A DNA stretch of 64,000 nucleotides from an uncultured virus (IMG/VR IMGVR_UViG_3300030104_003133) (Duplodnaviria; Heunggongvirae; Uroviricota; Caudoviricetes): IMG/VR virus record IMGVR_UViG_3300030104_003133; one strand, given 5' to 3'. Positions within the stretch are counted from its first letter, which is position 1; every line of letters starts with the position of its first letter. This document shows, one piece after another, positions 1 through 64,000 of this stretch. The notes beneath the pieces are model-generated. The model saw only the letters and a program-made list of their open reading frames with translations, ran no database searches and was not told the origin of the DNA. Made by a program: the position numbers and the translations under genes.

Positions 1-3
1 ACA

Positions 4-2298
4 TTACACATCTTCTTGTTCCCTCCTTTTTCTTTCTGCTAAATCTCTTAATGCTTGCATTTGAGTAGGAGTAGACGTTGGTACTTTCTCCTTCTTACCT
101 GTGGTTGGATTGGTTCTAGTTTTAATCTTACCCTCGGAATCATATTCGTATATAGTCTTGTAAGGGTCGGCTTCTTTTTCCCTTCTCTTTCTATTTGCTT
201 CTTCCTTAGCCTTCTGTTTTCTTTCCTCTTCAAGTCTAGAAGTTTCCTGTGCAAATTGTTGTTGCATTGGAGTTTCCATACCTTCTCTACTTATCTCTTC
301 CAACAAAGTATCGTATTCAGGAATAAAGGTCTTCATTTGTTGATACTGAGAATTTACGTCCTGTTGTGTCTTTCGTATGGACGTTTTGATACCTGCTAAA
401 TCTAAATCTGTATCTCTTTGTCCTTCTGATAACAAACCAGACCATTCAGCACTTTCTGGTATTTGATACCTGAATCCTTTTGCATCCATAAAAGCCTCAG
501 TTAATTTTACTGATGCATTGAAATAAAATTTACTTTCTTTGAATAGTTTTTCCATAGACTTGATTAGTTTCTTATATCCTTTCTTAATATGTTCATCTCT
601 ATCATGAGTATCATCAGGTGCGTCTTCTAATAACTGTGCAAACGTTTCATTAAACTCAGCAATTATCTTACTATCAGACCAACCCTCTAATCCTTCTTCG
701 TCTTCTCCCTCTCGTAAAAAGAACTTGTCTGATAAAACGTCCCAAGTAGCAGTTACAGAAGTATATTTATTCAACAATTTACTCAAGTCAGATTCGTTAT
801 TTAACGCTAACAAATCATCGTATTCTATATCTTGAGGGTATTCTTTTGCATTTACTTGTCTTGCTATTTGAGATACATTTGTCTTTGCAGTCCTAAGTTT
901 TTGCATTAATCCTTTTATTTCTGATGTTGAAGCAGACTTTAGTTTAGGATTGATATCCTTTAGTCTTCTTACTAATGTGTTAAAGGTATCTCCCTCCTTT
1001 AACATTTGAATAATACTAGGGTGTAGGTTGTTTCTTTCTCCTGAAACATTCAAGGCCATATTGTATAGGAATTTATTATTTAGAATATTATTTACCTTCA
1101 ATCTTGTTTGTGTAGAACTAGATATTTCATCAGCATTCAATTCTCGTATTGCTTGAGCCAATGCCTCTTCTTGATTAGTTAATTCTCTATCTACCTTTTT
1201 GCTTCTCTCCTTTAACTTAGGAGTTAGTTTATCTATAATTTCATCTGAAAAACTAGGCAACCTTAATTGTCTTATTGCTCGAATCAAAGTGTTCTTTACA
1301 TCTTTAGGTCTTATTTCAGATGTTATTAGAAGTTCCTTTTCTGCCTTTCCTGTTTTCTGTTGCCTCTTTAGTGAGTCTATCTTGGATTGTAATCTAGTCT
1401 TGGCTGCTAATTTATCTTTCTTACTTGTAGTAAGAGTATCTAATTTATCATACAATTCTACTCTTTTCTTGTAGTTTTCAATCCCGGCAGTAAATGTTTC
1501 ATCATACTTCCCATCTACTTCATTTCTAGGTTTTCTAGATTCAGACTTCCCATCCTTTATTTTCTCATCTGGGAACTTAGGAGAATAATTGAAAGTGCCA
1601 GTAAATGCATCACGCATAGCAGTTTTGATTTTGAAGAATTCTGTTATTGGATTGTCTTTCTTAGCCTTCTCTCTAACTTTAGAAGCCTGTGTAATCTTCT
1701 CCTCTAACTCCTCTATTCTTTCTTCTGCTTCTTTTCCTCTAGCCCCTTCTAGTTCATCTAATTCATCATAGAAAGGCTTAGTTGTTTCATCGAATGTCTT
1801 TTCTGCCTCTACATTAGTATCTAATTTTTTAGATGCTTGTTCCCTTTGTGGTTTGTTCAACTCAGTAATCTTTAACTTCTTACCCTTTTCATCGGTGATT
1901 TTTGTATCTATCTCCAATAGTTCCTGATATCTAGACTGTAATTTAGTTAGTCTGTCAACAATCTTTTGAAGAGTGGTTATTCTGTTCTTGAAAACTTTCT
2001 GCTCACCAGTTTCATCAATCAACTTTAACTGTGCCTCAAGATTTTTTATATCTCTCTTGATTTTATCTTTGGCTTCCTTCGGTAGTTTAGTATCAGATTT
2101 TTGTTGTTCATCTATTGCTTTGTCTACCACCTGCATTATAGTCGGTACTGGTGCGCTAAGTCCAGTCATTCTTTCTAATGCCTTTTCTAATTCCCTGTAT
2201 AGTGGTCTAGATGTATAGTCTTCTTTTACAATAGGCATAGATTTCTCCATGACCATCGGCTTAGACTTTAATACATCCATAAAAGTCATACTTACCAC
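4..2298 (-). CDS. Large K/E-rich coiled-coil protein, probable internal virion protein
   Basis: 764-aa ORF in the head block; N-terminus MTFMDVLKS resembles the W/F-x-x-VLK tag. Confidence 0.5.
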   Translation of the reverse strand: MVSMTFMDVLKSKPMVMEKSMPIVKEDYTSRPLYRELEKALERMTGLSAPVPTIMQVVDKAIDEQQKSDTKLPKEAKDKIKRDIKNLEAQLKLIDETGEQKVFKNRITTLQKIVDRLTKLQSRYQELLEIDTKITDEKGKKLKITELNKPQREQASKKLDTNVEAEKTFDETTKPFYDELDELEGARGKEAEERIEELEEKITQASKVREKAKKDNPITEFFKIKTAMRDAFTGTFNYSPKFPDEKIKDGKSESRKPRNEVDGKYDETFTAGIENYKKRVELYDKLDTLTTSKKDKLAAKTRLQSKIDSLKRQQKTGKAEKELLITSEIRPKDVKNTLIRAIRQLRLPSFSDEIIDKLTPKLKERSKKVDRELTNQEEALAQAIRELNADEISSSTQTRLKVNNILNNKFLYNMALNVSGERNNLHPSIIQMLKEGDTFNTLVRRLKDINPKLKSASTSEIKGLMQKLRTAKTNVSQIARQVNAKEYPQDIEYDDLLALNNESDLSKLLNKYTSVTATWDVLSDKFFLREGEDEEGLEGWSDSKIIAEFNETFAQLLEDAPDDTHDRDEHIKKGYKKLIKSMEKLFKESKFYFNASVKLTEAFMDAKGFRYQIPESAEWSGLLSEGQRDTDLDLAGIKTSIRKTQQDVNSQYQQMKTFIPEYDTLLEEISREGMETPMQQQFAQETSRLEEERKQKAKEEANRKRREKEADPYKTIYEYDSEGKIKTRTNPTTGKKEKVPTSTPTQMQALRDLAERKRREQEDV

Positions 2299-2504
2299 TT
2301 GTTTTCAGTTCTTCTCTTTTGTTTCTTAGGCAGTCCGATATAACCCGGAATGTCAGCCGAACCGGGTTTCTCTTTCTTGACTGTCTTAGGGTCAGCACCA
2401 ATATAATCGAAGTTTCTACTAGTTGTAACTTTACGCTCACTAGCCTCTCTTCTCCTAGCCTTGGCTAGTTCTTTCTCTAAATCTCTTACACTCTTTTCAC
2501 TCAT
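2292..2504 (-). CDS. Small basic hypothetical protein
   Basis: Start MSEKSVRD at 2504 follows GGTGA and overlaps the end of the upstream micro-ORF. Confidence 0.5.
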   Translation of the reverse strand: MSEKSVRDLEKELAKARRREASERKVTTSRNFDYIGADPKTVKKEKPGSADIPGYIGLPKKQKRRTENKW

Positions 2505-2619
2505 CTTTTTCACCTTTATCTTTTGCAGCCTCTTCCATAGACTCTTTCTTGTTCCCATCACCATCAAGGTCTAAGAAGTCTGGCTTCTTCTTCTTCTTTA
2601 CTATTTCTTCCCACTTCAT
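2497..2619 (-). CDS. 40-aa microprotein with EF-hand-like DLDGDG loop
   Basis: Own translation MKWEEIVKKKKKPDFLDLDGDGNKKESMEEAAKDKGEKDE; GGTGA upstream; below the ORF-track cutoff. Confidence 0.65.
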   Translation of the reverse strand: MKWEEIVKKKKKPDFLDLDGDGNKKESMEEAAKDKGEKDE

Positions 2620-2628
2620 TTTATCACC

Positions 2629-3324
2629 TCATTCTAAAAAACTTTCATCATACATATCTTCCCAATTCATTTTAAATACGTTTAAAATCTCTCTAATTTG
2701 TATTGCTGCTCTTTTAGCGTCAAACATTTCCTCATTAAAATCTTCTATTATATATTGAAGTGACCTTCTATATCTATTATTAGTACCAATTAGTTTTTCT
2801 AATCCTTTCATATCCGCCTCACTAAATTCTCTTAAGAGTTCATCAGGTATAATTCTTTTTAATTCCCTTCTTTTAGTTGCGGGTGTTTGCATACTGAAAC
2901 CATATTGACTTCTTTTGAGTCTTTTAACAGTACCATCCCATGCATTTTGAGCCATTCTATCTAACATTCTTTTATCTCTATCTTGTAAATTATCATACAA
3001 ATAAAACTTACCTTTAGTGTCTACAACTTGAACATTAAACCCGTCTTCTTCAATAGTTTCAGTTACACCATCAATTAAATTTTCATTTCCTACACCAACA
3101 TAATTTTCATGAAGGGTGTAAAGTTTAGTTTCAATTGTATTTATTGAGCGTTGCATATTATCTATTGCGTAATTTCCTCTAGGTCTATCCAATAATTCCT
3201 CTTTTGTTAGCCATATATCATTGAATGATTGTTGTTTTTCACTAGTTGGCCTAGTCCATCTTTGATACCAAGCAAGCAATGTTTTGAACCCAGATGATTT
3301 CTTTAGTATGATATTTTGCCACAC
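2629..3324 (-). CDS. Hypothetical protein with W-tag
   Basis: 231 aa, MWQNIILKK, coupled to the portal stop. Confidence 0.55.
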   Translation of the reverse strand: MWQNIILKKSSGFKTLLAWYQRWTRPTSEKQQSFNDIWLTKEELLDRPRGNYAIDNMQRSINTIETKLYTLHENYVGVGNENLIDGVTETIEEDGFNVQVVDTKGKFYLYDNLQDRDKRMLDRMAQNAWDGTVKRLKRSQYGFSMQTPATKRRELKRIIPDELLREFSEADMKGLEKLIGTNNRYRRSLQYIIEDFNEEMFDAKRAAIQIREILNVFKMNWEDMYDESFLE

Positions 3325-4976
3325 TATCCAACCCTCCTTTCAGTCCTTTTATCCACATTCTGATTACCCGCTTCTTTGGGTAGTCCGGTGAATCTTTGGT
3401 CTGGCCCTACACTCATACTTGGCTTATTTCTAGTTTGTCCCTTTACTTCTGCGGGCTTACCTGCTTCTTCTTTTGATGGTCTAGTACCTGCTTCCATCAT
3501 TTGTCCTAGTTGTGATTGGTCTATGTTTGTACCTGCATAGGGGTCAAGTTCTATTTCTTCTTGTTTACCCTTCTTTCCTTGTTGTATTTCTGGTGGAGGC
3601 TTTTCAAATGTAAACCTGCCTTCATCATCCATATCTACTTCAAACCCTAGATTCTTTATTGACGCAGCAATATTAACTTCGATTTCTCTCTTTCTTAATT
3701 TAGCAATAGCATCCTCTTCTTCCGATGGTGGTAGTTTTAACTGCCAATCTGTAATACCAAATTCTTTTGTTAGGAATGGCAAGACGTATTCGTTGTAAAG
3801 TGTCTGAGCCATCTCTACTGCTCTATTTGTTACAAGTATCTGCATACCCTCATTATTCAATCCACCACTAGCGGAATTGTCAGACATGAATATTTTACTC
3901 ACGCCATAGAATGCTGATATTCTATCTCTTAGGTCATCCTTCACAGAAACGTAATCCATTTCCTTTAGGCTATCCATGAATTTAATCCATTCAATAGAAC
4001 CCTTACCATTTTCTGCTTCAATACCCATAACAGGTATGAAGTGTGGGTCTTGTTCCATCTTTTCTTTGACTCCACGCCAGAAGGATTTCATTGAGTCTAT
4101 ATTTCTAGTCTGTACTGCAAGAAGTCCTCTTGGCATCCTACTCTTAGAATAAGATGAATTGACGTAGTTTTCCATAGCAAGTAATGTAGTGATATGATTC
4201 CATAATGTCAACACAGGGGATAAACCATACAATCTACTAGGGTTATACTTACTGAAATGTAATACTTCTCCCTCAATGTAATATTGTTCCTTACCATTCA
4301 CTCTATTGACATAGTGAACAGGGTACATCATATCACCGCACATTTCACATTGTCCAACAGGGTCTTGTGTTATTTGGTCACGGTGTTTAATACAAGTGAA
4401 ACCACTATTTCCTTTATCCCCATTTTGGTCTGCATAGATGTGCATGGTTACAGGGTCGCCACGATATATTTCCTTTATCTTGTGCATTCTAATTTTACCT
4501 GCATTGTCAATGTAGTATTCTTTGACTAGTATAATGTAAGCATCGTCCATGATATTCAAATCATCTTCTAACTCTTTTAGGACATCAATGAACATCTGCT
4601 CAGACGAATTGACATACTCATCTAAGAATTTGTGAGCATATCTCAATTGCTTCTTATCAGGTTTCTTTAGGTTCATAGAACCACAATCAGCACATTGTTT
4701 TACTGCACTTTGATGTTCATTACCACAGTCACCACACTTTGATGTAAATTTCTCTTCCCATGTATATCCTCTTCTGAATATTTCATTCTTTAACTGCGTT
4801 GTGCAGGTTCTTACAATTACAGAAGACTGAGCAACATGATAAAGTATTGGTGACGTTATCATGTAACTTGTGTCTTTTTCCTGTATTCCGGGGTTGAATA
4901 TCTTCCTATCCTCCGGCTTAGGGGTTCCCCTTCTAAACAAATTAGTAAGGGTAAATCTTCTTCTTTCTTCTACCAT
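3324..4976 (-). CDS. Portal protein with zinc-ribbon insertions
   Basis: HFSKYNP..LYGLSP, MPRGLL, ISAFYGV portal-like motifs; near the terminase; CGDC/CADC and C..H/CEMC inserts. Confidence 0.85.
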   Translation of the reverse strand: MVEERRRFTLTNLFRRGTPKPEDRKIFNPGIQEKDTSYMITSPILYHVAQSSVIVRTCTTQLKNEIFRRGYTWEEKFTSKCGDCGNEHQSAVKQCADCGSMNLKKPDKKQLRYAHKFLDEYVNSSEQMFIDVLKELEDDLNIMDDAYIILVKEYYIDNAGKIRMHKIKEIYRGDPVTMHIYADQNGDKGNSGFTCIKHRDQITQDPVGQCEMCGDMMYPVHYVNRVNGKEQYYIEGEVLHFSKYNPSRLYGLSPVLTLWNHITTLLAMENYVNSSYSKSRMPRGLLAVQTRNIDSMKSFWRGVKEKMEQDPHFIPVMGIEAENGKGSIEWIKFMDSLKEMDYVSVKDDLRDRISAFYGVSKIFMSDNSASGGLNNEGMQILVTNRAVEMAQTLYNEYVLPFLTKEFGITDWQLKLPPSEEEDAIAKLRKREIEVNIAASIKNLGFEVDMDDEGRFTFEKPPPEIQQGKKGKQEEIELDPYAGTNIDQSQLGQMMEAGTRPSKEEAGKPAEVKGQTRNKPSMSVGPDQRFTGLPKEAGNQNVDKRTERRVG

Positions 4977-4978
4977 TT

Positions 4979-6295
4979 TTAGAACTCCATTTTACTGTTC
5001 TGTTCAAGTTTAGAGATACTGTCTATGTCAATATCCCATGCTTTCCAATCAAATCTTGCATTGTCACTATGATTGTAATATTTCATTAGTTTGAATAACT
5101 CGCCTTTTCTATCCTTATACCAGTCTTCTTTCTTATTTTCTTTTTTAATTTTAATTAACTCTAATAAGACCTTAGCGTTGTTTTTCTTTAATTTAAAGTG
5201 AGGCAAACATTTGGTTAATAAATCTGTTATTTCTGCACCAGAATAAAAATTAAGTCTGTTAATTAATCTAGTATCTTGCGGGGATTTCTGGTCTAAATGT
5301 AGCCTTCCCATTCCTAATGATTTATGCATTTCTAACATGAATGCCTTACCTCTATTTCCTGTTGCTACTAAACCTACTCTTGGATTATGATTTTTATCCA
5401 TTGTAATATATCCATCTGAATCAATAAAGGCAGCAGTATAAGCCCATATATTCTTTTTAATCTCATCATTTATTTTATAATAAGCACCGTTAACACTTGT
5501 TATATTTTCATCCTTTGCTAACTTTGCTATTATTCGAGAAGAACTTCTATTTTGTAGTTTCTTAGGTAATTGGTCATGTATCTGTCTAGCAGATATACCC
5601 GGATTATAACAAACAGAATCTAGGATGGCCTTCCTAATTTCATCTTTAGGAGATGTGCTTATAGTAGTTTCCTTTAGTAATGATTTGAATACTTTCTTTT
5701 CATTAGTCATCTGCTTTGTAAGACTAGCATACTCTTTATTGAAAGATATGTCTTTTCTCTCTAAATCTGCTTCCCAATATTTACAAAGGCTATCTACCAT
5801 CTTTCTTCTTTTATCTTCTTCTTTGACTAAATACAATTTATACAATTGTTCTTCATTCAAAGTCATAGCCTGTAATGGAACCCTGTATTTTTTAATCCAA
5901 TGAATACTATCAATACACTTATTCAAGTGGTCACTATATGCATCTATTAAATTGTCAATAGATTTAGTAAATTCAATCTTAGGATTGCCTTTCAAGGTTC
6001 TTCTGTAATCTCTCATTTCTTTTACTATTGAGGGAACACCTCTACCTTTTATTGTATATTTTCTTGGATAACTAAACAAAGAATTCTTTGCTTGTGATAG
6101 ATTAATATCCCTTTCAGAAGCAAACAGTTTGATTAGGTCATCGTCACCCATCAATGGTTGTGATGCAAGCCAATCTGATGCATTTTTAGTTTCATCAATT
6201 ACTGCCTGTAATTCATCCTCGGCTTGACTAGCCTCTTCATCAACCTCATCCAATTTATCAGCAGTTTCCCGCATTTGTTCTGTTAACTTACTCAT
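4979..6295 (-). CDS. Helical + winged-helix + LAGLIDADG-domain protein
   Basis: YTAAFIDSDGYI motif with LPHFKLKK C-terminal pattern; NPGISARQIHDQL wHTH-like segment. Confidence 0.7.
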   Translation of the reverse strand: MSKLTEQMRETADKLDEVDEEASQAEDELQAVIDETKNASDWLASQPLMGDDDLIKLFASERDINLSQAKNSLFSYPRKYTIKGRGVPSIVKEMRDYRRTLKGNPKIEFTKSIDNLIDAYSDHLNKCIDSIHWIKKYRVPLQAMTLNEEQLYKLYLVKEEDKRRKMVDSLCKYWEADLERKDISFNKEYASLTKQMTNEKKVFKSLLKETTISTSPKDEIRKAILDSVCYNPGISARQIHDQLPKKLQNRSSSRIIAKLAKDENITSVNGAYYKINDEIKKNIWAYTAAFIDSDGYITMDKNHNPRVGLVATGNRGKAFMLEMHKSLGMGRLHLDQKSPQDTRLINRLNFYSGAEITDLLTKCLPHFKLKKNNAKVLLELIKIKKENKKEDWYKDRKGELFKLMKYYNHSDNARFDWKAWDIDIDSISKLEQNSKMEF

Positions 6296-6309
6296 TTACT
6301 TCACCTGTA

Positions 6310-7749
6310 CTAAAAATTCAGCCCTGCTATTCCCACAGGAACACCAATTACGGGCGTTTGTGGGCCATCAAATAATTCTAGGTCGTCAAGGAGCATGAAA
6401 GACTCAGAAGGCGTTTGTGCAGCCGCATTTGCTAACGCTAGTGCCATCACTAGGTCATCGTGCGCACCTACTCCTTCAAACTTTCCAGAATCGGTTATTG
6501 AAAACATAGATAATTCTTCTATAATGTTCATAGTCATTTTTCTGCTATTGTTATCTCCATAAGGAAGGTGCATTTTGTTGTTTTCAAAGTTCATTTGAAG
6601 TCCTAAGATAATTTCTTGCTTCTTTCTCCTAGTTGTATTGAAATCCCTAACGTTCATGTCTGTTACACTTCTTAATTCCTGAGTAAACGCCTTTGCGAAT
6701 GTATTTGTTTCATAAAGAACTACTTCTGGCTGAAATATTTGACCAATCAACTTAAGTTTCTCAATATTTTCTCTAAATTGCACGTTTTTCGCTCTATCAA
6801 CATGTACGATTGACTTATTCATGTTTTCATCCACTTCTAAGACCATAATTACATTGTAATCTCCATCAGTAGAGATAGCAGGGTCAACTCCAACGTAATA
6901 TTTGTAGCCTTTGTCTTTTCTATTGCCTAATCTAAGTATAAGATGCTCATTTTTTGCATTTTCTAGGTGTTCTTGACCAAATAAAGCCGTACCTGTTGAA
7001 ATCGGTATGCACAAATACTCTCTTGTGAATTTTAATGAGCCGATTTCTGCTTTTCTTTGCATTAGTGCATCATAATCCCACCTTTCAGGCCAAAGTGGGT
7101 CATTATTTGAATCTAAACATGGATATTTCCTTACAGTATATGCTTGATTCTCCTCTAGTTGAGTGAAAATATCAGTATATGTGAAAGGAGTGCCTATCAT
7201 TCTTAGATTAGCAGTATGATGTAGTGTTGGTATCATATCACCAAAGAACCAGTCGGTTACTCTATTGATGCCCGCTAAACTAAACTCTTTCAAAGGGTCG
7301 TCAATAATTATTTCTTGAGGGTGAAGACCACGAATCTGAGAACCTACCGACCTTTCTAGAATTGAATTGCCATTCGTTAATTGAATGTTACCAATAGCCC
7401 ATCCTCTTGACGGTCTAAACTTCTTTAGTTGTGGTAGGTTGAAATATCTGTCTATCTCTCTCATGTGAACTAATGTCTGCTTTTGGTTAGATGAAATGTA
7501 TAGCATCTGATATGGTGGTTCTTGGAAGACTAAATTCCATACTACCCATGAATGCATAAATACAGATTTTCCGTGGTCACGACTACAAACAATAACTGTT
7601 CTATCTGTATTTTCCATTGTTTCTAACCATTCTTGCATATATTCAGGGTACATCATACCCAATACATTCTGGAAGAAATATGGAAAGGAGTTCTTAGATA
7701 ATTCCATATCCATTCTATGAGCGAAATTTAAGTCTTCTAACTCACTCAT
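6310..7749 (-). CDS. terL: Terminase large subunit
   Basis: Walker A SRDHGKS, Walker B IIIDD, GTP coupling motif, nuclease GVDPA and HDDLVMALALA. Confidence 0.93.
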   Translation of the reverse strand: MSELEDLNFAHRMDMELSKNSFPYFFQNVLGMMYPEYMQEWLETMENTDRTVIVCSRDHGKSVFMHSWVVWNLVFQEPPYQMLYISSNQKQTLVHMREIDRYFNLPQLKKFRPSRGWAIGNIQLTNGNSILERSVGSQIRGLHPQEIIIDDPLKEFSLAGINRVTDWFFGDMIPTLHHTANLRMIGTPFTYTDIFTQLEENQAYTVRKYPCLDSNNDPLWPERWDYDALMQRKAEIGSLKFTREYLCIPISTGTALFGQEHLENAKNEHLILRLGNRKDKGYKYYVGVDPAISTDGDYNVIMVLEVDENMNKSIVHVDRAKNVQFRENIEKLKLIGQIFQPEVVLYETNTFAKAFTQELRSVTDMNVRDFNTTRRKKQEIILGLQMNFENNKMHLPYGDNNSRKMTMNIIEELSMFSITDSGKFEGVGAHDDLVMALALANAAAQTPSESFMLLDDLELFDGPQTPVIGVPVGIAGLNF

Positions 7750-8201
7750 ACATTTCTCTCCTCAAATTCTTGTATTCCTTTTTTATCAGCAGATTCTTCT
7801 TCACACTTCCGCCAAAACTCTAGCAGTTCTCTACCAGTTTTAACCATCAAGTCTAACTCACCTATTGAGATTTCACCACCTGCTTCTTGCATTGCTTCAT
7901 TTAATACTTCCATGCCACCATCATCTAAGTCTTCTAATAGTTGTAGTAGTTCATCAGAATCTAATTTACAATCAATATCCATAATGTACGAAACAAAGTC
8001 GTCATCAAGTTGGTTATACTGAGGCATTAGCCTGAGTCTTTCTTGTGTATATTCACAACAAGATTTTTCTTGCTTGTATGGTTTTAGATATGGCTTCATC
8101 CATTCTTCAACGGCCATTGGCCTATTGAGAATCCTTCTTGCCTCATCAAAGTCGTCAACTCTATTCTTGACAACATCAAACCAATCACTCATACTACTCA
8201 A
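7746..8201 (-). CDS. Acidic hypothetical protein with W-tag
   Basis: MSDWFDVVKN; overlapping stop/start. Confidence 0.55.
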   Translation of the reverse strand: MSSMSDWFDVVKNRVDDFDEARRILNRPMAVEEWMKPYLKPYKQEKSCCEYTQERLRLMPQYNQLDDDFVSYIMDIDCKLDSDELLQLLEDLDDGGMEVLNEAMQEAGGEISIGELDLMVKTGRELLEFWRKCEEESADKKGIQEFEERNV

Positions 8202-8509
8202 TATCCCCTATCCATTTTACTTGGTTGCATTAACTCTCTTGCTTTTTGGCAACAGTATCTAATTTTCTGAGTTGATTGTAGAAACCAAAAGGTGTCCTTC
8301 TCCAACCCAAACTTATTCTCTATGTGATTACATAGTTCCCTTCTTGTCATTGATTCAAAGTCATCATCTATTTCTAGACCCAAAATTGGCCCTGTTACCG
8401 GAGGCATTTTGCTATCTAGGTAGACATATATATGACCCATTACATCAATGAGTTTACTTATTACTCTATGTCGTAACTTCATTTTATCACCTGTATATTG
8501 CCTTAACAT
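8198..8509 (-). CDS. Hypothetical protein
   Basis: Fits the operon; probable start MKLRH after GGTGA. Confidence 0.5.
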   Translation of the reverse strand: MLRQYTGDKMKLRHRVISKLIDVMGHIYVYLDSKMPPVTGPILGLEIDDDFESMTRRELCNHIENKFGLEKDTFWFLQSTQKIRYCCQKARELMQPSKMDRGY

Positions 8510-10931
8510 GATAAATTATATCTTCATTTGTGCCATGTTTCTTAGCAAGCGACTCTAAACTATCTAACTCTACTACAATGTTAGAAATGTCATGTGCAGA
8601 TAATTCTACACCATATTGTGATTTGATTAAGTCAATTGTATCATTGACGTTATCATAGGAATCTGTTTCGCAAACACCATAGTAAGTAGGCTTCTGCATC
8701 ATCTTTCTAATTGCATCATGTGCATCAAGGAGTTGTTCTTGTGGCCCTGCTAGTTTTGTTTTCTTGTTAAAGGCATCATGCAACTCTTTGAATTCCTTGA
8801 TTGAATCTTCTTTGTTCTTATCCTTCTCCATCTCGGAAGACAATGCGTATATCATGGATATTAGTTTTCCATAATTTCCATCAGTTTCTTTATTCGTTGT
8901 CAAATCAGAAAGTTTCTTTCTATCTAAGTAATAATTGTCTAAATTGATATTACTGTTTTTACTAGCCATGTTTCTTAGTCTGTTGGCAAAGTAAGTTCTA
9001 TCCGCCTCTCTATCCTTTGGAAATAAGTCTGCTAGAATATCTAAGACTCTCTCTACCTTTTTGATAGTCATCTTAAATCCTCTTTCAGATGGTGCAGCCC
9101 GAAGTATCTTTCTGTACTCGTTAATATCCTCAAGGTCTGCGTTACTGATGAATGAGGTATATTCTGAAATATATGCTGACTGTATCAACTGAGATATCTC
9201 ATTCTTACCATGTGTAGTAATAGCAGATGAAGCCCTCTTGTCTAAGAATTTAGGTAGTGACTCGAATCTAAGCATGTTATCAGTTATTGGGTCAACATAA
9301 TATTTTTCTGCTAATTCTACTAATTCTAATATATCATCTGTGAATTTACCTAAGTCCTTCAATTTACCACTTCTACCTAATGAAGTAGATTCAAAGGCAG
9401 TTGTAACTTTACTTTCTTGTTCTCTTATTGCAGGGCTACCTTCTATACCATAGTCCTCTTGTAACCAATGATAAGGTAGTAGAGTCTTATCACTTGGTAG
9501 TTCTATCAACTCACCTATCGTTCTAAGCATATCAACATGGAATGACTCTATTTCAGTATAATCTAAGTCTGTGGAATCAACATACTTTTCGTATAGTTTA
9601 GCAACACTAGGAGTAAAAGGAAGATGATAAACAGACCTATCTACCTCAGATGCTTGGTCTTGTAATTCTTCTAAGTCTTCCAATAACTCCTCAAATAAAC
9701 CTACCATTTCTGGGTTTTCTTGTTCAACACCCTGAATCAGTATTCTAATGTCATTTGCCATTCTTTCTCTAGAAGTCTTGGTATGTGTTTGTCTAAGTAT
9801 TCCTGAATCTGCTGCAATAGCGTAAAGAGGGTCTACTTCATCAATGACCTTTAGTTTGTCAATATCTTGTCCCCATTCCTTTTCATACAATTCATCAGAA
9901 GACATACCTTGGAATGTAGTTTCTGCCATAGGAACACTTTCTCCTCCATCTTCTCCATAACCAGACATATACGTTCTGTACTCTTCATCTTCACCGCCTT
10001 CCTGTTCTCTTTCCGTAATTTCTCTTTCATCGTCACTATCGGCAGAAGCAGTTTCAGTAAATGCGGTATCTCCTTCTTGTATTATATGATTTAGATAACT
10101 ATACATTATGTTAGAAGCCATCAAAGATGACCCTTCATCTGTATCGGGATATGTAGGAATCTTAACTTCTGATAGTTTAATGATATAATTCATACCATCC
10201 ATCTTCTCATACAATTTGAATAGTTTCTCCAAGTCATCATTCAAATCTTCTATTACGAAGTCTGATGTTTTTAGTTTCAGTTTTTCTGATTCTAAATCCT
10301 CTTCTACTCTATCCCAAGAACGCATGATTGACTTTATCTTCTCCTTCATCTCAGAAAATAGAGGATGTTTCTTTTTGTAATAGTCATAGACTTTGTTTCT
10401 TGAACGAAGTAATCTCATATCCATTTCGCCAAAAATATCCTCAAAGTCAATTGTCATTTTATCTGAGTTGTCTATCTTGGCCTTTACCTTAGTTTCTAGG
10501 ATTGCCAAGGCAGACCTGAAAGTAGGATTTATTCTCTTTACCGTATCTATTACAGAAAGAATCTCATCGTCTTTGTAGCCTCTATTCCTAGTAATATTTT
10601 CCAGTCTTATACCTGCTTTCAAATCCTTGATTGTAAGTTTCTCTCCTTTGTGTCTAAAATATACACCTAATGATTCTAAGGATGCTTCCTTAGCCTCTTC
10701 GAGATTATCTCCTATACTGGATATGAATTTGTTAGTGTACTCTTCTGTGAATCCTTTGTCTAACAATACCTTTCTGTAACTCTCTTTGTTATCAGCATCC
10801 TTTGCTTCTTCAGGTACATGGCTAAGGCTAAACTCAAGATTCTTTAGGTTTTTAATGAATGCTTTACCTTCATCACCATATTTTTTTCTGAAAGGTCGCA
10901 ATGACATTTTGATGTAATCTTGCTCTATCAT
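8487..10931 (-). CDS. Large acidic helical protein, probable virion/head protein
   Basis: 814-aa ORF in the head block. Confidence 0.5.
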   Translation of the reverse strand: MIEQDYIKMSLRPFRKKYGDEGKAFIKNLKNLEFSLSHVPEEAKDADNKESYRKVLLDKGFTEEYTNKFISSIGDNLEEAKEASLESLGVYFRHKGEKLTIKDLKAGIRLENITRNRGYKDDEILSVIDTVKRINPTFRSALAILETKVKAKIDNSDKMTIDFEDIFGEMDMRLLRSRNKVYDYYKKKHPLFSEMKEKIKSIMRSWDRVEEDLESEKLKLKTSDFVIEDLNDDLEKLFKLYEKMDGMNYIIKLSEVKIPTYPDTDEGSSLMASNIMYSYLNHIIQEGDTAFTETASADSDDEREITEREQEGGEDEEYRTYMSGYGEDGGESVPMAETTFQGMSSDELYEKEWGQDIDKLKVIDEVDPLYAIAADSGILRQTHTKTSRERMANDIRILIQGVEQENPEMVGLFEELLEDLEELQDQASEVDRSVYHLPFTPSVAKLYEKYVDSTDLDYTEIESFHVDMLRTIGELIELPSDKTLLPYHWLQEDYGIEGSPAIREQESKVTTAFESTSLGRSGKLKDLGKFTDDILELVELAEKYYVDPITDNMLRFESLPKFLDKRASSAITTHGKNEISQLIQSAYISEYTSFISNADLEDINEYRKILRAAPSERGFKMTIKKVERVLDILADLFPKDREADRTYFANRLRNMASKNSNINLDNYYLDRKKLSDLTTNKETDGNYGKLISMIYALSSEMEKDKNKEDSIKEFKELHDAFNKKTKLAGPQEQLLDAHDAIRKMMQKPTYYGVCETDSYDNVNDTIDLIKSQYGVELSAHDISNIVVELDSLESLAKKHGTNEDIIYHVKAIYR

Positions 10932-12877
10932 TCTACCACCGACACTACTCCCGCTTCTTGTAAATCTCTAATCATCTTGGTTGCTTTAGTAGCAGAACCA
11001 TCTCTTCTTTTTTCTGTATATACGAGTTTATCCTGATACGTCTTTGGCCTTGTGACAATATCTTCTACTCTTTCCTTTACTGCCGTTATGAATGCATCTA
11101 CTATTTCTTTGAAATTTGAAATGGCTGATGCCTTTACCTCATCGAATAAAACGTCCTCTTCTTCATATTCATCTGGGTTAAGCCAGTCTTGTATATTCTC
11201 ATACAAGTCTGTTTGACCATAATACCAATCTAGTAAGGCAATGATATGAAATATATCTAATACAGATAATCCGGCAACAGAAGATAAATCATAATCTTCA
11301 TCATATTCCTCTTCTATTTTATTCCAAGAACTATCATCAGTAGTTAATGTGACTTTTTCAGATTCACTTCTAAGTGTTCTAAAATCACGATTGAGTTTGT
11401 CCATAGTTTCTTTGTCTAAGCCCCTAACCTGCAACTTGTAGAACTCTCCTACTTTAGTGAATAATGAAACTCCTTGTTCTTCAGCCTCATCCATCAAGTC
11501 ATACATTGTGTCTGCCAAGGAATCAGGTATGTCCTTATACAGTTCCTCCAAAGCCTGTTTATGTGCAGACTTTGTATCATAGTCATCCATGTTGTCTTTG
11601 ATTGATTCAAGTTTCTTAGCCTCTTCCTCACTAAACATATTTTGCTTATCTACATAGAAATTGATTATGGTATCTAATGCTTCCTTTTTAGAACCACCCT
11701 GTCTATTCACTCTTCTAACAAATTCAGACATTCTTCCTTTTGCTGATTTACTAAACAGTTTTTGTAAATCCTTGAAATCATCTTCTCCTATTCCCTCTTC
11801 TTCTAAGTCAAATGGTTCTTCTCCCATTAGCACCAATCTAACGAAATTAGGAACTAGTTTTTCCTTGGTCTGTTTTACTCCCTCTTCCATCAATGAATTG
11901 ATATCTAAGGAAGGATTGACTAATATTGCCCTTAACGCAGATGGAATCAATACCTTTCCTTGTGGCATCAACAATGCTTTTCTTGCAGCCACCGTAGCAC
12001 CGGAACTTTTTAGATTAGGTTTAGGCATAAACTCAGAAGATTTTTTCCATCTTGGTTTTGTAAGCAATGATAGGTATTTTACTGCGTCTTCTCCGGTGTT
12101 AATGTTAACTGTAAATCTCTTATTCGTAAATGGGTCTGTTGCATCTTGGGCAGCCCTGCTAGTTAACAATCCAAATATAGCAACTAAAGGTGCTAACTGT
12201 ACCCTGCCTTCTGTTTTGTAACCTAAAGGTTTCTTTTTCTTTCCATCCATAAACCATGCTGATACTTTCTTGTAGTCGTTTACACTCATTCTATCTGGTA
12301 AATCAGTTACGAAGAATTTCTTGTCGTCAATCTCTTCTTGACTAATTTCTCCCTTGACATATTCTGGTGGTTCATCAACTGTCAATAGTTTTCTGCCAGA
12401 TGTATTTACCCAATAGAAGTTTTCCTTGTCTTCATTGATGAAGTTCTTAACATCATCTTCCAAATCCTTGACTGCCTTTATTTTCTCTCTAGAATTTCTT
12501 TGACGGCGTATTTCTGTTGTACCAATAAATTCTTTGAATCTATCCATATCTTCTTCTTCTAGGATAGTTTCTAATATTTTCTTCATCTTTCCTCTCATTT
12601 GTGCAGGGTGCATTTCTTTACGATAATCATCCAAGTATTCCTTAAGTGCCTTATACGCTTTCTTAGCATTCTCTTGGATGGCTGCCCTTTGGTCTGTTGA
12701 ATAACTAACGTTGGTGTTTCCTTCTGAAAGTTTCTTAGTTTCATCAACTGCATTCTTCAATCCTTTTTTGTCTGGTAGTTTAGCCATGCCGATTAGAACA
12801 TCTACGCCCTTTTCCTCAAGTAGCAAAGGTTCTATGCTATCTCTTGGGGGTAAAGCCTTCAATACTTCTAACCACAT
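10928..12877 (-). CDS. Large hypothetical protein with W-tag
   Basis: 649 aa, MWLEVLKA. Confidence 0.55.
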   Translation of the reverse strand: MWLEVLKALPPRDSIEPLLLEEKGVDVLIGMAKLPDKKGLKNAVDETKKLSEGNTNVSYSTDQRAAIQENAKKAYKALKEYLDDYRKEMHPAQMRGKMKKILETILEEEDMDRFKEFIGTTEIRRQRNSREKIKAVKDLEDDVKNFINEDKENFYWVNTSGRKLLTVDEPPEYVKGEISQEEIDDKKFFVTDLPDRMSVNDYKKVSAWFMDGKKKKPLGYKTEGRVQLAPLVAIFGLLTSRAAQDATDPFTNKRFTVNINTGEDAVKYLSLLTKPRWKKSSEFMPKPNLKSSGATVAARKALLMPQGKVLIPSALRAILVNPSLDINSLMEEGVKQTKEKLVPNFVRLVLMGEEPFDLEEEGIGEDDFKDLQKLFSKSAKGRMSEFVRRVNRQGGSKKEALDTIINFYVDKQNMFSEEEAKKLESIKDNMDDYDTKSAHKQALEELYKDIPDSLADTMYDLMDEAEEQGVSLFTKVGEFYKLQVRGLDKETMDKLNRDFRTLRSESEKVTLTTDDSSWNKIEEEYDEDYDLSSVAGLSVLDIFHIIALLDWYYGQTDLYENIQDWLNPDEYEEEDVLFDEVKASAISNFKEIVDAFITAVKERVEDIVTRPKTYQDKLVYTEKRRDGSATKATKMIRDLQEAGVVSVVE

Positions 12878-12883
12878 CTAAAT

Positions 12884-13792
12884 CTATCCTTCTGCTAATG
12901 CACCGCCCTCATACCCCATATATGGTGCATCAGGTTGCTTCAATACTTTCGCTTTGAAACCAAAAGGAATCATTTGTCCTTCTGGCCCTTCTTCCATTTC
13001 TTCACTCATGAAAACTGCTCTTGGCATATCAACCTGCATTGTTGCTTCTCGATAACCTTCTGGTGTTATTCTTGGATAGCCCCTATTACTAGGTGAAATG
13101 TCATCTCTCATTGAACCATAATCAACAAGTCCTTTTGATTCTAAGCCTCTAAGGTATTTACTATTACTTTCCTTTTGTAATGGCCCTATTCTAAATTCCT
13201 TAAACAAACGAATTCTATTCTTTCTTTCTCTAGGTTTCCTTTGTTCTGCGAATATACCTAAGATTGCTAATGCTGCGGCCTCACCATTGTTTAATTGATA
13301 ATTACTAGGGTTCTTCTCGAATTTATCCCTCATGTATTTCTCACCAACAACAAGGTTAGTTTCTGGTGGAATTGTAACTTCTATGTTTGGTCTTGCACCA
13401 TACTTGATTACTTCAACACCTATCTGATTTGGGGTTAATGATATAGAATTCATTCCCATACCCCATTGTACTTCTGTAACTGATTCAGGGTCATTAGGAT
13501 TCAAAGTATCTCTAGTTCTCATCATTTCCCAACCATCACCTACTAATTCACCGTTGGTGATATTCATTACTCCCCAAAAGCCAATGCCCGGCCCTTTCAA
13601 TTTAGGAGTGAATGTTTGGTCTTTCTCAAAGAATATCTTTCTTGATACAGTAGGCCATAGTTCTTCCCAAGGAGCATCTTTAGCATTGATTAACTCTTCC
13701 AAATAAGGAATGTCATCCTGTGCAAAGAATTTCCAAGTTGTTCCTCTAAATGTCTGTGGCGGAGGAGCCTTTACAATATCAAACCACTTCAT
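12884..13792 (-). CDS. Hypothetical protein with W-tag and wHTH-like segment
   Basis: MKWFDIVKA; LRGLESKGLVD...RITPEG. Confidence 0.55.
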   Translation of the reverse strand: MKWFDIVKAPPPQTFRGTTWKFFAQDDIPYLEELINAKDAPWEELWPTVSRKIFFEKDQTFTPKLKGPGIGFWGVMNITNGELVGDGWEMMRTRDTLNPNDPESVTEVQWGMGMNSISLTPNQIGVEVIKYGARPNIEVTIPPETNLVVGEKYMRDKFEKNPSNYQLNNGEAAALAILGIFAEQRKPRERKNRIRLFKEFRIGPLQKESNSKYLRGLESKGLVDYGSMRDDISPSNRGYPRITPEGYREATMQVDMPRAVFMSEEMEEGPEGQMIPFGFKAKVLKQPDAPYMGYEGGALAEG

Positions 13793-14100
13793 CTTCTCAC
13801 CTGATTAAACCAATTTCTTCTCGCTTCAGTTCCTTGTGTTGTTAATACCTGTCTAAGATTAGCGAGTCTTTCTCTATCTTTTGCTCCTTGTCCCATTACT
13901 GACATTAACGTATGATATGCTACACCAAAAGTACCTGTTTCCTTTTGTGCGTCTATTAGTGAATCAACCAATGCAATTAAGTCAATACCTCTTTGTGTTC
14001 TTTTAGGTGGTCTTCTCTTAATTTGTTCAACTAACTCGTCGTAACCCATAGATGTTAACTCATCTAAAATCTGTTCGTAATCAACTGAATAGTCCCTCAT
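13789..14100 (-). CDS. Hypothetical protein
   Basis: Start re-called at MRDYSVDY, just after the stop of the upstream micro-ORF. Confidence 0.5.
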   Translation of the reverse strand: MRDYSVDYEQILDELTSMGYDELVEQIKRRPPKRTQRGIDLIALVDSLIDAQKETGTFGVAYHTLMSVMGQGAKDRERLANLRQVLTTQGTEARRNWFNQVRR

Positions 14101-14101
14101 C

Positions 14102-14278
14102 TTACGAATCATACTTGAATCTCCTATTAAGCATTTCTTTTCTGGCTTCACAACCACAATCATGTCCAGTTTTTTCTGATACATAATCAACGGCCTTCTT
14201 TATTCCAGTTTTAGTAGTTATTCTTTCTATGGTATCACCAAGACCTTTATCTTGTTTTAACAACTTTTTCCAACTCAT
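14102..14278 (-). CDS. 58-aa phage protein with GLGDT...DCGC..RK..LN motif and W-tag
   Basis: Own translation MSWKKLLKQDKGLGDTIERITTKTGIKKAVDYVSEKTGHDCGCEARKEMLNRRFKYDS. Confidence 0.65.
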   Translation of the reverse strand: MSWKKLLKQDKGLGDTIERITTKTGIKKAVDYVSEKTGHDCGCEARKEMLNRRFKYDS

Positions 14279-14354
14279 TCTATATCCACCTCATCAAAAT
14301 CTTCAAACATTTCAGACAAACATCTAATGAACATTCCACAACTTGTGTACCACT

Positions 14355-15029
14355 TCATTGCATTTTCTCCTCCATTTTTGATTTAACGTCTAACCATACT
14401 TGAGGGTGATTTTGTGCTAATACTTCTTGAACTATTTGCATTTGTGCTACAATAACTGTATCTTGTCTTTTATGAATAAGTTTTCCTTTGAACTCCATTA
14501 GGTATCTTAGACTTTCTCTAATCTCTTTAGCCATCTTAGTCAAACTATCTACATATTTAGGGTTCATATCTTCTTGGTCAAATAATATGTCTATTTTTTG
14601 TTCCAGTCTTGATATGTTCCTAGATAGCGACTCAATCTCATCTACTTCTCTCATGGCTATAATATTTGCCGCCGACCTTTGTACTAGTGGTTGAAGATGT
14701 TTTGTCATATGTCGCTTTACTTGTTCTTCCGAACAACCCGCCATTTCTGCTACTGCACTAGGAGTAATATGCCCTTGACCTAACTGTTCTTCAATAAGGG
14801 GTCTTAACTCATGAGTACATAATTTACATCTAGGATTAGAAGCATCGTGATAATCGCCCATATGATTTCTCATGTGTTTAGCGGTTGTTCCACTAGGCCA
14901 ACCTTCCATCTTGTCTAAATCATCAGGTGCAATATTTAGCGTTTCTAATTGCGCCTCTAAATCATCACGGTTTTCGTGATTACATAATCTACATCTTCTT
15001 CTGGTTACGATACTAACATCTCCTTCCAT
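14355..15029 (-). CDS. Protein with two tandem C-x2-C-x-H...H-x3-H zinc modules and a coiled coil; candidate terminase small subunit
   Basis: CRLCNH..KHMRNH and CKLCTH..RHMTKH repeats. Confidence 0.5.
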   Translation of the reverse strand: MEGDVSIVTRRRCRLCNHENRDDLEAQLETLNIAPDDLDKMEGWPSGTTAKHMRNHMGDYHDASNPRCKLCTHELRPLIEEQLGQGHITPSAVAEMAGCSEEQVKRHMTKHLQPLVQRSAANIIAMREVDEIESLSRNISRLEQKIDILFDQEDMNPKYVDSLTKMAKEIRESLRYLMEFKGKLIHKRQDTVIVAQMQIVQEVLAQNHPQVWLDVKSKMEEKMQ

Positions 15030-16180
15030 GACTTCTTTACTTCTTTCTTCTTCTTCTTTTCACTAGGAGGGGTATATCCCTTTAGATAGACTGGGCCTTT
15101 TGGCGACCTTCTACCTACTTTACCTGTGGCTACGAATAAATTCTTAACCATTCCTCTAGTTATATCTAATGAATATCCTTTTATTTTACCTAGTAACTCT
15201 TTATCAACACCATACACATCTTTTATTTTCTTAGATTCAGCAGGGCTTTCTGCGATAAAGGATAATCTATTCTTAAACAACCTAGAGATTTGGTCATCTC
15301 TAATATTACCTGTTTTTGGATTTACACCTTGACCTATATCAGTAGATGTACCTAATAGATTTAGAATAGTTTCTCTAATGTCTGGTATATCATATAATTC
15401 TTTAGCAAGTCCTCCTCTTGCTACTCCTCTTAATACTAGTTTTATGTGGTCTACTTCCACATCATCAATCATATCTTCTGCGGTTTCCAAAACAGATAGT
15501 AATCCTACCTTAATATCTTTACCAGAATCACCATCAGTTGAAAATAACGCTTGCCACATAGGAGGCTTTGACTTGTTCTTATCTTTCTCATAGTAAGAAG
15601 AATCTACTGCCGGAATATCTTCTTCAAATTTTTTGTTATCAAATACTTTAGCCTTAAGGTTTCTAAATTTAACATAATCAGGAGTTCGATAATGACCATA
15701 ATATCTTGTGGTATGCTTCTTTTCATCATAAGCAGCAGTTTTCTTATTGACTCTTCTATACATTGGAACAGTAAATGGAATGTTTCTTGGGTCTGCATCA
15801 GTATTAGCAATATCTTCAAGTTGTTTCTTTGCATCTAAAACATCATCTTTAAACGATTCAGTCAATAAGGCGTTATCTCCTACTATGTCATCTATTTCTT
15901 TCAAAAGTTTTCCAATGCCTTCATCTTCACTTACAGGGTTTTTTGCCTGTGGTCTTTGTGCCGTTGGTAATCCATGCTTAGAGATAACCTTGAAAAGATT
16001 CTCTCCTCCCTTTACTCCCATTTCTTTTGCACTCATGCCTACGCATGATGCTTTCCATTTAGTATAAACAGACTTAAACTGCTCAATATCAAAGGTTTGA
16101 GTAACAACTACATCATCGCCTTTGTCATTAGTCATTCTGACTGTTCTTTTTGATTTCTTAGTCTTTGGCAATTTCTTCAT
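15005..16180 (-). CDS. Basic hypothetical protein
   Basis: 391-aa ORF in the operon; ends KSWKEMLVS. Confidence 0.5.
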   Translation of the reverse strand: MKKLPKTKKSKRTVRMTNDKGDDVVVTQTFDIEQFKSVYTKWKASCVGMSAKEMGVKGGENLFKVISKHGLPTAQRPQAKNPVSEDEGIGKLLKEIDDIVGDNALLTESFKDDVLDAKKQLEDIANTDADPRNIPFTVPMYRRVNKKTAAYDEKKHTTRYYGHYRTPDYVKFRNLKAKVFDNKKFEEDIPAVDSSYYEKDKNKSKPPMWQALFSTDGDSGKDIKVGLLSVLETAEDMIDDVEVDHIKLVLRGVARGGLAKELYDIPDIRETILNLLGTSTDIGQGVNPKTGNIRDDQISRLFKNRLSFIAESPAESKKIKDVYGVDKELLGKIKGYSLDITRGMVKNLFVATGKVGRRSPKGPVYLKGYTPPSEKKKKKEVKKSWKEMLVS

Positions 16181-16310
16181 CCTCCTCTTCTTCTTGTAGA
16201 AGGTTCTTCTTGTCTACCTTCTTTCCGTATCTAATATTGAATAGGGGATTAGAACCATGACTACCAAAGGAAACTGCTCCCCCTTCTTTGATTACGTCCC
16301 ACCACTTCAT
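16158..16310 (-). CDS. 50-aa microprotein with W-tag
   Basis: Own translation MKWWDVIKEGGAVSFGSHGSNPLFNIRYGKK...; TAATG coupling. Confidence 0.55.
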   Translation of the reverse strand: MKWWDVIKEGGAVSFGSHGSNPLFNIRYGKKVDKKNLLQEEEEDEEIAKD

Positions 16311-16630
16311 TACCATTCACCTATGAATACATTTTTTCTAGCCAATGCCTTTCTAGCGTTTGTTCTCATTCCTTGACAGGCTTCACTTCTGGCTATTTTA
16401 TTACTTGGAAACCCTGTGGAAACTATGAATTTTACCTCACTCATTTTAGCAGGTAATTCATCTCCTGTATATGTGGCTCTAAACTGAAAATGCTGCTTTT
16501 TAGTAACAACAACATCATCAACTACAACACCATCTAATTCTTCTAGGCAACCTTTCAGTTCCTCAAGTTTCTTTTTGGAAACATATCTGCCTCCTCTCTT
16601 AAGGACTGACCACCACTTCATTTTAATCAC
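16310..16630 (-). CDS. W-tag protein, possibly HicA-like fold
   Basis: MKWWSVLKR; KKQHFQF...VSTGFPS. Confidence 0.4.
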   Translation of the reverse strand: MIKMKWWSVLKRGGRYVSKKKLEELKGCLEELDGVVVDDVVVTKKQHFQFRATYTGDELPAKMSEVKFIVSTGFPSNKIARSEACQGMRTNARKALARKNVFIGEW

Positions 16631-16932
16631 TCTAATTCTTCTATTCTAGAAAGTGCATCAGATACACTACGAAGTTGTTCTTCGAGATTCTTTACTTGTA
16701 GTTGCTTTGTGTTACGATAATGCATTTCTGCTTCATCTATCATCTGGTCAACCATTTGCCTCATATCTGCCACGTTCTCATTTTGCCTAAATACTTGAGG
16801 AAAAGACCTTTGGATATTAACCAATGTCGTCTTTAACCCTTGATAATTAGGTACAGGTTTATTCATCATTGCTTCGAGTTCCCTCGCCAATACACCTGCA
16901 TCTTTCAATACATCTCTCCAATTATTCATCAT
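16627..16932 (-). CDS. Helical W-tag protein
   Basis: MNNWRDVLKD. Confidence 0.5.
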   Translation of the reverse strand: MMNNWRDVLKDAGVLARELEAMMNKPVPNYQGLKTTLVNIQRSFPQVFRQNENVADMRQMVDQMIDEAEMHYRNTKQLQVKNLEEQLRSVSDALSRIEELE

Positions 16933-18461
16933 TCTTCCTCCTGTTCAAAACCAAACCTTTCTACTTTCTTTCCTTCTGTCTGTTCCCTGTAATCCCTGAA
17001 TCTTTCACGAAGCCTTTCATTTCGTGTCATTTCTTCAGGTGCAGGTATATTTCCAGCACCAGTAGGAGTTGCTACATCTTCCTTTACATCTTCTGTAAAG
17101 CCTTTTACATCTCTTTGGCAGTTTTGATAGTGTTCATATAATGTTGGTGATTGTATGCCCAAGATTTTCTTTTGTTGTGGAGTCAACAGTTTCTTTGGTT
17201 TAATGTCTACTTCAACTAACTCAAATTCATTTGTTTCCATGCTTCTACTTAATTGGTCACAAGTCAATTGTTTCTCGGATAGTTGTTCTCTTATCTCATA
17301 TTCTGATAAGCCAAGATAGTCACCTGCTTCAGAATAAATATATCTAAACAATAAGTTTCTGAGTTCATCACAACATGGGTCAACGTTTGGTTTTGCTACC
17401 ATAAGACGCTTGTAGTATTCTTTTGCATCTTGTTTTCTTCCACCTGTTCCTCTCATCACCCTTTTCCACTTTGGGTTTATTCGCTTAACTCTTTCATCGG
17501 GGTCAACGTCCTTGTCTTCATCTTCATCATCTCCCATGTCAAAGATTTTTAGGACTTCCATCCACTTCTTCATATCTACTGTTGGCATCTTAACATACAA
17601 CCCCTGTCTTTTCTTTTCTGGTATTGAATCTAATAATTCACCTAGATACTCATACATTGCAGAATTACTTTCGATTTTCTGGTCATTGTATCTCATCAAC
17701 CCAAGTGCCTCTAGGGATTCTGCTACTTTAGGGTTTACTGCATTGGCAACATGTATGTATCTCTTGAAAGAATCTGGTTCATTTTCATACATGAATTTAG
17801 TGAAATTAATTCCTGCACTATATTTTAGTATCTTTTTGTAAGCCTCATCCTTTTCTGGTGTCCATTGTAGTTTGTCTAAAATTTCTTTCTCTTGTCTTCT
17901 GAACTGACCATTCTTGTATAATTCAGGATAATTGGCTTTCATCCATTGACTTTGACTTTCAGGAGTCATAGCGTCATCTGTGGTTAAATTATATCCTACT
18001 GGAATAGGTTGACTTCTGTTTGATGGACTTACAGTAAATGGAATAGGATTCATCTTGAGTCTATCAATAAGTTCCTGTACTTGGCTAAAGAAAGGTTTGC
18101 CCATCAGTCTTCCTCTTTCTGTCATTCCTCCTTTTCTACCAGTAGTTTCCATAGAATCTGATTCAGGTGCATGTTTCATTTTGTCTTTCATTGAAACTAA
18201 TCCCATGTATAGTAATACCCTGCCTCCTTTGATTGCTACTGTTCTTACTGCCAATGGATGTTTAATCCCTTCATCTTCTACAAAATAAACGTAGGAAACC
18301 ATCTTTTCTGGTTTGAATAGTTTGAACAGTAGTGTTCCTCCACTACTTCTAAACGCAGCCTTTGGAAATGCCTGTATTGGATTATAACCAAATCTCTTGA
18401 GATATTGATATATCATCTGTTGTGCTTCTTCCTCACTCATTATCTCTATGTCGTATTTCAT
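16929..18461 (-). CDS. Hypothetical protein with an internal W-tag
   Basis: 510 aa; internal MKKWMEVLK. Confidence 0.5.
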   Translation of the reverse strand: MKYDIEIMSEEEAQQMIYQYLKRFGYNPIQAFPKAAFRSSGGTLLFKLFKPEKMVSYVYFVEDEGIKHPLAVRTVAIKGGRVLLYMGLVSMKDKMKHAPESDSMETTGRKGGMTERGRLMGKPFFSQVQELIDRLKMNPIPFTVSPSNRSQPIPVGYNLTTDDAMTPESQSQWMKANYPELYKNGQFRRQEKEILDKLQWTPEKDEAYKKILKYSAGINFTKFMYENEPDSFKRYIHVANAVNPKVAESLEALGLMRYNDQKIESNSAMYEYLGELLDSIPEKKRQGLYVKMPTVDMKKWMEVLKIFDMGDDEDEDKDVDPDERVKRINPKWKRVMRGTGGRKQDAKEYYKRLMVAKPNVDPCCDELRNLLFRYIYSEAGDYLGLSEYEIREQLSEKQLTCDQLSRSMETNEFELVEVDIKPKKLLTPQQKKILGIQSPTLYEHYQNCQRDVKGFTEDVKEDVATPTGAGNIPAPEEMTRNERLRERFRDYREQTEGKKVERFGFEQEEE

Positions 18462-18821
18462 TCAATCCCTCCTGTAATAAGTGGTCTTGCCTGTTCTACC
18501 AACAGAAGACTGTTCTTTAGTGTATAAACCATAATCATCTATTCTATTCTTTATGACCTGTTCTAGATTTGATATATCATACTTAAGACCCGGATTTACT
18601 TTCTTTACCGCTTTAGACAAATCAGACAATGAATACCATTCACCCTCTTTCATTACGTCTTTTACCTGCTTGTTAAGTAAGTCGTAGAATTCTATGCTTC
18701 TCTTTCCATGCTTCTTGCGAATGTAGTCAAGATGCTTCATGTCATTGGGTTCTGCATACTTCTCAGCAAGAAGTTCAAACTCCTTCATTTCTGAAGACTT
18801 TACTAAATTAAACCAAGTCAT
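18462..18821 (-). CDS. W-tag winged-helix-like protein
   Basis: MTWFNLVKS; EWYSLSDL...GKTTYYR. Confidence 0.5.
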   Translation of the reverse strand: MTWFNLVKSSEMKEFELLAEKYAEPNDMKHLDYIRKKHGKRSIEFYDLLNKQVKDVMKEGEWYSLSDLSKAVKKVNPGLKYDISNLEQVIKNRIDDYGLYTKEQSSVGRTGKTTYYRRD

Positions 18822-19261
18822 TCCTCTTCCCTCCCATGCATTCTATCGAATTGTCTAGCAAGTTCAGGATTGTAACATGGATTATCTACTACCCTTATTC
18901 CATCGAATCTTATTTGTTCAGGTTTGATTGTTTCAAATGTCTGATATACCTTAGTGTCCATAGTGTATGGAGTTTCATCTAATTTTGCACCTAGTAATTC
19001 TAACATATACGGGCTATGGTCTGTTGCAGGTCTATGTGTCTTGGTGTCTGCTATGTACGGTATAACCATAACTTTCTTTGTCTGATGTTTAGTCATACAA
19101 ATCCACATAGTAGATAGTTGTCCGTCTTCTGATGAATAGATGCCATCAAAACTAGGAACAATGCCTTTTCTCATAATGGATGCTAGATTCTTATAATCGG
19201 TAGCATGGTAGAATACCTCACGCTCCTTAAGAATCATTTTCCAACCCACCTTAATCACCAA
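18818..19261 (-). CDS. ADP-ribosyltransferase/Tpt1-like fold protein with W-tag
   Basis: FYHATDYKNLASIMRKGI...GIYSS. Confidence 0.6.
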   Translation of the reverse strand: MVIKVGWKMILKEREVFYHATDYKNLASIMRKGIVPSFDGIYSSEDGQLSTMWICMTKHQTKKVMVIPYIADTKTHRPATDHSPYMLELLGAKLDETPYTMDTKVYQTFETIKPEQIRFDGIRVVDNPCYNPELARQFDRMHGREEE

Positions 19262-19518
19262 TCTCTACAAGCCATACATCTAGCGGAGTAATCACTTCTT
19301 TTACAAGATGAACAATTGTGCCTTGCTCTAAACGACGTTCTCCTCTTTCCTTTTCTCTTACCAGAAACGGTTACTCCTCTTTGACCCCAATGTACTCTCT
19401 TATACCCACCTTTACCATTAGGAACACACTTCATCCATTTCTTACCCTTACGAGTAGAAGATGTTTTCTTGGTGGCTCTAGTGCATCTATCGCCTTTTAA
19501 TACAGAATACCATCTCAT
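19255..19518 (-). CDS. Small basic Cys-rich phage protein with W-tag
   Basis: MRWYSVLKG; VHWGQRG..SFRARHNC. Confidence 0.55.
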   Translation of the reverse strand: MRWYSVLKGDRCTRATKKTSSTRKGKKWMKCVPNGKGGYKRVHWGQRGVTVSGKRKGKRRTSFRARHNCSSCKRSDYSARCMACRDW

Positions 19519-20369
19519 CTTGACCCCTTCCTCCTCTTATACGTCTTACAGGCAGAACAAGTTGGACGACATCTTCTTTTAGTACCTTTTGAGGCATCCT
19601 TTCTACCACAAGGCTTAGGGCCGTTTTTACTTCCACAAGTAGAACAGTCTATCCATCCTCCTTGCGTCTTCTTTCCTTTTCCTTCCTTACCGCCCCTTCT
19701 TGAGAACCATCCATGTAAACCGGATTCTTTCTCTCGCTTGAATCCATCTCCTTTCTTGCTGAGTATGTCGCTCCATTTCTCAATCTTGGTTGTAGATAGA
19801 TATGCATCTGCAATCATCTTACCTACTTTCTCTCCGACTTCTATATCACTTGGAAAATGATTACCCATCTGAAGTCTTGACTTTGCTATCTTAGCAGCCA
19901 TCTTGTCAAGTTCATCTTTCTTGTCTGGATATCTTTCTCCTAATACTTCTGCTAAAGCGTAGGCTTCTATTGCATGACCACTAGGAAATGATGGACTGTC
20001 ATCTGTATCTGTAATAGATTTGATTTTGTCACTATATTCATATGGTCTTTGTCTACCATACTTCATCTTGAGTTTGATTGTATGGATATCCACATCTTCT
20101 ATGAATCTCTTCCAGTCATCCATGTCTTCATCAACAATGTCTAACATCATCCTGTGGTTATTCTCATCTAAGTTTCTTTGATTTTCTTTATCTAAGTCAT
20201 TATCTTTGACTGCCTCTAGAACCTGCTCTATTTCACTTTCATTGCTTGGGTGTTTCAATTCTGGGAAATCAACCTTGAACGATGGCTCCGAATTAAGAAG
20301 TTTCTTTTTATCTGCGGGTAATTCTTTTACCCACTTAGATTCTTCTTTCAGAACCATCATCCAATTCAT
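19515..20369 (-). CDS. PAP2-family phosphatase with a basic Cys-rich C-terminal domain
   Basis: K-x6-RP, PSFPSGH and SR-x5-H-x3-D motifs; MNWMMVLKE. Confidence 0.8.
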   Translation of the reverse strand: MNWMMVLKEESKWVKELPADKKKLLNSEPSFKVDFPELKHPSNESEIEQVLEAVKDNDLDKENQRNLDENNHRMMLDIVDEDMDDWKRFIEDVDIHTIKLKMKYGRQRPYEYSDKIKSITDTDDSPSFPSGHAIEAYALAEVLGERYPDKKDELDKMAAKIAKSRLQMGNHFPSDIEVGEKVGKMIADAYLSTTKIEKWSDILSKKGDGFKREKESGLHGWFSRRGGKEGKGKKTQGGWIDCSTCGSKNGPKPCGRKDASKGTKRRCRPTCSACKTYKRRKGSR

Positions 20370-20563
20370 TTCTTACTATTCCCCCAATTGGCTGCACCAA
20401 CTTTTCTGCATTGTACTAATGCCCCACTAGCATAAGCAGAAGGCCATTTCTTGTATCGGCTTCTAACTTTGTAATAACAAGCATCTTGCTTTTTACCCGA
20501 CCTTTGGGTTTTACGTCTGCGGGCTTTTTTCTTTTTAGCCTTAACTACATCAAACCAAGTCAT
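20366..20563 (-). CDS. Small basic phage protein with W-tag
   Basis: MTWFDVVKA; DACYYKV..WPSAYASGALVQCRK. Confidence 0.6.
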   Translation of the reverse strand: MTWFDVVKAKKKKARRRKTQRSGKKQDACYYKVRSRYKKWPSAYASGALVQCRKVGAANWGNSKK

Positions 20564-21987
20564 ATCTCTACCGCCTCTAATTCAGTTTTTATCAATTCAC
20601 TAACTAATTTTATCAAATTCTCATTTCCACTCATTTGATACCCAAACCTAAATATCCTTTTATTGTTTAAAAGAATGGTAGTAATATGTTTACCACCTTC
20701 CATGTTTGTGTCAATTGTATATTTATATTGTTCTAGCCTACTTCTTTCCTCATCACTAGTTCTATCTAAATATGATTCTAATGCTGGATAGTAGCCACCA
20801 CCAGTCTGTTCTTGTTCTTCTTCTGAGAGCCTTTGCCTTTCAGGTTCTAATGCCGTAATGTCTTCCAAAGATGCAATTTCACCAGAATCATTTACTTGTA
20901 CTGCCTTAGTTTTCATTCCATAGAAATCTTTTACTGCCATTTTGATTATATTCAAAGGAGCATTACCATCTGGACTAAACTCGAATTGAACTAAACAATC
21001 ATTTTGCATAAATTGTTCAATAAAATCACCTATTTGAAGTATATATGGAGTTACGTTTCTAGTTGTACTATCTAGTTCAATCACTATTCCCTCATCACCT
21101 TGATAAAGAGGTACTAGAGGTGCTTTAGATTTATCTAATATTTCTTTGAGTTTACGGTCAAGGTTACGTTTAACATAAAGCGGTACACTACCCTCTAAAA
21201 CATTAATAATTTTTCGTTGAACATAGTCTTGTCCTTCTTCTCCCATACTAATATCATCATATACTGCGGGAGGTAGAGTAATAGGTAAATGTTGATAATT
21301 AAAATTAATATTTACACGTTTCCTTGAAAAAGCCCTAGTGTTAGTTTGAGGGTTAATATTGTTAATGTCTAATACTATTTGATAATCAACTTTAGTTCTG
21401 GTATCTGTGCTAAACCTTAGTTTGTCTTTTTGTTTGGGACTTACACTTGTTTTCATTTTAGGATTAATAGTTTCTGCTACTTTTAATTCTTGCCTTAATT
21501 CACCAAATAAAACCTCAACATATTCTCTGTTTATTTGCTCCTTTATTTCAACAAACATCTCTGAGAATTGTTCTGCTACATCAATATGAGCATCTCTTAA
21601 TTCATCTACCATATCATTATGTGTTATTTCTTCTAAAGTTCCCTTTCCACGCTCTATTGTTTTAATTTTAGATTCCAACTCTTTTATTCTAGATAATGCC
21701 TTATTTCTAAAAGGTGCTATAATAGGAGTCAAACTAGATAATGGTACAACGTCTTCCATTCCCGGTTCTTGTGCATTATCAATAATGGCATCGTAGGTAG
21801 CAGTAGTGGTTGCTTTGAGTTGTTTTACCCATTGCCTGACATTAACTAATTTACCGTTTTTTAGAAATAACAATTTATTGTCACCATATCTAGTATATTC
21901 ATAACTTGATTGTGGACTGCTAAATATATTAGTAACTAAATTCTCTTTAGGTAGTTTCTTTAGTACATCAATCCACATCGTAACCAA
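20560..21987 (-). CDS. Hypothetical protein with W-tag
   Basis: 475 aa, MWIDVLKK. Confidence 0.55.
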   Translation of the reverse strand: MVTMWIDVLKKLPKENLVTNIFSSPQSSYEYTRYGDNKLLFLKNGKLVNVRQWVKQLKATTTATYDAIIDNAQEPGMEDVVPLSSLTPIIAPFRNKALSRIKELESKIKTIERGKGTLEEITHNDMVDELRDAHIDVAEQFSEMFVEIKEQINREYVEVLFGELRQELKVAETINPKMKTSVSPKQKDKLRFSTDTRTKVDYQIVLDINNINPQTNTRAFSRKRVNINFNYQHLPITLPPAVYDDISMGEEGQDYVQRKIINVLEGSVPLYVKRNLDRKLKEILDKSKAPLVPLYQGDEGIVIELDSTTRNVTPYILQIGDFIEQFMQNDCLVQFEFSPDGNAPLNIIKMAVKDFYGMKTKAVQVNDSGEIASLEDITALEPERQRLSEEEQEQTGGGYYPALESYLDRTSDEERSRLEQYKYTIDTNMEGGKHITTILLNNKRIFRFGYQMSGNENLIKLVSELIKTELEAVEI

Positions 21988-22058
21988 ATCTCCCTAAAGC
22001 CCATATTCCATGTAATAATAAAAAAGGAAATAACAATATCTCAAATATTCTCCACATA

Positions 22059-22262
22059 TTAATTCGGCGTGTAACTCACACACCCTCCTGTATTATCTAT
22101 ATTTATTGATTCTAACTGGCAAACTCTTACTTTATTGTTAATACAATTTATGGCATCGCAATTATTTACACTGGTATCGCCTTGTTTTGGAAACATTGGC
22201 CTATTAATGCCTCTTGCTAAATCACTTCTTAACTTTTGTTGCCATTTTTGAGGTTTAACCAT
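22059..22262 (-). CDS. Small Cys-rich protein (DUF1540-like pattern)
   Basis: C-x4-C-x7-C...C. Confidence 0.45.
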   Translation of the reverse strand: MVKPQKWQQKLRSDLARGINRPMFPKQGDTSVNNCDAINCINNKVRVCQLESINIDNTGGCVSYTPN

Positions 22263-22264
22263 AT

Positions 22265-22516
22265 TTATCTCTCCTCAATCATAACTTTCCAGCGTTTTAG
22301 CCTTCTTTCTAAAGCATCTAATGTTTGTCCTCTTCTACCTACAAATAAACCTGTCATCTTTGGAAATACTATTAATGTAATTGTATTGTTATCTCTATTT
22401 ATTTCCATCCTTTTTATCTTATCGTCTAACCTTGCCTTTTCATAGAAAATTCGCACGATATTTTTTAGGACTTTATCGGCAATAGAATCGTTTTTTACAA
22501 CTTCCTCCCATGTCAT
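22265..22516 (-). CDS. KH-domain RNA-binding protein with W-tag
   Basis: GLFVGRRGQTL GxxG loop; MTWEEVVKN. Confidence 0.7.
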   Translation of the reverse strand: MTWEEVVKNDSIADKVLKNIVRIFYEKARLDDKIKRMEINRDNNTITLIVFPKMTGLFVGRRGQTLDALERRLKRWKVMIEER

Positions 22517-23021
22517 AATTTATCAGACCTTTAAAACTCAAAATTTGGGCCGTCATTTATTTGCCACTTGCGCTTTTTTTTATTTTAAATTAATTCTATT
22601 TCCAGAATAAGGTAGAGTTTTAATCTTTTTTATATTTATTTAATAGTTTTAATTCTTTTTAATTGTATATTGAGATAAAATATTTGTATTCTTTTGTGTA
22701 CGGCGGCGTTTTTATTTATACATCAAATACTGGATTTGAACGTAGTGACCCCTTCTCTATCTATGCCATTATAGGCAAAGCATATTAATGTAGTGTTGGC
22801 AGCACTAAATAATTATACCACAACACAGTAAAACAATATTAATATGTAATAAAAAAAATTCTGCCTCACGGCCATATGGTTGCACATAATGTATAGGAAT
22901 GAGCCATTCCTTCGTTAATACAAGGAATAGGTGAATGGAAGGAATTAGTGTTTACCCGACAAGTTAAACGGCTATTCTGCATACATTTCATTTGGACACT
23001 AAGCGTGTCCTTTCGCAGACT

Positions 23022-23062
23022 ACCATATGGTGTGATGCTTTGTCGAATGAACACCCTATAAT
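23022..23062 (+). promoter_or_regulatory. Putative promoter of cassette A
   Basis: ACCATATGGT-N6-CTTTG...ACACCCTATAA upstream of GGTGA and ATG. Confidence 0.55.
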
Positions 23063-23124
23063 GTGTCTATATGTGCTATTATTGTGTGAGGGGCATTACT
23101 CACACTAAACGAGGTGAAAGAAAT

Positions 23125-23667
23125 ATGGCAGATTACAGTATGGATGATAACGCATGGAACGCAAAGAAAGCAGATATTGACGAATGGTTTGAGGCTAACC
23201 CAGACTTTTCGGCTAACAAGGCAATTACCGATGGACTATTCTCTATCGGTGATTCACAGGTTGAAATGAGGAAGAGATATTGGGCATCAATAGCAGGTGT
23301 CTTCGCAGGTCTTCCTAATTCCCCTATTGGTAGGGGTCGTCAATCTTTGATGGACGTAACTGATAAATCTCATGCAGACACTTACTTGGCTACTCTAGGG
23401 GATGCCTATGGTGTATTGTATGATTCAGCGTATGCAATTCTAAGAACACACGGTAAATCCGGTGGAAACCTATATTCCACTATGGATGATGGCCGAAGTG
23501 CATTCGTAAAGGACATGGTGACTAAGGCTAAGTTATTCATCAATTCCGGATATAACGCAGGTAAATCCCAGAACGACGATAAGAGGTTCTGGGTATCTTT
23601 CGATGATGGTGGTTCAATCGTCGTTGTAGATAATAACGCTTCTATGGGGGTAGAAGAAGAAGAGTGA
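23125..23667 (+). CDS. Hypothetical protein, paralogue of 27247-27753
   Basis: Start MADYS after GAGGTGA; LRTHGK motif; ends VEEEE. Confidence 0.7.
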   Translation: MADYSMDDNAWNAKKADIDEWFEANPDFSANKAITDGLFSIGDSQVEMRKRYWASIAGVFAGLPNSPIGRGRQSLMDVTDKSHADTYLATLGDAYGVLYDSAYAILRTHGKSGGNLYSTMDDGRSAFVKDMVTKAKLFINSGYNAGKSQNDDKRFWVSFDDGGSIVVVDNNASMGVEEEE

Positions 23668-24244
23668 GGCTTAATGCCCCTCACCACCCTTCGGGGTCAT
23701 TTAATCAAAGTATTACCATATGGTTGTCAATAATAGACGGATTGAGCCGGGGTAAATATCATGGGCGAAAGTAGACGCTTTATGACTTACCCCAACGCTG
23801 CCGGGTAAGCCACCCGTAATTCTTTCAGAACGCACTAAGAGTGCTATTACTCTCTGGCTACCATATGGATGTAACTCGTAGAGGCGGAAAATGATTGGAT
23901 AATATAATACGCTAAGTATAAGTGAAGCGGTATTCTCCTGTTCATTTTTTGCTCCACAAGTCAGGTTTACAACCATATGGATTGCTCTTAATGTAGAGAA
24001 GGAGGCATTCTTTCGTTTAAACAAAGAAGGCCGAGTGAACGGTTTTATTGCTTATCCCGTATGCGTCGGCTTGCGCACCGTAACCACTTCGTTTATACTA
24101 AGCGTCATATTGACGCTGCGCAACCATATGGAAATATCTCGCCAAAGGGTATTGTTGCTTAGTGAGCAACTACGATGATATTTCCACATCTGGCACATTA
24201 CATTCGTACTTAGCGTACTGACCATATGGTAATGTACTTTGATA

Positions 24245-24668
24245 GTCTGTTACCAGAATCACTAGATGCCTCATTTTCTACTCCCGATTCTAGTGGCGTC
24301 ACTACTGGACGACTTATACTGATTGTTATATGTGTTTTAATGCGGGCAGATGAGGTCTTACTCTAGGAGAGTGTAATGAAGGTTTTTTGGGCGATATCGT
24401 AACATCACGCCTCCGATAACCTACAACGGGAAATGAATGGATAAAGGGTTCTCTTTCGATTACCTTCAAAGTGTCATGGGTCACTAGTTTATGCCATTGT
24501 TAATGCATAGCCTTTACCCGACCTTACCACTAAACTCATCGCTAAATGAATTGTACTACCTACCGTTTTCTTTGGTCGGCTCGCTGAGTCGCTAAACTCC
24601 GATTAGTGTACCTTACCCCCTAACGAATGGGGTTGTTCAGTCAATCCGGTGTCCCCCGTCGGGGACAA
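24245..24668 (-). ncRNA. Candidate ~420-nt structured non-coding RNA (cassette B)
   Basis: Cassette-type promoter at 24688-24727 (minus); no ORF of 60 aa or more; several hairpins, e.g. TGTCCCC/GGGGACA 24650-24667. Confidence 0.45.
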
Positions 24669-25431
24669 TAATAGAGAAACTATCGTGTTAATATAGGGTT
24701 ATTTTGTCAAAGCAACAACCATATGGAATTGAAACATAGTGGTTTTCTGTGGCTTGGGGGAGTAATACGCTAAGTGTAAACGAAGTGTCGGAGGAAAGTG
24801 ACAGAAAATCAAACCCTAAAAAATAATTTGGTATAATCGTTGTTATTACCATATGGTAATGTCAATAATGTAATTATGATTTCTACCAGTCAGGAAGTGT
24901 GACCACAACCACGTTTCACTTACACTTAGCGTGTATATTGCTGCACACCTCCATATGGTGCGATAGGCGTAAACACTCTTAGTGTTAAGGAAACGTTAGC
25001 CGGGGTTCCATATAATAGAAACTTCGGGTGTTGTAACTTGTTGCTTCTATGTTCATGAGAACCAATCAAGTTAGAATGCTACGCATTCCACTACCATATG
25101 GTAAAAGATTTCTTTGTGAAGGTTCTGGTACGAAGCCTGAGTTTTCGCAATATAAATACACGCTAAGTGGTAACGAAGTGTATGTGGCGCAAACTTACCA
25201 GCAGCGAACAAAGTAATCACTGTAAGGGTTTTACCCGGTCTTACGACCATATGGTTAAGTAACGAAGTTACGTTTTTATGCACTGGGGCTGGTAGAACAA
25301 TAGTGAAACGCTAAGTAAGAGTGAAACGGCATTGTTGTACCGCGACGGTTGCATCAAATCACCACAGGGTCTACGACCATATGGTAGGCTACACTTTGTT
25401 CCGTAGAATGCCCCATTTCTGGGGACTTATA

Positions 25432-25530
25432 TCATTTCATTGGCACTATTCTACATATGCCCGCAATTGGGTCATAATAGTAGCAATCATCATGCCTCCT
25501 ATTACAATGCTCGCAGATTTCATCTTTCAT
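25432..25530 (-). CDS. 32-aa Cys-rich microprotein
   Basis: MKDEICEHCNRRHDDCYYYDPIAGICRIVPMK; ATGA overlap; followed by hairpin 25411-25424. Confidence 0.5.
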   Translation of the reverse strand: MKDEICEHCNRRHDDCYYYDPIAGICRIVPMK

Positions 25531-25688
25531 AATCTCTCCTCCACATAGTTTCTAAATCTCGACGCATTGAAATTAGGATTCGTATTGTGTAACTCTATCA
25601 CCAACCTATTGATTTGATTGTTATCTAATTCTAAGGCTATTGCTATCTCAGCAATCTTGATGAAGTGTCTTCTTTGAAATAAACTCAT
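25527..25688 (-). CDS. Small phage protein
   Basis: MSLFQRRHFIKIA...NPNFNASRF. Confidence 0.55.
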   Translation of the reverse strand: MSLFQRRHFIKIAEIAIALELDNNQINRLVIELHNTNPNFNASRFRNYVEERL

Positions 25689-25780
25689 ACTGCCACCCCC
25701 GCTTTTACTGCACAAGCATAACAAAGGCCAATCTTCTTGTTCTGTGATATTGGCTTACCACATTCGTTGCATGGTTTCAT
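25685..25780 (-). CDS. 31-aa C4 zinc-finger microprotein
   Basis: MKPCNECGKPISQNKKIGLCYACAVKAGVAV; ATGA overlaps at both ends. Confidence 0.6.
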   Translation of the reverse strand: MKPCNECGKPISQNKKIGLCYACAVKAGVAV

Positions 25781-26022
25781 TCTTCCTCCTCCTTAAAATC
25801 TCCATATATTTCATATTCGCTGTTATCGCCATATTCTGTACCAGTAAATATGACTTCAATTCCCTCAAATCCATGACTACATAGTGTGAAGGCAGAATCG
25901 AAGAACCCTACATGTTCATTGTATATCTCGAAAACTTCTTCATTTGTCAATTTTCTTGGTGACTTGATTACCCATTTCCTAGTATCAACCGACCATTCTT
26001 CTACTCTATACTCTATACTCAT
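25777..26022 (-). CDS. Acidic hypothetical protein
   Basis: Coupled ORF in cassette C. Confidence 0.55.
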   Translation of the reverse strand: MSIEYRVEEWSVDTRKWVIKSPRKLTNEEVFEIYNEHVGFFDSAFTLCSHGFEGIEVIFTGTEYGDNSEYEIYGDFKEEEE

Positions 26023-26732
26023 TGCATCACCAAATCAATTGTGTCCTTAGAACATTCATAGTTTGCACTAGATAGTATTTCTGTTGTGCAATCAACGGTA
26101 TGTGTAATCTCAGCATTGGATATTCTCTCAAGTGCTGAAACCATTCTTTGCCTAATGTTTCTCATATCATCAGCAGGGATAATAACAATTGACTTCTCTA
26201 TGTTCTTCCTGTCTGTAATAGATTCTATGTCCTTCCTTATCTCAAAGGTAAGTGAGAAAGCATCATCATTGACTCTTTGAATCTTGGTTGTTAGTTCAAC
26301 ACCATCATCCAAATAAACCATTGATGGGTAAATTGTTGATGTTGTCATTTCACCATCAAAGTTCTCATCGTCCATATATGCGTAAGAGCCGGGTACTGCC
26401 ATCCATTCTGTGTTCGTTGATTCTTCTGTTCTCTTGAAGTATTCAGCAATCCATTCATTGTTAATTAAATCTCTGACGATATCTCTAGCCTTGAATTCAT
26501 AGTTAGTAGTAAAGGCTAATTTATCATTGATTAGAATATCATATGAATTATTTGTCTTTATTATTTCTCTTAGACCGTATTTCTCATCATCGGGTGTACC
26601 ATAGAAATAAGACTCTACTAATGATATACCATCATCATGTAGATAAGATGAAAACTTTCGCATTAAAACAGGCGAATCCATCCATTCCTCGCTTTCAAAC
26701 ATTATTGTCATTGTTCTCTTGTATAGTGTCAT
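26019..26732 (-). CDS. Hypothetical protein
   Basis: 237 aa, cassette C. Confidence 0.6.
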   Translation of the reverse strand: MTLYKRTMTIMFESEEWMDSPVLMRKFSSYLHDDGISLVESYFYGTPDDEKYGLREIIKTNNSYDILINDKLAFTTNYEFKARDIVRDLINNEWIAEYFKRTEESTNTEWMAVPGSYAYMDDENFDGEMTTSTIYPSMVYLDDGVELTTKIQRVNDDAFSLTFEIRKDIESITDRKNIEKSIVIIPADDMRNIRQRMVSALERISNAEITHTVDCTTEILSSANYECSKDTIDLVMQ

Positions 26733-26734
26733 AT

Positions 26735-26926
26735 TTATCTCTCCATTGTTATGTATTCGTTTAGTGCCGTATGTAATTCATTGATTACTTCTTCTAAATC
26801 ATCACCAGATACCCGCAATTTGTTTATTGCTAGTATAAGCGATGAACCAGACTTCATATGCTTAAGTTCAAGCACATATTTAGGCTCATTTATCTGTTGT
26901 ATTGTTGTTGTATTGGTATTATCCAT
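26735..26926 (-). CDS. Small hypothetical protein, first gene of cassette C
   Basis: GGTGA SD; cassette promoter at ~26960-27000. Confidence 0.55.
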   Translation of the reverse strand: MDNTNTTTIQQINEPKYVLELKHMKSGSSLILAINKLRVSGDDLEEVINELHTALNEYITMER

Positions 26927-27246
26927 ATTTGTTTCACCAATATTAGGGGATGATTCGCCCTTATGAGGTTATTGCTGAACAAAGTGCATAACCATATGGT
27001 AAGGCCGTTAAATAGATTTGATTCAAAAATAGACATTGTTAATATCCTGCGCACACTGAAGTTTCTCTCTCCCATAGCCACGCAGGGATGAAAAATCACC
27101 CGTTTTTTTCCTAAGTAACTATTCTGCACCAGAAAAATACCTATTACCATATGGTTTCATACTTTGCTCAGGAACCCCTTATAAGGTCGGATGATATGCT
27201 TCTATTGCCCCAAACGGCAACAAAATTAAGAAAAGGTGAAATAAGA

Positions 27247-27753
27247 ATGGAACAAATAGATTGGGATTCAGTCAAATTTAAGGTAAATGATATGTTAGAT
27301 GCGGATAGCGAAATTAACGCTATTCCATCCGATGTTGTATCTCTAGCAAGAATGTTGCTAGATACTGGTGATAACAACGCTTCAACGCGTGAATCACTTA
27401 CAACATCAATTAGGGGAATGCTAAAGCCATACCCCGGCTACCCTTGGAAGAGGGGAAATCAGGGTTCACTCCCTGCTGCTGCAAGAGCAGTTGTTGATAC
27501 TGCTTGTGAAGAGATTAGGTCTGCTGCACACGCTTTCTTTAGCGGAACACTAACCTACTCTCAGCCATTGCTACGAAAGCATGGTAAAGCCAAAGGCTCG
27601 CCAGTATATGTTGATGCTGACGAATACGCAAACACACTAGCAAAGAAGGCTAGGCAAAACGCAACGGCTCTATTTAAGTCGGGTGAGTGGGACGGAACAT
27701 TAAGCGGTCTATCTGCTTGTTCCGCCTACGAATTTGTGGAGGAAGAGGAATAA
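27247..27753 (+). CDS. Hypothetical protein, paralogue of 23125-23667
   Basis: Start MEQID after GGTGA; LRKHGK motif; ends VEEEE. Confidence 0.7.
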   Translation: MEQIDWDSVKFKVNDMLDADSEINAIPSDVVSLARMLLDTGDNNASTRESLTTSIRGMLKPYPGYPWKRGNQGSLPAAARAVVDTACEEIRSAAHAFFSGTLTYSQPLLRKHGKAKGSPVYVDADEYANTLAKKARQNATALFKSGEWDGTLSGLSACSAYEFVEEEE

Positions 27754-27794
27754 TCCTCTTCACCACTTAATCGCTAGTTTGGTGGCATTCCTGC

Positions 27795-27839
27795 GGGAGA
27801 GGGAGTTTAGTCCTATTTTGGGCTTTATTCCCTCTCCCC
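27795..27839 (+). terminator. GC-rich hairpin closing cassette D
   Basis: GGGAGAGGGA...TCCCTCTCCC. Confidence 0.5.
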
Positions 27840-28523
27840 AATTCTTCTGGTAATTATACGTTCAAAGTGTATAATACCATATGGTTCGGTTTTAACTTAT
27901 TTTAAGCAGTCGCCGGGGAGAGCGTTGCGCGGGGGTTATAAACTCGGAGGCTTGCCTCTAATTAGAAGTCGGCAATTATAATTTAACACCGTTCAAACAC
28001 GCTTTCCGACAAACGGTGTATAAGTCAGTATAACAATCAATGGCCTAATTTGTTATGTAGTTAATTAGGTACTCTGAGATTATAGTACCAATAAGATGCT
28101 CTAATCATTGTTATATGACATATATCATACGGATATGCTTATGATATATCCTATATGATATGATAGTGAGAATTACGAACAGGCAGAACTGCTAAACTCT
28201 TACACACTTCTCGTTTCCAATCTGAGTGAGAATGAGAGGTGGGCAAGAGTTAGTAGGTTTAGGTATAAGAAGTAATGATATATTATATATTTCTATTATT
28301 ATCATTATTCTACTACTATTATTGCCACCACACCCTCCCCTCCCTTCTCTATTATTATTTGAGATGGGGGGGTGGAAATGAGAGAAATGAGAATCACAAA
28401 TAGAAATGACAATATCTCTAGCAGTTTCAGCAGGAGAACTGATAAACTTTCATTTCCACCAATGGAGAGAAACATTGTGGAAACAACTGACCGGGAGAGC
28501 AGGTTAACATTGAAGGTGTTAAA

Positions 28524-29015
28524 ATGAATAAAAAATGGACAAAGAAAGAAGAAAGCAGATTAATATCTTTATGGAATGAAGGTTTAACCATAAAGCAGAT
28601 TGCTAACGCAATAAAGAACAAAGATATGGTAAGCGTAAGAAATAAAACGCAATACTTAAGAAGGAAGGGAATCCTTCAAGGAAGGAGAAACAAGACTAAC
28701 GTTGAAGTTAAAGATGATAATACTCTAGGAGAAAGTAATATGACAGAACAAGATTCTACTAATATTAAAATAATTAAGACGATTGAAGATATTCGTCTAT
28801 TCCTATTGAAGAAGAATGAACAATATGGCGATTCTGCCTTAGAACCTATTCGTATCTTTTCAAAGGCTGATAAACATGAGCAGTTGAAGGTAAGAATTGA
28901 TGATAAACTAAATAGATTAGTTCAAGGTAATGCCGATATAGAGTCTGATGAAGACGTTGTTAAAGACTTAATAGGTTATCTTATACTACTTTTAATCAGT
29001 ATGAAAGATAACTGA
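28524..29015 (+). CDS. Myb/HTH domain fused to a DUF1599-like (nucleotide-modification-associated) domain
   Basis: KWTKKEE..IANA; KNEQYGDS..RIDDKLNRL..DLIGY. Confidence 0.6.
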   Translation: MNKKWTKKEESRLISLWNEGLTIKQIANAIKNKDMVSVRNKTQYLRRKGILQGRRNKTNVEVKDDNTLGESNMTEQDSTNIKIIKTIEDIRLFLLKKNEQYGDSALEPIRIFSKADKHEQLKVRIDDKLNRLVQGNADIESDEDVVKDLIGYLILLLISMKDN

Positions 29016-29024
29016 TTTGCATAA

Positions 29025-29094
29025 TGTAGGTTTGCCGAGTAAAAACATTACACCTCCTTCCTTATCCTTTAGGCAATAGTAATGTTTTCCTACA
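29025..29094 (+). ncRNA. Structured RNA element 1
   Basis: TGTAGG/CCTACA outer stem, TTTGCCGAGTA insert, AAAACATTAC/GTAATGTTTT inner stem. Confidence 0.45.
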
Positions 29095-29107
29095 ATTTAC
29101 ACTCGAA

Positions 29108-29213
29108 AGGGGACAGGTTTACTGGGCTAAAAAACGCAATGCATCGCTGCAACATAAGGTGCTTCTTTCATAATATAACCTCCACCAGTTATAATGCGTT
29201 TTTCCTGTCCCCT
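29108..29213 (+). ncRNA. Structured RNA element 2
   Basis: AGGGGACAGG/CCTGTCCCCT outer stem, TTTACTGGGCTA insert, AAAAACGCA/TGCGTTTTT inner stem. Confidence 0.5.
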
Positions 29214-29349
29214 GCAATATTACACTCGATTCAGTATTATGCTGATTAAAAAGAGTAAGGCGTTCATTTGCATAAGTCTTGACGAAGCAATAAGAACTTA
29301 ATGAAGACAAAACCAGTTGCGGTGCAAAGTTTTCACCTTACTATTACAA

Positions 29350-29436
29350 TGCGAGATTCCCAAGTATGGTCAAAGGGGCCGGACTTAAGATTCGGTGCGT
29401 AGTGCTTCGTGGGTTCAAATCCCACTCTCGCAACCA
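29350..29436 (+). tRNA. tRNA-Leu(TAA), CCA encoded
   Basis: TGCGAGA/TCTCGCA acceptor, CCGGA-CT-TAA-GA-TTCGG anticodon arm, long variable arm, GTGGG-TTCAAAT-CCCAC T arm. Confidence 0.9.
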
Positions 29437-29443
29437 CACTCTA

Positions 29444-29703
29444 ATTGAGATGAGTTTGTCAAGTAAAAAGAATAAATTGTCAATGATGTGAATAGATTAT
29501 TTTCACCCTTTCATTCGGTAGCATCAGCGTAGGATGCTCTAATTGGGTAATTCGCACCCATGCCGTGTCGGGTTTTTTTTCGTGTTAAGATTCACGGAGG
29601 CATTTCCACGTTTCGGATTTGTAATTATTTTACGGTATACGTTCATATGACATGGTGCTTCATTCTTCGGAGTGACCTCGCACCTATTCTTCTCTAACTC
29701 AAT
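29444..29703 (+). ncRNA. Structured RNA element 3, between the tRNAs
   Basis: ATTGAG/CTCAAT ends, TTTGTCAAGTAAA insert, AAGAATA/TATTCTT inner stem, internal hairpins. Confidence 0.4.
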
Positions 29704-29713
29704 ATTACAATAA

Positions 29714-29790
29714 GGGCCATTAGTTTAGACAGGTAGAACGCCGGGCTTTTAACCCGGAAGTCGCAGGTTCAAATCCTGCATGGCTCGCCA
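29714..29790 (+). tRNA. tRNA-Lys(TTT), CCA encoded
   Basis: GGGCCAT/ATGGCTC acceptor, CCGGG-CT-TTT-AA-CCCGG, GCAGG-TTCAAAT-CCTGC. Confidence 0.93.
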
Positions 29791-29827
29791 AATATTGTAT
29801 AATCCTAAATTTAAGGAGATAATTAAA

Positions 29828-30328
29828 ATGAATATATTTGTATTAAATGAAGACCCAATAAAGAGCGCACAACAAATGGTAGATAAACACGTTGTAAAAA
29901 TGCCAGTAGAATCATTACAGATGATATCTACTTGTTTACATTTACGAGGGTTTAATGCACCATACCGTATGTCTTTTGCTTATCACCCATGTACTATCTG
30001 GGCTAGACAAAGCAGTAGTAATATGGAATGGTTAGTAGAACATACCTATGCTTTGTGTAAAGAATATACTATTCGATATGGTAAAACACATCAAGTTGAA
30101 AGAACAATGAAGATGTATCATGATACTATTCAAGAGTTGATTGACTATTTACCAGATGAAGGGCTAACACCATTTGCCCAAGCAATGCCAGATATGTATA
30201 AGAGTAACAATGCTTGTGAAGCATATCAGAAATACTATCTTGGTGAAAAATGGTACTTTGCAGAATGGAAGACTCAAAGACCCGATTGGTGGCCGGAAGA
30301 CCACATTATGAAAATGAGAGGGAAATAA
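29828..30328 (+). CDS. Pyrimidine-dimer DNA glycosylase/endonuclease V-like protein
   Basis: MNIFVL..DKHVVKM..E..Q, HPCTIWAR, PFAQAMP. Confidence 0.7.
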   Translation: MNIFVLNEDPIKSAQQMVDKHVVKMPVESLQMISTCLHLRGFNAPYRMSFAYHPCTIWARQSSSNMEWLVEHTYALCKEYTIRYGKTHQVERTMKMYHDTIQELIDYLPDEGLTPFAQAMPDMYKSNNACEAYQKYYLGEKWYFAEWKTQRPDWWPEDHIMKMRGK

Positions 30329-30455
30329 ATATGAAATGCACCAAATGTGTAAAAGGAGTAATAATGAAGCAGATAGCAGTCGCAGACTATGATATGGAAC
30401 CCTGTGATTGTGTGATAGAAAATTGGTTCCAAGGAATAAGAAGGAAGTGAAACAG

Positions 30456-30833
30456 ATGAAAAGTTGGAAGAAAGAAAACAGAATGGATTTGAAGATATGG
30501 TATTCCCTAGATAAGTATAGGGAATCAGATGAATACTTGGAGAACGTGCAGACTATTGAAGGTGAGATGTATTATGTTAATACACCACTAGCAGGTAGTT
30601 TTCTCAATATCCGAGATAAAGATGGAAAGATTACAAGTATCTCTAGGGAACTTGTTCTAAAGATTGAATGGGCCAAACTACCAAGTTGGGCAGTATTGTC
30701 TGAGAAGCAAGTGGTTGACGCTGCTAAACTCAGAATGAGAAACTTAGATGTAGAAATACAACAGGGAATAGACCATCTCGACCAAGAGAAGAGATTGAAG
30801 GATTCTTTGAAAGATGAAACAGGAAGTGTTTGA
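30456..30833 (+). CDS. Hypothetical protein
   Basis: In-frame start MKSWKK within the 30408 ORF. Confidence 0.45.
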   Translation: MKSWKKENRMDLKIWYSLDKYRESDEYLENVQTIEGEMYYVNTPLAGSFLNIRDKDGKITSISRELVLKIEWAKLPSWAVLSEKQVVDAAKLRMRNLDVEIQQGIDHLDQEKRLKDSLKDETGSV

Positions 30834-31088
30834 ATGAGGACATCACAACAGGAAGCGGTAAAGAGAGAGGTTGAATTCAAGTTAGTAGATGATGAGGATA
30901 TGCCTCCAATCATTATAACTATGGGTGACAATGATTTACCGAAGGTAGTAATCAATAGGAAATATCAGATATGGCTAAGTCTGTATCGAAAGACTATTGG
31001 TGGATGTGCAGAAGCAGTCTACGATAAGATAGATGAGTTATTAACTGCTCATCTTTCTGAACAAAGAATGTATGAGAAGATGGAGTGA
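30834..31088 (+). CDS. Hypothetical protein
   Basis: Coupled ORF. Confidence 0.5.
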   Translation: MRTSQQEAVKREVEFKLVDDEDMPPIIITMGDNDLPKVVINRKYQIWLSLYRKTIGGCAEAVYDKIDELLTAHLSEQRMYEKME

Positions 31089-31312
31089 TTATCTTGAACA
31101 GACATTGGAATGATAGATGTGTGAGTAGTAATGGGAAACCAAAGGTTGCTTACACTCAAGCACAAGCAGAAGCGGCGATGAGAAATCAACCCGGTAAAAA
31201 TCTGCAAACTTATTTGTGTACGCAATGTGGTATGTTCCATATTGCCGCAGGTAGAACAATGAAGGCAAAAGAGTTCAATTACAATATATTAGCAGGATGG
31301 TTAAATGAATGA
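31085..31312 (+). CDS. Small zinc-binding protein
   Basis: C..KVAY..YLCTQCGMFHI. Confidence 0.55.
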   Translation: MIILNRHWNDRCVSSNGKPKVAYTQAQAEAAMRNQPGKNLQTYLCTQCGMFHIAAGRTMKAKEFNYNILAGWLNE

Positions 31313-31666
31313 ATTATAAAACAACAAGCGGAATAACAGTATTTAGAGATAAAGATAGCGTAACGGCATACACCAAAACTAGACACGGCGAAGTAGAAGT
31401 GCATATGAGAAGTGGAACTATTTTCACCATATGTAAAGATGAATCGGACAAGTTTATTAGATGGGTAGAAATGGAGTGAATGCAATGAAAGAAGAGAAGA
31501 TTAATTTAATAGAAGCAGCAATCAATAAAGGGATTGATGAAGGAATGGAACAAATATTACGTCTATTGATGCAATATAATATTAATGATGAAGAGTATCT
31601 TAACGATGCTTTGTTTCATCTAGCGTATCATAGTATTGTGGAAGACACTAAAGAGGTGAAGTCAGA

Positions 31667-31936
31667 ATGACTCACATCGTACTAAGTAAGAAAAGATGTT
31701 TGCCATGCAGACAGTTACATGACATATTAGTAGCCAATAATTTGAATTGGGAAACTAAATGGCATCACGAAGACCCAAAGTTCTTTGAGATGCTAGGAGT
31801 AAAATCAGCACCTACATTGTTAAAGATGACAGGACTGATTAATGGATATAAACATTACAAGGTAGTAGCGGTAGGCTTACCTGACATTCAGAAATATATG
31901 AATAATAATTTTAATAATAATGAGGAAGAAGAATGA
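31667..31936 (+). CDS. Glutaredoxin/thioredoxin-like protein
   Basis: CLPC and GVKSAPTL. Confidence 0.7.
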   Translation: MTHIVLSKKRCLPCRQLHDILVANNLNWETKWHHEDPKFFEMLGVKSAPTLLKMTGLINGYKHYKVVAVGLPDIQKYMNNNFNNNEEEE

Positions 31937-33093
31937 CAGAAGATTGGAAAGAAGCAAAAAGAGCATTAGGTAATGGCCGATGGGATAGAGTTCTAAAGAC
32001 CAATATGGTTTCTCTATCTAAAGCAGACAATTATGATGATGCTAAAGATGAGTGGATAGCAACTGGCAATGTATGGTGGAATGGACTAGGTACAATGCCC
32101 ACATGGGTAACTAAACATCCATACAAGTGTTTGTGCGGTCACAATATTGTATATCACTTTGAGATTCATAACACCGAAACTGATGTTAGAGAGTCAGTTG
32201 GTTCAGACCACATAAACTCGTATCTTATTCTTCGTGCTATCCGTGAAGAAACTGGTCTATCTGATGACCAAATTACGGATGAAATGATTGAGGAATGGAT
32301 TGAAGTAAGAGTTGAAGCATTGAAGAAAGATGCATGGTGGAACATGCATGGTGATGAATTCACAAGAATGTTCAATGAAGTTAAGGACATGGACTTGAGA
32401 GTTAATGTACGCAAAAGTGGTAGATACTACGACTCAACGTATAGAATGTATCGTGACAAAACGTATATCAGGAAGAGAGGTGAAGGTAAATATGGGGAAC
32501 CATTCTACAAAATGGCCTCTTTGGTATGGCGTTGGAATCATCCAGATAATCCGAAAGCACAGATTAGGAGGAAAGGATATCCGAGTCAAAGTTTGTATAA
32601 TGATTTACTGTTGTTCTATTTTACGTTGGAAAAAGCAAACGAGCAGATTAAAAAAGAGGACAATTTTTTGGAGAGTCGGCTAGAGCAACTAGAAAATCAC
32701 GATAAAAAAGTGGAGGAAAGGAGAAGACTAGCCTTAGAACGCAAGAATAAAATTGTGGCGACGGTTCAAGATATCAATCACCAACCTGCATTTTTAGATG
32801 CGTGTGAGTATTATGGAGTAAAGCCATTCTTACCAGAACAAGGTAAAGATTCTTGGGAAGAAAGGTTCTTATTGGATATGAAGAATAGAATGATAAAAGG
32901 CGATGTTCTGAGTGAGAAGCAGACTAAGAAACTATGGGAAGTATTGTCTTCAGATAAGAAAGAAGACGTTCCGGCAACCGAGAGGCAAAAGAATTATTTA
33001 ATTCGATTAGGGTTTGAAGGAGATATAGACCATATAACTAAGGCTGATGCAAGCACAGAAATTAGCAAGTTGAAGAAAGAAAAGTGGGGATAA
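31933..33093 (+). CDS. Hypothetical protein with CxCxH motif
   Basis: CLCGH; C-terminal ATERQ..TKADAS..I repeat-type motif. Confidence 0.55.
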   Translation: MTEDWKEAKRALGNGRWDRVLKTNMVSLSKADNYDDAKDEWIATGNVWWNGLGTMPTWVTKHPYKCLCGHNIVYHFEIHNTETDVRESVGSDHINSYLILRAIREETGLSDDQITDEMIEEWIEVRVEALKKDAWWNMHGDEFTRMFNEVKDMDLRVNVRKSGRYYDSTYRMYRDKTYIRKRGEGKYGEPFYKMASLVWRWNHPDNPKAQIRRKGYPSQSLYNDLLLFYFTLEKANEQIKKEDNFLESRLEQLENHDKKVEERRRLALERKNKIVATVQDINHQPAFLDACEYYGVKPFLPEQGKDSWEERFLLDMKNRMIKGDVLSEKQTKKLWEVLSSDKKEDVPATERQKNYLIRLGFEGDIDHITKADASTEISKLKKEKWG

Positions 33094-33096
33094 ACC

Positions 33097-33312
33097 ATGA
33101 CGGAAAAAGGTAAAACAAAGAAAGAGTTAGAAGCAGAAGTCGCTACATTAGAGAGCGATTTAGATAGTATAAGAGAGCAATTGCAGCAAGTGAGCATGGG
33201 TTATCAAAACCTAGTAAATGCGAATGGACAACTGCAAGGACTTGTTCAGAAGTATGAAGAAACAATTAACATATTGACCGGAAGGCTCATCGAGGCTAGG
33301 GCGCAAGGTTAA
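33097..33312 (+). CDS. Small coiled-coil protein
   Basis: Heptad pattern. Confidence 0.55.
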   Translation: MTEKGKTKKELEAEVATLESDLDSIREQLQQVSMGYQNLVNANGQLQGLVQKYEETINILTGRLIEARAQG

Positions 33313-33351
33313 TTAGCAAAGTACATGAGGAAAGAAAACGGAGGACTAAGA

Positions 33352-33555
33352 ATGATTTTGACAATAATAAATGAAACAGGACACACGGAATTAGTGGGTA
33401 TATCCCACACCGATGTAATAGAGCAAATCAACGACCACCCTACACATTGGGTTGTTATTGATTCGGAACTTACTTCAAGGGAAGAGATTTCAGAAGTAAA
33501 TTGGGATAGCGTTGATAACGTTGAATTAATCCCTGCGGTTGTTGGCGGGCAATAA
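33352..33555 (+). CDS. Ubiquitin-like (SAMP/ThiS/MoaD-type beta-grasp) protein with a one-residue extension
   Basis: 67 aa after GGAGG; ends VELIPAVVGG-Q. Confidence 0.7.
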   Translation: MILTIINETGHTELVGISHTDVIEQINDHPTHWVVIDSELTSREEISEVNWDSVDNVELIPAVVGGQ

Positions 33556-33573
33556 GCCCACCACTCAACTAAA

Positions 33574-33612
33574 TGAGATAGTGGGGGCGTAGCCTCTCGC
33601 TCCCCTATCTCA
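33574..33612 (+). terminator. Hairpin downstream of the Ubl gene
   Basis: TGAGATAG..GGGG-GCG / CGC-TCCCC-TATCTCA. Confidence 0.45.
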
Positions 33613-33635
33613 AACAAGCCATTAGAGGTTATGGT

Positions 33636-34019
33636 ATGGATTTGAAAGATAATATTAATTTTATAGATAAGGGCCAGTTTAAACCGTTATTCAATATATT
33701 TGGTTGGCAGGCTAAAGAAGTAAAAACTTACAGGGAGTGGGATGTTGTTAGAGCAGACTTCTATCCTGTTGGTTATGTTCTTGGATTCAGCAAGAAAGCA
33801 GTTATCGTATGCGATGGAGATATGCAGATTGTATATGATGGGAAAACATTCACCGATTTTGACCACATGGTTCAAATATACGGTGATAAAGCCTACGAAA
33901 CTTTCCCTCAATGGGAAGTTCTAGTTGAGAAACAATGGGCTATAAAAAAGGAAGGAGAATGGGTGGCGGCTTTTTCTAATTTAAGTGAAATGCCATATAG
34001 TAAACAAGTGAAGTGTTAA
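33636..34019 (+). CDS. Hypothetical protein
   Basis: 127 aa, GAGGT SD. Confidence 0.55.
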   Translation: MDLKDNINFIDKGQFKPLFNIFGWQAKEVKTYREWDVVRADFYPVGYVLGFSKKAVIVCDGDMQIVYDGKTFTDFDHMVQIYGDKAYETFPQWEVLVEKQWAIKKEGEWVAAFSNLSEMPYSKQVKC

Positions 34020-34021
34020 TT

Positions 34022-35896
34022 ATGCAAGACAATAAAGCAAGAGAAATATTAAGTGACATAACGGTATATATGAAGTATGCAAAGTATATGCCTGAACAAA
34101 ATAGGAAGGAAACATGGCTAGAATTATGCCAAAGAAATATGGATATGCATCTAGAGAAGTTTTCACATTTAGGTGAAGATTTCTTACAAGAGATAGAAGA
34201 TGTATATGCAAACTATGTTATTCCAAGAAAGATATTACCTTCAATGCGTTCAATGCATTTTGCAGGTAAGCCAATTGAGATATCTCCTAATAGGATTTAC
34301 AATTGTGCATACATGCCTATCAATGATGTACTATGCTTCAATGAAGCAATGTTCTTGTTGTTAGGTGGAACAGGAGTAGGTTATTCTGTTCAGAAACATC
34401 ATGTGAGGCAATTGCCTCCTATTCAGCATCCCAATCCCAATAGAAAGAGAAAGATAGTGATTGAAGATTCTATTATGGGTTGGGCTGATGCAATCAAGGA
34501 ATTGTTTAGGTCTTACACAGGAGATTTGACTCAAACACCTAGATTCATCTATGATGATATTAGACCAAAAGGTGCAAGGCTAAAGACTAGTGGTGGTAAA
34601 GCACCCGGCCCTGCTCCATTGAGAACTTGTATTAGTATCATAGAGGGTATTCTACAAAACAAAGAGAACGGTACACACTTGACAACATTAGAATGTCATG
34701 ATATAATGTGTCATATAGCAGATGCAGTATTGTCTGGTGGTATTCGTAGAGCAGCCATGATTAGTCTATTCAGCATTGATGATGATGAAATGATTAATTG
34801 TAAAGCAGGGCCATTCTGGGATGGTAATGCACAAAGAATGAGAGCGAATAACTCAGCAGTAATTCTAAGACATAAGATTGATGAAGAGGTATTCAACAAG
34901 TTATGGAAGAGAATAGAAGAAGGTGGAACTGGTGAACCCGGTTTGTATTTCACCAACGACAAAGATTGGGGAACTAACCCCTGTTGTGAGATAGCACTTA
35001 GACCCTATCAGTTCTGTAATTTGACGGAATGCAACGTTAGTAATGTTGTAGACCAAGAAGACCTGAATAATAGAGTAAGGGCTGCATCATTCTTAGGTAC
35101 ACTACAAGCATCTTATACAGACTTCCATTATCTTAGAGATATATGGCAAGATACTACTGAGAAAGATGCATTGTTAGGAGTATCAATGACAGGACTCGCT
35201 AGTAACAAAGTTGCTAACCTAGATGTAACAGGTTCAGTATTCGTTGCTAAGAGAGAGAACGCAAGAGTAGCAGATATAATCGGTGTAGAGAAGGCAGCCA
35301 GATTAACCTGTATCAAACCATCCGGTACTGCTTCTTGTGTATTGGGAACTTCAAGCGGTATTCATGCTTGGCATTCTCCATATTATATTAGGAGAATTAG
35401 AGTCAAGGATGATGAACCAATAGCATTGTATCTGAATAAATACCATCCAGAACTGATGGAAAAAGACCAGTTTGATGCTAATGGATATTGTATTGCATTA
35501 CCGCAAAAAGCACCAGTAGGTGCAACAACAAGTAAGGATGAAGATGTATTTGCTTTCTTAGAGAGAGTAAAGGATGCTTCTGTAAGGTGGGTTTCACCCG
35601 GACACAGTAATGGGCAAAATACCCATAATGTTTCTGCTACTGTATATATCCCTGATGATAAATGGGATGAAGTAGGAAAGTGGATGTGGTTGAATAGACA
35701 TTTCTACAATGGATTGTCTTGTTTCCCATATGATGAGAACGCATATCCACAACCGCCATTCGAGGCTACTGATAGAAAGACTTACGATAAGATGATGCAA
35801 TCACTAAACAGTATTGATTTGACACAAGTTACTGACGATGATAATGATGATTTTGGTAACAATCCGGCTTGTGCAGGTGGGGCGTGTGATATATAG
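34022..35896 (+). CDS. nrdJ: Class II (B12-dependent) ribonucleotide reductase
   Basis: YNC, TNPCCEI, KPSGT, C-terminal CAGGAC; no class I beta subunit seen. Confidence 0.9.
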   Translation: MQDNKAREILSDITVYMKYAKYMPEQNRKETWLELCQRNMDMHLEKFSHLGEDFLQEIEDVYANYVIPRKILPSMRSMHFAGKPIEISPNRIYNCAYMPINDVLCFNEAMFLLLGGTGVGYSVQKHHVRQLPPIQHPNPNRKRKIVIEDSIMGWADAIKELFRSYTGDLTQTPRFIYDDIRPKGARLKTSGGKAPGPAPLRTCISIIEGILQNKENGTHLTTLECHDIMCHIADAVLSGGIRRAAMISLFSIDDDEMINCKAGPFWDGNAQRMRANNSAVILRHKIDEEVFNKLWKRIEEGGTGEPGLYFTNDKDWGTNPCCEIALRPYQFCNLTECNVSNVVDQEDLNNRVRAASFLGTLQASYTDFHYLRDIWQDTTEKDALLGVSMTGLASNKVANLDVTGSVFVAKRENARVADIIGVEKAARLTCIKPSGTASCVLGTSSGIHAWHSPYYIRRIRVKDDEPIALYLNKYHPELMEKDQFDANGYCIALPQKAPVGATTSKDEDVFAFLERVKDASVRWVSPGHSNGQNTHNVSATVYIPDDKWDEVGKWMWLNRHFYNGLSCFPYDENAYPQPPFEATDRKTYDKMMQSLNSIDLTQVTDDDNDDFGNNPACAGGACDI

Positions 35897-36223
35897 TCAT
35901 CATGTAATTAAAACAACAGATGACTTGAAACTCATCAAAGAGTATCTATTCGATGAGATAGATATCATTGACACCATTATGCCTAGTGTAACTACATATA
36001 GTGCATTGGATAACTACCTGTATAGAAATGTCAAAGAAGCAAAGAAAGCATTTAGAGATGCAGTAAACGATGCTATTGATGAGAAATTAACGCTAGACCT
36101 GTTTCTTCGCTATTTGCGGAGATTTTACATAGTCACAGGTTTAGCACAAGATGACAAAGAGGTTGGCTCGAAAATGAGAAACCTGTTTGATATGGCTATG
36201 TACTTAAAAATAAATAAAGAGGA

Positions 36224-36658
36224 ATGAAAATGAGATTTACGAATTGTAAATGTGGAAGCACAAATTTTGAAATAACACGGAACGGAAAGATGGAGTGTGT
36301 AGAATGTGGTAATTGGTTTAACCCATTCTCAGCACAACACCATAAGGTAATGAAACCAAACGGTAAGCATTACTTTTGGGTGATACTAACACCACACTTC
36401 ATTGAACGTTTTGAAGAAAACTTCATGGAGAAAGATATAGAGATAGAATCTTTAGTTGCAGATTCTCTAGCAATAGAGAAAGCAGCCACAATGAAGAGAA
36501 CGCAAGGTACTAAGTGGAACGATAAGCACATCTATTGGCGTTATTTCTTTAACCCAAAGAGAAAGCGTTTAGAGATGGAGTTCATCTCTCTAACTAATAC
36601 TAACTATTTTACTACTAAGTATCACAAGGATGTAGAGTTTGTAAAGGTGGGATTCTGA
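36224..36658 (+). CDS. Zinc-ribbon protein with an HFIER domain
   Basis: CKCGS..CVECG; LTPHFIERF. Confidence 0.5.
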   Translation: MKMRFTNCKCGSTNFEITRNGKMECVECGNWFNPFSAQHHKVMKPNGKHYFWVILTPHFIERFEENFMEKDIEIESLVADSLAIEKAATMKRTQGTKWNDKHIYWRYFFNPKRKRLEMEFISLTNTNYFTTKYHKDVEFVKVGF

Positions 36659-36981
36659 TGGATGTAAAAGAAGTCCATGAGAAGATGAACAAGTCAACAC
36701 TAGTTAGGACTTACAGAAGATGGTTATCTGATGAGAAGAAATTCTCTAAGAATACCAGAAGAGAAGGTAGGTTCAAGCAACCTATAATCAATAATAGGAA
36801 ATACTCTTGGAGTACATTCAAGAGATTACCAAGAGATGCAATACTAGTGTTCATCATAACAGAAGGTTGTGATGTTGAATACATGCAGAAACTCAACCAA
36901 GAAGGATTCTATGTTGAGAAGAGAGAGTGGCATGAAAACTTCGGTAAAAATGTCTTTGGTGGGTTGGGTGAAGAGGAATGA
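36658..36981 (+). CDS. Hypothetical protein
   Basis: Coupled ORF. Confidence 0.5.
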   Translation: MDVKEVHEKMNKSTLVRTYRRWLSDEKKFSKNTRREGRFKQPIINNRKYSWSTFKRLPRDAILVFIITEGCDVEYMQKLNQEGFYVEKREWHENFGKNVFGGLGEEE

Positions 36982-37311
36982 ACACCCTCCCCCAAGACAG
37001 TTTAGACTACATCGAAGGAAAATTGGAAGGAATGAAACTGGCTTTGCAGATAGTTAACAGGAGAGATGTAGACAACAATTCTGTTAGATGGTTAGTGAGA
37101 GAGATGGATATGCTTAGAAACAAAATAAACGAAATGAATATGGAGGATGAATAAATGAGTAAAGATAATTATTTTATGAGAAGATATGCCTGTACTAGAA
37201 ACCAGTACAGGAGGATAATGCTTGGTGTTAAATATCAAGAAGCATTCGACGGCCCCTTAGAAGAGTATGAAGAAAGAAAGAAGATTATTCTAAGTAAGAG
37301 AGGGGAGTGAG

Positions 37312-38622
37312 ATGTTTGATGATTACGGATGGTGTACTAAGGCTAAGATAGAAATATCTACTGCTGATGACAGTTCAAAGACCTACACTACTAATGTAGA
37401 TGTATATTCTACATATCAGTTGAATTATCATAGTCGTAAGACTGGAACTGAAGGTACTACGGGGCGTTACACAGTAGAATGCTCCTATATTAGAACACAA
37501 AAAGGAGAGCCTTTGATTAAAGGTATTAAAATTGCTTTACAGAATTTTCTAGGATGGGGTAGAAGAAATAGACGATGGGGCGCACCTAATGATTTCAAGG
37601 TAGCCTTCGTATTACCTAACAATAACAATGCTACTTTCATGGTTGAGAAGAAAGAGCCATACTACAAATTGATGAGTCAAAGAGTAACCAAGAAGAATCT
37701 AATGACTGCATTAAGTCGTGCATTGTATAGGTCATGTTTTGAAGAAGATGCTCAGACGCTAACAATCTATCTATTCAGAATGATAATGCTACCTGAGAAT
37801 GTATCTTATGTACTTGAGAACAGAACACCGTTTTGGTTCTTTGATGTAGAAACTAGAGAAAAGGTTGAGGTTAGACTCAACACTCAAATGATTGATAATG
37901 ATAAGGCCGCACTTGAAATATCAGATGGTGTATGGGGGCCAATAAGTGTGAAAGACCTAGATATATTTGTCAATTACTTCTATCATGGACATACTAGAGC
38001 AAAGAAATGGGCATATATGTCACCGAAGAAACTATGGAAAGAATTGATGGGAGAAGAACCATCATCATCACAAGAGAAACTTATGGTTGAGTTCCTATGC
38101 CAAAACAGGACACAAGACATAGTAGAAAATAGAGCAAAGGAGTTAATGAATTCCCTAACTGTAAGATACCCAGATAGAATTCGTCTAGTTGATGTGGGTA
38201 AATATACTGCTATGCTAATTAGAGGTAAGAAGGCTGACTGGATTATTGTAGATTCTACTTACAAGACTCAGATTCAGAAGGTTAAGACGTATGTGTTTAT
38301 TCATGATGATTTACTTCAACCTACTGATGCTGATACAAGGTCGTCATATAGAAGGACTAACAGTGGCTTGTCTTTCATGGGTGGTCAATTAAGAGGGCCG
38401 ATATGCATAGACAACGTTCACAGTAATTCAAGTCTTGGCGACCAATATGCTGCTAGAGGACTAGCATTGCTTAATGATAACATAACAATGAAACTAGTCA
38501 ATACTATTGGTAGATATGTTCCAAAGGAATTGAAAGACGATATAGATAAGGTTTCCAGATTCGATATGCCCTTTGTTGACATAACAGGTAAAGAAAAAGA
38601 TTGGAAGGTGATTATAAATTGA
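37312..38622 (+). CDS. Hypothetical protein with a possible C-terminal E2/UBC-like domain
   Basis: GPICID resembles the E2 G-x-IC-L-D active-site loop; two genes upstream of E1. Confidence 0.4.
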   Translation: MFDDYGWCTKAKIEISTADDSSKTYTTNVDVYSTYQLNYHSRKTGTEGTTGRYTVECSYIRTQKGEPLIKGIKIALQNFLGWGRRNRRWGAPNDFKVAFVLPNNNNATFMVEKKEPYYKLMSQRVTKKNLMTALSRALYRSCFEEDAQTLTIYLFRMIMLPENVSYVLENRTPFWFFDVETREKVEVRLNTQMIDNDKAALEISDGVWGPISVKDLDIFVNYFYHGHTRAKKWAYMSPKKLWKELMGEEPSSSQEKLMVEFLCQNRTQDIVENRAKELMNSLTVRYPDRIRLVDVGKYTAMLIRGKKADWIIVDSTYKTQIQKVKTYVFIHDDLLQPTDADTRSSYRRTNSGLSFMGGQLRGPICIDNVHSNSSLGDQYAARGLALLNDNITMKLVNTIGRYVPKELKDDIDKVSRFDMPFVDITGKEKDWKVIIN

Positions 38623-39554
38623 AATGCATGAATTGTGAATCAACGTCTAATTTTGTAGATGAGTCATTAGGTGAAACTGTATGCTCAGATTGCGGGCTAG
38701 TATTAGTTACCAATATATTTGAGGATAGAGTTTCCCAAGTACCTATCTTGAATGAAGACGGTAGTTCATCTATGAGAGTAGGTGATAGAGGAGCATTAGG
38801 TTCTGTATTCAATAGTAGTGGTTTCTCTGGAAGTTACATAAAGAGATTAGGAAGAACACAATTGAAGTTTAAGGGTAGGCAACAACAGTCATTGAATAGG
38901 GGATTCATTGAATTAAATATGGCGTTGTCCCCTTATCTTCCTAACCACTCACTAAAGGAGAGGGCGCATCATTATTACAAGAAACTGTTTTTCAGCAGGG
39001 TGATGCAGGGATATAACATAGACGTAAGAGCATCAGCAATATGTTTGATAGTGCTTCGTGAAAACGGAATACCGTTGACTATTTCTGAAGTAGCACAGAC
39101 GAATGGTTTGTCCCCTTCAAAGGTTTCAAAGTGTGCTAGAAAGTTAGCAAGGACACTAAATAAACCATACATTCTACATTCAATGCCGATTAAACCTTGG
39201 GTTGATAGAGTGACACATGATATGATTGTCACTAAGTATGGTAATGAAAATCTAAAAAGAAACTTCAAGAAAGATGCAATGGAAGTTGTGGAATATGTTC
39301 ACAATTATGTGACTGCTAGAGATATAGCATTCACTAAAAGTTACATGGCTTCTGCATTGTGGATTACTGTATGTTTGAGAGTGTTTGGTTCTCAGCCAGA
39401 ATTCACTCAACATGACATAGGTAATGCTACTAATTGTACTCCTGTTTCTCTAAGGAATAGGAACAAAGAAACATTCAATATGTTTAATGTGAACAAGAAA
39501 GACTTGGCTCAAATGACTGTCAAGCAATTTATTTCAGGTGTAAGATATGAATAA
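38619..39554 (+). CDS. tfb: Transcription factor B (TFIIB) homologue
   Basis: Zn ribbon CMNC..GETVCSDCGLV and two cyclin-like repeats; TTG start after GGTGA. Confidence 0.85.
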   Translation: MKCMNCESTSNFVDESLGETVCSDCGLVLVTNIFEDRVSQVPILNEDGSSSMRVGDRGALGSVFNSSGFSGSYIKRLGRTQLKFKGRQQQSLNRGFIELNMALSPYLPNHSLKERAHHYYKKLFFSRVMQGYNIDVRASAICLIVLRENGIPLTISEVAQTNGLSPSKVSKCARKLARTLNKPYILHSMPIKPWVDRVTHDMIVTKYGNENLKRNFKKDAMEVVEYVHNYVTARDIAFTKSYMASALWITVCLRVFGSQPEFTQHDIGNATNCTPVSLRNRNKETFNMFNVNKKDLAQMTVKQFISGVRYE

Positions 39555-40134
39555 GAAAAGAAAGGTATTGATAATAGGTGTAGGTGGAATAGGAAGTTAT
39601 TTGACTCCATTGTTACATAAGACAGGGTTGTATGATATACATATATCTGACCCTGATACTGTTGAAGTAAAGAATCTGTCTTATCAGAACTTCAACACTT
39701 CGCATATAGGTGCGAAGAAAGTAAGAGCGTTATTGGACTATGATGCCATAGGTAGCAGAAAAGAGTTTCCAATACTGACTCAAAACCAATTGAAGGGGTT
39801 TGATTTGATTGTTTGTTGTGCAGATAATTTAGATGTAAGACGATTGGTTTATAGGCAGGGCTTTCAAGATGATTGCACAAACAAGTGGTTAGATTTGAGA
39901 GCGCAAGGTAGGAATGGAGCATTAATCAGTTATTTGACTGACCCTAAACATTGCGATACATTTCTAGCAGGGCCAGACGGTTCATTCAGTTGTCAAGGTG
40001 AATCATTTGGTAAGACGTTAGATACGAAGGACATACACTTTACCCATGTAGCAGTAGCAGGTATGGCTGCACAATGGATGCAAAGATGGTTTAACGATGA
40101 GAATATTTTTGACAAAAGGATAGTGAATATATGA
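39547..40134 (+). CDS. ThiF/MoeB/E1-family adenylyltransferase
   Basis: GVGGIG, DPDTVEVKNLSYQ, CCADN, SCQ. Confidence 0.88.
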   Translation: MNKKRKVLIIGVGGIGSYLTPLLHKTGLYDIHISDPDTVEVKNLSYQNFNTSHIGAKKVRALLDYDAIGSRKEFPILTQNQLKGFDLIVCCADNLDVRRLVYRQGFQDDCTNKWLDLRAQGRNGALISYLTDPKHCDTFLAGPDGSFSCQGESFGKTLDTKDIHFTHVAVAGMAAQWMQRWFNDENIFDKRIVNI

Positions 40135-40775
40135 GAAATAAATCATGGACTAAAAAAGAAGAAGAGTTCCTTCTTGCACTAAGCAAAGAGGAAACAGATA
40201 GTGGCGAGAAGTTTCCCGCCTCAATTATTACCGTTCTGTTTAATGACCACTTCAACAGAATAGTAAAAGGTTGGAATGCTCGTTCACATGGAGCAATCCA
40301 AACAAAACTAAGAGAATTGATTAAGTTGGAAAAGACAAACCCTTCCAACATAACTGTCAAATTCAAAGCAAAGAAAGAAGAGGTCAAGAAGACACCAAGA
40401 GGTAAAAACGCTCATGGTGACGAACCTAATTCTGGTAGGTCATGGACACCTGCTGATGATGCGTATCTAGTACAGAATTATACTGCACATGATGATGCAC
40501 AGGATAAGGTAGCAAAGCATCTAGGTCGCTCTAGGAAGGCTTGTTACAATAGAATAAGGAGATTGAAGAATATGAACAAGATAGGTATGATAACTATGGG
40601 TTCAACCTTAGAATCATCAGATGATGAAACTGAAATTGAACACATGGTAGTACCAGAACAAAGACTACCTGTAACCCTGCTAGGATATTTGGTTCTGTGG
40701 TGGAGAAACAGGAGAAAGAATAAGATGATAATTAAAAGAAGAAAGTTAGAAGAACAACTAAGGAGATTGAGTTAA
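40131..40775 (+). CDS. Protein with two Myb-like HTH repeats
   Basis: SWTKKEE and SWTPADD..VAKHLGRS. Confidence 0.6.
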   Translation: MRNKSWTKKEEEFLLALSKEETDSGEKFPASIITVLFNDHFNRIVKGWNARSHGAIQTKLRELIKLEKTNPSNITVKFKAKKEEVKKTPRGKNAHGDEPNSGRSWTPADDAYLVQNYTAHDDAQDKVAKHLGRSRKACYNRIRRLKNMNKIGMITMGSTLESSDDETEIEHMVVPEQRLPVTLLGYLVLWWRNRRKNKMIIKRRKLEEQLRRLS

Positions 40776-41147
40776 ATGGCAAAAAAGTGGACTGAAGAAG
40801 AAGAGGATTTCTTGTTGGAAAACACGAATGAGAAAGTAGAAGTATTGGCAGAACAATTGGGTAGGTCTGTTGGTGCAGTAAAATCGAGGATTCGTAAACT
40901 GACACCTACTGTACCTGAACCTGATATGGATGATGAAAAAGAAGTGCGTGAGTCACTAATTGAATATGCAAACGAGTTGAAAGAGCAAGTTGAGGAGGAT
41001 ATTATGGAGGAGTCAAATGCTATTATACTCGATGATATAGGAGTAGATATTCCTGTTAAAGAACCAGAAAAGTCTGTAACTAGATTTACATGGATTTTAC
41101 TGTTGGCCGCAGGATTAGGTCTTGTATTGTATGGGGCGTATTATTGA
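40776..41147 (+). CDS. Myb-like HTH protein with C-terminal membrane anchor
   Basis: KWTEEEE..LAEQLGRS; hydrophobic tail. Confidence 0.6.
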   Translation: MAKKWTEEEEDFLLENTNEKVEVLAEQLGRSVGAVKSRIRKLTPTVPEPDMDDEKEVRESLIEYANELKEQVEEDIMEESNAIILDDIGVDIPVKEPEKSVTRFTWILLLAAGLGLVLYGAYY

Positions 41148-41611
41148 TGTATGAAGACTTAGAGGTTATGAAAGATAATTGGAGAGAACAGATTGAATCT
41201 GGCTTTAAGTGGAATAGAGAGATGTTATACTATGCTATATGGCAAATGTCTTTAACTGCCTTTGATAAGCCTAGAGAAGTTCAAGTCTTAATTGACGCAA
41301 ACGATAACACTTATATCTCCGTTGGTTCTCCGGGTTTTGTATCTTTTGATGGTCAAGATGAACAGTTATATGGGAAAGATAAACCTAAAATGAAGTTTCC
41401 CTTGAAAGAATGGATTCATACGCATCCATTTGGTAAAGCGTACTTTAGTGGTACTGATTTGAGAACTATTGCTATATATCGTAATCATATGAAGGAAGCA
41501 ACTGTTCTAGGAGAAAATGAAAGAATGGCTCTTAAGTTTGGTGTTGGACTTAACGGTGAAGACTATCAAGAATATGTTCAACACACTTTTATTGGAGATG
41601 AAGAAGAATGA
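41147..41611 (+). CDS. JAB/JAMM (MPN+) metalloprotease
   Basis: E...IHTHP-x5-FSGTD. Confidence 0.8.
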   Translation: MYEDLEVMKDNWREQIESGFKWNREMLYYAIWQMSLTAFDKPREVQVLIDANDNTYISVGSPGFVSFDGQDEQLYGKDKPKMKFPLKEWIHTHPFGKAYFSGTDLRTIAIYRNHMKEATVLGENERMALKFGVGLNGEDYQEYVQHTFIGDEEE

Positions 41612-42060
41612 AGAAATGGATGAGTTTAATGATTGTATGTACTTTGTTGGCAGGTTGTGCTGATGCTATACCAGACCCAACAGATGTATATGATGAAGAA
41701 GAAGCGATTCAAAAGGAATGGCAAACAATGACTGGTGAATTTACACTTGTGTTAGAGAATAATAGCACTTTGGTTCATGCACCTGAGATGTGGTTAGATA
41801 CCAATAAAACATATGGATTGATTGAGTTAGCCAGTTTCAATTACACGGCAGAACATCTAAGTTTTGTAGTTGATAACAACTCAGTTATATTCCACAACTA
41901 TACCTTCAATATGAAGGGACACTTAGTTCAAGACAGTTACATTTGGTCTGAGGGATTAGCACCTGAATTTGGTAATGCAACATTACATTTTGCAGCATTC
42001 CCATTTGATGTGACTGTTGAATATGAAATAACATACAGGATTTGGGATGGCCGAGAATGA
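41608..42060 (+). CDS. Putative lipoprotein
   Basis: Signal peptide with LLAGC lipobox; several N-x-S/T sequons. Confidence 0.65.
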   Translation: MKKWMSLMIVCTLLAGCADAIPDPTDVYDEEEAIQKEWQTMTGEFTLVLENNSTLVHAPEMWLDTNKTYGLIELASFNYTAEHLSFVVDNNSVIFHNYTFNMKGHLVQDSYIWSEGLAPEFGNATLHFAAFPFDVTVEYEITYRIWDGRE

Positions 42061-42470
42061 GTGCTATAACCGTTAAATTCCCTGCTCCGTTACCTGCGGA
42101 GATACCATGCCCTATTTGTAGATACGAAGAGGGTAAGAGAGGAAAAGGTTGTATTGCTTGTGAGTTTGAAGGTAAAATCAATCTAACTGTTGATGCTAAG
42201 ATACCAATACAAAGGGCGCATATTATACAGTATGTGGCTAATAACATGAGTGCGGTATCTCAAGAATTGACACGACTATACGGATTAGTACCAAAGGTAG
42301 AAACTACTGAGGTAATAGAAACTGAGATGGGTCATTTTGAGATTGTTCAAGTAAGTAGTTTGGGTGGAGCAGTTTGGATAGCAAATAGGCTTGATGAACT
42401 TGCTGCCCCAAAATACTTGTTCAGTCATCAAGATTTAGAAATATTCAAGGGAGGATTTGAAGTTGAATAA
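42057..42470 (+). CDS. Zinc-finger protein
   Basis: CPIC..G..GCIACEFEG. Confidence 0.5.
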   Translation: MSAITVKFPAPLPAEIPCPICRYEEGKRGKGCIACEFEGKINLTVDAKIPIQRAHIIQYVANNMSAVSQELTRLYGLVPKVETTEVIETEMGHFEIVQVSSLGGAVWIANRLDELAAPKYLFSHQDLEIFKGGFEVE

Positions 42471-42714
42471 TGAAAAGATAATAGCAAGAATCCCTAGAAA
42501 TGCTAATGATGAATTAGTTATTAGGACTGCTAATACATGGAACATTGATATCGTAGATATGAGATGGTACAATAATGGCAATCCTACTCGAAAGGGATTA
42601 AGAGTAAATATAGAAGAGTGCAAGACATTAGTTAAAGCATTAAGAAAAGCAATAGGTGATAAAAATGGAAACAATAAATTCGATGAAGAAGAGAGTAAAG
42701 AGGATGTTGAGTGA
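42457..42714 (+). CDS. PC4/YdbC-like ssDNA-binding protein
   Basis: VDMRWY...PTRKGLRV. Confidence 0.75.
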   Translation: MKLNNEKIIARIPRNANDELVIRTANTWNIDIVDMRWYNNGNPTRKGLRVNIEECKTLVKALRKAIGDKNGNNKFDEEESKEDVE

Positions 42715-42904
42715 GGGAACTCATGTATCTCCTGAAGTCTACACTAAACTAGTACAGGTTAGTGAAGGCTATGTTAACCAACTAGTAGCAACAACAGTAA
42801 TCTGTTTTAAGAAAGATGAGAAGGCTAGTAGGTTGAATGAGAATCATGTCTTTGAGGCATATTTTATTCTGTCTGGTCTTCTGAAATCAGAAGAAGAGGC
42901 ATAG
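42665..42904 (+). CDS. Histone-fold protein
   Basis: Helix-VS-long helix-RLNENHV pattern like archaeal HMf. Confidence 0.55.
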   Translation: METINSMKKRVKRMLSEGTHVSPEVYTKLVQVSEGYVNQLVATTVICFKKDEKASRLNENHVFEAYFILSGLLKSEEEA

Positions 42905-42972
42905 CCAATGGAAGGAGTATTAGTCGTACTTTTCTTCTATTGGATTTGGAAGACTATTAGGAGGCCATATGA

Positions 42973-44529
42973 ATGACATTAGAAAAATTAGCAAGAATGT
43001 GTGAAGTATTAGAAAACCAGACTCCAACGATGAAAGTAAATACAATTGTTGGAGCCATGCCTTCATTTGATGATAAGGCTAGACTTATGTATATTCTATC
43101 TATGGAATATAACATAAACAACATAGGTAACAAAAGAGCGATAACTTGGATTGCAGAATCACTAGGTCTGTTTGAAGACGAAGTAGAATCAGCAGTCCAT
43201 ACATGGGGAGATATCGGAGAAGCAGTCTATGAAATAGACGAGGGAAATGAGAAGGATTCAGATATATCTTTGAATACACTAATACAGTTATTGGAGAACG
43301 ATTGTTCTTCGATGAGTAGTAATTCGTTTACTATATTCAAAGAGCATCTGAACAAGATGAGTGCTAGAGAAAAGAAATGGTTTCTTAGGTACTGGTTGAG
43401 GACTCCTAGAAATGGAGTTAATAATAAAATACCTTTGAAAGCGATGGCTAAATACTATGGCAAAGGTATCAAAGAAGTAGAGAAGTATGCTAGGTTCAAC
43501 AAAGCACATGAGATATGTGTAGCATTAGATAATGATGAAGAACCAGATTGTAAGTTAGTACACGGACAGTTTGTTAAGCCAATGTTAGCAAAGGCCAAGA
43601 AAGAAACTGATGTTGTATCTGACCCAATCATTGATATCAAGTATGATGGAAATAGGTATCAGATTCACCACTCATATATATCAGAGATGAATGCTCACTC
43701 TACTATAATATTCAACAGAAAGGGTAATGTTGTAACTAACCAATTCCCCGATGTTGTAGATATAGTGCGAAGTATGAACCTACCTAATATCATATTGGAT
43801 TGTGAAATATATCCAGTTGATATGCAAGGTAATCCTGCTGAACATAAATTACTAGCAAAGCGTGTTCATAAGAAGAATAAAGATGAGGCAATGCAAGAGT
43901 GTCCTGTTAAGTTAGCAGTATTCGATTTGTTGTCTTACAATGCTAATGTTATGTTAGACGAACCGCAAAGAAACAGGATGACTGCACTAAAGGAAATCAT
44001 AGAACCTGAATATCAGACTTATGTATTCTCTTCTGATACAACAATAGAGAGTGCATATAGAACTGCCATTGATTTAGGATTTGAGGGTATCATGATAAAA
44101 GACCCTACATTACCATATCAATCAGGGAAGAGAAGTAAAGGATGGTTGAAACACAAGCCACCACGATTCAATTATGATGTGGTGATAACATCTGCATCAT
44201 ATGGTGATGGTAAAAGAAGTCATGTGTATGGTGCTTATGGTATATCTGTAAAAGATGGTTCTGATTATGTATCTGTTGGTAAAGTCGGTACTGGTTTCAG
44301 CGATTATGATTTAGAGTGGCTAACCACAGAATTGAGAAAGAATGTAGAATCCTTTTCGGGTGACGTTATGCATTTCTTACCACGCATTGTGCTTGAGGTA
44401 ACGTGTGACTTAGTTACCACAGACTCGAATAATAACATTGGTCTGCGTTTTCCACGATGTATCAGAATTAGAAAAGATAAGTACGCTTCTGAAGTTGATA
44501 CGCTAGATACCTTGAAGGAGGCAATGTAA
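42973..44529 (+). CDS. lig: ATP-dependent DNA ligase
   Basis: KYDGNR, EGIMIK, WLKHK, LRFPR. Confidence 0.95.
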   Translation: MTLEKLARMCEVLENQTPTMKVNTIVGAMPSFDDKARLMYILSMEYNINNIGNKRAITWIAESLGLFEDEVESAVHTWGDIGEAVYEIDEGNEKDSDISLNTLIQLLENDCSSMSSNSFTIFKEHLNKMSAREKKWFLRYWLRTPRNGVNNKIPLKAMAKYYGKGIKEVEKYARFNKAHEICVALDNDEEPDCKLVHGQFVKPMLAKAKKETDVVSDPIIDIKYDGNRYQIHHSYISEMNAHSTIIFNRKGNVVTNQFPDVVDIVRSMNLPNIILDCEIYPVDMQGNPAEHKLLAKRVHKKNKDEAMQECPVKLAVFDLLSYNANVMLDEPQRNRMTALKEIIEPEYQTYVFSSDTTIESAYRTAIDLGFEGIMIKDPTLPYQSGKRSKGWLKHKPPRFNYDVVITSASYGDGKRSHVYGAYGISVKDGSDYVSVGKVGTGFSDYDLEWLTTELRKNVESFSGDVMHFLPRIVLEVTCDLVTTDSNNNIGLRFPRCIRIRKDKYASEVDTLDTLKEAM

Positions 44530-45030
44530 TTGATTAAAGCCGGGTCAATGACCCTTATAGACGCTATACCTTATAATTGTGTAAAAATAGAGGGTAAAGT
44601 GGCCTATTTGAAGAGGGTCGGTGATGAAACTAGGGGTCGCTTCAAAAAAATGGATGCTAAATTGGTTCCCTATGTAAACGAAAAAGATGTATTAATCGTT
44701 CCAAAGCCTCCACCAGTCAATAGAAAGCGTATGTCTAGGTTTCACTTTATGAAAGTAATCAAAGAAGCAACTGAATTACCGCTTTCACATGATTTGGCTT
44801 ATTATGTGGCTGAACATCTTGAATCGTTAGTTTATTCATTAGCAACCAAAGCAGAAGAGAATGCTCTTATTCATGGAGATGATAGAATAACGGCGGCTCA
44901 TTGGTATCACCTTGAATTATCCCCTCAACAGGGTAATGGTAAATGGGATGAAAACCGTGAGTACGCAAAGGACTATAAGGAACATCTGATTACTGAGCAA
45001 ATGAAACCGGAGGAAATAGAAGATGTATGA
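44530..45030 (+). CDS. Histone-fold protein with an N-terminal extra domain
   Basis: KVIKEATELPLSHD..AEENALIHGDDRITAAH. Confidence 0.6.
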   Translation: MIKAGSMTLIDAIPYNCVKIEGKVAYLKRVGDETRGRFKKMDAKLVPYVNEKDVLIVPKPPPVNRKRMSRFHFMKVIKEATELPLSHDLAYYVAEHLESLVYSLATKAEENALIHGDDRITAAHWYHLELSPQQGNGKWDENREYAKDYKEHLITEQMKPEEIEDV

Positions 45031-45355
45031 TATTGATATTAGAGAAATAGTTTCTAAATATGGTGGGTGTGATTTAATTAGATTTATGTTCTATGCTGAA
45101 CCGGGACATAGGGACTTAGCAATATTAAAATCAGGAATAGATGATATTTACAAACATCCATATTATGTAGGTATAAAAGAAATAACAGAAGAAGATGCTA
45201 GAACCTTTGATGTTAAACGTGGATGGTTAATCTCTTTTGTATTTAGTTTTGATATAAAAGAATATAAAATGGCTGAGTGGATATCACAAGGTTTAGATGA
45301 ATTGCGTGTTAAACACGATTTAATAGAAGTTAGGGAGATAGTTAGTAATGTATAA
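45023..45355 (+). CDS. Hypothetical protein
   Basis: Coupled ORF. Confidence 0.5.
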   Translation: MYDIDIREIVSKYGGCDLIRFMFYAEPGHRDLAILKSGIDDIYKHPYYVGIKEITEEDARTFDVKRGWLISFVFSFDIKEYKMAEWISQGLDELRVKHDLIEVREIVSNV

Positions 45356-45746
45356 TGATGACCAATTGGTAGGAATTTTAATCTCTATTGCCAAGCCTGA
45401 GATTCATGTATCAAGGGCAGATAATACTAACATAGGTTATAGAGTTAGAGTTAGAGTTAACATGAGAGGGTCTGAGTCTTTTCTATTAGGTGTCAATAGA
45501 ACACTAGAACAGAAAGGTATTGACTCGAAGTATAAATCTGAGGAACACAAAAGCAGACCAAGACCGATATTGACTATTGGTGGTATTGTAAATATATGGA
45601 AACTGATTCAATTGGTTCCAGAAACACTACCGGATGCAAAGGACTGTTGGGGAGAACTTAGAGAGATAATTAAAATAATAGATAGTGGAGAACATCATAC
45701 TCTAGAAGGACTGGATAAGATACTTAGGTTGAAGGGAGAGATATGA
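45348..45746 (+). CDS. Degenerate single-domain LAGLIDADG-like protein
   Basis: GYRVRVRV and HHTLEGLDKI patterns; acidic catalytic residue missing (LVGILISIAK). Confidence 0.5.
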   Translation: MYNDDQLVGILISIAKPEIHVSRADNTNIGYRVRVRVNMRGSESFLLGVNRTLEQKGIDSKYKSEEHKSRPRPILTIGGIVNIWKLIQLVPETLPDAKDCWGELREIIKIIDSGEHHTLEGLDKILRLKGEI

Positions 45747-45958
45747 TGAATCATCCAGATGAAGAAGACATAGCCATTTTAGAAACTGTAACATATGAAA
45801 CATTGAGAAAAGGATGCAAAGAATGTGGCTTTCGCCATGTTGTATTTCAGACTTGTATTAGTGTTGAGAAAGATGTAAAGGTTTTCTTCATGAATATAGA
45901 GTGTCCTATGTGTAAAAATGATTATACTGAAATAATGCATATGAAGGAGATAGAATGA
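45743..45958 (+). CDS. Zinc-ribbon protein
   Basis: CKECG..CPMC. Confidence 0.55.
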   Translation: MMNHPDEEDIAILETVTYETLRKGCKECGFRHVVFQTCISVEKDVKVFFMNIECPMCKNDYTEIMHMKEIE

Positions 45959-46791
45959 TAATAGGAATAAACAAAGAAAGACCAATAATAATAGTAGGCA
46001 AAGAAGGTACAGACAAGAAGAAACAAGCACTTGCGTTATTTGATGACCCAATTGTAAAGTACGCTAACGAATATGATGTGATAGACAATTACAGTATTCC
46101 TCTTGATAGAGGTATTGTAATATTGGAGGCTAACTTCAAACCTAACACAGACTTGATTGTAGATACACTATTGAAATATCGAGGTAAGGTTGTTCTAACA
46201 TCGGCAAACCAAAAGGACGTACCTAAGAAAATATTCTCTCTTTGTAAATTGAAGAGAGCAGGTAAATCTAAATTACAGACAAGAATAAAAATGATTGCTC
46301 CTAATTCAGATGAACCTGAAGATTACTTCAAAAATGTGTTTGAGATTACTCATGATTTCTTGAAGAATCAAGACCGTGAAGATGTAGCACTAAAACTGAA
46401 ATTGAATAAACCACCAGATGTTCAGATTTTATCATGGTTAGTCGCCAACATACATCCGAATAAGTTAGCCTACATTGATGCGAAAGTGAAGAGAAGATGG
46501 TCACAAGACTACTTTTACGAATTGTTGGCGTACTCTCATAATGGAAAACTTGCCCGTAGTGCAACCATTCCATCAAAGAGAGCCTATGATAAGGATGCTC
46601 AGATATGCAGAAAGATTGGCTTGAAAAGCCATGAGAAGTATATTCTAGAGCAGTTGAAACAAGACCCTGAGTTTGTAAAGTACATGAAAGGAAAACTAAA
46701 CAATGTGCAAAAGCGTAGGGCAAAGATACCAGATAAGGTATCTAAAATTAAGAAGAAAGATAAACAAATTGGATTAGATAATTGGATGTGA
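45955..46791 (+). CDS. Clamp-loader large-subunit-like protein (degenerate ATPase)
   Basis: GKEGTDKK P-loop remnant; PIP-like QIGLDNWM tail; adjacent to RFC small. Confidence 0.6.
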   Translation: MIIGINKERPIIIVGKEGTDKKKQALALFDDPIVKYANEYDVIDNYSIPLDRGIVILEANFKPNTDLIVDTLLKYRGKVVLTSANQKDVPKKIFSLCKLKRAGKSKLQTRIKMIAPNSDEPEDYFKNVFEITHDFLKNQDREDVALKLKLNKPPDVQILSWLVANIHPNKLAYIDAKVKRRWSQDYFYELLAYSHNGKLARSATIPSKRAYDKDAQICRKIGLKSHEKYILEQLKQDPEFVKYMKGKLNNVQKRRAKIPDKVSKIKKKDKQIGLDNWM

Positions 46792-46797
46792 ATAATT

Positions 46798-47703
46798 ATG
46801 TTATGGACAGAAAAGTATAGACCGCAGACACTAGAAGAAATCTTAGGACAAGATAAGTTTGTTAGTGATGCGAAACATTGGAAAGAAGGAATGCCTAATC
46901 TTCTTCTCTACGGAGAAGCAGGTGTAGGTAAAACTGCGGCAGCAGGTGTAATAGCAAACTTTGTTTTGGGTGAAGATAAAGAATCAAATTTCTTTGAAAT
47001 CAATGCGTCTGATGATAGACGACTTGAAGTAGTTAGAACTACAATCAAAGAGATTTCTTCAGCCATGAAGATAGGCAATGTACCGCACAAAGTAATCTTA
47101 TTAGACGAAATGGACGGTATGACTCCTGATGCTCAGAATGCATTGAAGAGGCTTATGGAACGTTATAGTTCCAATGTTCGTTTCATCATAACGTGTAACC
47201 ATAGACACAAGATAATCTATCCTTTGCAGTCGAGATGTGCAAACTATGGTTTTACACGGCTCTCGGATGAAGAGATTAAGACGGCATTAGATAGAATACT
47301 TGATTTTCAGGGGATTTCTCATATAGAATCTTCCCAGTTGGAAGAGTTTATAGGCACTCTCAATGGTGATTTAAGACGAGGGATTACCGAATTACAGGCT
47401 TCTGTTTCGAGCAATACCCCGTTATCAATGCAAATAGAAAGAATGCAACAACCTTACAATGAATTGTTAGAACACATTCTAAATGACCAATACGAATTAG
47501 CCCTCAAACAAATGCACAATATGATACATATGTCGGTAGACATGAAAACGATTTGTATAGGAATGCATGATGTTGTAGTTAAGAAAAGTCTGCCAACGCC
47601 TAAGAAGTTCAAGTATCTAAGAGTGATAGGTGAAAGTGAATGGAGAAGCACAAACATGACTCCTAAAGTTTTGGCAGCATGGATGATAGGACAGTTGATT
47701 TAG
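46798..47703 (+). CDS. rfcS: Replication factor C small subunit
   Basis: WTEKYRP, GVGKT, NASD, LDEMD, SRC. Confidence 0.93.
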   Translation: MLWTEKYRPQTLEEILGQDKFVSDAKHWKEGMPNLLLYGEAGVGKTAAAGVIANFVLGEDKESNFFEINASDDRRLEVVRTTIKEISSAMKIGNVPHKVILLDEMDGMTPDAQNALKRLMERYSSNVRFIITCNHRHKIIYPLQSRCANYGFTRLSDEEIKTALDRILDFQGISHIESSQLEEFIGTLNGDLRRGITELQASVSSNTPLSMQIERMQQPYNELLEHILNDQYELALKQMHNMIHMSVDMKTICIGMHDVVVKKSLPTPKKFKYLRVIGESEWRSTNMTPKVLAAWMIGQLI

Positions 47704-47973
47704 ATGAAGATATTTGATTTAAACAATGATGGGGTAATAGACAGGCATGATGTAAAGAAAGCAATCATGCGATATGAGTGGATTGTTGTTACAGGATTAC
47801 TCCTAACAATAGTCCCAATGTTAAACGTGTTAGGTTATACTAACATAGATTCAGATTTCTTTTGGGCGTTAGCAGGTTTATGTTTAACGGTTGAAGGAAT
47901 CATAGAACTTTACTATGAACAAAAGTATTGGGATAAAATGAATGAACAATTAGCAACGGAGGAAGAGAGATGA
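47704..47973 (+). CDS. Small membrane protein with an EF-hand-like loop
   Basis: DLNNDGVID and two hydrophobic segments. Confidence 0.55.
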   Translation: MKIFDLNNDGVIDRHDVKKAIMRYEWIVVTGLLLTIVPMLNVLGYTNIDSDFFWALAGLCLTVEGIIELYYEQKYWDKMNEQLATEEER

Positions 47974-48320
47974 ACTTTGATGAGTATCAAAAAGAAGCGA
48001 AGACATTCGCAATATACCCAATAGATATGAACATCATTTATCCATCTTTAGGGCTTTGTGGGGAAAGCGGTGAAGTTGCTGAGAAAGTTAAAAAATGGAT
48101 TCGTGATGACGGATTCATAAAGACAATGATGGCTAACCAACCGAGGATGGCTCCAAGAACGTATGAGATAGAAAAAGAATTAGGGGATGTTCTTTGGTAT
48201 CTAGCAAACTTGGCTACTGATTTGGGCCTAAGTCTAGGAGCAATAGCACAACTGAATCTAGATAAGTTGGAAGATAGAAAGAAAAGAGATGTGATTAAAG
48301 GAGAAGGTGATGATAGATGA
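47970..48320 (+). CDS. MazG-like NTP pyrophosphohydrolase
   Basis: GESGEVAEKVKK, ELGDVLWY, GDDR. Confidence 0.85.
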   Translation: MNFDEYQKEAKTFAIYPIDMNIIYPSLGLCGESGEVAEKVKKWIRDDGFIKTMMANQPRMAPRTYEIEKELGDVLWYLANLATDLGLSLGAIAQLNLDKLEDRKKRDVIKGEGDDR

Positions 48321-48653
48321 AGATAAGAATACCGAAAGAAATGTATGACAAAATAAGTAATTGGGCTTTGGAGAATGATATGACATTCGATGAGGCTATT
48401 TTGCTTTGTTTTAAGATAGGAGAGGCAGTTGAAGCAACTGATTATAGGGGAGCAATGCAACCTGCATGGTCGCCTCAATATGAGCCTCCAAAAGAGGATG
48501 GAGAGTTATGAGAGTAACATTGACATTAGAGAATAGTAGACAGACAACTCTTGAAGAGTTTGGATTTGTATTTGAGTGATTTGATGAAATGGTCTGAATA
48601 CTTTAGGTTAAAGAAAGAATATAAAAAGAAAAGAAAATATTGGAAGTGAAAAT

Positions 48654-49877
48654 ATGGAAGATAAAGTAAATATGGAAATAGCCAAGGCTGCTGAAGTCTT
48701 GGGAATAGAGGTTTCTGAAACAGAAACAAAGTATATGGAGATTTGTGAAACAAACAATCTCAACCCCATTGAAGATTGGGCTTTGGCTCTATCTTTGTTT
48801 AGACAATGGTTTAGTGGAGCATACGCTTACAAAGATGCACCACCACAAGAATCTAGTGGTAATTCACTAGTAAAGAAAGCATCAGGATATTTCATATCTT
48901 TAGATGCTCCTAGAGATATGGCTAAGATGCAGAATGAGAGAATTAAGAATGAATATCTCCGTGATGCAGATACCACTTATTCTCTTGGTAAAGTAGCCGT
49001 TGTTCTTGAGCAAGACGGTGGCTATGAGATTAGTAGAATGCATAAGGGTGAAGAACAGATTAAGACTGTATCAGACCTACCAAACAATCATCATGAGATA
49101 GAAGTAGGTAAGTGGATTGTTCCACTAGACAGTATGCAACAGTATTCAAGTGGCCCTAATTCAAACTATGGTAGACCATTACCTGCTGAACAGTTTAGAC
49201 TAGCAGGTGTGTTTATTGGTACTGTTGATGGTAATGAGGGTGTTTATTACTTCTCCTACAAAGGAGATGGTTGTAAGACTTTCAATCCACAGACGTTCCA
49301 TTATGTGCATTTTGACTGTATTCCTGATAGTAATAATACTGACAGGGTTTATGGTTTTAAGATGGGAACAATGGAAAGCCTAGTGTATAATGCAGATTTA
49401 TCTGATGATGACCCACGAAAGACTGCAAGCCCATCTGTATCTGATTTACAGAATCACATGATGGAAAATGCAATGTCACACTATTGTAGTCTATCAGATA
49501 TAGCAAGGCATCATTCAGAATCAGAAGGCAAGCCGTATGCTCAAAGGTTTGTTATTACTGATGGTTCTGTATCTAGTGTTAACATGACACCAAACAGTAT
49601 TGGAACAAGAAGGATAACTGTAAGCGATTTGAATTCTGACTTCGATTATGATGGTGGTTCATGGGCGGGAACAACTTGTTGGATTCCCGCTAACATTGAT
49701 ATTGACTTTGGTATTGGTTCAACATTGGTTCTTGTTGGTAGAACATCACAAGGTAAGAATCAAGATGGTGGGCCGGGTGATATTACACTAAACGTTAGCG
49801 GTGTTCTTTGCACTGAGAATCGTGGTGTTGTAGCAGAACCCTATGAGTCAACAGAAGAAGATATTGATTGGTTCTAA
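48654..49877 (+). CDS. Probable RPA/SSB-like OB-fold protein
   Basis: Beta-rich C-terminal region, acidic EEDIDWF tail, position in the replisome cluster. Confidence 0.55.
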   Translation: MEDKVNMEIAKAAEVLGIEVSETETKYMEICETNNLNPIEDWALALSLFRQWFSGAYAYKDAPPQESSGNSLVKKASGYFISLDAPRDMAKMQNERIKNEYLRDADTTYSLGKVAVVLEQDGGYEISRMHKGEEQIKTVSDLPNNHHEIEVGKWIVPLDSMQQYSSGPNSNYGRPLPAEQFRLAGVFIGTVDGNEGVYYFSYKGDGCKTFNPQTFHYVHFDCIPDSNNTDRVYGFKMGTMESLVYNADLSDDDPRKTASPSVSDLQNHMMENAMSHYCSLSDIARHHSESEGKPYAQRFVITDGSVSSVNMTPNSIGTRRITVSDLNSDFDYDGGSWAGTTCWIPANIDIDFGIGSTLVLVGRTSQGKNQDGGPGDITLNVSGVLCTENRGVVAEPYESTEEDIDWF

Positions 49878-49943
49878 GACCAACATTCCTAGCGGTAGTA
49901 GTGTCCGTCAAAGGGGTGCAAAGCCCCTACAAAGGTGATTTAA

Positions 49944-50195
49944 ATGAAAAGCATGTTTAAAATAGAAAACGGAATAATACATGGTAGCAGTTATGCTACT
50001 TTGTTGAGAACTGTCGAGTTTATTACTTGGCGACTTAATGAGGATTCTGGTGAGTATTGGATGAAGTTCCATGTACCATCAGGTAAAGAAATAAGAATTA
50101 AGGTCAATGAAGAAGACCTACGCAGTATATTGAATGATTGGGCGGAATATGAATTAAAATTAGAATTAGGTGACGATGATGAGTTGGACTACTGA
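49944..50195 (+). CDS. Hypothetical protein
   Basis: GGTGA SD. Confidence 0.5.
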   Translation: MKSMFKIENGIIHGSSYATLLRTVEFITWRLNEDSGEYWMKFHVPSGKEIRIKVNEEDLRSILNDWAEYELKLELGDDDELDY

Positions 50196-51015
50196 GAATA
50201 AAGGAGATGCAGTTAAAGCAGAAAAGATTGCTCACGCAGAAGAAATTGACTTTGGTAAGGAGCAAGAAGAATGGAACAAGCAATATGCTAAGAAGTTCCT
50301 AAAGAAGAAAGATAAAAGAGCCAGACTAGTATTAGGTATATGGGGTAAGCCTAAGACTGGTAAAACTGGTTTATCACTTGACTTCCCAGACAAGACAATA
50401 TATGTTCTTGATTGGGATAGAGGTGTTGAATCCACATGGAGAGAACACCACGATTCTACTGATAGGATTCAAATCCATTGTCCTATCAATAGAGATAAGA
50501 GAAATGTTATTGACATAAACAAGTCTGAGAAAGAGTCTTTGATGTTCATTAATATGGTTAGGCAAAGAATACAAGAGGGAGAAAACCCTGTGTTTGTATT
50601 TGATGGCGTTGATACTTACTTCAACTCCTGTCTGCTAAAGGTCAATAATGACCCGACCAAAGTAACGAAGGTTATGCCTTGGCAGTACGGTGAAAGAAAC
50701 AAGACTTTCAACTTCATGATGGAAGCAGTTTATTCTCTTAATTGTGATGTGATATATATTACTCACGAAAAGGAACAGTACATTGACAATACTGTTGTAG
50801 GTTTTGTCCCTTCATGGCAAGATTGGGGTGGCAAACTAGAACAGGAAATTAGATGTTATAGTAGAGAAGACAAAGGGGAATTAAAGTATTTTGCTAAACT
50901 AATTGGTAGTAGAACCAAAGGTAATCTTGTTGGTACTACATGGACGACTAGGGATGGAAAACCACCTAATGTAGTTTGGCATGGTATTACTGAACTACGA
51001 GATGGTGCAATATGA
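50176..51015 (+). CDS. RecA/RadA-superfamily (Sak4/AAA_24-like) ATPase
   Basis: GKPKTGKT, VFVFDG, YITHE. Confidence 0.75.
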   Translation: MMSWTTENKGDAVKAEKIAHAEEIDFGKEQEEWNKQYAKKFLKKKDKRARLVLGIWGKPKTGKTGLSLDFPDKTIYVLDWDRGVESTWREHHDSTDRIQIHCPINRDKRNVIDINKSEKESLMFINMVRQRIQEGENPVFVFDGVDTYFNSCLLKVNNDPTKVTKVMPWQYGERNKTFNFMMEAVYSLNCDVIYITHEKEQYIDNTVVGFVPSWQDWGGKLEQEIRCYSREDKGELKYFAKLIGSRTKGNLVGTTWTTRDGKPPNVVWHGITELRDGAI

Positions 51016-51791
51016 ATGTAAAATTTACAGTAAATAAGAAAGAGTTTGAGTCGGCATTAAATGCCGTCACATTGAAAGGTAAGTACAAGAGTTCACACTC
51101 TTCAAAAACCGCAGTCATTAGTAATGATGTAGCCGGAGCGATAAGCGATGATGGCACTTCATTGACTTTGACAAATGCTAGTGATACAATGGCTGCAATG
51201 TGTAGCGTTGCTATTACTGACATACAAAGAAGTGGTAGTCTGTCAATGTTTATTTTTGAAGTAGAGAGAGTACAGAAGTATCTGAAGACTTTCAAGTATG
51301 ATGATATGCATGTTACGATTACTGCTTCTAATGTTATTCTAAAGACAGAATCACAAAGAGCGCAGATACCGTTGCTAGTAGAGCATTCGGGTATTACTGC
51401 TATCAGTAAGATTGTTGCTATGGAAATCAATCATGCAAGTGATGAGTTTCCTACGTTTGGTAGAACCACGTTTGAAACAAAGATAGCAGTAGAAGGTAGT
51501 GTTCTAGCAGATGCTATCAAAAACTGTGCGATTGTAGGTACTGCAACTTACAGGTTGAATGTTGGTGACGGAGAGTTTAGTTTGTCTTCTGTCAACTTTC
51601 ATCAAACTGAGAATTACAAGGTTACAATACCTGTGATTTCTTGTGAAGGTGAAGACTCAACACTAGAGTTTTCAGCACCACTAGACAAGTTTTGTTCTGG
51701 TGTAATGTACCTTTACTTGAAAGACGATGCTCCAATACTACTATGTGGAGCAGATAGAAAGTTAATAGTAGCACCCTATATTAGAGGATGA
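51012..51791 (+). CDS. DNA sliding clamp (PCNA-like)
   Basis: 259 aa two-domain alpha/beta pattern ending LIVAPY; precedes PolB. Confidence 0.7.
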   Translation: MNVKFTVNKKEFESALNAVTLKGKYKSSHSSKTAVISNDVAGAISDDGTSLTLTNASDTMAAMCSVAITDIQRSGSLSMFIFEVERVQKYLKTFKYDDMHVTITASNVILKTESQRAQIPLLVEHSGITAISKIVAMEINHASDEFPTFGRTTFETKIAVEGSVLADAIKNCAIVGTATYRLNVGDGEFSLSSVNFHQTENYKVTIPVISCEGEDSTLEFSAPLDKFCSGVMYLYLKDDAPILLCGADRKLIVAPYIRG

Positions 51792-51795
51792 TATA

Positions 51796-53466
51796 ATGAT
51801 AATTACTGCAATAGATAATGCGAATAAATTTGTTCTTAGATGGAGAGATGAGAACAATAAAAGATTAGAATCGGAAGTAGGCTATGCAGACTTCAATCCA
51901 TATTTTTACATCTTAGCAAATGAAACAGAACGCTCCGGTGTTAATATCACCGAGTATGTAAACGGTAGAAAGGATTCGTTTAGAATCAATCTTAATTATA
52001 CTGTTGATGGTTCTGTATCTCTTGATGGTAGGGCTTTGAAAAAAGTGACATGGACTCCACCAAGACCCGGATATACTAGAGAACTTCGTAAGCAATGGTC
52101 TGAAACTTTTGAGGCAGACGTACCCTTTCATTATCGGTATGCCATAGATTGTTTAACAAACCTGCCAGAATATAAACTAAGAAAGTTCTATTGGGATTTA
52201 GAGTGGCAACAACGTGGCCCCCATGATGGTGCTATTACTTGTATTTCATACTATGATAATTATTCAAAAGAGTCTAAGGTATATTGGTGGCAACCTGATT
52301 CTATTAATAGAAAAGTGAAAGGACACTCAAAGCCTTTTGATTCTGAAAGAAAGATGTTGTCTGCCTTTGTTGATGATATAATTGACAAAGACCCTGATAT
52401 GTTGATTGCTTGGTTCGGTTCAAAGTTCGACCTGCCTAAGTTAATAGAAAGACTACAAGAGAATGGTATTGACCCAAGAGCAATATCTCCTTGTCATGAT
52501 GTGAAAGGAGTGTATTATTCTGATGGAATTAAACTGAGTAAATCAGTTAAGAACTATACTCCTATCGAGCAACCAGTTAGAGGTAGGCTTATTCTAAATC
52601 TTGACTTGGCGTTTGAAAGACAATGGAATGATGCACAACGAGGAACACTACCTTCTTTAGCATTGGACTATGTATCTGAGAATGTTCTTGGTGAGAAGAA
52701 ACTAGTTAGTGAAAGGTTCCCAGATAAGAACCAATTCTTTTCTAGGGGATGGTTAGAAGATACTCAAAACTATCTTGACTATGCAAAGAAAGATGTTGAT
52801 TTGATTCTAAGAATAGATGAAGAAAACTATACTTCTGAGGCTATACTTTCTCTTCAACGTTTGATTGTTGCTCCTTTTGATGCTTGCTTCTATGCATCAA
52901 ATATGGGTGGTATTTACTTCATGCGTAATGCTACTTGGAAAGCACCGACAGGAGATAAAGAAGGTGAAAGGATTGAATATGAAGGGGCTATGATTTACAA
53001 TCCAGAATCAGAAGGAACAAACGGACTACACTTAGGAGTGGCTGCATTTGATTTTGCAGGTCTATATCCTTCTATGATGATAGCAAGAAATATATCTTGG
53101 GAAACTAAGTCTACTGAACCTACTGAGTTTGGTGTTAATGTTTTGATACCAAGAGATTTCAGTCCTGTTAAGTTTGAGGATTGGAAGTATTATAGAACAG
53201 ATGAATTAGGTCTTCTACCTAAAGCGGTATTAGACTTGAAGAAACTAAGAACAGAATATAAGAAGAGAATGTATATGGCAAAGGAACCTTCTGAATATGC
53301 TAAGTGGAATAACAACCAGTTAGCAGTTAAGAGATTGATGGCCTCCTTTTATGGAGTGGTTGGCTATCAAGGATTTGGTTGGGCTGATGTTGATTTGGCT
53401 GCTAGTATAACTGCTAGTGCTAGAGAAGCAATTAGAGAGGCTGCGTTTAAGGTGATGGAATTATGA
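51796..53466 (+). CDS. polB: Family B DNA polymerase, N-terminal part (exonuclease, motifs A and B)
   Basis: WDLE, FDLP, DFAGLYPS, KRLMASFYG. Confidence 0.92.
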   Translation: MIITAIDNANKFVLRWRDENNKRLESEVGYADFNPYFYILANETERSGVNITEYVNGRKDSFRINLNYTVDGSVSLDGRALKKVTWTPPRPGYTRELRKQWSETFEADVPFHYRYAIDCLTNLPEYKLRKFYWDLEWQQRGPHDGAITCISYYDNYSKESKVYWWQPDSINRKVKGHSKPFDSERKMLSAFVDDIIDKDPDMLIAWFGSKFDLPKLIERLQENGIDPRAISPCHDVKGVYYSDGIKLSKSVKNYTPIEQPVRGRLILNLDLAFERQWNDAQRGTLPSLALDYVSENVLGEKKLVSERFPDKNQFFSRGWLEDTQNYLDYAKKDVDLILRIDEENYTSEAILSLQRLIVAPFDACFYASNMGGIYFMRNATWKAPTGDKEGERIEYEGAMIYNPESEGTNGLHLGVAAFDFAGLYPSMMIARNISWETKSTEPTEFGVNVLIPRDFSPVKFEDWKYYRTDELGLLPKAVLDLKKLRTEYKKRMYMAKEPSEYAKWNNNQLAVKRLMASFYGVVGYQGFGWADVDLAASITASAREAIREAAFKVMEL

Positions 53467-53549
53467 AAAATAGAAGGGCATGTAGATGGTGCGGTGCTAT
53501 ACATCCTTTTGGTTTAGATAGAAGATATAAGTGTGGTGAATGTAAATGA
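53463..53549 (+). CDS. 28-aa C4 zinc-finger microprotein between the PolB halves
   Basis: MKNRRACRWCGAIHPFGLDRRYKCGECK; ATGA overlaps at both ends. Confidence 0.6.
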   Translation: MKNRRACRWCGAIHPFGLDRRYKCGECK

Positions 53550-54463
53550 AGGTGGTGTACGGACATACTGATTCTATCTATGTTCAAATGCCTATGGAGC
53601 AAGCAGAAGCAACTCTTCAATTATTGAATAATCACGTTAGACAGAAGTTTCCTAATCTGCTAGAATTAGATGAGCATCCTGTAACATTAGAGTTTGAGAA
53701 ATACTATCAATCTCTAGGTGTGGGTATGACTAAGAATAGAAACGCAGGTTTGATATCTTGGAAGGATGGTAAATACTTAGAGGAGCCAGAATTTGTAATG
53801 ACTGGTTTTACTGCTAAGAGATTATCAATTACCAAACTAGCAAAGGAAACTCAAATGAGTATTCTAAAGATGTGGGTTGGTCAATTCACCGAGGCAGAAA
53901 TAACAGGGATGCTAAAGAAAGCATATTATGCAGTTCTCGAAGGTAAAGTTCCAGTGGAGTACCTTATTAACAGAAGTAGATTTAGGCCGGAAAGATTGAC
54001 TTACAAATGTAAAAACTGTAAAAAACAATTATCAATACAAGATTGTCTTAATGCCCACAAAGAGGCACAAAGAGATAGTCATGATTCTTGTTGCCCTAAA
54101 TGTGGTCAGCCTCTTGAGGTAGTGACACAAGAGGGTAGAAGACCTAGTATTGGTTCTGGTATTGAGGGTGTTATTTGGAATCACCAAAATGAAGAAAACA
54201 AGATAGATGATTCATATGTATTCCTTAGAGTAGCAGATGATGTTCAAAGAGCAAAATACGTTAATCCAGTAACAGGTGTTAGGAAAAGACCCTCTTACAT
54301 TTCTGCATCAACAATAGAAGAGTTGGAGGAACACAAGGCGGATTTACCGCACTATGCAGAATCTATAATAAAGAAAGCCGAGCCAATTTACAGGGCAATG
54401 GGTTGGAGTCTTGACCCTATCAAACGAGATTCAAAACAAAAGACATTAGATGAATGGTGGTAA
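53546..54463 (+). CDS. polB: Family B DNA polymerase, C-terminal part (motif C, thumb) with Zn insert
   Basis: YGHTDS, LEFEK, CKNC/CPKC, PIP-like QKTLDEWW. Confidence 0.9.
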   Translation: MKVVYGHTDSIYVQMPMEQAEATLQLLNNHVRQKFPNLLELDEHPVTLEFEKYYQSLGVGMTKNRNAGLISWKDGKYLEEPEFVMTGFTAKRLSITKLAKETQMSILKMWVGQFTEAEITGMLKKAYYAVLEGKVPVEYLINRSRFRPERLTYKCKNCKKQLSIQDCLNAHKEAQRDSHDSCCPKCGQPLEVVTQEGRRPSIGSGIEGVIWNHQNEENKIDDSYVFLRVADDVQRAKYVNPVTGVRKRPSYISASTIEELEEHKADLPHYAESIIKKAEPIYRAMGWSLDPIKRDSKQKTLDEWW

Positions 54464-54465
54464 TA

Positions 54466-55332
54466 ATGAGAGAATATACATATCAATGGAATGTAGAAGA
54501 TGAAGAACCTACTTTGAAGATAACAAAATCTTCTTTTGGTTCATTTCAATGGTGTCCTAGAAAATACGAGTTTTCGTATATTGAAAGGCTACCGCAAGAT
54601 ACAAGTGAGGCTATGATTAAAGGTACTGCGGTACACAATAGTAGAGAAGATTTCTTTGATATATTCGATGTAAAGAAAGCGGAGAATATGTCAAATGACG
54701 AGTTGGTAGATTACAATATGGGGCTACACCCTATTGACGGATATACCGATATATACAGGAACATATCAGTCTTTGAGGCTAACAGATTCATGGAAGCCAA
54801 ACAAGCAAATAAACTAGAGAGTTATCTTCCTGTAATAAACGAAGTTAAGTTAGATGCTGAGTTATTTATTCCACAGGACTTGAATCCTAAATGCGTCTTG
54901 GAGCGTGACTATACAGTTCACCTACAAGGTATCATAGATAGGATGTTCATTGAAGATGGGGCTTACATACCCATTGAATTGAAGACTGGCCCTTGGAAAG
55001 ATTACAAGAGAACAAGCATGAGAAAGGAATTGTCCTTCTACAAATTACTTGTAGATAATGCACCTGATGATGTATTACAGAATGCAGGTATAGATAGGGA
55101 CATTCCTATTACTCATTGGGGATGGTACTATCCTGTATCTAATTATATTGAAACTGAGCCTGTTAAACAGACCAGTATCAATGCAGTAATGAGAGGCATC
55201 ACTCAATTGATTAAGGCATATGAAGATAAACACAATGGAGGAGAACAGTTTCCTACAAAGTATTACTTCAAGACCTGTCAGCATTGTAGTTTTATGCCTA
55301 TATGCGATGCAGCACAATCCGAGGCATGGTGA
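54466..55332 (+). CDS. Cas4/AddB-like PD-(D/E)xK nuclease
   Basis: WCPRKY, GIIDR, IELKTG, CQHC...C. Confidence 0.85.
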   Translation: MREYTYQWNVEDEEPTLKITKSSFGSFQWCPRKYEFSYIERLPQDTSEAMIKGTAVHNSREDFFDIFDVKKAENMSNDELVDYNMGLHPIDGYTDIYRNISVFEANRFMEAKQANKLESYLPVINEVKLDAELFIPQDLNPKCVLERDYTVHLQGIIDRMFIEDGAYIPIELKTGPWKDYKRTSMRKELSFYKLLVDNAPDDVLQNAGIDRDIPITHWGWYYPVSNYIETEPVKQTSINAVMRGITQLIKAYEDKHNGGEQFPTKYYFKTCQHCSFMPICDAAQSEAW

Positions 55333-55336
55333 TAAT

Positions 55337-55696
55337 ATGTTAAGTGAAAAGATAAAAGAATATTTGAGAGATAAAACTTGGAGTTTTAATGAGATAACAA
55401 ACATAACGGAAGTTATAGATGAGTTAGCAGATACAACCTATGGTGACTTAGATGCAAAATCTAAAGTTGATTTACTATGGGACGTTAATATAGAAGAGGG
55501 ACTAACCTTTGGTCAATTTTTTCAGGGGTTAGTTAAGAAAACACTAAAATCAGAAATAGCAATAATAGTGAAAGCAGAATTAGATTCTGCTATAATAGAA
55601 TTTAAGGTGAATAAAAATGAAGTTTCCGAGAGAAGTGTGGGCGGGGAGTCACATAAAGAACGCTCCACAGATGAAAAGACTAAAGATAAACAATAA
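55337..55696 (+). CDS. Hypothetical protein
   Basis: Start MLSEK after GGTGA. Confidence 0.5.
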   Translation: MLSEKIKEYLRDKTWSFNEITNITEVIDELADTTYGDLDAKSKVDLLWDVNIEEGLTFGQFFQGLVKKTLKSEIAIIVKAELDSAIIEFKVNKNEVSERSVGGESHKERSTDEKTKDKQ

Positions 55697-56612
55697 AGAT
55701 GAATTCGTAGTATGGGTTAATGCCTTTAATGGTAAGATGAATTGCTATACATCTGTATATGATTTTGGTAAATATGCTGAAGATGCAGCCATTGATTCTA
55801 CTTGTATCAAAGACAGAATGTTTTTAGATTTTGATGCACACGATGAGCCATTAGAAAATGCCTACTACGATTGTATTAGAGTATGTGATGTTTTATTAGA
55901 ACAAGATGTATTCTTCAATATGTATTTTAGTGGTAAGGGTTTTCATATGATAGTTTATGGAGAACAGGCTGATGATATCAGAAGCATTCAGTCGTATTTC
56001 ACCACGCTTACTCCTATTGCTCCGACTTTGGATAGGAGTGGAATTCAAGTTAAGAGGCTTCGTAGGATTCCTAACACAGTTAATCTTAGTAGCGAAGGCC
56101 CGTACTTCTGTATTCCTATCACAAGAGAAGATTTAGATTCAGGTCTAGACTCAATACTTGAAAAGGCAATGAAGGGTAATCACCCTCAAGTTAGGTATGG
56201 AAGTAAGTTAGTTCAATGGCCGAAAGTAAAGCCGATAGAAATGAGTGACATTGAAATCAATGCACCCAAACCTGTTGGTGAGTTACCAATACTACCATGT
56301 TTACACAATGCAATTATGGTAGAGAACCCCGGACATTATGCAAGAGTGTATCTAACACAATGGTATAGAGATATACTTACGATGAGAGAAAGACACATTA
56401 GCGAAGAAAAGAAAGCGGAAGTGATGGAGATAATAATAAATGAATTCAAAGCAATAGCAGACAAAGAAGACATATGGTTAGATTGGGATGAAAAGACCAC
56501 TAGGCATCATGTCAAGTTTGTAGTTGATGGTGGGTATCATGCTCCTAGTTGTAAAGACAAATTGATTCCGCAGGGTTATTGTCCCGGTAAGTGTTGGAGG
56601 TATTGCGAGTGA
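55617..56612 (+). CDS. Archaeo-eukaryotic primase, PriS fused to a PriL-like Fe-S domain
   Basis: FLDFD, SGKGFH, RRIPN; C-terminal PC..H..R..SC..C..C. Confidence 0.85.
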   Translation: MKFPREVWAGSHIKNAPQMKRLKINNKDEFVVWVNAFNGKMNCYTSVYDFGKYAEDAAIDSTCIKDRMFLDFDAHDEPLENAYYDCIRVCDVLLEQDVFFNMYFSGKGFHMIVYGEQADDIRSIQSYFTTLTPIAPTLDRSGIQVKRLRRIPNTVNLSSEGPYFCIPITREDLDSGLDSILEKAMKGNHPQVRYGSKLVQWPKVKPIEMSDIEINAPKPVGELPILPCLHNAIMVENPGHYARVYLTQWYRDILTMRERHISEEKKAEVMEIIINEFKAIADKEDIWLDWDEKTTRHHVKFVVDGGYHAPSCKDKLIPQGYCPGKCWRYCE

Positions 56613-56834
56613 TATGCGAGCCATTAGAACATGAATGGGAAGTAGAAGAAGTATCTGGTAATAAAGATATATACAAAGGAATAGTGATGAAATTGAGATG
56701 TAAGAAATGTAATGCATATTTGAAAGGAGAGATAATAACATGATTGATGCACATGATATAATGTATTTAGCAAGGCTAATGTTTTATCTATCTATAACGG
56801 CATATATTACAAACGAGTTATTGTTGGTGGTACT

Positions 56835-57515
56835 ATGAATAAGTTGATAATAGACAGTAGAGAAAAGTCTAATCTATCTGAGTTCATCATTTCAGAAGCA
56901 AGTAGAATGAATATACTTACTGAGAAACAATGGATAGAGATAGGCGATTATGTTTATCAAGATGTATGTTTTGAAGCAAAATCTACTATTGATTTCCTAC
57001 AATCTGTATTCAATGGAAGGTTGTGGAATCAAGTAGATAACATGGATAGACACTATGAATATAGTATAGTAATAATACACGGTTCGTTACATCAGGTTAT
57101 GGCATATCCAAAGTATGTTAATATGCAGATAAACGAACAATTACTGAAACACAAATTCTATGGTGCAATTGGTAGACTTACATTAGATACTGATTGTAAA
57201 GTGTTTTGGGTAGAAAGCCCTCAGAAGGCAGCCAAGATAATTACAACAATATGCAAGATGAGGCCAGTCAAAAGAAGTGTGATTCAACCAACGTTGTTGA
57301 AGAGAATTACAACTGATGACTTGAGATTAGATATGCTATGTACCATCAAGGGAGTTAGTAAATCTAAAGCAAAGAAAATTATAGAAAAGTATGGTTCTGT
57401 TATGGAAGTAGGAGAATCAAATGTAAATGAGTTATCCTCTATTGATGGCATAGGCCCAACGATAGCAAAGAGGATAATAGACACACTAAATAGTGAAGAG
57501 AAAGTGGTAGTATGA
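56835..57515 (+). CDS. ERCC4/XPF-like nuclease with HhH motifs
   Basis: IDSRE, GDY, EAKS..DF, GIGP. Confidence 0.88.
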   Translation: MNKLIIDSREKSNLSEFIISEASRMNILTEKQWIEIGDYVYQDVCFEAKSTIDFLQSVFNGRLWNQVDNMDRHYEYSIVIIHGSLHQVMAYPKYVNMQINEQLLKHKFYGAIGRLTLDTDCKVFWVESPQKAAKIITTICKMRPVKRSVIQPTLLKRITTDDLRLDMLCTIKGVSKSKAKKIIEKYGSVMEVGESNVNELSSIDGIGPTIAKRIIDTLNSEEKVVV

Positions 57516-58993
57516 ATTGGAGTGAAACTAATTATAATGAATATGAAGACGAACTGTATTACAGTTTCGTAGATGATAATACAACGACAGAAAGCAATAA
57601 ATTGACATTGCCAAAGATTGTAGAAAAGTGGACTGCTGATGCGGTGTTGGCATCTAATTACAACGATGTACCCGCAGCGTTAGCGTTCTTTTCTGTATTA
57701 GGTCAATTGTGTAAAGATATGATTGCTATCCCTAGTAACTTGAATGTTGATGATACTCGCATTCAGTTCCTTTGGATGCAAACATCAGGAACAGGAAAGT
57801 CAACATTGACTAATTGGTTCCTACCAGTATTGAGATTAACATTCGATACTATCAATGAAAAGCATGGTACTCATTTTGATATCTTTGATATTACAGATTA
57901 TACCGACGCTGCGTTGATTGGTTCTTATGAGAAGAGAAGAGAAGAAGTAGAAGATGATAACGGACAAATGAGAAGGATGGAAATTGATGTTCAAGTTCCC
58001 GGCCAGTTAGAAGGTGAAGGAATGGCTATGTGGGATGAGTTTGAGTATTCAGGTATATTCAAGCAAAGCCAACATAAAGAACAAGCAATCGTATATCTAA
58101 ATACATTCATGAATACTCTATGGGGAGAAACATGGGTTATCAGTAAGAAACTAAAACAGGGAGAAGACCCTATCATTTGTAAGTGTAGGCGTTCTGTATA
58201 TGCTACTACATATATCCCAAAGGAATTGACTACTGTAATTACTGAGAAAGGTGTACTTCAAAGGATTCTGATATTTATCTATGAAGTACCCCAACATCAG
58301 CAGAAGCAAATGAGAAGACAGTTAATCAAAGATTGGGGAGTTGTTGGTAATAGAGCATTACCTAAAACAACTTACGCCAAAAACTTCTTGACACTATATG
58401 ATACTCTAAAAGAAAGATTTGATGATGTAGGTCAAGACCCTCTAAAGACTATGAGGTTCAGTAAGAATGCAAATGACGCTTTAGAGAGAGAATGTGTATT
58501 AATGGAGAAATACATTGAAAGCAGTAGAATAGAAGTGTTTCAATCTGTTGAAACTTTCATTAACAGAATGCTTAAACATATTCAAAAGATGGCTATATTG
58601 TGTGCAGTAGCAGAAGCCCCAAGTATATCTGATAAAGATAAAAGGTTCATTGTTACGCAAAAAAATGTACTTCAAGCATCCTCTCTAATTAGGAAGTGCT
58701 ATAAGTCCCTCGTATCTTGGCTTGATGAAAGCCTACGGGAAGAGAAGAAGGGTCTGGAAGAAAGAGCCAATATAAGTGTCTTTAAAACGGTTTATCGTGA
58801 ATTGAAAACTAAAGACGGATGGGTTAACAAGAACGTTCTATTCCAAAAGGTTAGAGAGAAGACAAAGAAAGGACAATCAACACTATACAAATGGTGGGGC
58901 AAGATTGAAGAATATTTTGAAGAAGATAAAATAAACAGAGTAGTTTATGTAAAATTATTGGAGGACAACAAAAATGACAAAGTGGGAGAATAA
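57512..58993 (+). CDS. MCM-like AAA+ helicase
   Basis: SGTGKS, WDEF, LQR arginine finger, C-terminal wHTH. Confidence 0.7.
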   Translation: MNWSETNYNEYEDELYYSFVDDNTTTESNKLTLPKIVEKWTADAVLASNYNDVPAALAFFSVLGQLCKDMIAIPSNLNVDDTRIQFLWMQTSGTGKSTLTNWFLPVLRLTFDTINEKHGTHFDIFDITDYTDAALIGSYEKRREEVEDDNGQMRRMEIDVQVPGQLEGEGMAMWDEFEYSGIFKQSQHKEQAIVYLNTFMNTLWGETWVISKKLKQGEDPIICKCRRSVYATTYIPKELTTVITEKGVLQRILIFIYEVPQHQQKQMRRQLIKDWGVVGNRALPKTTYAKNFLTLYDTLKERFDDVGQDPLKTMRFSKNANDALERECVLMEKYIESSRIEVFQSVETFINRMLKHIQKMAILCAVAEAPSISDKDKRFIVTQKNVLQASSLIRKCYKSLVSWLDESLREEKKGLEERANISVFKTVYRELKTKDGWVNKNVLFQKVREKTKKGQSTLYKWWGKIEEYFEEDKINRVVYVKLLEDNKNDKVGE

Positions 58994-59207
58994 ATTTATG
59001 GTGTTCGATGCGGCCAATGGCCCTAAGAACGTGATAGATAACCTAAATACAGAAGGAGAGCAAGGTTGGGAGTTATGTTCAATTGTATCTGTTGGTGGAG
59101 GCGACCATATGATTGCCTTCCTAAAGAGAGCAAAGGACATTAAAATGCCTGACCCTGAAGAAGATAAGAAAGCAAATATCGCTAGACTGTGGGGAGGCGG
59201 AGAGTGA
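58974..59207 (+). CDS. DUF4177-like small protein
   Basis: KWEN..LNTEGEQGWEL..FLKR. Confidence 0.65.
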   Translation: MTKWENKFMVFDAANGPKNVIDNLNTEGEQGWELCSIVSVGGGDHMIAFLKRAKDIKMPDPEEDKKANIARLWGGGE

Positions 59208-59304
59208 TGGATAAAATTACTAAGCGTTTGATGAAAATGTATGGTATAAGCCGTTGGTCTTTTCTATGGCGTGGTAAAGACGATGATTTTGCGGAGTGAA
59301 ATGT

Positions 59305-59901
59305 ATGTCTGATGTATTAGCAATAGATTTGGAAACTAAGAATTACTCCTATGATATAGGAGGATGGGGTAATACCCATATGTTTCAAGTATCTACTGTA
59401 TGCACATGGGATGGGGATAAAGGAACAATATACATTGATAAAGCAGTAGATGAATTGAAGAAGTCTAATGTGGAAGTCAAGCCTATATCCCAATTGAAGT
59501 TTGACTTAGATGACCATTTGCAGAAAGGGGGTCTGCTTCTTGGTCACAACATTGCAGGTTTTGATTTACCTGTTTTGAGAGATTCACTAGATATATTCTG
59601 TATTCAGAAGTATATCAACAAGAGAGCCTATATTGACACAAGCCGTGAAGTAAGTAGTGTTATGGGGGAAAGGTATAGTCTGAATAATCTAGTGACACAT
59701 ACTTTAGAAGATGCTAAGATAATGCATAGCGAAGATGCACCTAAAGTTTGGAAGGCAGGTGGCTACACAGAAGTAGCAGAATACTGTTTGAAGGACTGCG
59801 AATTAGTGTTTGACTTGTGGAAGTATGGAATAGATAACGGAGTTGTAAAAGGCTTCGATATGAAAGAAGAAGAAATGAAAGAGATTGAGGTGAACTGGTG
59901 A
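59305..59901 (+). CDS. DEDD/RNase H-like 3'-5' exonuclease
   Basis: IDLET, GHNIAGFD, YCLKD. Confidence 0.8.
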   Translation: MSDVLAIDLETKNYSYDIGGWGNTHMFQVSTVCTWDGDKGTIYIDKAVDELKKSNVEVKPISQLKFDLDDHLQKGGLLLGHNIAGFDLPVLRDSLDIFCIQKYINKRAYIDTSREVSSVMGERYSLNNLVTHTLEDAKIMHSEDAPKVWKAGGYTEVAEYCLKDCELVFDLWKYGIDNGVVKGFDMKEEEMKEIEVNW

Positions 59902-60057
59902 GTACAATAGAATGGATATTATGGATAATGTTTCTAATGGCAGTATGTCTGTTATTCTTTGCAGCGTTTAGTGGAGATAGAGTTTCCAACCAAACGATTG
60001 AAGAATACATGGATAATCTAATGGCAGAAGAACAACAAGACTGGGGCGGAAATAATC

Positions 60058-60246
60058 GTGGCTCTTAGAGAAACGTGTTCCGCTTGCGGGCAAGATACGA
60101 TACCTAGAAGAATTCTAGGTTTTTATGTAGGTTCTCCGCAAAGGGTCAAGATTTGGGAATGTAGAGAGTGTAACTTTCTATGGTCTGAAAAGGTCTTGCC
60201 CTTTGTGGAGGCCAACTCTAAAAAATTTGGCAAAATGCAAAATTGA
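60058..60246 (+). CDS. Zinc-ribbon protein
   Basis: CSACG..WECRECNFLWS. Confidence 0.55.
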   Translation: MALRETCSACGQDTIPRRILGFYVGSPQRVKIWECRECNFLWSEKVLPFVEANSKKFGKMQN

Positions 60247-60515
60247 CAAATTACGTTTTTATTTTAGGCTAAAAAACGGATTTGGCTCAAATTAATTTAT
60301 TCATGGGTTTTTGACCCACTACAAATAATGAAACATTCGATTCTAGGCTACTAGAGTGTGTTCTACGGGCGTTCTTTTCGTCTGATGTTAATCAGTCCCG
60401 CAGGACAAACAAATGCCCTGTATCGCAACCGTGAAGTCTAACTTTTTAGACCAGACTTTTCCGCACTTCAAATACTCTCAGTCCAGCAGTTTACGCTAAT
60501 TAACAGTAACTTATT

Positions 60516-60794
60516 TTAAGGTCTAAGATTATAAGTTCCTACATCTTTAACAAAAGATGGTTTATCAGGTAATTTACTTCCTAAACTCAATGGGGTGTCA
60601 ATTGTTTCAGGCCAATCTCTTAATTCTTGTCTGTACCTTACTACTTCCTCTTTCTCTTCTTCTGTATATTGTTCCCATAAGTCCGGTAATACATATTTAT
60701 CAGAATCCCTCAATAATGCATTCCTTACTCTTCTCATCTTATTCCATAGAACTTCCATGCTATCCGTTATGTTGTTAAAGTCATCATCTGCCAT
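60516..60794 (-). CDS. Tail-fibre assembly chaperone-like protein
   Basis: RNALLRDSD..YRQELRDWP. Confidence 0.75.
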   Translation of the reverse strand: MADDDFNNITDSMEVLWNKMRRVRNALLRDSDKYVLPDLWEQYTEEEKEEVVRYRQELRDWPETIDTPLSLGSKLPDKPSFVKDVGTYNLRP

Positions 60795-60798
60795 TTAA

Positions 60799-63700
60799 TC
60801 ACCTCTCCACAAAGTATGCTGATATAGTTCCTCTACCTAGATATATTCCTGCTTGATTAGCCGTAGTTGAACGGAATAGAATAACATCACCTTTGTCGAA
60901 ATCAATATCCTTATCAGCAGTAGCAGATATACCGTGTCCATTAGTAGCAACAGTTGCGGTTATATTAGCATTGGAAACTGCTGATTGAGTTGCATTTGCA
61001 GCAGTTGCTTTGTATATCTGAACAGTAGCACTGTTACCTGCGGTTTCATTACCATCATTTGCACAATTTAAGTGCATAAACTTCAAAGTGCAATCAACAG
61101 GTAATGCAATACCTTCGTTCTTTGCGTTACTAGAAGGTGCATCTCCTATATCAGCACCATTACCGAAAGACCAATGGAAACCATTTGAAGAACCAACATT
61201 CAGTTGCCAGTTACTTTCTTCTGCGGTAATGTAGAAAGAACCAGTAGTAGAAGAACCACCACCACCTGAAGACGCTTCAAGACCAATAGTACCTGCTGAA
61301 TGGTCGTAAGTCATTACATAGTTATCTTGACCACTACCTACTGTTTGGTCTGCATTGAACATGAAGTTACCAAGTGCAACGTTTCCTGTGCCGTTTGGTT
61401 GAATTACTATTTTTTCATTTGCACCTTGAGTGATTTTAATTGTTCCAGAGTTTGTTCCAGAGTTTGTGCTTAGAGTTAAATCACCTGTTCCTTGTGTAGT
61501 TAAATCAACATCGTTATTGGACTTTCCAAGTGTGGTTCTAAGGGCATTCAACCTAATTAGACTGTTACCATTGCCCGCTTCATCTGCATTGAGATATATA
61601 TTTGCATCAGCAGTAAATTGATTGTTACCGTTATTCAAGAATGACATAAACGAATTCGTTTTTGTTCTGTGCTGCAACTTGAAGTCAGTAGAAGCATCAC
61701 CTACAATTGCCGTATCAGTATAGAGTAGAATATTACCAGTACCATGAGGCTCTATTGTTACATCTGCATTTGAATTAGATACGATTTTATTTGTATTAAC
61801 ATCTAAATTAGCACCTAACTGTGGTGAAGAATCACCACTTATGTCAGTCAAAAATGATGAATCATTATTAAACTGAGATAATTTAATTTCACTTACTAAT
61901 TTTCTTCTTTCAGCACCATTATCTAGTAGAATCAATTCATCTTGTGAGCCAACAACATCTGCCGTCATGTCTGTAAATTCAGATAAATCAACACTAATAG
62001 TTGGAGTAGTAGTTGAGTTTGTTACATCTAAACCTATACCTACGGTTACATCTGTTACTGTACCTGCATTAGTTGTAAAACCTGCTCCATTCGTTAGTTC
62101 ATTGTTATTTGTTGGAATTTCACTTGTATATGCAATAGTAGAAGCAGTTCCCCAATTTGTATCATCTTGGTCTGCTCGGTAGTGATAGATTCTTTTTGTG
62201 CTAGTCTTAGAAAATGCCAGTAAGTTTGCATCTCCACCTGTATGTCCTGTGAATGTATCTAATACTAAAGCATCAACATAATCAGAAGCGTTAGTGGTTG
62301 AACCATCCTCTAATCCTGTCTTTGTTGAGAATCTTCCTGATATTTCTCTAATGGTATTTGCTAAGTCATCAGGAGCAAAATCCCTATCATCATCTGTCCT
62401 TATGTAAGGAGCGTATAATGTTCTGAAATCCAAGTCGAATGGGTCTGCATCTGAACCCGGAGATATATCAGAATAGTTGATGTCTATACTTGTGTTACCA
62501 CTGTGGAACTTAATCTCTTTAGCGTGTGATATTGATACCTCAGTACCATCATCATCCTCTAGAATAAATGCCATTGGGCTTGTAATAAACCCTGCATCGT
62601 TATTGAAGCCTGATAGATTGATATTAGCCTTAGTTAGTTTCTTCATAGCATTGTTAGTATCTACTACCGCAAAGAAGTCACCATCTCCATCTGATGTAGA
62701 CGTAGTTAATTCTGATAAGTCAAGATTTACTGCATTGGAAGTTACTGATATACCTGTACCATTTCCTACTGCTAGTGAAACACCGCCAGATGAGCCACCT
62801 CCCGTTAAACCTGCACCTGCGGTTACACCAGTTATATCTCCTGTATTAGCGTCAACATAACTAAACGAACCATCACCATCTGATTGAATAAGTTGTCCAG
62901 AAGTTCCATCACCACTAATATTCAATTGTGTAGCACTAACCGAATTGTCTTTCAATGCGAAAGTTAAATCATATGGGTCGCCATCTGAACCATTACTTGT
63001 ATCAGTCCAGTTAATATCAATACCAGTACCTTCAACAAACTTCACTTCTTTACCGTGACTAATTGTAACTTCTGTTCCATCACCGTCTTCTAATTGGAAT
63101 GTGGTTAATTGATTGGTGTTATCATTTGCAGTCATATCATCTACTACTAAATCAATCGTTCCATCTCCGTCTTGATATGTTGCACTTATTCTAGTTTCAG
63201 TATTGCTACTAAACATAGCCCCTACAATGTCTTGGACTTGTTCTGTGCTTAGTTGTGTATCTGTATTAGTTATTGCACCTGTCGCTGCACCAAGATAACC
63301 CCATTGTGCTGCGGATATAGTTGTACTACCAATGTTTTCTAACTGCGCTCCTTCTGCTGCGGTTAAGTTGCTTAATTCAGTTACTTGTGAAATTCCTATT
63401 GTTTTATTTGTTAAGGTTTGAGAACCCGATAATGTAGCAACTGTGTTATCAATAGCAACAGTTATGTTTCCACTTGAACCGCTATTAGCACCACTAATAC
63501 CTGTACCTGTTGTTATAGTCTGATTGTTCTCTCCTCCGGCTGCACCAGTAACTAATGTGAAATTGTCATCTGCATGATTATATGTCACTACCATGTTATC
63601 TTGGTCACCACCAACAGAAGCATTTGAGAACTTAATATGACTAGCAAGGATTTGATTATCTGCTATCTTAGCATCTGTAATAGCATCATTGGCTATTCTT

Positions 63701-64000
63701 GCAGTACCAAATGTACCACTAGTAATTTTACTGGCAGCAAGATTAGGAATCCTAGCAGTACCAAAAGTACCGGATGTAATCTTTGATGCTGCTAAATTAC
63801 CTAATTGTGCATTAGTTATTGTTGAATTACTAATTTGTCCCGCTATTGTATCTGCGGTAATTGAACCACCTAATGATGTAGAAGTACCTGCAATTGTTAT
63901 TGCGCTATTTGATAGTTTAGAATTAGCAATTGAACCTGCTAATTGAGCATTAGTAATACCTGATTCTTTGACTATAACTGCACCAGAAGATACTGCGAAA
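60799..64000 (-). CDS. Tail fibre/adhesin, 5' end outside the window
   Basis: G/T/S/N-rich repeats; reading frame stays open from 63594 to the window edge. Confidence 0.8.
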   Translation of the reverse strand, partial: FAVSSGAVIVKESGITNAQLAGSIANSKLSNSAITIAGTSTSLGGSITADTIAGQISNSTITNAQLGNLAASKITSGTFGTARIPNLAASKITSGTFGTARIANDAITDAKIADNQILASHIKFSNASVGGDQDNMVVTYNHADDNFTLVTGAAGGENNQTITTGTGISGANSGSSGNITVAIDNTVATLSGSQTLTNKTIGISQVTELSNLTAAEGAQLENIGSTTISAAQWGYLGAATGAITNTDTQLSTEQVQDIVGAMFSSNTETRISATYQDGDGTIDLVVDDMTANDNTNQLTTFQLEDGDGTEVTISHGKEVKFVEGTGIDINWTDTSNGSDGDPYDLTFALKDNSVSATQLNISGDGTSGQLIQSDGDGSFSYVDANTGDITGVTAGAGLTGGGSSGGVSLAVGNGTGISVTSNAVNLDLSELTTSTSDGDGDFFAVVDTNNAMKKLTKANINLSGFNNDAGFITSPMAFILEDDDGTEVSISHAKEIKFHSGNTSIDINYSDISPGSDADPFDLDFRTLYAPYIRTDDDRDFAPDDLANTIREISGRFSTKTGLEDGSTTNASDYVDALVLDTFTGHTGGDANLLAFSKTSTKRIYHYRADQDDTNWGTASTIAYTSEIPTNNNELTNGAGFTTNAGTVTDVTVGIGLDVTNSTTTPTISVDLSEFTDMTADVVGSQDELILLDNGAERRKLVSEIKLSQFNNDSSFLTDISGDSSPQLGANLDVNTNKIVSNSNADVTIEPHGTGNILLYTDTAIVGDASTDFKLQHRTKTNSFMSFLNNGNNQFTADANIYLNADEAGNGNSLIRLNALRTTLGKSNNDVDLTTQGTGDLTLSTNSGTNSGTIKITQGANEKIVIQPNGTGNVALGNFMFNADQTVGSGQDNYVMTYDHSAGTIGLEASSGGGGSSTTGSFYITAEESNWQLNVGSSNGFHWSFGNGADIGDAPSSNAKNEGIALPVDCTLKFMHLNCANDGNETAGNSATVQIYKATAANATQSAVSNANITATVATNGHGISATADKDIDFDKGDVILFRSTTANQAGIYLGRGTISAYFVER

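What the first reader, a model, noticed from the sequence alone, without database searches (positions are those of the whole stretch)
22872..27885. Modular cassette array punctuated by 16 CCATATGG palindromes
Seen: 16 copies in 5 kb, and I noticed none elsewhere in the window. They cut the region into 11 short modules (98-155 bp) and four long units: A 23022-23724 (+ gene), B 24221-24727 (- non-coding), C 25376-27000 (- operon) and D 27146-27885 (+ gene). All 8 ends of the long units carry an inward-facing CCATATGGT-N4-8-CTTTG. Only one short-module face comes close (25094, N9). Each long unit is self-contained (promoter, cargo, hairpin) and orientations are mixed. Inference: a shuffling/inversion or cassette-capture system using a symmetric core site, integron- or shufflon-like, that I do not recognise from any described archaeal virus. 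An operator or nucleoprotein-binding array is the alternative. I see no tyrosine or serine recombinase in the window.
Basis: partly seen in the sequence, partly recalled or inferred. Interest (0 to 1): 0.92.

Follow-up and report, generated by a model that had tools for sequence, protein, structure and literature searches.

The report
Palindrome-jointed shuffled cassettes in magrovirus
An ocean virus of archaea keeps a row of small self-contained gene and RNA units joined by one invariant palindrome, and close relatives carry the same units reordered and flipped exactly at that palindrome, by an enzyme that is still unknown.

Summary
All 16 CCATATGG copies lie in 22872-27884, where chance predicts about 1. 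No one-mismatch copy lies inside the array. The window is a tailed archaeal virus of magrovirus type with a split PolB.

- **Not genome-wide:** in seven relatives that are 56-100% complete, the 8-mer again clusters in one block of 3-5 kb.
- **Long units:** the four long units are autonomous cassettes. CTTTG is the loop of a strand-specific hairpin whose stem starts at the palindrome's GG.
- **Unit B:** it is a manA-like RNA.
- **Short units:** 10 of the 11 ORF-less units carry a small covarying pentaloop hairpin.
- **Shuffling:** contigs 74-99% identical hold the same units permuted, inverted, gained and lost. Unit interiors match end to end, so breakpoints fall at the palindrome.
- **Enzyme:** no tyrosine or serine recombinase, Y1 transposase or Hjc was found in five relatives at least 90% complete.

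It is not an integron or a shufflon. It works most like the PeSL cassettes of T4-type phages, but with a symmetric core and inversions. The recombining enzyme and the palindrome binder are unknown. This scan has reported the same kind of array before, on other magrovirus DNA.

The parts
22872..27884 (.). Array of 16 invariant CCATATGG palindromes (s1-s16). Starts: 22872, 23023, 23716, 23861, 23973, 24124, 24222, 24719, 24849, 24951, 25094, 25247, 25377, 26992, 27147, 27877. They join 15 units.
   Evidence: 16 found, about 1 expected. (no one-mismatch copy inside the array). In 244 related full elements the core is usually the 10-mer A-CCATATGG-T: A before in 230 of 244, T after in 227 of 244.
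22880..23022 (-). Short ORF-less unit u1. Pentaloop hairpin motif at 22990-23013 (- strand).
   Evidence: RNA fold z-score -2.4 (+ strand) and -2.3 (- strand).
23023..23723 (+). Long cassette A. Arm hairpin 23029-23055 with CTTTG in the loop. TATA-like box 23053-23061. ORF 23125-23667 (180 aa, A/D family). 3' hairpins 23664-23684 and 23687-23696 (UUCG loop). Arm hairpin 23695-23717.
   Evidence: sequence and arms. (protein family). RNA contig of run X16 lies on 23103-23574.
23724..23860 (-). Short ORF-less unit u3. Motif at 23826-23849 (- strand).
23869..23972 (+). Short ORF-less unit u4. Motif at 23902-23925 (+ strand), at the tip of a unit-long hairpin.
   Evidence: 26 pairs enclose the motif, against 12.2 in shuffles. 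Fold z-score -4.1 on the - strand.
23981..24123 (-). Short ORF-less unit u5. Motif at 24089-24112 (- strand).
24132..24221 (-). Short ORF-less unit u6. Motif at 24200-24223 (- strand), abutting palindrome s7.
   Evidence: The unit is absent from L329.
24222..24726 (-). Long cassette B, non-coding. Arm hairpin 24697-24720. TATA-like box 24691-24699. manA-like structured RNA 24433-24667. Arm hairpin 24228-24254.
   Evidence: Rfam RF01745: 48.3 bits (gathering score 55.2), E 3.2e-10, full model length. The same family lies inside the arrays of L331 (44 bits), L132 (43.7) and L134 (32). RNA contig at 24412-24657 has the highest depth of the region, 1851.
24727..24848 (+). Short ORF-less unit u8. 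Motif at 24760-24783 (+ strand).
   Evidence: Inverted in L329 and absent from L334.
24857..24950 (-). Short ORF-less unit u9. Motif at 24916-24939 (- strand).
   Evidence: Moved in L329; moved and inverted in L334.
24959..25093 (+). Short ORF-less unit u10. Motif at 24968-24991 (+ strand).
   Evidence: Inverted in L329.
25102..25246 (+). Short ORF-less unit u11. Motif at 25153-25176 (+ strand). It is the only short unit face with CTTTG (N9).
   Evidence: 28 enclosing pairs against 8.9 in shuffles.
25255..25376 (+). Short ORF-less unit u12. Motif at 25301-25324 (+ strand).
   Evidence: 22 enclosing pairs against 10.0 in shuffles.
25377..26999 (-). Long cassette C, an operon. Arm hairpin 26967-26993. 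TATA-like box 26960-26968. ORFs 26735-26926 (63 aa), 26019-26732 (237 aa), 25777-26022 (81 aa), 25527-25724 (65 aa). 3' hairpin 25410-25426. Arm hairpin 25383-25412.
   Evidence: The 237-aa protein has 17 unnamed relatives. Model pLDDT 74 with no clear fold match. RNA contig lies on 25538-26938.
27000..27146 (.). Short ORF-less unit u14, the only short unit without the pentaloop motif.
   Evidence: Fold z-score +1.6 (+ strand) and -0.35 (- strand).
27147..27884 (+). Long cassette D. Arm hairpin 27153-27176. TATA-like box about 27175-27186. ORF 27247-27753 (168 aa, A/D family). 3' hairpin 27796-27838. Arm hairpin 27849-27878.
   Evidence: RNA contigs lie on 27207-27791. D always sits next to the right flank, in the same orientation, in 9 of 9 relatives whose held DNA reaches that flank.

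Best explanation
This is the hyperplastic accessory region of a magrovirus. It is built from self-contained cassettes joined end to end by one invariant joint, the palindrome (A)CCATATGG(T).

Shown:
(1) Each long cassette has its own TATA-like promoter, cargo and 3' hairpin. At both ends it has an arm: a hairpin whose stem starts at the GG of the palindrome and whose loop holds CTTTG.
(2) The arm folds on one strand only, the strand read outward from the palindrome into the cassette.
(3) Cassettes of both kinds, long and short, have been permuted, inverted, gained and lost between close relatives, with breakpoints at the palindrome.

Inferred:
(a) The palindrome is the binding site of a dimeric DNA-binding protein that marks every cassette boundary.
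(b) The inward-facing arms insulate a cassette against polymerases coming in from either neighbour. That lets a cassette work whichever way round and wherever it lands.
(c) Rearrangements arise when the virus's own replication and repair enzymes break and rejoin DNA, or switch templates, at these identical protein-marked 10-bp sites. The window encodes an ERCC4-type nuclease, a Cas4-like PD-(D/E)XK nuclease, an ATP-dependent ligase and an AAA_24 ATPase.

On this reading the joint is a passive recombination hotspot, as PeSLs are in T4-type phages. Because the core is symmetric, inversion is as easy as excision.
For: Anatomy. All 8 long-unit faces have GG-anchored arms with CTTTG in the loop (mean uninterrupted stem 5.5 pairs). 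The 22 short-unit faces have none (4.09, against a random GGT control of 4.34).

Family-wide arms. Across 487 half-elements from related contigs:
- Mean stem is 5.58 pairs, against 4.73 with shuffled partners (sd 0.05, maximum 4.84).
- 240 of 487 have 5 or more Watson-Crick pairs, against about 77 in shuffles.
- Isolated stem mismatches are G.T or T.G 21 times and A.C or C.A once, where shuffled partners give 1242 to 702. This shows the fold is on one strand.

Expression. RNA contigs of a metatranscriptome run (X16) lie on the cargo of A, B, C and D only, and none of the 6 records crosses a palindrome. The contigs for C and D begin 20-30 nt beyond the TATA-like boxes. This is a weak hint, because contigs cannot fix RNA ends.

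Shuffling. Unit interiors were mapped without the palindromes.
- In L329 the interiors match end to end (for example u9 1-94 of 94, u7 1-487 of 489 inverted, u2 1-685 of 685), in the order u1 u9 u4 u5 u7- f16 u8- u10- u2 u3 u11 u12.
- The same arrangement is seen over the shared part in a second contig, L338.
- L334 reads u1-u7 u10 u11 u12 u9- f13-.
- L330, which equals L340, together with L339, L341, L342 and G004 each differ again. Their flanks and unit D stay fixed.
- Cassette families f13 and f16-f19 are shared among relatives but absent from the window.
- Run X5 has contigs that leave the window's sequence at s7 (place 24217) and just after s16 (27889).

Enzymes. No Phage_integrase, Resolvase, Y1_Tnp or Hjc was found in 5 of 5 relatives that are at least 90% complete. 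The nucleases and the ligase are in the window.
Against: Only 4 of the 16 palindromes in this window sit next to a TATA-type promoter, and 8 join two ORF-less units. Yet all 16 are perfect and none has decayed. A purely regulatory reason for conservation is therefore weak here.

At junctions between short units the only shared identity is the 8-10 bp core. That is far shorter than the homology PeSL-type exchange relies on, and it fits a site-specific cut better.

No binder of the palindrome has been identified. The insulator role of the arms is an inference, and archaeal RNA polymerase is not known to need hairpins to terminate (recalled).

The window arrangement is stable in several independent assemblies: G001, L336 and L337, and the contigs of X2 and X7. 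Ongoing shuffling within a population is therefore not shown.
Confidence: 0.45

Rival explanations
1. A dedicated recombination system exists. An unrecognised virus- or host-encoded enzyme recognises the palindrome, with or without the hairpin arms. It cuts symmetrically and rejoins, actively inverting, excising and capturing cassettes. It could be a site-specific recombinase of a new family, or a nuclease working with the viral ligase. This would be the functional analogue of an integron or shufflon in an archaeal virus.
For: Breakpoints fall at an 8-10 bp core even where nothing else is shared, as at short-unit junctions. All 16 cores are perfect, including the 8 that lie between ORF-less units, and there are no decayed copies; that is what regeneration at each exchange would give. 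A symmetric core predicts both inversion and transposition, and both are seen. The arms fold on one strand, as integron attC sites do (recalled). Many array proteins have no known fold or family.
Against: No tyrosine or serine recombinase, Y1 HUH transposase or Hjc resolvase was found in the window or in 5 near-complete relatives. No candidate enzyme was found. The A/D family and the 237-aa protein gave no nuclease or recombinase match, although absence of a match is weak evidence. The same arrangement recurs in several independent samples, so turnover is not fast.
Confidence: 0.3
2. The array is only an operator or nucleoprotein array. The palindromes are binding sites for a regulator or a DNA-organising protein, and they have no part in recombination. 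The rearrangements merely happen to end there, because everything between the sites is dispensable.
For: In relatives most palindromes sit between a 3' hairpin and a TATA-like promoter, or between two divergent promoters. The promoter type CTTTG...ACCCTATA is confined to the array in the window.
Against: Interiors of moved units match end to end, and alignments stop within 0-3 nt of the core in 10 of 12 L329 units. Random breaks in dispensable DNA would not do this. In addition, 12 of the 16 sites in the window have no TATA-type promoter beside them.
Confidence: 0.08
3. The array is a replication origin. The palindromes, and perhaps the pentaloop motifs, are repeated initiator-binding sites at the point from which the two gene blocks diverge.
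For: The array lies at the cumulative GC-skew minimum and at the switch of coding strand. It is flanked by AT-rich non-coding stretches, 22520-22870 (GC 0.27-0.31) and 28000-28520.
Against: The skew change coincides with the switch of transcription direction, which explains it equally well. The sites bound expressed cassettes spread over 5 kb. Site number and order vary freely between close relatives, which is unlike origin repeats. No Orc1/Cdc6-type gene turned up in the Pfam scans of the window.
Confidence: 0.05
4. The apparent shuffling is an assembly artefact, caused by contigs mis-joined at the repeat.
For: All the data are metagenome assemblies. The repeat occurs 16 times in 5 kb.
Against: The identical stretch is only 8-10 bp, shorter than usual assembly word sizes (recalled). 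The L329 arrangement recurs in L338, and the L330 arrangement recurs in L340, in contigs from different collections. The window arrangement recurs in G001, L336, X2 and X7.
Confidence: 0.02

Closest known systems
PeSLs (promoter-early stem-loops) of T4-type phages: mobile regulatory cassettes (PMC2839356, abstract and section 13 read; PMC4122927, abstract read)
   Same: Both are short composite promoter and stem-loop elements repeated at the borders of small accessory genes. Both are concentrated in a hyperplastic region between conserved modules. Both serve as the points where closely related viruses have gained, lost and swapped genes.
   Different: PeSLs are directional sigma-70 promoters in bacterial viruses, and exchange there is by homologous recombination between similar PeSLs, giving indels, replacements and mini-circles. 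Here the host is archaeal and the promoters are TATA-type. The invariant part is a 10-bp perfect palindrome with a strand-specific hairpin on each cassette face. Cassettes are also inverted. ORF-less units that share only the 8-10 bp core are shuffled too. There is no sequence relation between the two.
Integron cassette arrays
   Same: A row of small exchangeable units, including ORF-less ones. There are recombination points at the unit borders. Elements beside the crossover point fold on one strand.
   Different: No IntI-type tyrosine recombinase. No attI or common promoter. The long cassettes carry their own promoters and sit in both orientations. The site is a perfect 10-bp palindrome and not an attC.
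Shufflons and other multiple-inversion systems (Rci, Hin/Gin/Cin; recalled)
   Same: Segments between repeated sites are found in several orders and orientations.
   Different: No tyrosine or serine invertase gene. Units are independent transcription units, not alternative ends of one gene. Units are also gained and lost. The core is symmetric, whereas sfx sites are asymmetric (recalled).
manA RNA motif, Rfam RF01745 (PMC2864571, passages on manA read)
   Same: Unit B matches the full model length at E 3.2e-10. Three relatives carry a match inside their arrays. The paper says the motif occurs almost only in marine metagenomes, plus T4-like cyanophages.
   Different: All four matches score below the family's gathering score (32-48.3 bits against 55.2). 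Here the RNA is a stand-alone cassette with its own promoter in an archaeal virus, not a 5' leader of a bacterial or cyanophage gene.

Membership tests
Integron | Adjacent intI gene (tyrosine recombinase) | tested here: not met
   No PF00589 hit among 83 ORF translations of the window. 0 of 5 relatives at least 90% complete have a hit, while the control genomes gave 14 of 14.
Integron | Promoterless cassettes in one orientation, expressed from a common promoter | tested here: not met
   Each long unit has its own TATA-like box, and the orientations are mixed: A+, B-, C-, D+. RNA contigs lie on each unit separately.
Integron | attC site (imperfect inverted repeat of 57-141 bp) at each cassette end | tested here: not met
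   The joints are a perfect 8-10 bp palindrome. The arms are hairpins of 23-30 nt and occur on long units only. The attC definition is recalled.
Shufflon / DNA-invertase systems | Site-specific invertase gene (Rci-type tyrosine or Hin-type serine recombinase) | tested here: not met
   PF00589 and PF00239: 0 of 5 relatives, and none in the window.
Shufflon / DNA-invertase systems | Segments between repeated sites occur in alternative orders and orientations | tested here: met
   Seen between genomes. Alternation within one population was not tested.
PeSL-type mobile regulatory cassettes (a functional class, not a sequence family) | Composite promoter plus stem-loop at gene borders | tested here: met
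   Met for the long units: arm hairpin plus TATA-like box at 4 faces, arm plus 3' hairpin at 4 faces. Covarying arms occur family-wide. Not met for the 22 short-unit faces.
PeSL-type mobile regulatory cassettes (a functional class, not a sequence family) | Concentrated in a hyperplastic region and flanking genes of unknown function | tested here: met
   There is one block per genome in 8 genomes. The cargo proteins have no Pfam family.
PeSL-type mobile regulatory cassettes (a functional class, not a sequence family) | Differences between close relatives have their ends at the elements | tested here: met
PeSL-type mobile regulatory cassettes (a functional class, not a sequence family) | Exchange by homologous recombination between similar elements; mini-circles | not testable with these tools
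   Only contigs were available, not raw reads. Shared identity at short-unit joints is only 8-10 bp.
manA RNA (RF01745), for unit B | Score at or above Rfam's gathering threshold | tested here: not met
   48.3 bits against 55.2, although E is 3.2e-10 over the full model. Relatives score 44, 43.7 and 32 bits. It is best called manA-like.
Archaeal replication origin (ORB repeats) | Repeats around an AT-rich unwinding element next to an initiator gene | tested here: inconclusive
   The skew minimum and AT-rich flanks are present. No Orc1/Cdc6-type family appeared in the Pfam scans. The repeats bound expressed cassettes.

The most novel reading that the evidence does not exclude
Magroviruses possess an active cassette-shuffling and cassette-capture system of a new kind. 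An unrecognised enzyme cuts and rejoins DNA at an invariant 10-bp palindrome, guided by strand-specific hairpin arms, without any tyrosine, serine or HUH recombinase. It draws on a shared pool of promoter-bearing gene cassettes, structured-RNA cassettes (manA-like) and about 100-150-nt hairpin-RNA cassettes. This would be an archaeal-virus counterpart of the integron.
Probability: 0.28. Interest if true: 0.92.

Novelty: new variant of a known kind. Interest (0 to 1): 0.78.

Why it matters
Magroviruses are among the most abundant viruses of the surface ocean (PMC5434244, summary and passages read). How they vary their accessory genes is not described. The main texts of three magrovirus papers contain no occurrence of 'palindrom' or 'promoter', and 'repeat' occurs only for terminal or assembly repeats.

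The array gives a precise, testable rule for that variation: whole cassettes move and flip at one 10-bp palindrome. It also offers three further openings:
- a compact set of archaeal promoter and insulator parts;
- a place where the unexplained marine manA-type RNAs reside;
- a possible route to a new recombination enzyme.

The many ORF-less units of this lineage show that the joint is kept even where there is no gene to regulate. That is the strongest hint that the joint itself is the functional object.

Tried and rejected
- **One long hairpin or cruciform across the palindrome.** Left and right spacers are no more complementary than shuffled pairs (0.458 against 0.459, 50 equal-length pairs). 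Rejected. The pairing is instead between each spacer and the sequence beyond CTTTG.
- **An NdeI-like CATATG site as the determinant.** CATATG occurs 24 times outside the palindromes. Rejected.
- **Folds of the cargo proteins.** The A-family model has pLDDT 86. Foldseek gave nothing at E 0.001 or better, and the best VIA Z was 6.6 on a three-helix bundle only. The C 237-aa model has pLDDT 74, with best Z 6.3 and best Foldseek E 6e-3. No function can be drawn from either.
- **ESM Atlas for the 237-aa protein.** No usable hit.
- **PHROGs for the array proteins.** Nothing informative.
- **The 163-aa protein right of the array.** It shows only a sub-threshold GcrA-like N-terminus (Pfam E 0.043; PDB 5yiu E 0.84). 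This is a lead, not a finding.
- **RNA cover on the short units.** No X16 contig lies on them.
- **X5 joint 24241>27863** (side 25, at the repeated arms). Too weak to use.
- **X5 loose end at 26962.** It may only mark a more diverged C cassette.
- **Long helices enclosing the pentaloop motif.** Clear in units with 38 nt or more upstream of the motif (for example 26, 28, 22, 23 and 29 pairs), but absent where the motif lies near the palindrome. Overall 11.2 pairs against 7.2 in shuffles. Not a general rule.
- **Fold z-scores of the short units.** Mostly mild.
- **The pentaloop motif in G002-G006.** Not found there.
- **Literature search for the 8-mer.** It returned 1,541 papers; the 15 listed are unrelated to magroviruses, and I take most hits to be cloning primers.
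- **Own genome and 'relatives' draw.** Not available.
- **Supplements.** Supplementary files of the magrovirus papers were not opened. They might hold annotations of this region.

Full report
**1.

CCATATGG occurs 16 times in the 64-kb window, and all copies lie between 22872 and 27884. Chance predicts about one copy, and 0 of 100 shuffles reach 16. Allowing one mismatch adds 28 hits. All 28 lie outside the array at about chance density, so the array holds 16 perfect copies and no decayed one.

All 8 faces of the long units read CCATATGGT-N4-8-CTTTG. The only short-unit face with CTTTG is at 25094.

**2. What the window is**

Pfam finds a portal protein, a terminase, a tail chaperone, a TFIIB-type zinc ribbon protein, an ATP-dependent DNA ligase, RFC, a PolB split into two genes, an ERCC4/HhH nuclease and a Cas4-like PD-(D/E)XK nuclease. 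This is a tailed archaeal virus of magrovirus type. According to PMC5434244 (passages read), a split polymerase marks magrovirus group B.

The array lies between the - strand structural block and the + strand replication block, at the cumulative GC-skew minimum. Two tRNA genes follow it.

**3. The 8-mer is not dense genome-wide, and the array is a family trait**

The window's own genome is not held, so I used relatives. The share of sites inside one block is:

| Record | Size or completeness | Sites in one block | Block |
|---|---|---|---|
| G007, closest complete relative | 96 kb | 16 of 17 | 86157-90723 |
| G008 | 92% complete | 21 of 22 | 40608-45239 |
| G002 | complete, terminal repeats | 12 of 13 | 961-6217 |
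| G004 | 90% complete | 12 of 13 | 44397-49137 |
| G005 | 78% complete | 11 of 11 | 32482-37511 |
| G006 | 56% complete | 9 of 11 | 49692-54241 |
| G003 | complete | 6 of 11 | 59720-62770 |

The reversed, non-complemented control word gave 0-1 hits per genome.

**4. Anatomy of the long cassettes**

Each long unit reads inward from its 5' palindrome as follows: an arm, a TATA-like box (ACCCTATAA type), about 50-70 nt, a GGTGA ribosome-binding site and the start codon. It ends with a GC hairpin, which in A has a UUCG loop, and then a second arm before the next palindrome.

This promoter type, CTTTG followed by a TATA-like box, is confined to the array apart from one doubtful hit at 58068.

The cargo is as follows:
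- **A and D** are paralogous proteins of about 170-180 aa (E 2e-8). The family is present in one to three copies in every array examined. It has an HGKSGG motif and an acidic EEE tail and no Pfam family.
- **C** is a four-ORF operon.
- **B** has no ORF but matches the manA RNA model over its full length (48.3 bits, gathering score 55.2, E 3.2e-10). Matches also lie inside the arrays of L331, G002 and G004 (44, 43.7 and 32 bits).

**5. What CTTTG is**

A title among the earlier notes of this scan (e1-6001266) suggested that CTTTG sits in a hairpin loop, and I tested this. I first checked whether the whole element is one long hairpin. The spacers left and right of the palindrome are not complementary beyond chance (0.458 against 0.459). 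The pairing is different: GG(T) plus the spacer pairs with the bases that follow CTTTG and end in ...ACC.

The evidence from 487 half-elements of related contigs is:
- Mean stem is 5.58 pairs, against 4.73 with shuffled partners (sd 0.05, maximum 4.84).
- 240 of 487 have at least 5 Watson-Crick pairs, against about 77 in shuffles.
- Single mismatches inside stems are G.T or T.G 21 times and A.C or C.A once, where shuffled partners give 1242 to 702.

The arm therefore folds on one strand, the strand read outward from the palindrome into the cassette. It folds as RNA or as one DNA strand, not as a duplex protein site.

In the window the 8 long-unit faces have such arms (mean 5.5 uninterrupted pairs). 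The 22 short-unit faces do not (4.09, against 4.34 for a random GGT-anchored control).

**6. The short units**

They have no credible ORFs. Ten of the 11 carry a motif in either orientation: a small hairpin NNAC-GCTWA-GTNN followed by AAnGAAR. I collected 27 instances from the window, L329 and L330.

- The two pairs next to the loop never vary.
- The next pair is kept in 21 of 25 distinct rows by four pair types (CG 10, UA 5, AU 4, UG 2).
- The covariation score is 0.264, against 0.120 in shuffles (0 of 500 reach it), and it exceeds all slid controls.
- In the units where the motif lies mid-unit, it sits at the tip of a unit-long imperfect hairpin. In the others it does not.

The motif is lineage-specific; it is absent from G002-G006. 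What these units do is unexplained. They may be small structured RNAs.

**7. Expression**

Contigs of one metatranscriptome run (X16) lie on 23103-23574 (A), 24412-24657 (B, by far the deepest at 1851), 25538-26938 (C) and 27207-27791 (D). None of the 6 records crosses a palindrome. The contigs of C and D start 20-30 nt beyond the TATA-like boxes. This fits the promoter reading, but contigs cannot fix RNA ends.

**8. The decisive comparison**

I mapped the interiors of the 15 units, without their palindromes, onto relatives.

| Contig(s) | Similarity to the window | Arrangement |
|---|---|---|
| G001, L336, L337; contigs of runs X2 and X7 | about 96% | collinear with the window |
| L329 | units 74-96%, left flank 98% | u1 u9 u4 u5 u7- f16 u8- u10- u2 u3 u11 u12 |
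| L338 | same variant as L329 | the same order, from u2 onward |
| L334 | unit A 99% | u1-u7 u10 u11 u12 u9- f13-, then C; u8 absent |

In L329, 10 of the 12 intervals match a window unit over its whole interior. Examples are u9 1-94 of 94, u5 1-143 of 143, u7 1-487 of 489 inverted and u2 1-685 of 685.

At 63-86% identity, L330 (which equals L340), L339, L341, L342 and G004 each differ again. Cassette A lies on either side of C and in either orientation, and B takes either orientation. The two flanks and cassette D stay fixed.

Cassette families f13 and f16-f19 are shared among relatives but absent from the window. Run X5 holds contigs that leave the window's sequence 5 nt left of s7 and just right of s16.

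There are thus at least three arrangements among genomes whose shared units are mostly 85-99% identical. Breakpoints lie at the palindrome, and units of both kinds move as wholes.

**9. Which enzyme?**

None was found. Phage_integrase, Resolvase, Y1_Tnp and Hjc are absent from 5 of 5 relatives that are at least 90% complete, while the control genomes give hits. They are also absent from the window. Models of the A-family protein (pLDDT 86) and of the 237-aa C protein (pLDDT 74) match no solved fold convincingly. The virus does encode nucleases and a ligase that could break and rejoin DNA.

**10. Reading**

- **Shown:** the anatomy, the strand-specific arms, and shuffling at the palindrome as an evolutionary outcome.
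- **Inferred, most likely (about 0.45):** the palindrome is bound by a dimeric protein that marks cassette borders. The inward-facing arms shield each cassette from transcription or copying that comes in from either neighbour, so a cassette works in any place and orientation. The general replication and repair enzymes of the virus occasionally break and rejoin, or switch templates, at these identical sites. This resembles how PeSLs work in T4-type phages (PMC2839356; PMC4122927).
- **Strongest rival (about 0.3):** a dedicated, unrecognised enzyme. This window speaks for it more than gene-only arrays do. Twelve of its 16 palindromes have no TATA-type promoter beside them, and 8 join two ORF-less units. 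Yet all are perfect, and at those joints only 8-10 bp are shared.
- **Less likely:** an origin of replication, a pure operator array, or an assembly artefact (see Rival explanations).

**11. Novelty**

The main texts of three magrovirus papers contain no occurrence of 'palindrom' or 'promoter', and 'repeat' occurs only for terminal or assembly repeats. Their supplements were not opened. A text search for the 8-mer was uninformative.

The scan has reported the same kind of array before, on at least eight other magrovirus windows, with the same nearest analogue. My tests agree with those notes. This window adds:
- the shuffled ORF-less hairpin units;
- the G.T against A.C strand test;
- the manA-like cassette and its high RNA depth;
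- three arrangements among near-identical genomes.

Noticed in passing
24433-24667 (- strand); also L331:9577-9805, L132:2926-3205, L134:4858-5096: A manA-like structured RNA (Rfam RF01745, below the gathering score but E 3e-10) forms a stand-alone cassette in an archaeal virus. It is the most deeply covered part of the region in a metatranscriptome run. The motif was described from marine metagenomes and cyanophages, so some of those marine copies may belong to magroviruses.
   Followed up: partly
22520-22870 and 27885-28520: AT-rich non-coding stretches flank the array. The left one has GC 0.27-0.31 and a 10-bp tandem repeat at 22618-22664. The right one holds short AT repeats. Either could contain a replication origin or divergent promoters.
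   Followed up: partly
28524-29015 (+ strand): A 163-aa protein sits immediately right of the array, and is conserved at that place in G004 and G006. It matches PHROG 1485 and has a sub-threshold GcrA-like N-terminus. It is a candidate DNA-binding protein.
   Followed up: partly
51796-53466 and 53546-54463 (+ strand): The family-B DNA polymerase is split into two adjacent genes (exonuclease plus N-terminal polymerase part, then C-terminal polymerase part). The literature describes this as the mark of magrovirus group B.
   Followed up: no
39547-40134, 41090-41611 and 40131-40775 (+ strand): A ThiF-like E1 enzyme and a weak JAB-domain protein lie close together, hinting at a ubiquitin-like modification module. 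A Myb-like DNA-binding protein lies between them.
   Followed up: no
25820-25913: Inside cassette C, about 92 nt are replaced by about 90-95 unrelated letters in contigs of two runs (X7 DNA and X16 RNA). This is a small replacement within the operon, away from any palindrome.
   Followed up: no
L331 (G008:40608-45239): A more distant relative has 21 palindromes and 17 short units. Those units carry a different recurring motif (AT-rich words shared by 3-4 units) in place of the GCTWA pentaloop hairpin.
   Followed up: no

Follow-up and report, generated by a model that had tools for sequence, protein, structure and literature searches.

What does a viral module produce when it carries a promoter and no protein gene? 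Cassette B, at positions 24222-24726 of the 64,000-nucleotide stretch of DNA analysed here (the window), raises this question. The initial annotation proposed that this promoter-bearing module without a protein gene yields a structured non-coding RNA on the minus strand, starting at about a GC hairpin, and that outline is borne out. We found that the main part of the RNA belongs to the known manA family. What is unusual is its setting: here the RNA forms a unit by itself, headed by a promoter of its own, within an exchangeable module of a marine virus that probably infects archaea.

The module is one of 15 delimited by 16 copies of the palindrome CCATATGG. Only 0.99 copies would be expected in the window, and none of 100 shuffles reaches 16. 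The copies at 24719-24726 and 24222-24229, which have no strand, form the upstream and downstream boundaries. Each is joined by a hairpin on the minus strand: the upstream one (24697-24720; GGTTGTT-(GCTTTGACAA)-AATAACC, with a CTTTG loop) lies 5' of the promoter, and the downstream one (24228-24254; GGUAA-(..CAAAG..)-UUACC, with a 7-pair stem) is its mirror image. The GGT..CTTTG..ACC hairpin recurs at other module ends with differing stem letters, and the stem has at least 6 pairs in 50 of 96 distinct CTTTG ends. Rearrangement breakpoints between related viruses coincide with the palindromes. A blastn comparison of 22800-25500 with 50,697 phage records found nothing similar, and for CCATATGG itself we saw no related work by title among the literature matches listed.

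The predicted promoter consists of a TATA-like box, TATATT (24690-24695, minus strand), in a layout common to the modules, and a shared initiator-like motif, TATTG (24666-24670, minus strand), that would place the transcript start near 24666. In cassette B a boundary hairpin is followed by the hexamer and, 27-29 nt after it, by TATTG. The same layout heads the two protein cassettes at 23023 and 27147 (layout positions 23057 and 27180), and in this sense the minus-strand cassette promoter that had been annotated is real. The motif (C)TATTATTG occurs just before the 5' hairpin both here and in the module of a 198-aa gene. In five manA-module lineages a TATA-like hexamer precedes the opening base of the first RNA hairpin by 25-29 nt, and the initiator-like motif directly precedes the first manA hairpin in all six lineages. 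The hexamer probably works as an archaeal TATA box. Scans for sigma-70 promoters (13 sites, 18.8 expected) and for terminators (5 sites, 3.7 expected) gave no signal.

Which RNA does this promoter head? By eye the region could not be matched to tRNA, tmRNA, RNase P or SRP RNA, and ARAGORN and the Rfam models likewise matched none of these there; the tRNAs that ARAGORN detects lie at 29350-29436 and 29714-29790. The Infernal search against Rfam that had been advised for this locus identified manA (RF01745) at 24433-24667, on the minus strand only, with 48.3 bits over model positions 1-192 of 192 and an E-value of 2.2e-11 (551 nt searched) or 2.3e-10 (5.7 kb searched). The P1 hairpin of this domain occupies 24650-24667. 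No other family has E below 0.5 in a search of 22500-28200 that admitted E up to 10. The score is below the Rfam gathering cut-off of 55.2 bits, which is a curation threshold rather than a structural feature, and a default gathering scan reports nothing there. Sister viruses with the CCATATGG array score 58.8 (L146, above the cut-off), 52.9, 50.5, 49.3, 43.7, 39.9 and 32 bits, and marine contigs without the array score 43.9-64.3 bits. Since the window copy scores below the cut-off but its sisters form one continuum from 32 to 58.8 bits, we filed it as a divergent variant of manA and not as a canonical member. For annotation, it follows that the Rfam cut-off misses these manA copies. A less sensitive RF01745 search of five virus records found none, even in L041, to which cmscan gives 43.7 bits; the homology is invisible without a covariance-model search.

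The match extends to the most conserved letters of the family. The conserved core (24608-24643, minus strand) reads UGACUGAACAA-CCCC..GGGG-GUAAGGUAC, and the window copy has the family's UGRCUGAAYAA, CCCC..GGGG and GUAAGG. Nearly all of the 23 columns that are invariant across 19 sequences, some of them contigs above the Rfam cut-off, fall in this core, and in the cmscan alignment the core agrees with the upper-case letters of the Rfam consensus. Our own model R1 scores 280.7 bits at 24426-24672, its sole match in the window.

Is the fold maintained by selection on RNA? In nine array-virus sequences, 62 pairs in 13 helices are paired in 94.2% of 554 cells, compared with 35-50% when partners are slid; the fold was predicted from this same alignment, and five of its nine rows are near-identical, which leaves few independent lineages. 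Both sides have changed in a compensatory manner in 34 of the 62 pairs, and none of 500 shuffles reaches any of five measures of the fold. When 19 family members were simply aligned with MAFFT, RNAalifold gave only 14 pairs because variable hairpins misalign; the nine-sequence group alignment and one guided by a model were used instead. Stability alone lends no support, as the minimum-free-energy z-scores of -0.67 (minus) and +0.36 (plus) are not beyond those of shuffled sequence. Read on the minus strand, 94.2% of the cells pair and G-U cells outnumber A-C cells by 80 to 4, compared with 80.5% pairing on the plus strand. Because of this excess of G-U, and because stable tetraloops are readable on the minus strand only, the minus strand is the sense strand of the RNA.

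The elements that the initial annotation had picked out can now be placed. The GC hairpin at 24650-24667 is UGUCCCC-GACG-GGGGACA on the minus strand, and the two repeats each occur twice (GGTAAGGT at 24610-24617 and 24521-24528, GAGTTTAG at 24592-24599 and 24530-24537). All four proposed pairings exist as sequence, and they differ in what they amount to. CCCC/GGGG is the manA P2a helix, with 5/5 pairs formed in 9/9 sequences and one C-G to A-U change. TGAAGGT/ACCTTCA finds no support: its GAAGG joins CCUUU of the last manA hairpin (24443-24467) instead, with compensatory changes in four of the five pairs; the tail of L167 has no complement to its own version of TGAAGGT. ACTCT/AGAGT, in which 86% of cells pair but none of the changes is compensatory, stays a candidate helix. 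CACTAGA/TCTAGTG (24289-24295/24260-24266) is paired in 100% of cells in six sequences, two of its pairs being compensatory, and belongs to the second domain described below.

The manA domain also has a pseudoknot, an element that bears the label 'pseudoknot?' in a figure legend of 2010 (PMC2864571). On the minus strand GGAU (24644-24647) pairs with AUCC (24439-24442), directly 3' of the last manA hairpin. Relatives replace the pair by GUAG:CUAC, GUAU:AUAC, GAUAG:CUAUC, GUGAG:CUCAC, CAUAG:CUAUG or AAGUG:CACUU. Of 39 distinct family rows, 33 form at least four contiguous pairs and between them use 13 types of 5' strand; among 1294 cross-combinations only 28% reach four pairs. Covariation in homologues thus backs both the helices and the pseudoknot. 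We also looked for complementary loops that could serve as oligomer contacts, and no consistent pair emerged in 18 rows. We also rejected a pairing between the UUAGCG loops of manA and the GCUAA loops found in small modules, for lack of covariation: the latter differ from one another (GCUAA, GCUUA, UCUUA), whereas the former are constant.

Downstream of manA lies a linker with two hairpins (24390-24430, minus strand), the second of which (24390-24411) has a UACG loop. In L004 another perfect hairpin, capped by a GUAA loop, takes the place of this second one, and in L003 a stem pair has changed from G-C to G-U; both tetraloops are readable on the minus strand only. There follows a second structured domain of about 140 nt (24230-24372, minus strand) that belongs to no Rfam family and has no match at E up to 10. 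Its 41 pairs are 93.4% paired, compared with 31-43% for slid partners, and ten are compensatory. Its helices 24343-24357/24269-24286 and 24289-24295/24260-24266 cross each other. We found this domain in three lineages, after manA in the window (W) and L167 and without manA in L005. The corresponding model, R2, has ten matches among 38 sources, none of them outside the lineages used to build it.

RNA libraries contain the manA part. Contigs from two studies cover 24412-24609, 24420-24609 and 24517-24658. Two runs of one study show depths of 327 and 494 over manA versus 21.7 and 57.3 over the neighbouring 198-aa gene, a third manA-covering run shows equal depth (7.6 and 7.7), and a fourth (X18) has no contig over manA; these contigs are assembled and unstranded, their ends and levels are unreliable, and DNA carry-over is possible. 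At 24658 one contig breaks off and runs into adapter letters, a weak hint of the transcript start. No contig lies over 24230-24411 or the small modules.

Is the manA domain the leader of a gene, or an RNA gene in its own right? Weinberg et al. listed manA in 2010 as a probable cis-regulatory riboswitch candidate, common in 5' UTRs (PMC2864571). Under this model the domain would be a cis-acting, riboswitch-like leader that here governs read-through into the following modules. Such read-through is possible, as no oligo-T or other terminator signal marks the end of cassette B and no run of five T occurs on the minus strand between 24726 and 23000. Certain relatives also agree with a leader role: L146, alone among six array lineages, has a 112-aa ORF with a ribosome-binding site behind manA in the same module, and the non-array contigs L173 and L202 each have an ORF that begins 15-17 nt downstream of manA. 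However, manA does not occupy the 5' UTR of a protein gene in cassette B, and a riboswitch test found no gene, terminator or hairpin sequestering a ribosome-binding site behind the manA domain in the window. The portions consulted of PMC2864571 and of a preprint on manA (bioRxiv 10.64898/2026.07.01.735769) report no ligand.

Comparison among relatives argues further against a leader. In five of the six lineages with the array, namely the W type, the L132 type, L167, L153 and L041, the manA module is gene-less and holds no conserved ORF, and L153 ends its gene-less module with a hairpin and T6. At 11 of 21 loci no ORF of at least 40 aa starts within 200 nt downstream of manA; the nearest is 335-698 nt away in nine of these, and two short contigs hold none. 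The downstream neighbour varies among close relatives as the module moves and inverts. In L004 and L160 the whole module is inverted site to site relative to its neighbours and a different module follows, and module order or orientation differs in L004, L160, L141, L167 and L005, the breakpoints falling on the palindromes. Moreover, the one alternative pairing that could act as a switch, TGAAGGT/ACCTTCA, is lost in L167. A promoter-driven, gene-less manA unit that moves and flips independently argues against the leader model, which we consider decidedly unlikely here. Because the module is inverted, its neighbours differ and five of six lineages are gene-less, cassette B is best read as a stand-alone RNA gene and not as a 5' leader, and its RNA probably acts in trans.

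The initial annotation went further and took the whole 420-nt RNA for a new viral class, unrelated to known families. The blank default Rfam scan and a 3' domain without a match fit that reading, but for the 5' 235 nt it is refuted by the full-length manA match (E 2e-11), by relatives that form a continuum up to 58.8-64.3 bits, and by helices and a pseudoknot common to manA that are kept through compensatory changes. For the RNA as a whole we regard the proposal as very improbable.

Could the cassette instead encode a very small protein? No ORF of at least 60 aa overlaps 24245-24700, as had been stated. The longest are of 52 aa (24326-24484, minus strand) and 46 aa (24226-24366, plus strand); the former is frameshifted in L003, which is 97% identical, and indels interrupt the other small ORFs, examined on both strands, in related viruses. 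The best candidate is a 34-aa ORF (24170-24274, minus strand) with a Shine-Dalgarno-like GGGAG 6 nt before its ATG. Its first 17 codons are in frame in W, L003, L004, L160 and L141, and the corresponding region of L005 is in frame but one codon shorter through a 3-nt deletion. However, a 2-nt insertion abolishes the ATG in L005, and the ORF crosses the CCATATGG boundary, so that its tail changes with the neighbour and close relatives have versions of 20, 24, 34 or 58 aa. The non-synonymous changes in the ORF belong to compensatory RNA pairs, of which AGG to GGG and CTA GTG to CTG ATG form the 3' side. No conserved small ORF explains the region among the relatives compared, and we give a protein-coding role hardly any credence.

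Equally hard to credit is a DNA-level recombination or replication element, or a decayed gene remnant, with incidental RNA: the region is rich in palindromes and hairpins, strand bias turns there and the module ends are recombination breakpoints, but the manA interior is 94.5% identical to L004 when the promoter is 83% and the linker 70% identical, 62 pairs kept by compensatory change and a bias of G-U over A-C are signatures of RNA and not of duplex DNA, and the homologous RNA family occurs in unrelated genomic settings.

In which virus does this RNA gene reside? All ten matched records for the portal are archaeal viruses, and the best matches of polymerase B are haloarchaeal viruses. The window also encodes a TFIIB zinc ribbon, an RFC-type clamp loader and a split polymerase B, features described for magroviruses (PMC5434244). 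On the basis of the portal, polymerase B and other genes, the carrier is most likely a marine tailed, magrovirus-like virus that infects archaea. A literature search, in part by title only and hampered by the ambiguity of 'mana', found no paper placing manA in archaeal viruses. A likely archaeal host would extend the manA family across domains, and part of the unassigned 'marine' manA sequences would then come from archaeal viruses.

How might the RNA work? Taken together, we think it highly probable that cassette B is a gene-less, manA-type non-coding RNA module of a likely archaeal virus, with an RNA that would act on its own. A TATA-type minus-strand promoter would drive a non-coding RNA of about 440 nt from a start at about 24666. 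Its first 235 nt adopt the pseudoknotted multi-helix manA fold, followed by the variable two-hairpin linker and a lineage-specific pseudoknotted second domain that would end at the boundary hairpin of the module. By homology with manA oligomers, the RNA may act as a self-assembling particle or scaffold during infection. Five other manA RNAs form closed, pentamer-based homo-oligomers in vitro, according to the preprint, a cryo-EM study of 2026 (bioRxiv 10.64898/2026.07.01.735769), and by analogy the cassette B RNA may also self-assemble. A broader proposition is that manA RNAs are no gene leaders but stand-alone viral RNAs that form RNA-only particles or scaffolds in infected cells, in viruses of bacteria (cyanophages) and of archaea (magrovirus-like viruses) alike. 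We consider it rather unlikely. If stand-alone assembly did hold, manA would be a cross-domain viral RNA 'structural gene', the cages seen in vitro would gain a natural setting, and in archaeal viruses the manA gene would travel on a flip-and-shuffle module that it shares with a second RNA domain.

How does cassette B compare with known systems? GOLLD and ROOL are large orphan structured phage RNAs, longer than the cassette B RNA, that are reported to form RNA-only multimers. They resemble the RNA described here in being stand-alone, highly structured and virus-borne, and in their reported self-assembly. They share with it no sequence or covariance-model similarity; only manA matched the region credibly.

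The modular setting recalls the PeSL cassettes of T4-type phages, which are small, mostly non-essential, headed by promoters and bounded by stem-loops (Arbiol et al. 2010, PMC2839356). These cluster in hyperplastic regions and are reshuffled among close relatives via repeated boundary elements (PMC2839356). Cassette B likewise has a predicted promoter, boundary hairpins and reshuffling at palindromes. The likeness concerns sequence layout rather than mini-circles or a recombinase. Unlike in PeSL cassettes, the boundary is an exact 8-bp palindrome with mirror-image CTTTG-loop hairpins, the promoters look archaeal (TATA type), and RNA genes take the place of protein genes in several modules, including B. 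Modules are also inverted, beyond the insertion, deletion and replacement described for PeSL cassettes.

The closest relative is the manA family itself, an orphan RNA since 2010 that has been filed as a probable riboswitch of phage and bacterial 5' UTRs (PMC2864571). Cassette B shares its 5' hairpin, the UGRCUGAAYAA strand, the CCCC/GGGG hairpin and the GUAAGG that follows, the helix closing a three-hairpin junction, the variable hairpin and the last hairpin, as well as the pseudoknot that joins the strands after the first and last hairpins. Marine habitat and a viral carrier are also held in common. In cassette B the variable hairpin is larger, with a 49-nt insert where the model has 28, and two junction hairpins bear UUAGCG loops. 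Family members have been placed in T4-like cyanophages, two gamma-proteobacteria and unassigned marine DNA, whereas the carrier here looks archaeal. Finally, in contrast to the 5'-UTR element described for the family, the manA of cassette B follows a promoter of its own, precedes no gene and is fused to a second structured domain.

Cassette B, the module at 24222-24726, carries a minus-strand RNA that belongs, as a divergent variant, to the known manA family (Rfam RF01745) and is not the new viral ncRNA class that the initial annotation proposed. A relaxed-threshold Rfam search gave one strong match, manA at 24433-24667 on the minus strand, which covers 192 of 192 model positions and scores 48.3 bits (E 2.3e-10 with 5.7 kb searched, 2.2e-11 with 551 nt). 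The default Rfam scan is blank at cassette B because this score does not reach the family's 55.2-bit gathering cut-off. We collected relatives through a neighbouring protein, through the boundary motif in IMG/VR, and through a degenerate conserved-core pattern searched in IMG/VR and metagenomes; cmscan found manA in all 20 of the 20 collected loci. Contigs with the same palindrome array as the window scored 58.8, 52.9, 50.5, 49.3, 43.7, 39.9, and 32 bits, and contigs without the array 43.9 to 64.3 bits. Since these scores span both sides of the cut-off, the window copy sits within one continuum that crosses it. R1, a covariance model of the manA part that we built, is independent of the nine-sequence alignment used for the fold and gave 56 matches in 100 sources, only one of them in the window.

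The prediction of a structured RNA on the minus strand held. RNAalifold on nine array-virus sequences predicted 62 pairs, 36 with compensatory changes, in the helix order of the Rfam manA model, one falsely nested helix having been swapped for the family's pseudoknot before pairs were counted. Paired cells made up 94.2% of 554, compared with 35-50% when partners were slid by 1-3 columns, 34 of the 62 pairs changed on both sides, and 0 of 500 shuffles reached the observed values, in a test that is circular in that the structure derives from the same nine-row alignment, five rows of which are close kin. For the pseudoknot, we used the R1 alignment to check the five bases that precede UGRCUGAA against those that follow the last hairpin. 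Complementarity over at least four contiguous positions was seen in 33 of the 39 distinct rows (13 types of 5' strand), compared with 28% of 1294 cross-combinations of different types. The strands are GGAU:AUCC in the window and GUAG:CUAC, GUAU:AUAC, GAUAG:CUAUC, GUGAG:CUCAC, CAUAG:CUAUG, and AAGUG:CACUU in relatives. The sense of the RNA is the minus strand: read on it, G-U cells number 80 and A-C cells 4, and stable UACG and GUAA loops are readable on this strand only. The GC hairpin, the two repeated octamers, and the four pairings first noticed by eye are all in the sequence where they had been placed.

Two hairpins follow manA, the second at 24390-24411 with a UACG loop. No other part of the RNA is as poorly conserved as this linker (70% identity to the related contig L004, compared with 94.5% for manA), and in L004 a perfect, unrelated GUAA-loop hairpin takes the place of the second one. 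A second structured domain of 41 pairs, 10 with compensatory changes, occupies the final 140 nt (24230-24372, minus strand); 93.4% of its cells are paired, compared with 31-43% for slid partners, and it contains two crossing helices, one of them CACTAGA/TCTAGTG. The Rfam comparison that had been suggested accounts for the 5' part only, as the relaxed-threshold search gave no match for this 3' domain. The domain stands behind manA in the window's lineage and in L167; other tails occur in L132 and in L146/L153, and L041 has none. A 219-bp module of L005 (2807-3025) has cassette B's promoter and 3' domain without manA and without the linker, so an older small RNA module either received manA by insertion or lost it by deletion. 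The junction in L005 coincides with the opening bases of manA's P1 hairpin. Because the 3' domain is found both with and without manA, the RNA is modular.

The first element of the module, in the minus-strand direction, is the palindrome, followed by a GGTTGTT..CTTTG..AATAACC hairpin, the TATA-like TATATT (24690-24695), TATTG (24666-24670; 29 nt after TATATT begins), and directly thereafter the GC hairpin. Two protein modules, at 23023 and 27147, share this layout: their TATA-like hexamer is followed 27 nt later by TATTG and then by a 5' hairpin, after which come a GGTGA ribosome-binding site and ATG; cassette B lacks such a site. A TATA-like hexamer is kept 25-29 nt before the first hairpin in five manA-module lineages. 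A sigma-70 promoter scan gave nothing above chance. Archaeal TATA boxes are centred approximately 26-27 nt before the transcription start, and the spacing in cassette B fits archaeal promoters. The cassette promoter of the initial annotation has a layout in common with protein modules, and we infer its function, with the start at the first hairpin.

Cassette B is one of 15 modules into which 16 copies of the palindrome CCATATGG cut the region 22872-27884, where 0.99 copies are expected and 0 of 100 shuffles reach 16. The module spans 505 bp (24222-24726), from one such palindrome to another. Four modules are large (a 198-aa gene, a 200-aa gene, a 1.6-kb minus-strand gene block, and cassette B), and the other 11 measure 106-163 bp. 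The same modules recur in viruses at 70-97% identity, but with order and orientation changed and breakpoints at the palindromes. Compared with the window, L003 and L150 keep the module order; L141 has one module missing and another moved and flipped; in L004 and L160, B and the modules c5 and c7 are inverted, the 198-aa gene has moved, and an unrelated module lies behind B. Every breakpoint in this comparison is at a palindrome. Such rearrangement suggests that modules are cut and rejoined, or exchanged site-specifically, at a symmetric site.

The two ends of large modules carry mirror-image hairpins (GGT-stem, CTTTG-containing loop, stem-ACC; for example 23029-23055, 24228-24254, 24697-24720, 26973-26998, and 27153-27176), whose stem letters vary between modules with complementarity kept. 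Stems of at least 6 pairs occur at 112 of 291 module ends, compared with 255 of 1455 shuffled controls, and at 50 of 96 ends with CTTTG. Most small modules carry, in either orientation, a 4-bp NNAC-GCTWA-GTNN hairpin with covarying outer pairs, followed by AAnnGAARYG (22998-23006, 23909-23917, 24097-24105, 24208-24216, 24767-24775, 24924-24932, 25160-25168, and 25308-25316; with TCTTA loops at 23740-23752 and 24973-24985). Among the 84 distinct small modules of 35 array loci, 55 carry it, and it has no Rfam match; on the other strand its loop reads UUAGC, the letters found in both UUAGCG loops of array viruses' manA. Module c1 (23716-23868) and its relatives in L005, L131, and L167 share a nearly invariant core, GAGCCGGGGTAAATATCATGGGCGA...TTTATGACTTACCCC, which folds as a nested stem between diverged flanks, and in L134 two compensatory changes fall in the long stem of c5 (24719-24856). 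Both may be small RNA genes in their own right; they lie outside the RNA-library contigs placed on the region.

Does manA act here as a leader of downstream genes? Because breakpoints fall at palindromes and neighbours differ, B has no constant downstream partner, and the manA module lacks an ORF in 5 of 6 array lineages; that of L153 ends in a hairpin and T6. L146 is the only array lineage with manA ahead of a gene inside one module (1414-2262): 180 nt after manA begins a 112-aa ORF without a Pfam family (ATG at 1884, AAGAGG 7 nt before it). The upstream boundary of that module is a degenerate ACATATGG. Among non-array contigs, an ORF follows manA by 15-17 nt in two, and most have none within 300 nt. 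It is possible that manA controls following modules by read-through, as no terminator signal is seen in cassette B and no run of at least five T occurs on the minus strand from 24726 down to 23000. The small-protein reading is very unlikely, since the 52-aa ORF is frameshifted in L003 (97% identical) and the 34-aa ORF, despite GGGAG before its ATG, loses that ATG to a 2-nt insertion in L005. The latter ORF spans the module boundary; which neighbour follows determines its tail and its length (20 to 58 aa), and the substitutions that alter its amino acids form the 3' halves of compensatory pairs in the RNA. As first noted, no ORF of at least 60 aa overlaps 24222-24726. Cassette B holds a conserved two-domain RNA fold, on the minus strand, in an autonomous module. 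Transcription would begin at the first hairpin, driven by the TATA-type promoter, and the RNA would act on its own.

A single search turned up parts of 23000-25500 in 20 runs, all marine, six of which are RNA libraries; four of these (X15-X18) were placed on the region. Two studies have the manA part in their RNA libraries (X15 and X16 from one, X17 from the other). Its contigs have depths of 327 in X15 (24412-24609), 494 in X16 (24420-24609), and 7.6 in X17 (24517-24658), next to 21.7, 57.3, and 7.7 for the 198-aa gene's contigs. These depths hint at manA abundance and prove nothing beyond its presence in the libraries; strand, ends, and levels are unreliable because all four runs are assembled contigs. 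The X17 contig shows adapter letters after position 24658. X18 has no contig over manA and covers only the 198-aa gene, 26323-26473, and 27545-27782.

The window encodes a portal (3324-4976), terminase, ribonucleotide reductase, ATP-dependent DNA ligase, a TFIIB-type zinc ribbon (38601-39554), an RFC-like clamp loader (46798-47703), and a family B polymerase in two ORFs (51796-53466 and 53546-54463). All 10 records that the portal matched in the phage collection belong to archaeal tailed viruses, and the polymerase best matches haloarchaeal viruses (27% identity). Philosof et al. describe this gene set, in which the polymerase genes are split and the structural block contains a homing endonuclease, in magroviruses of Marine Group II archaea (PMC5434244). 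The window is likely a magrovirus-like archaeal virus, judging from its genes; this assignment falls short of proof because the terminase best matches Bacteroides phages. A 438-aa ORF (4979-6295) lies between portal and terminase; its C-terminal part resembles an HNH endonuclease (phrog_5046, E 6e-6), reminiscent of the nuclease inserted in the magrovirus structural block (PMC5434244). Two tRNA genes, Leu-UAA and Lys-UUU, lie just right of the array (29350-29436 and 29714-29790).

Compared with the accessible literature, four features of this manA RNA are new: its stand-alone, promoter-driven, gene-less setting, its fusion to a second domain, its place on a shufflable module, and its probable archaeal host; in the accessible parts of the literature searched, we found no report of manA in archaeal viruses. 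Published descriptions present manA as a 5'-UTR element and riboswitch candidate (PMC2864571; repeated in PMC9964418), a description that does not fit the window. A 2026 preprint reports the in vitro assembly of five manA RNAs of <200 nt as octamers, decamers, or a 60-subunit icosahedral-like cage, through kissing loops and a loop-receptor interaction of peripheral hairpins (bioRxiv 10.64898/2026.07.01.735769). We looked for conserved complementary loops that would support assembly and found none; by homology to those RNAs, the window's RNA may assemble likewise.
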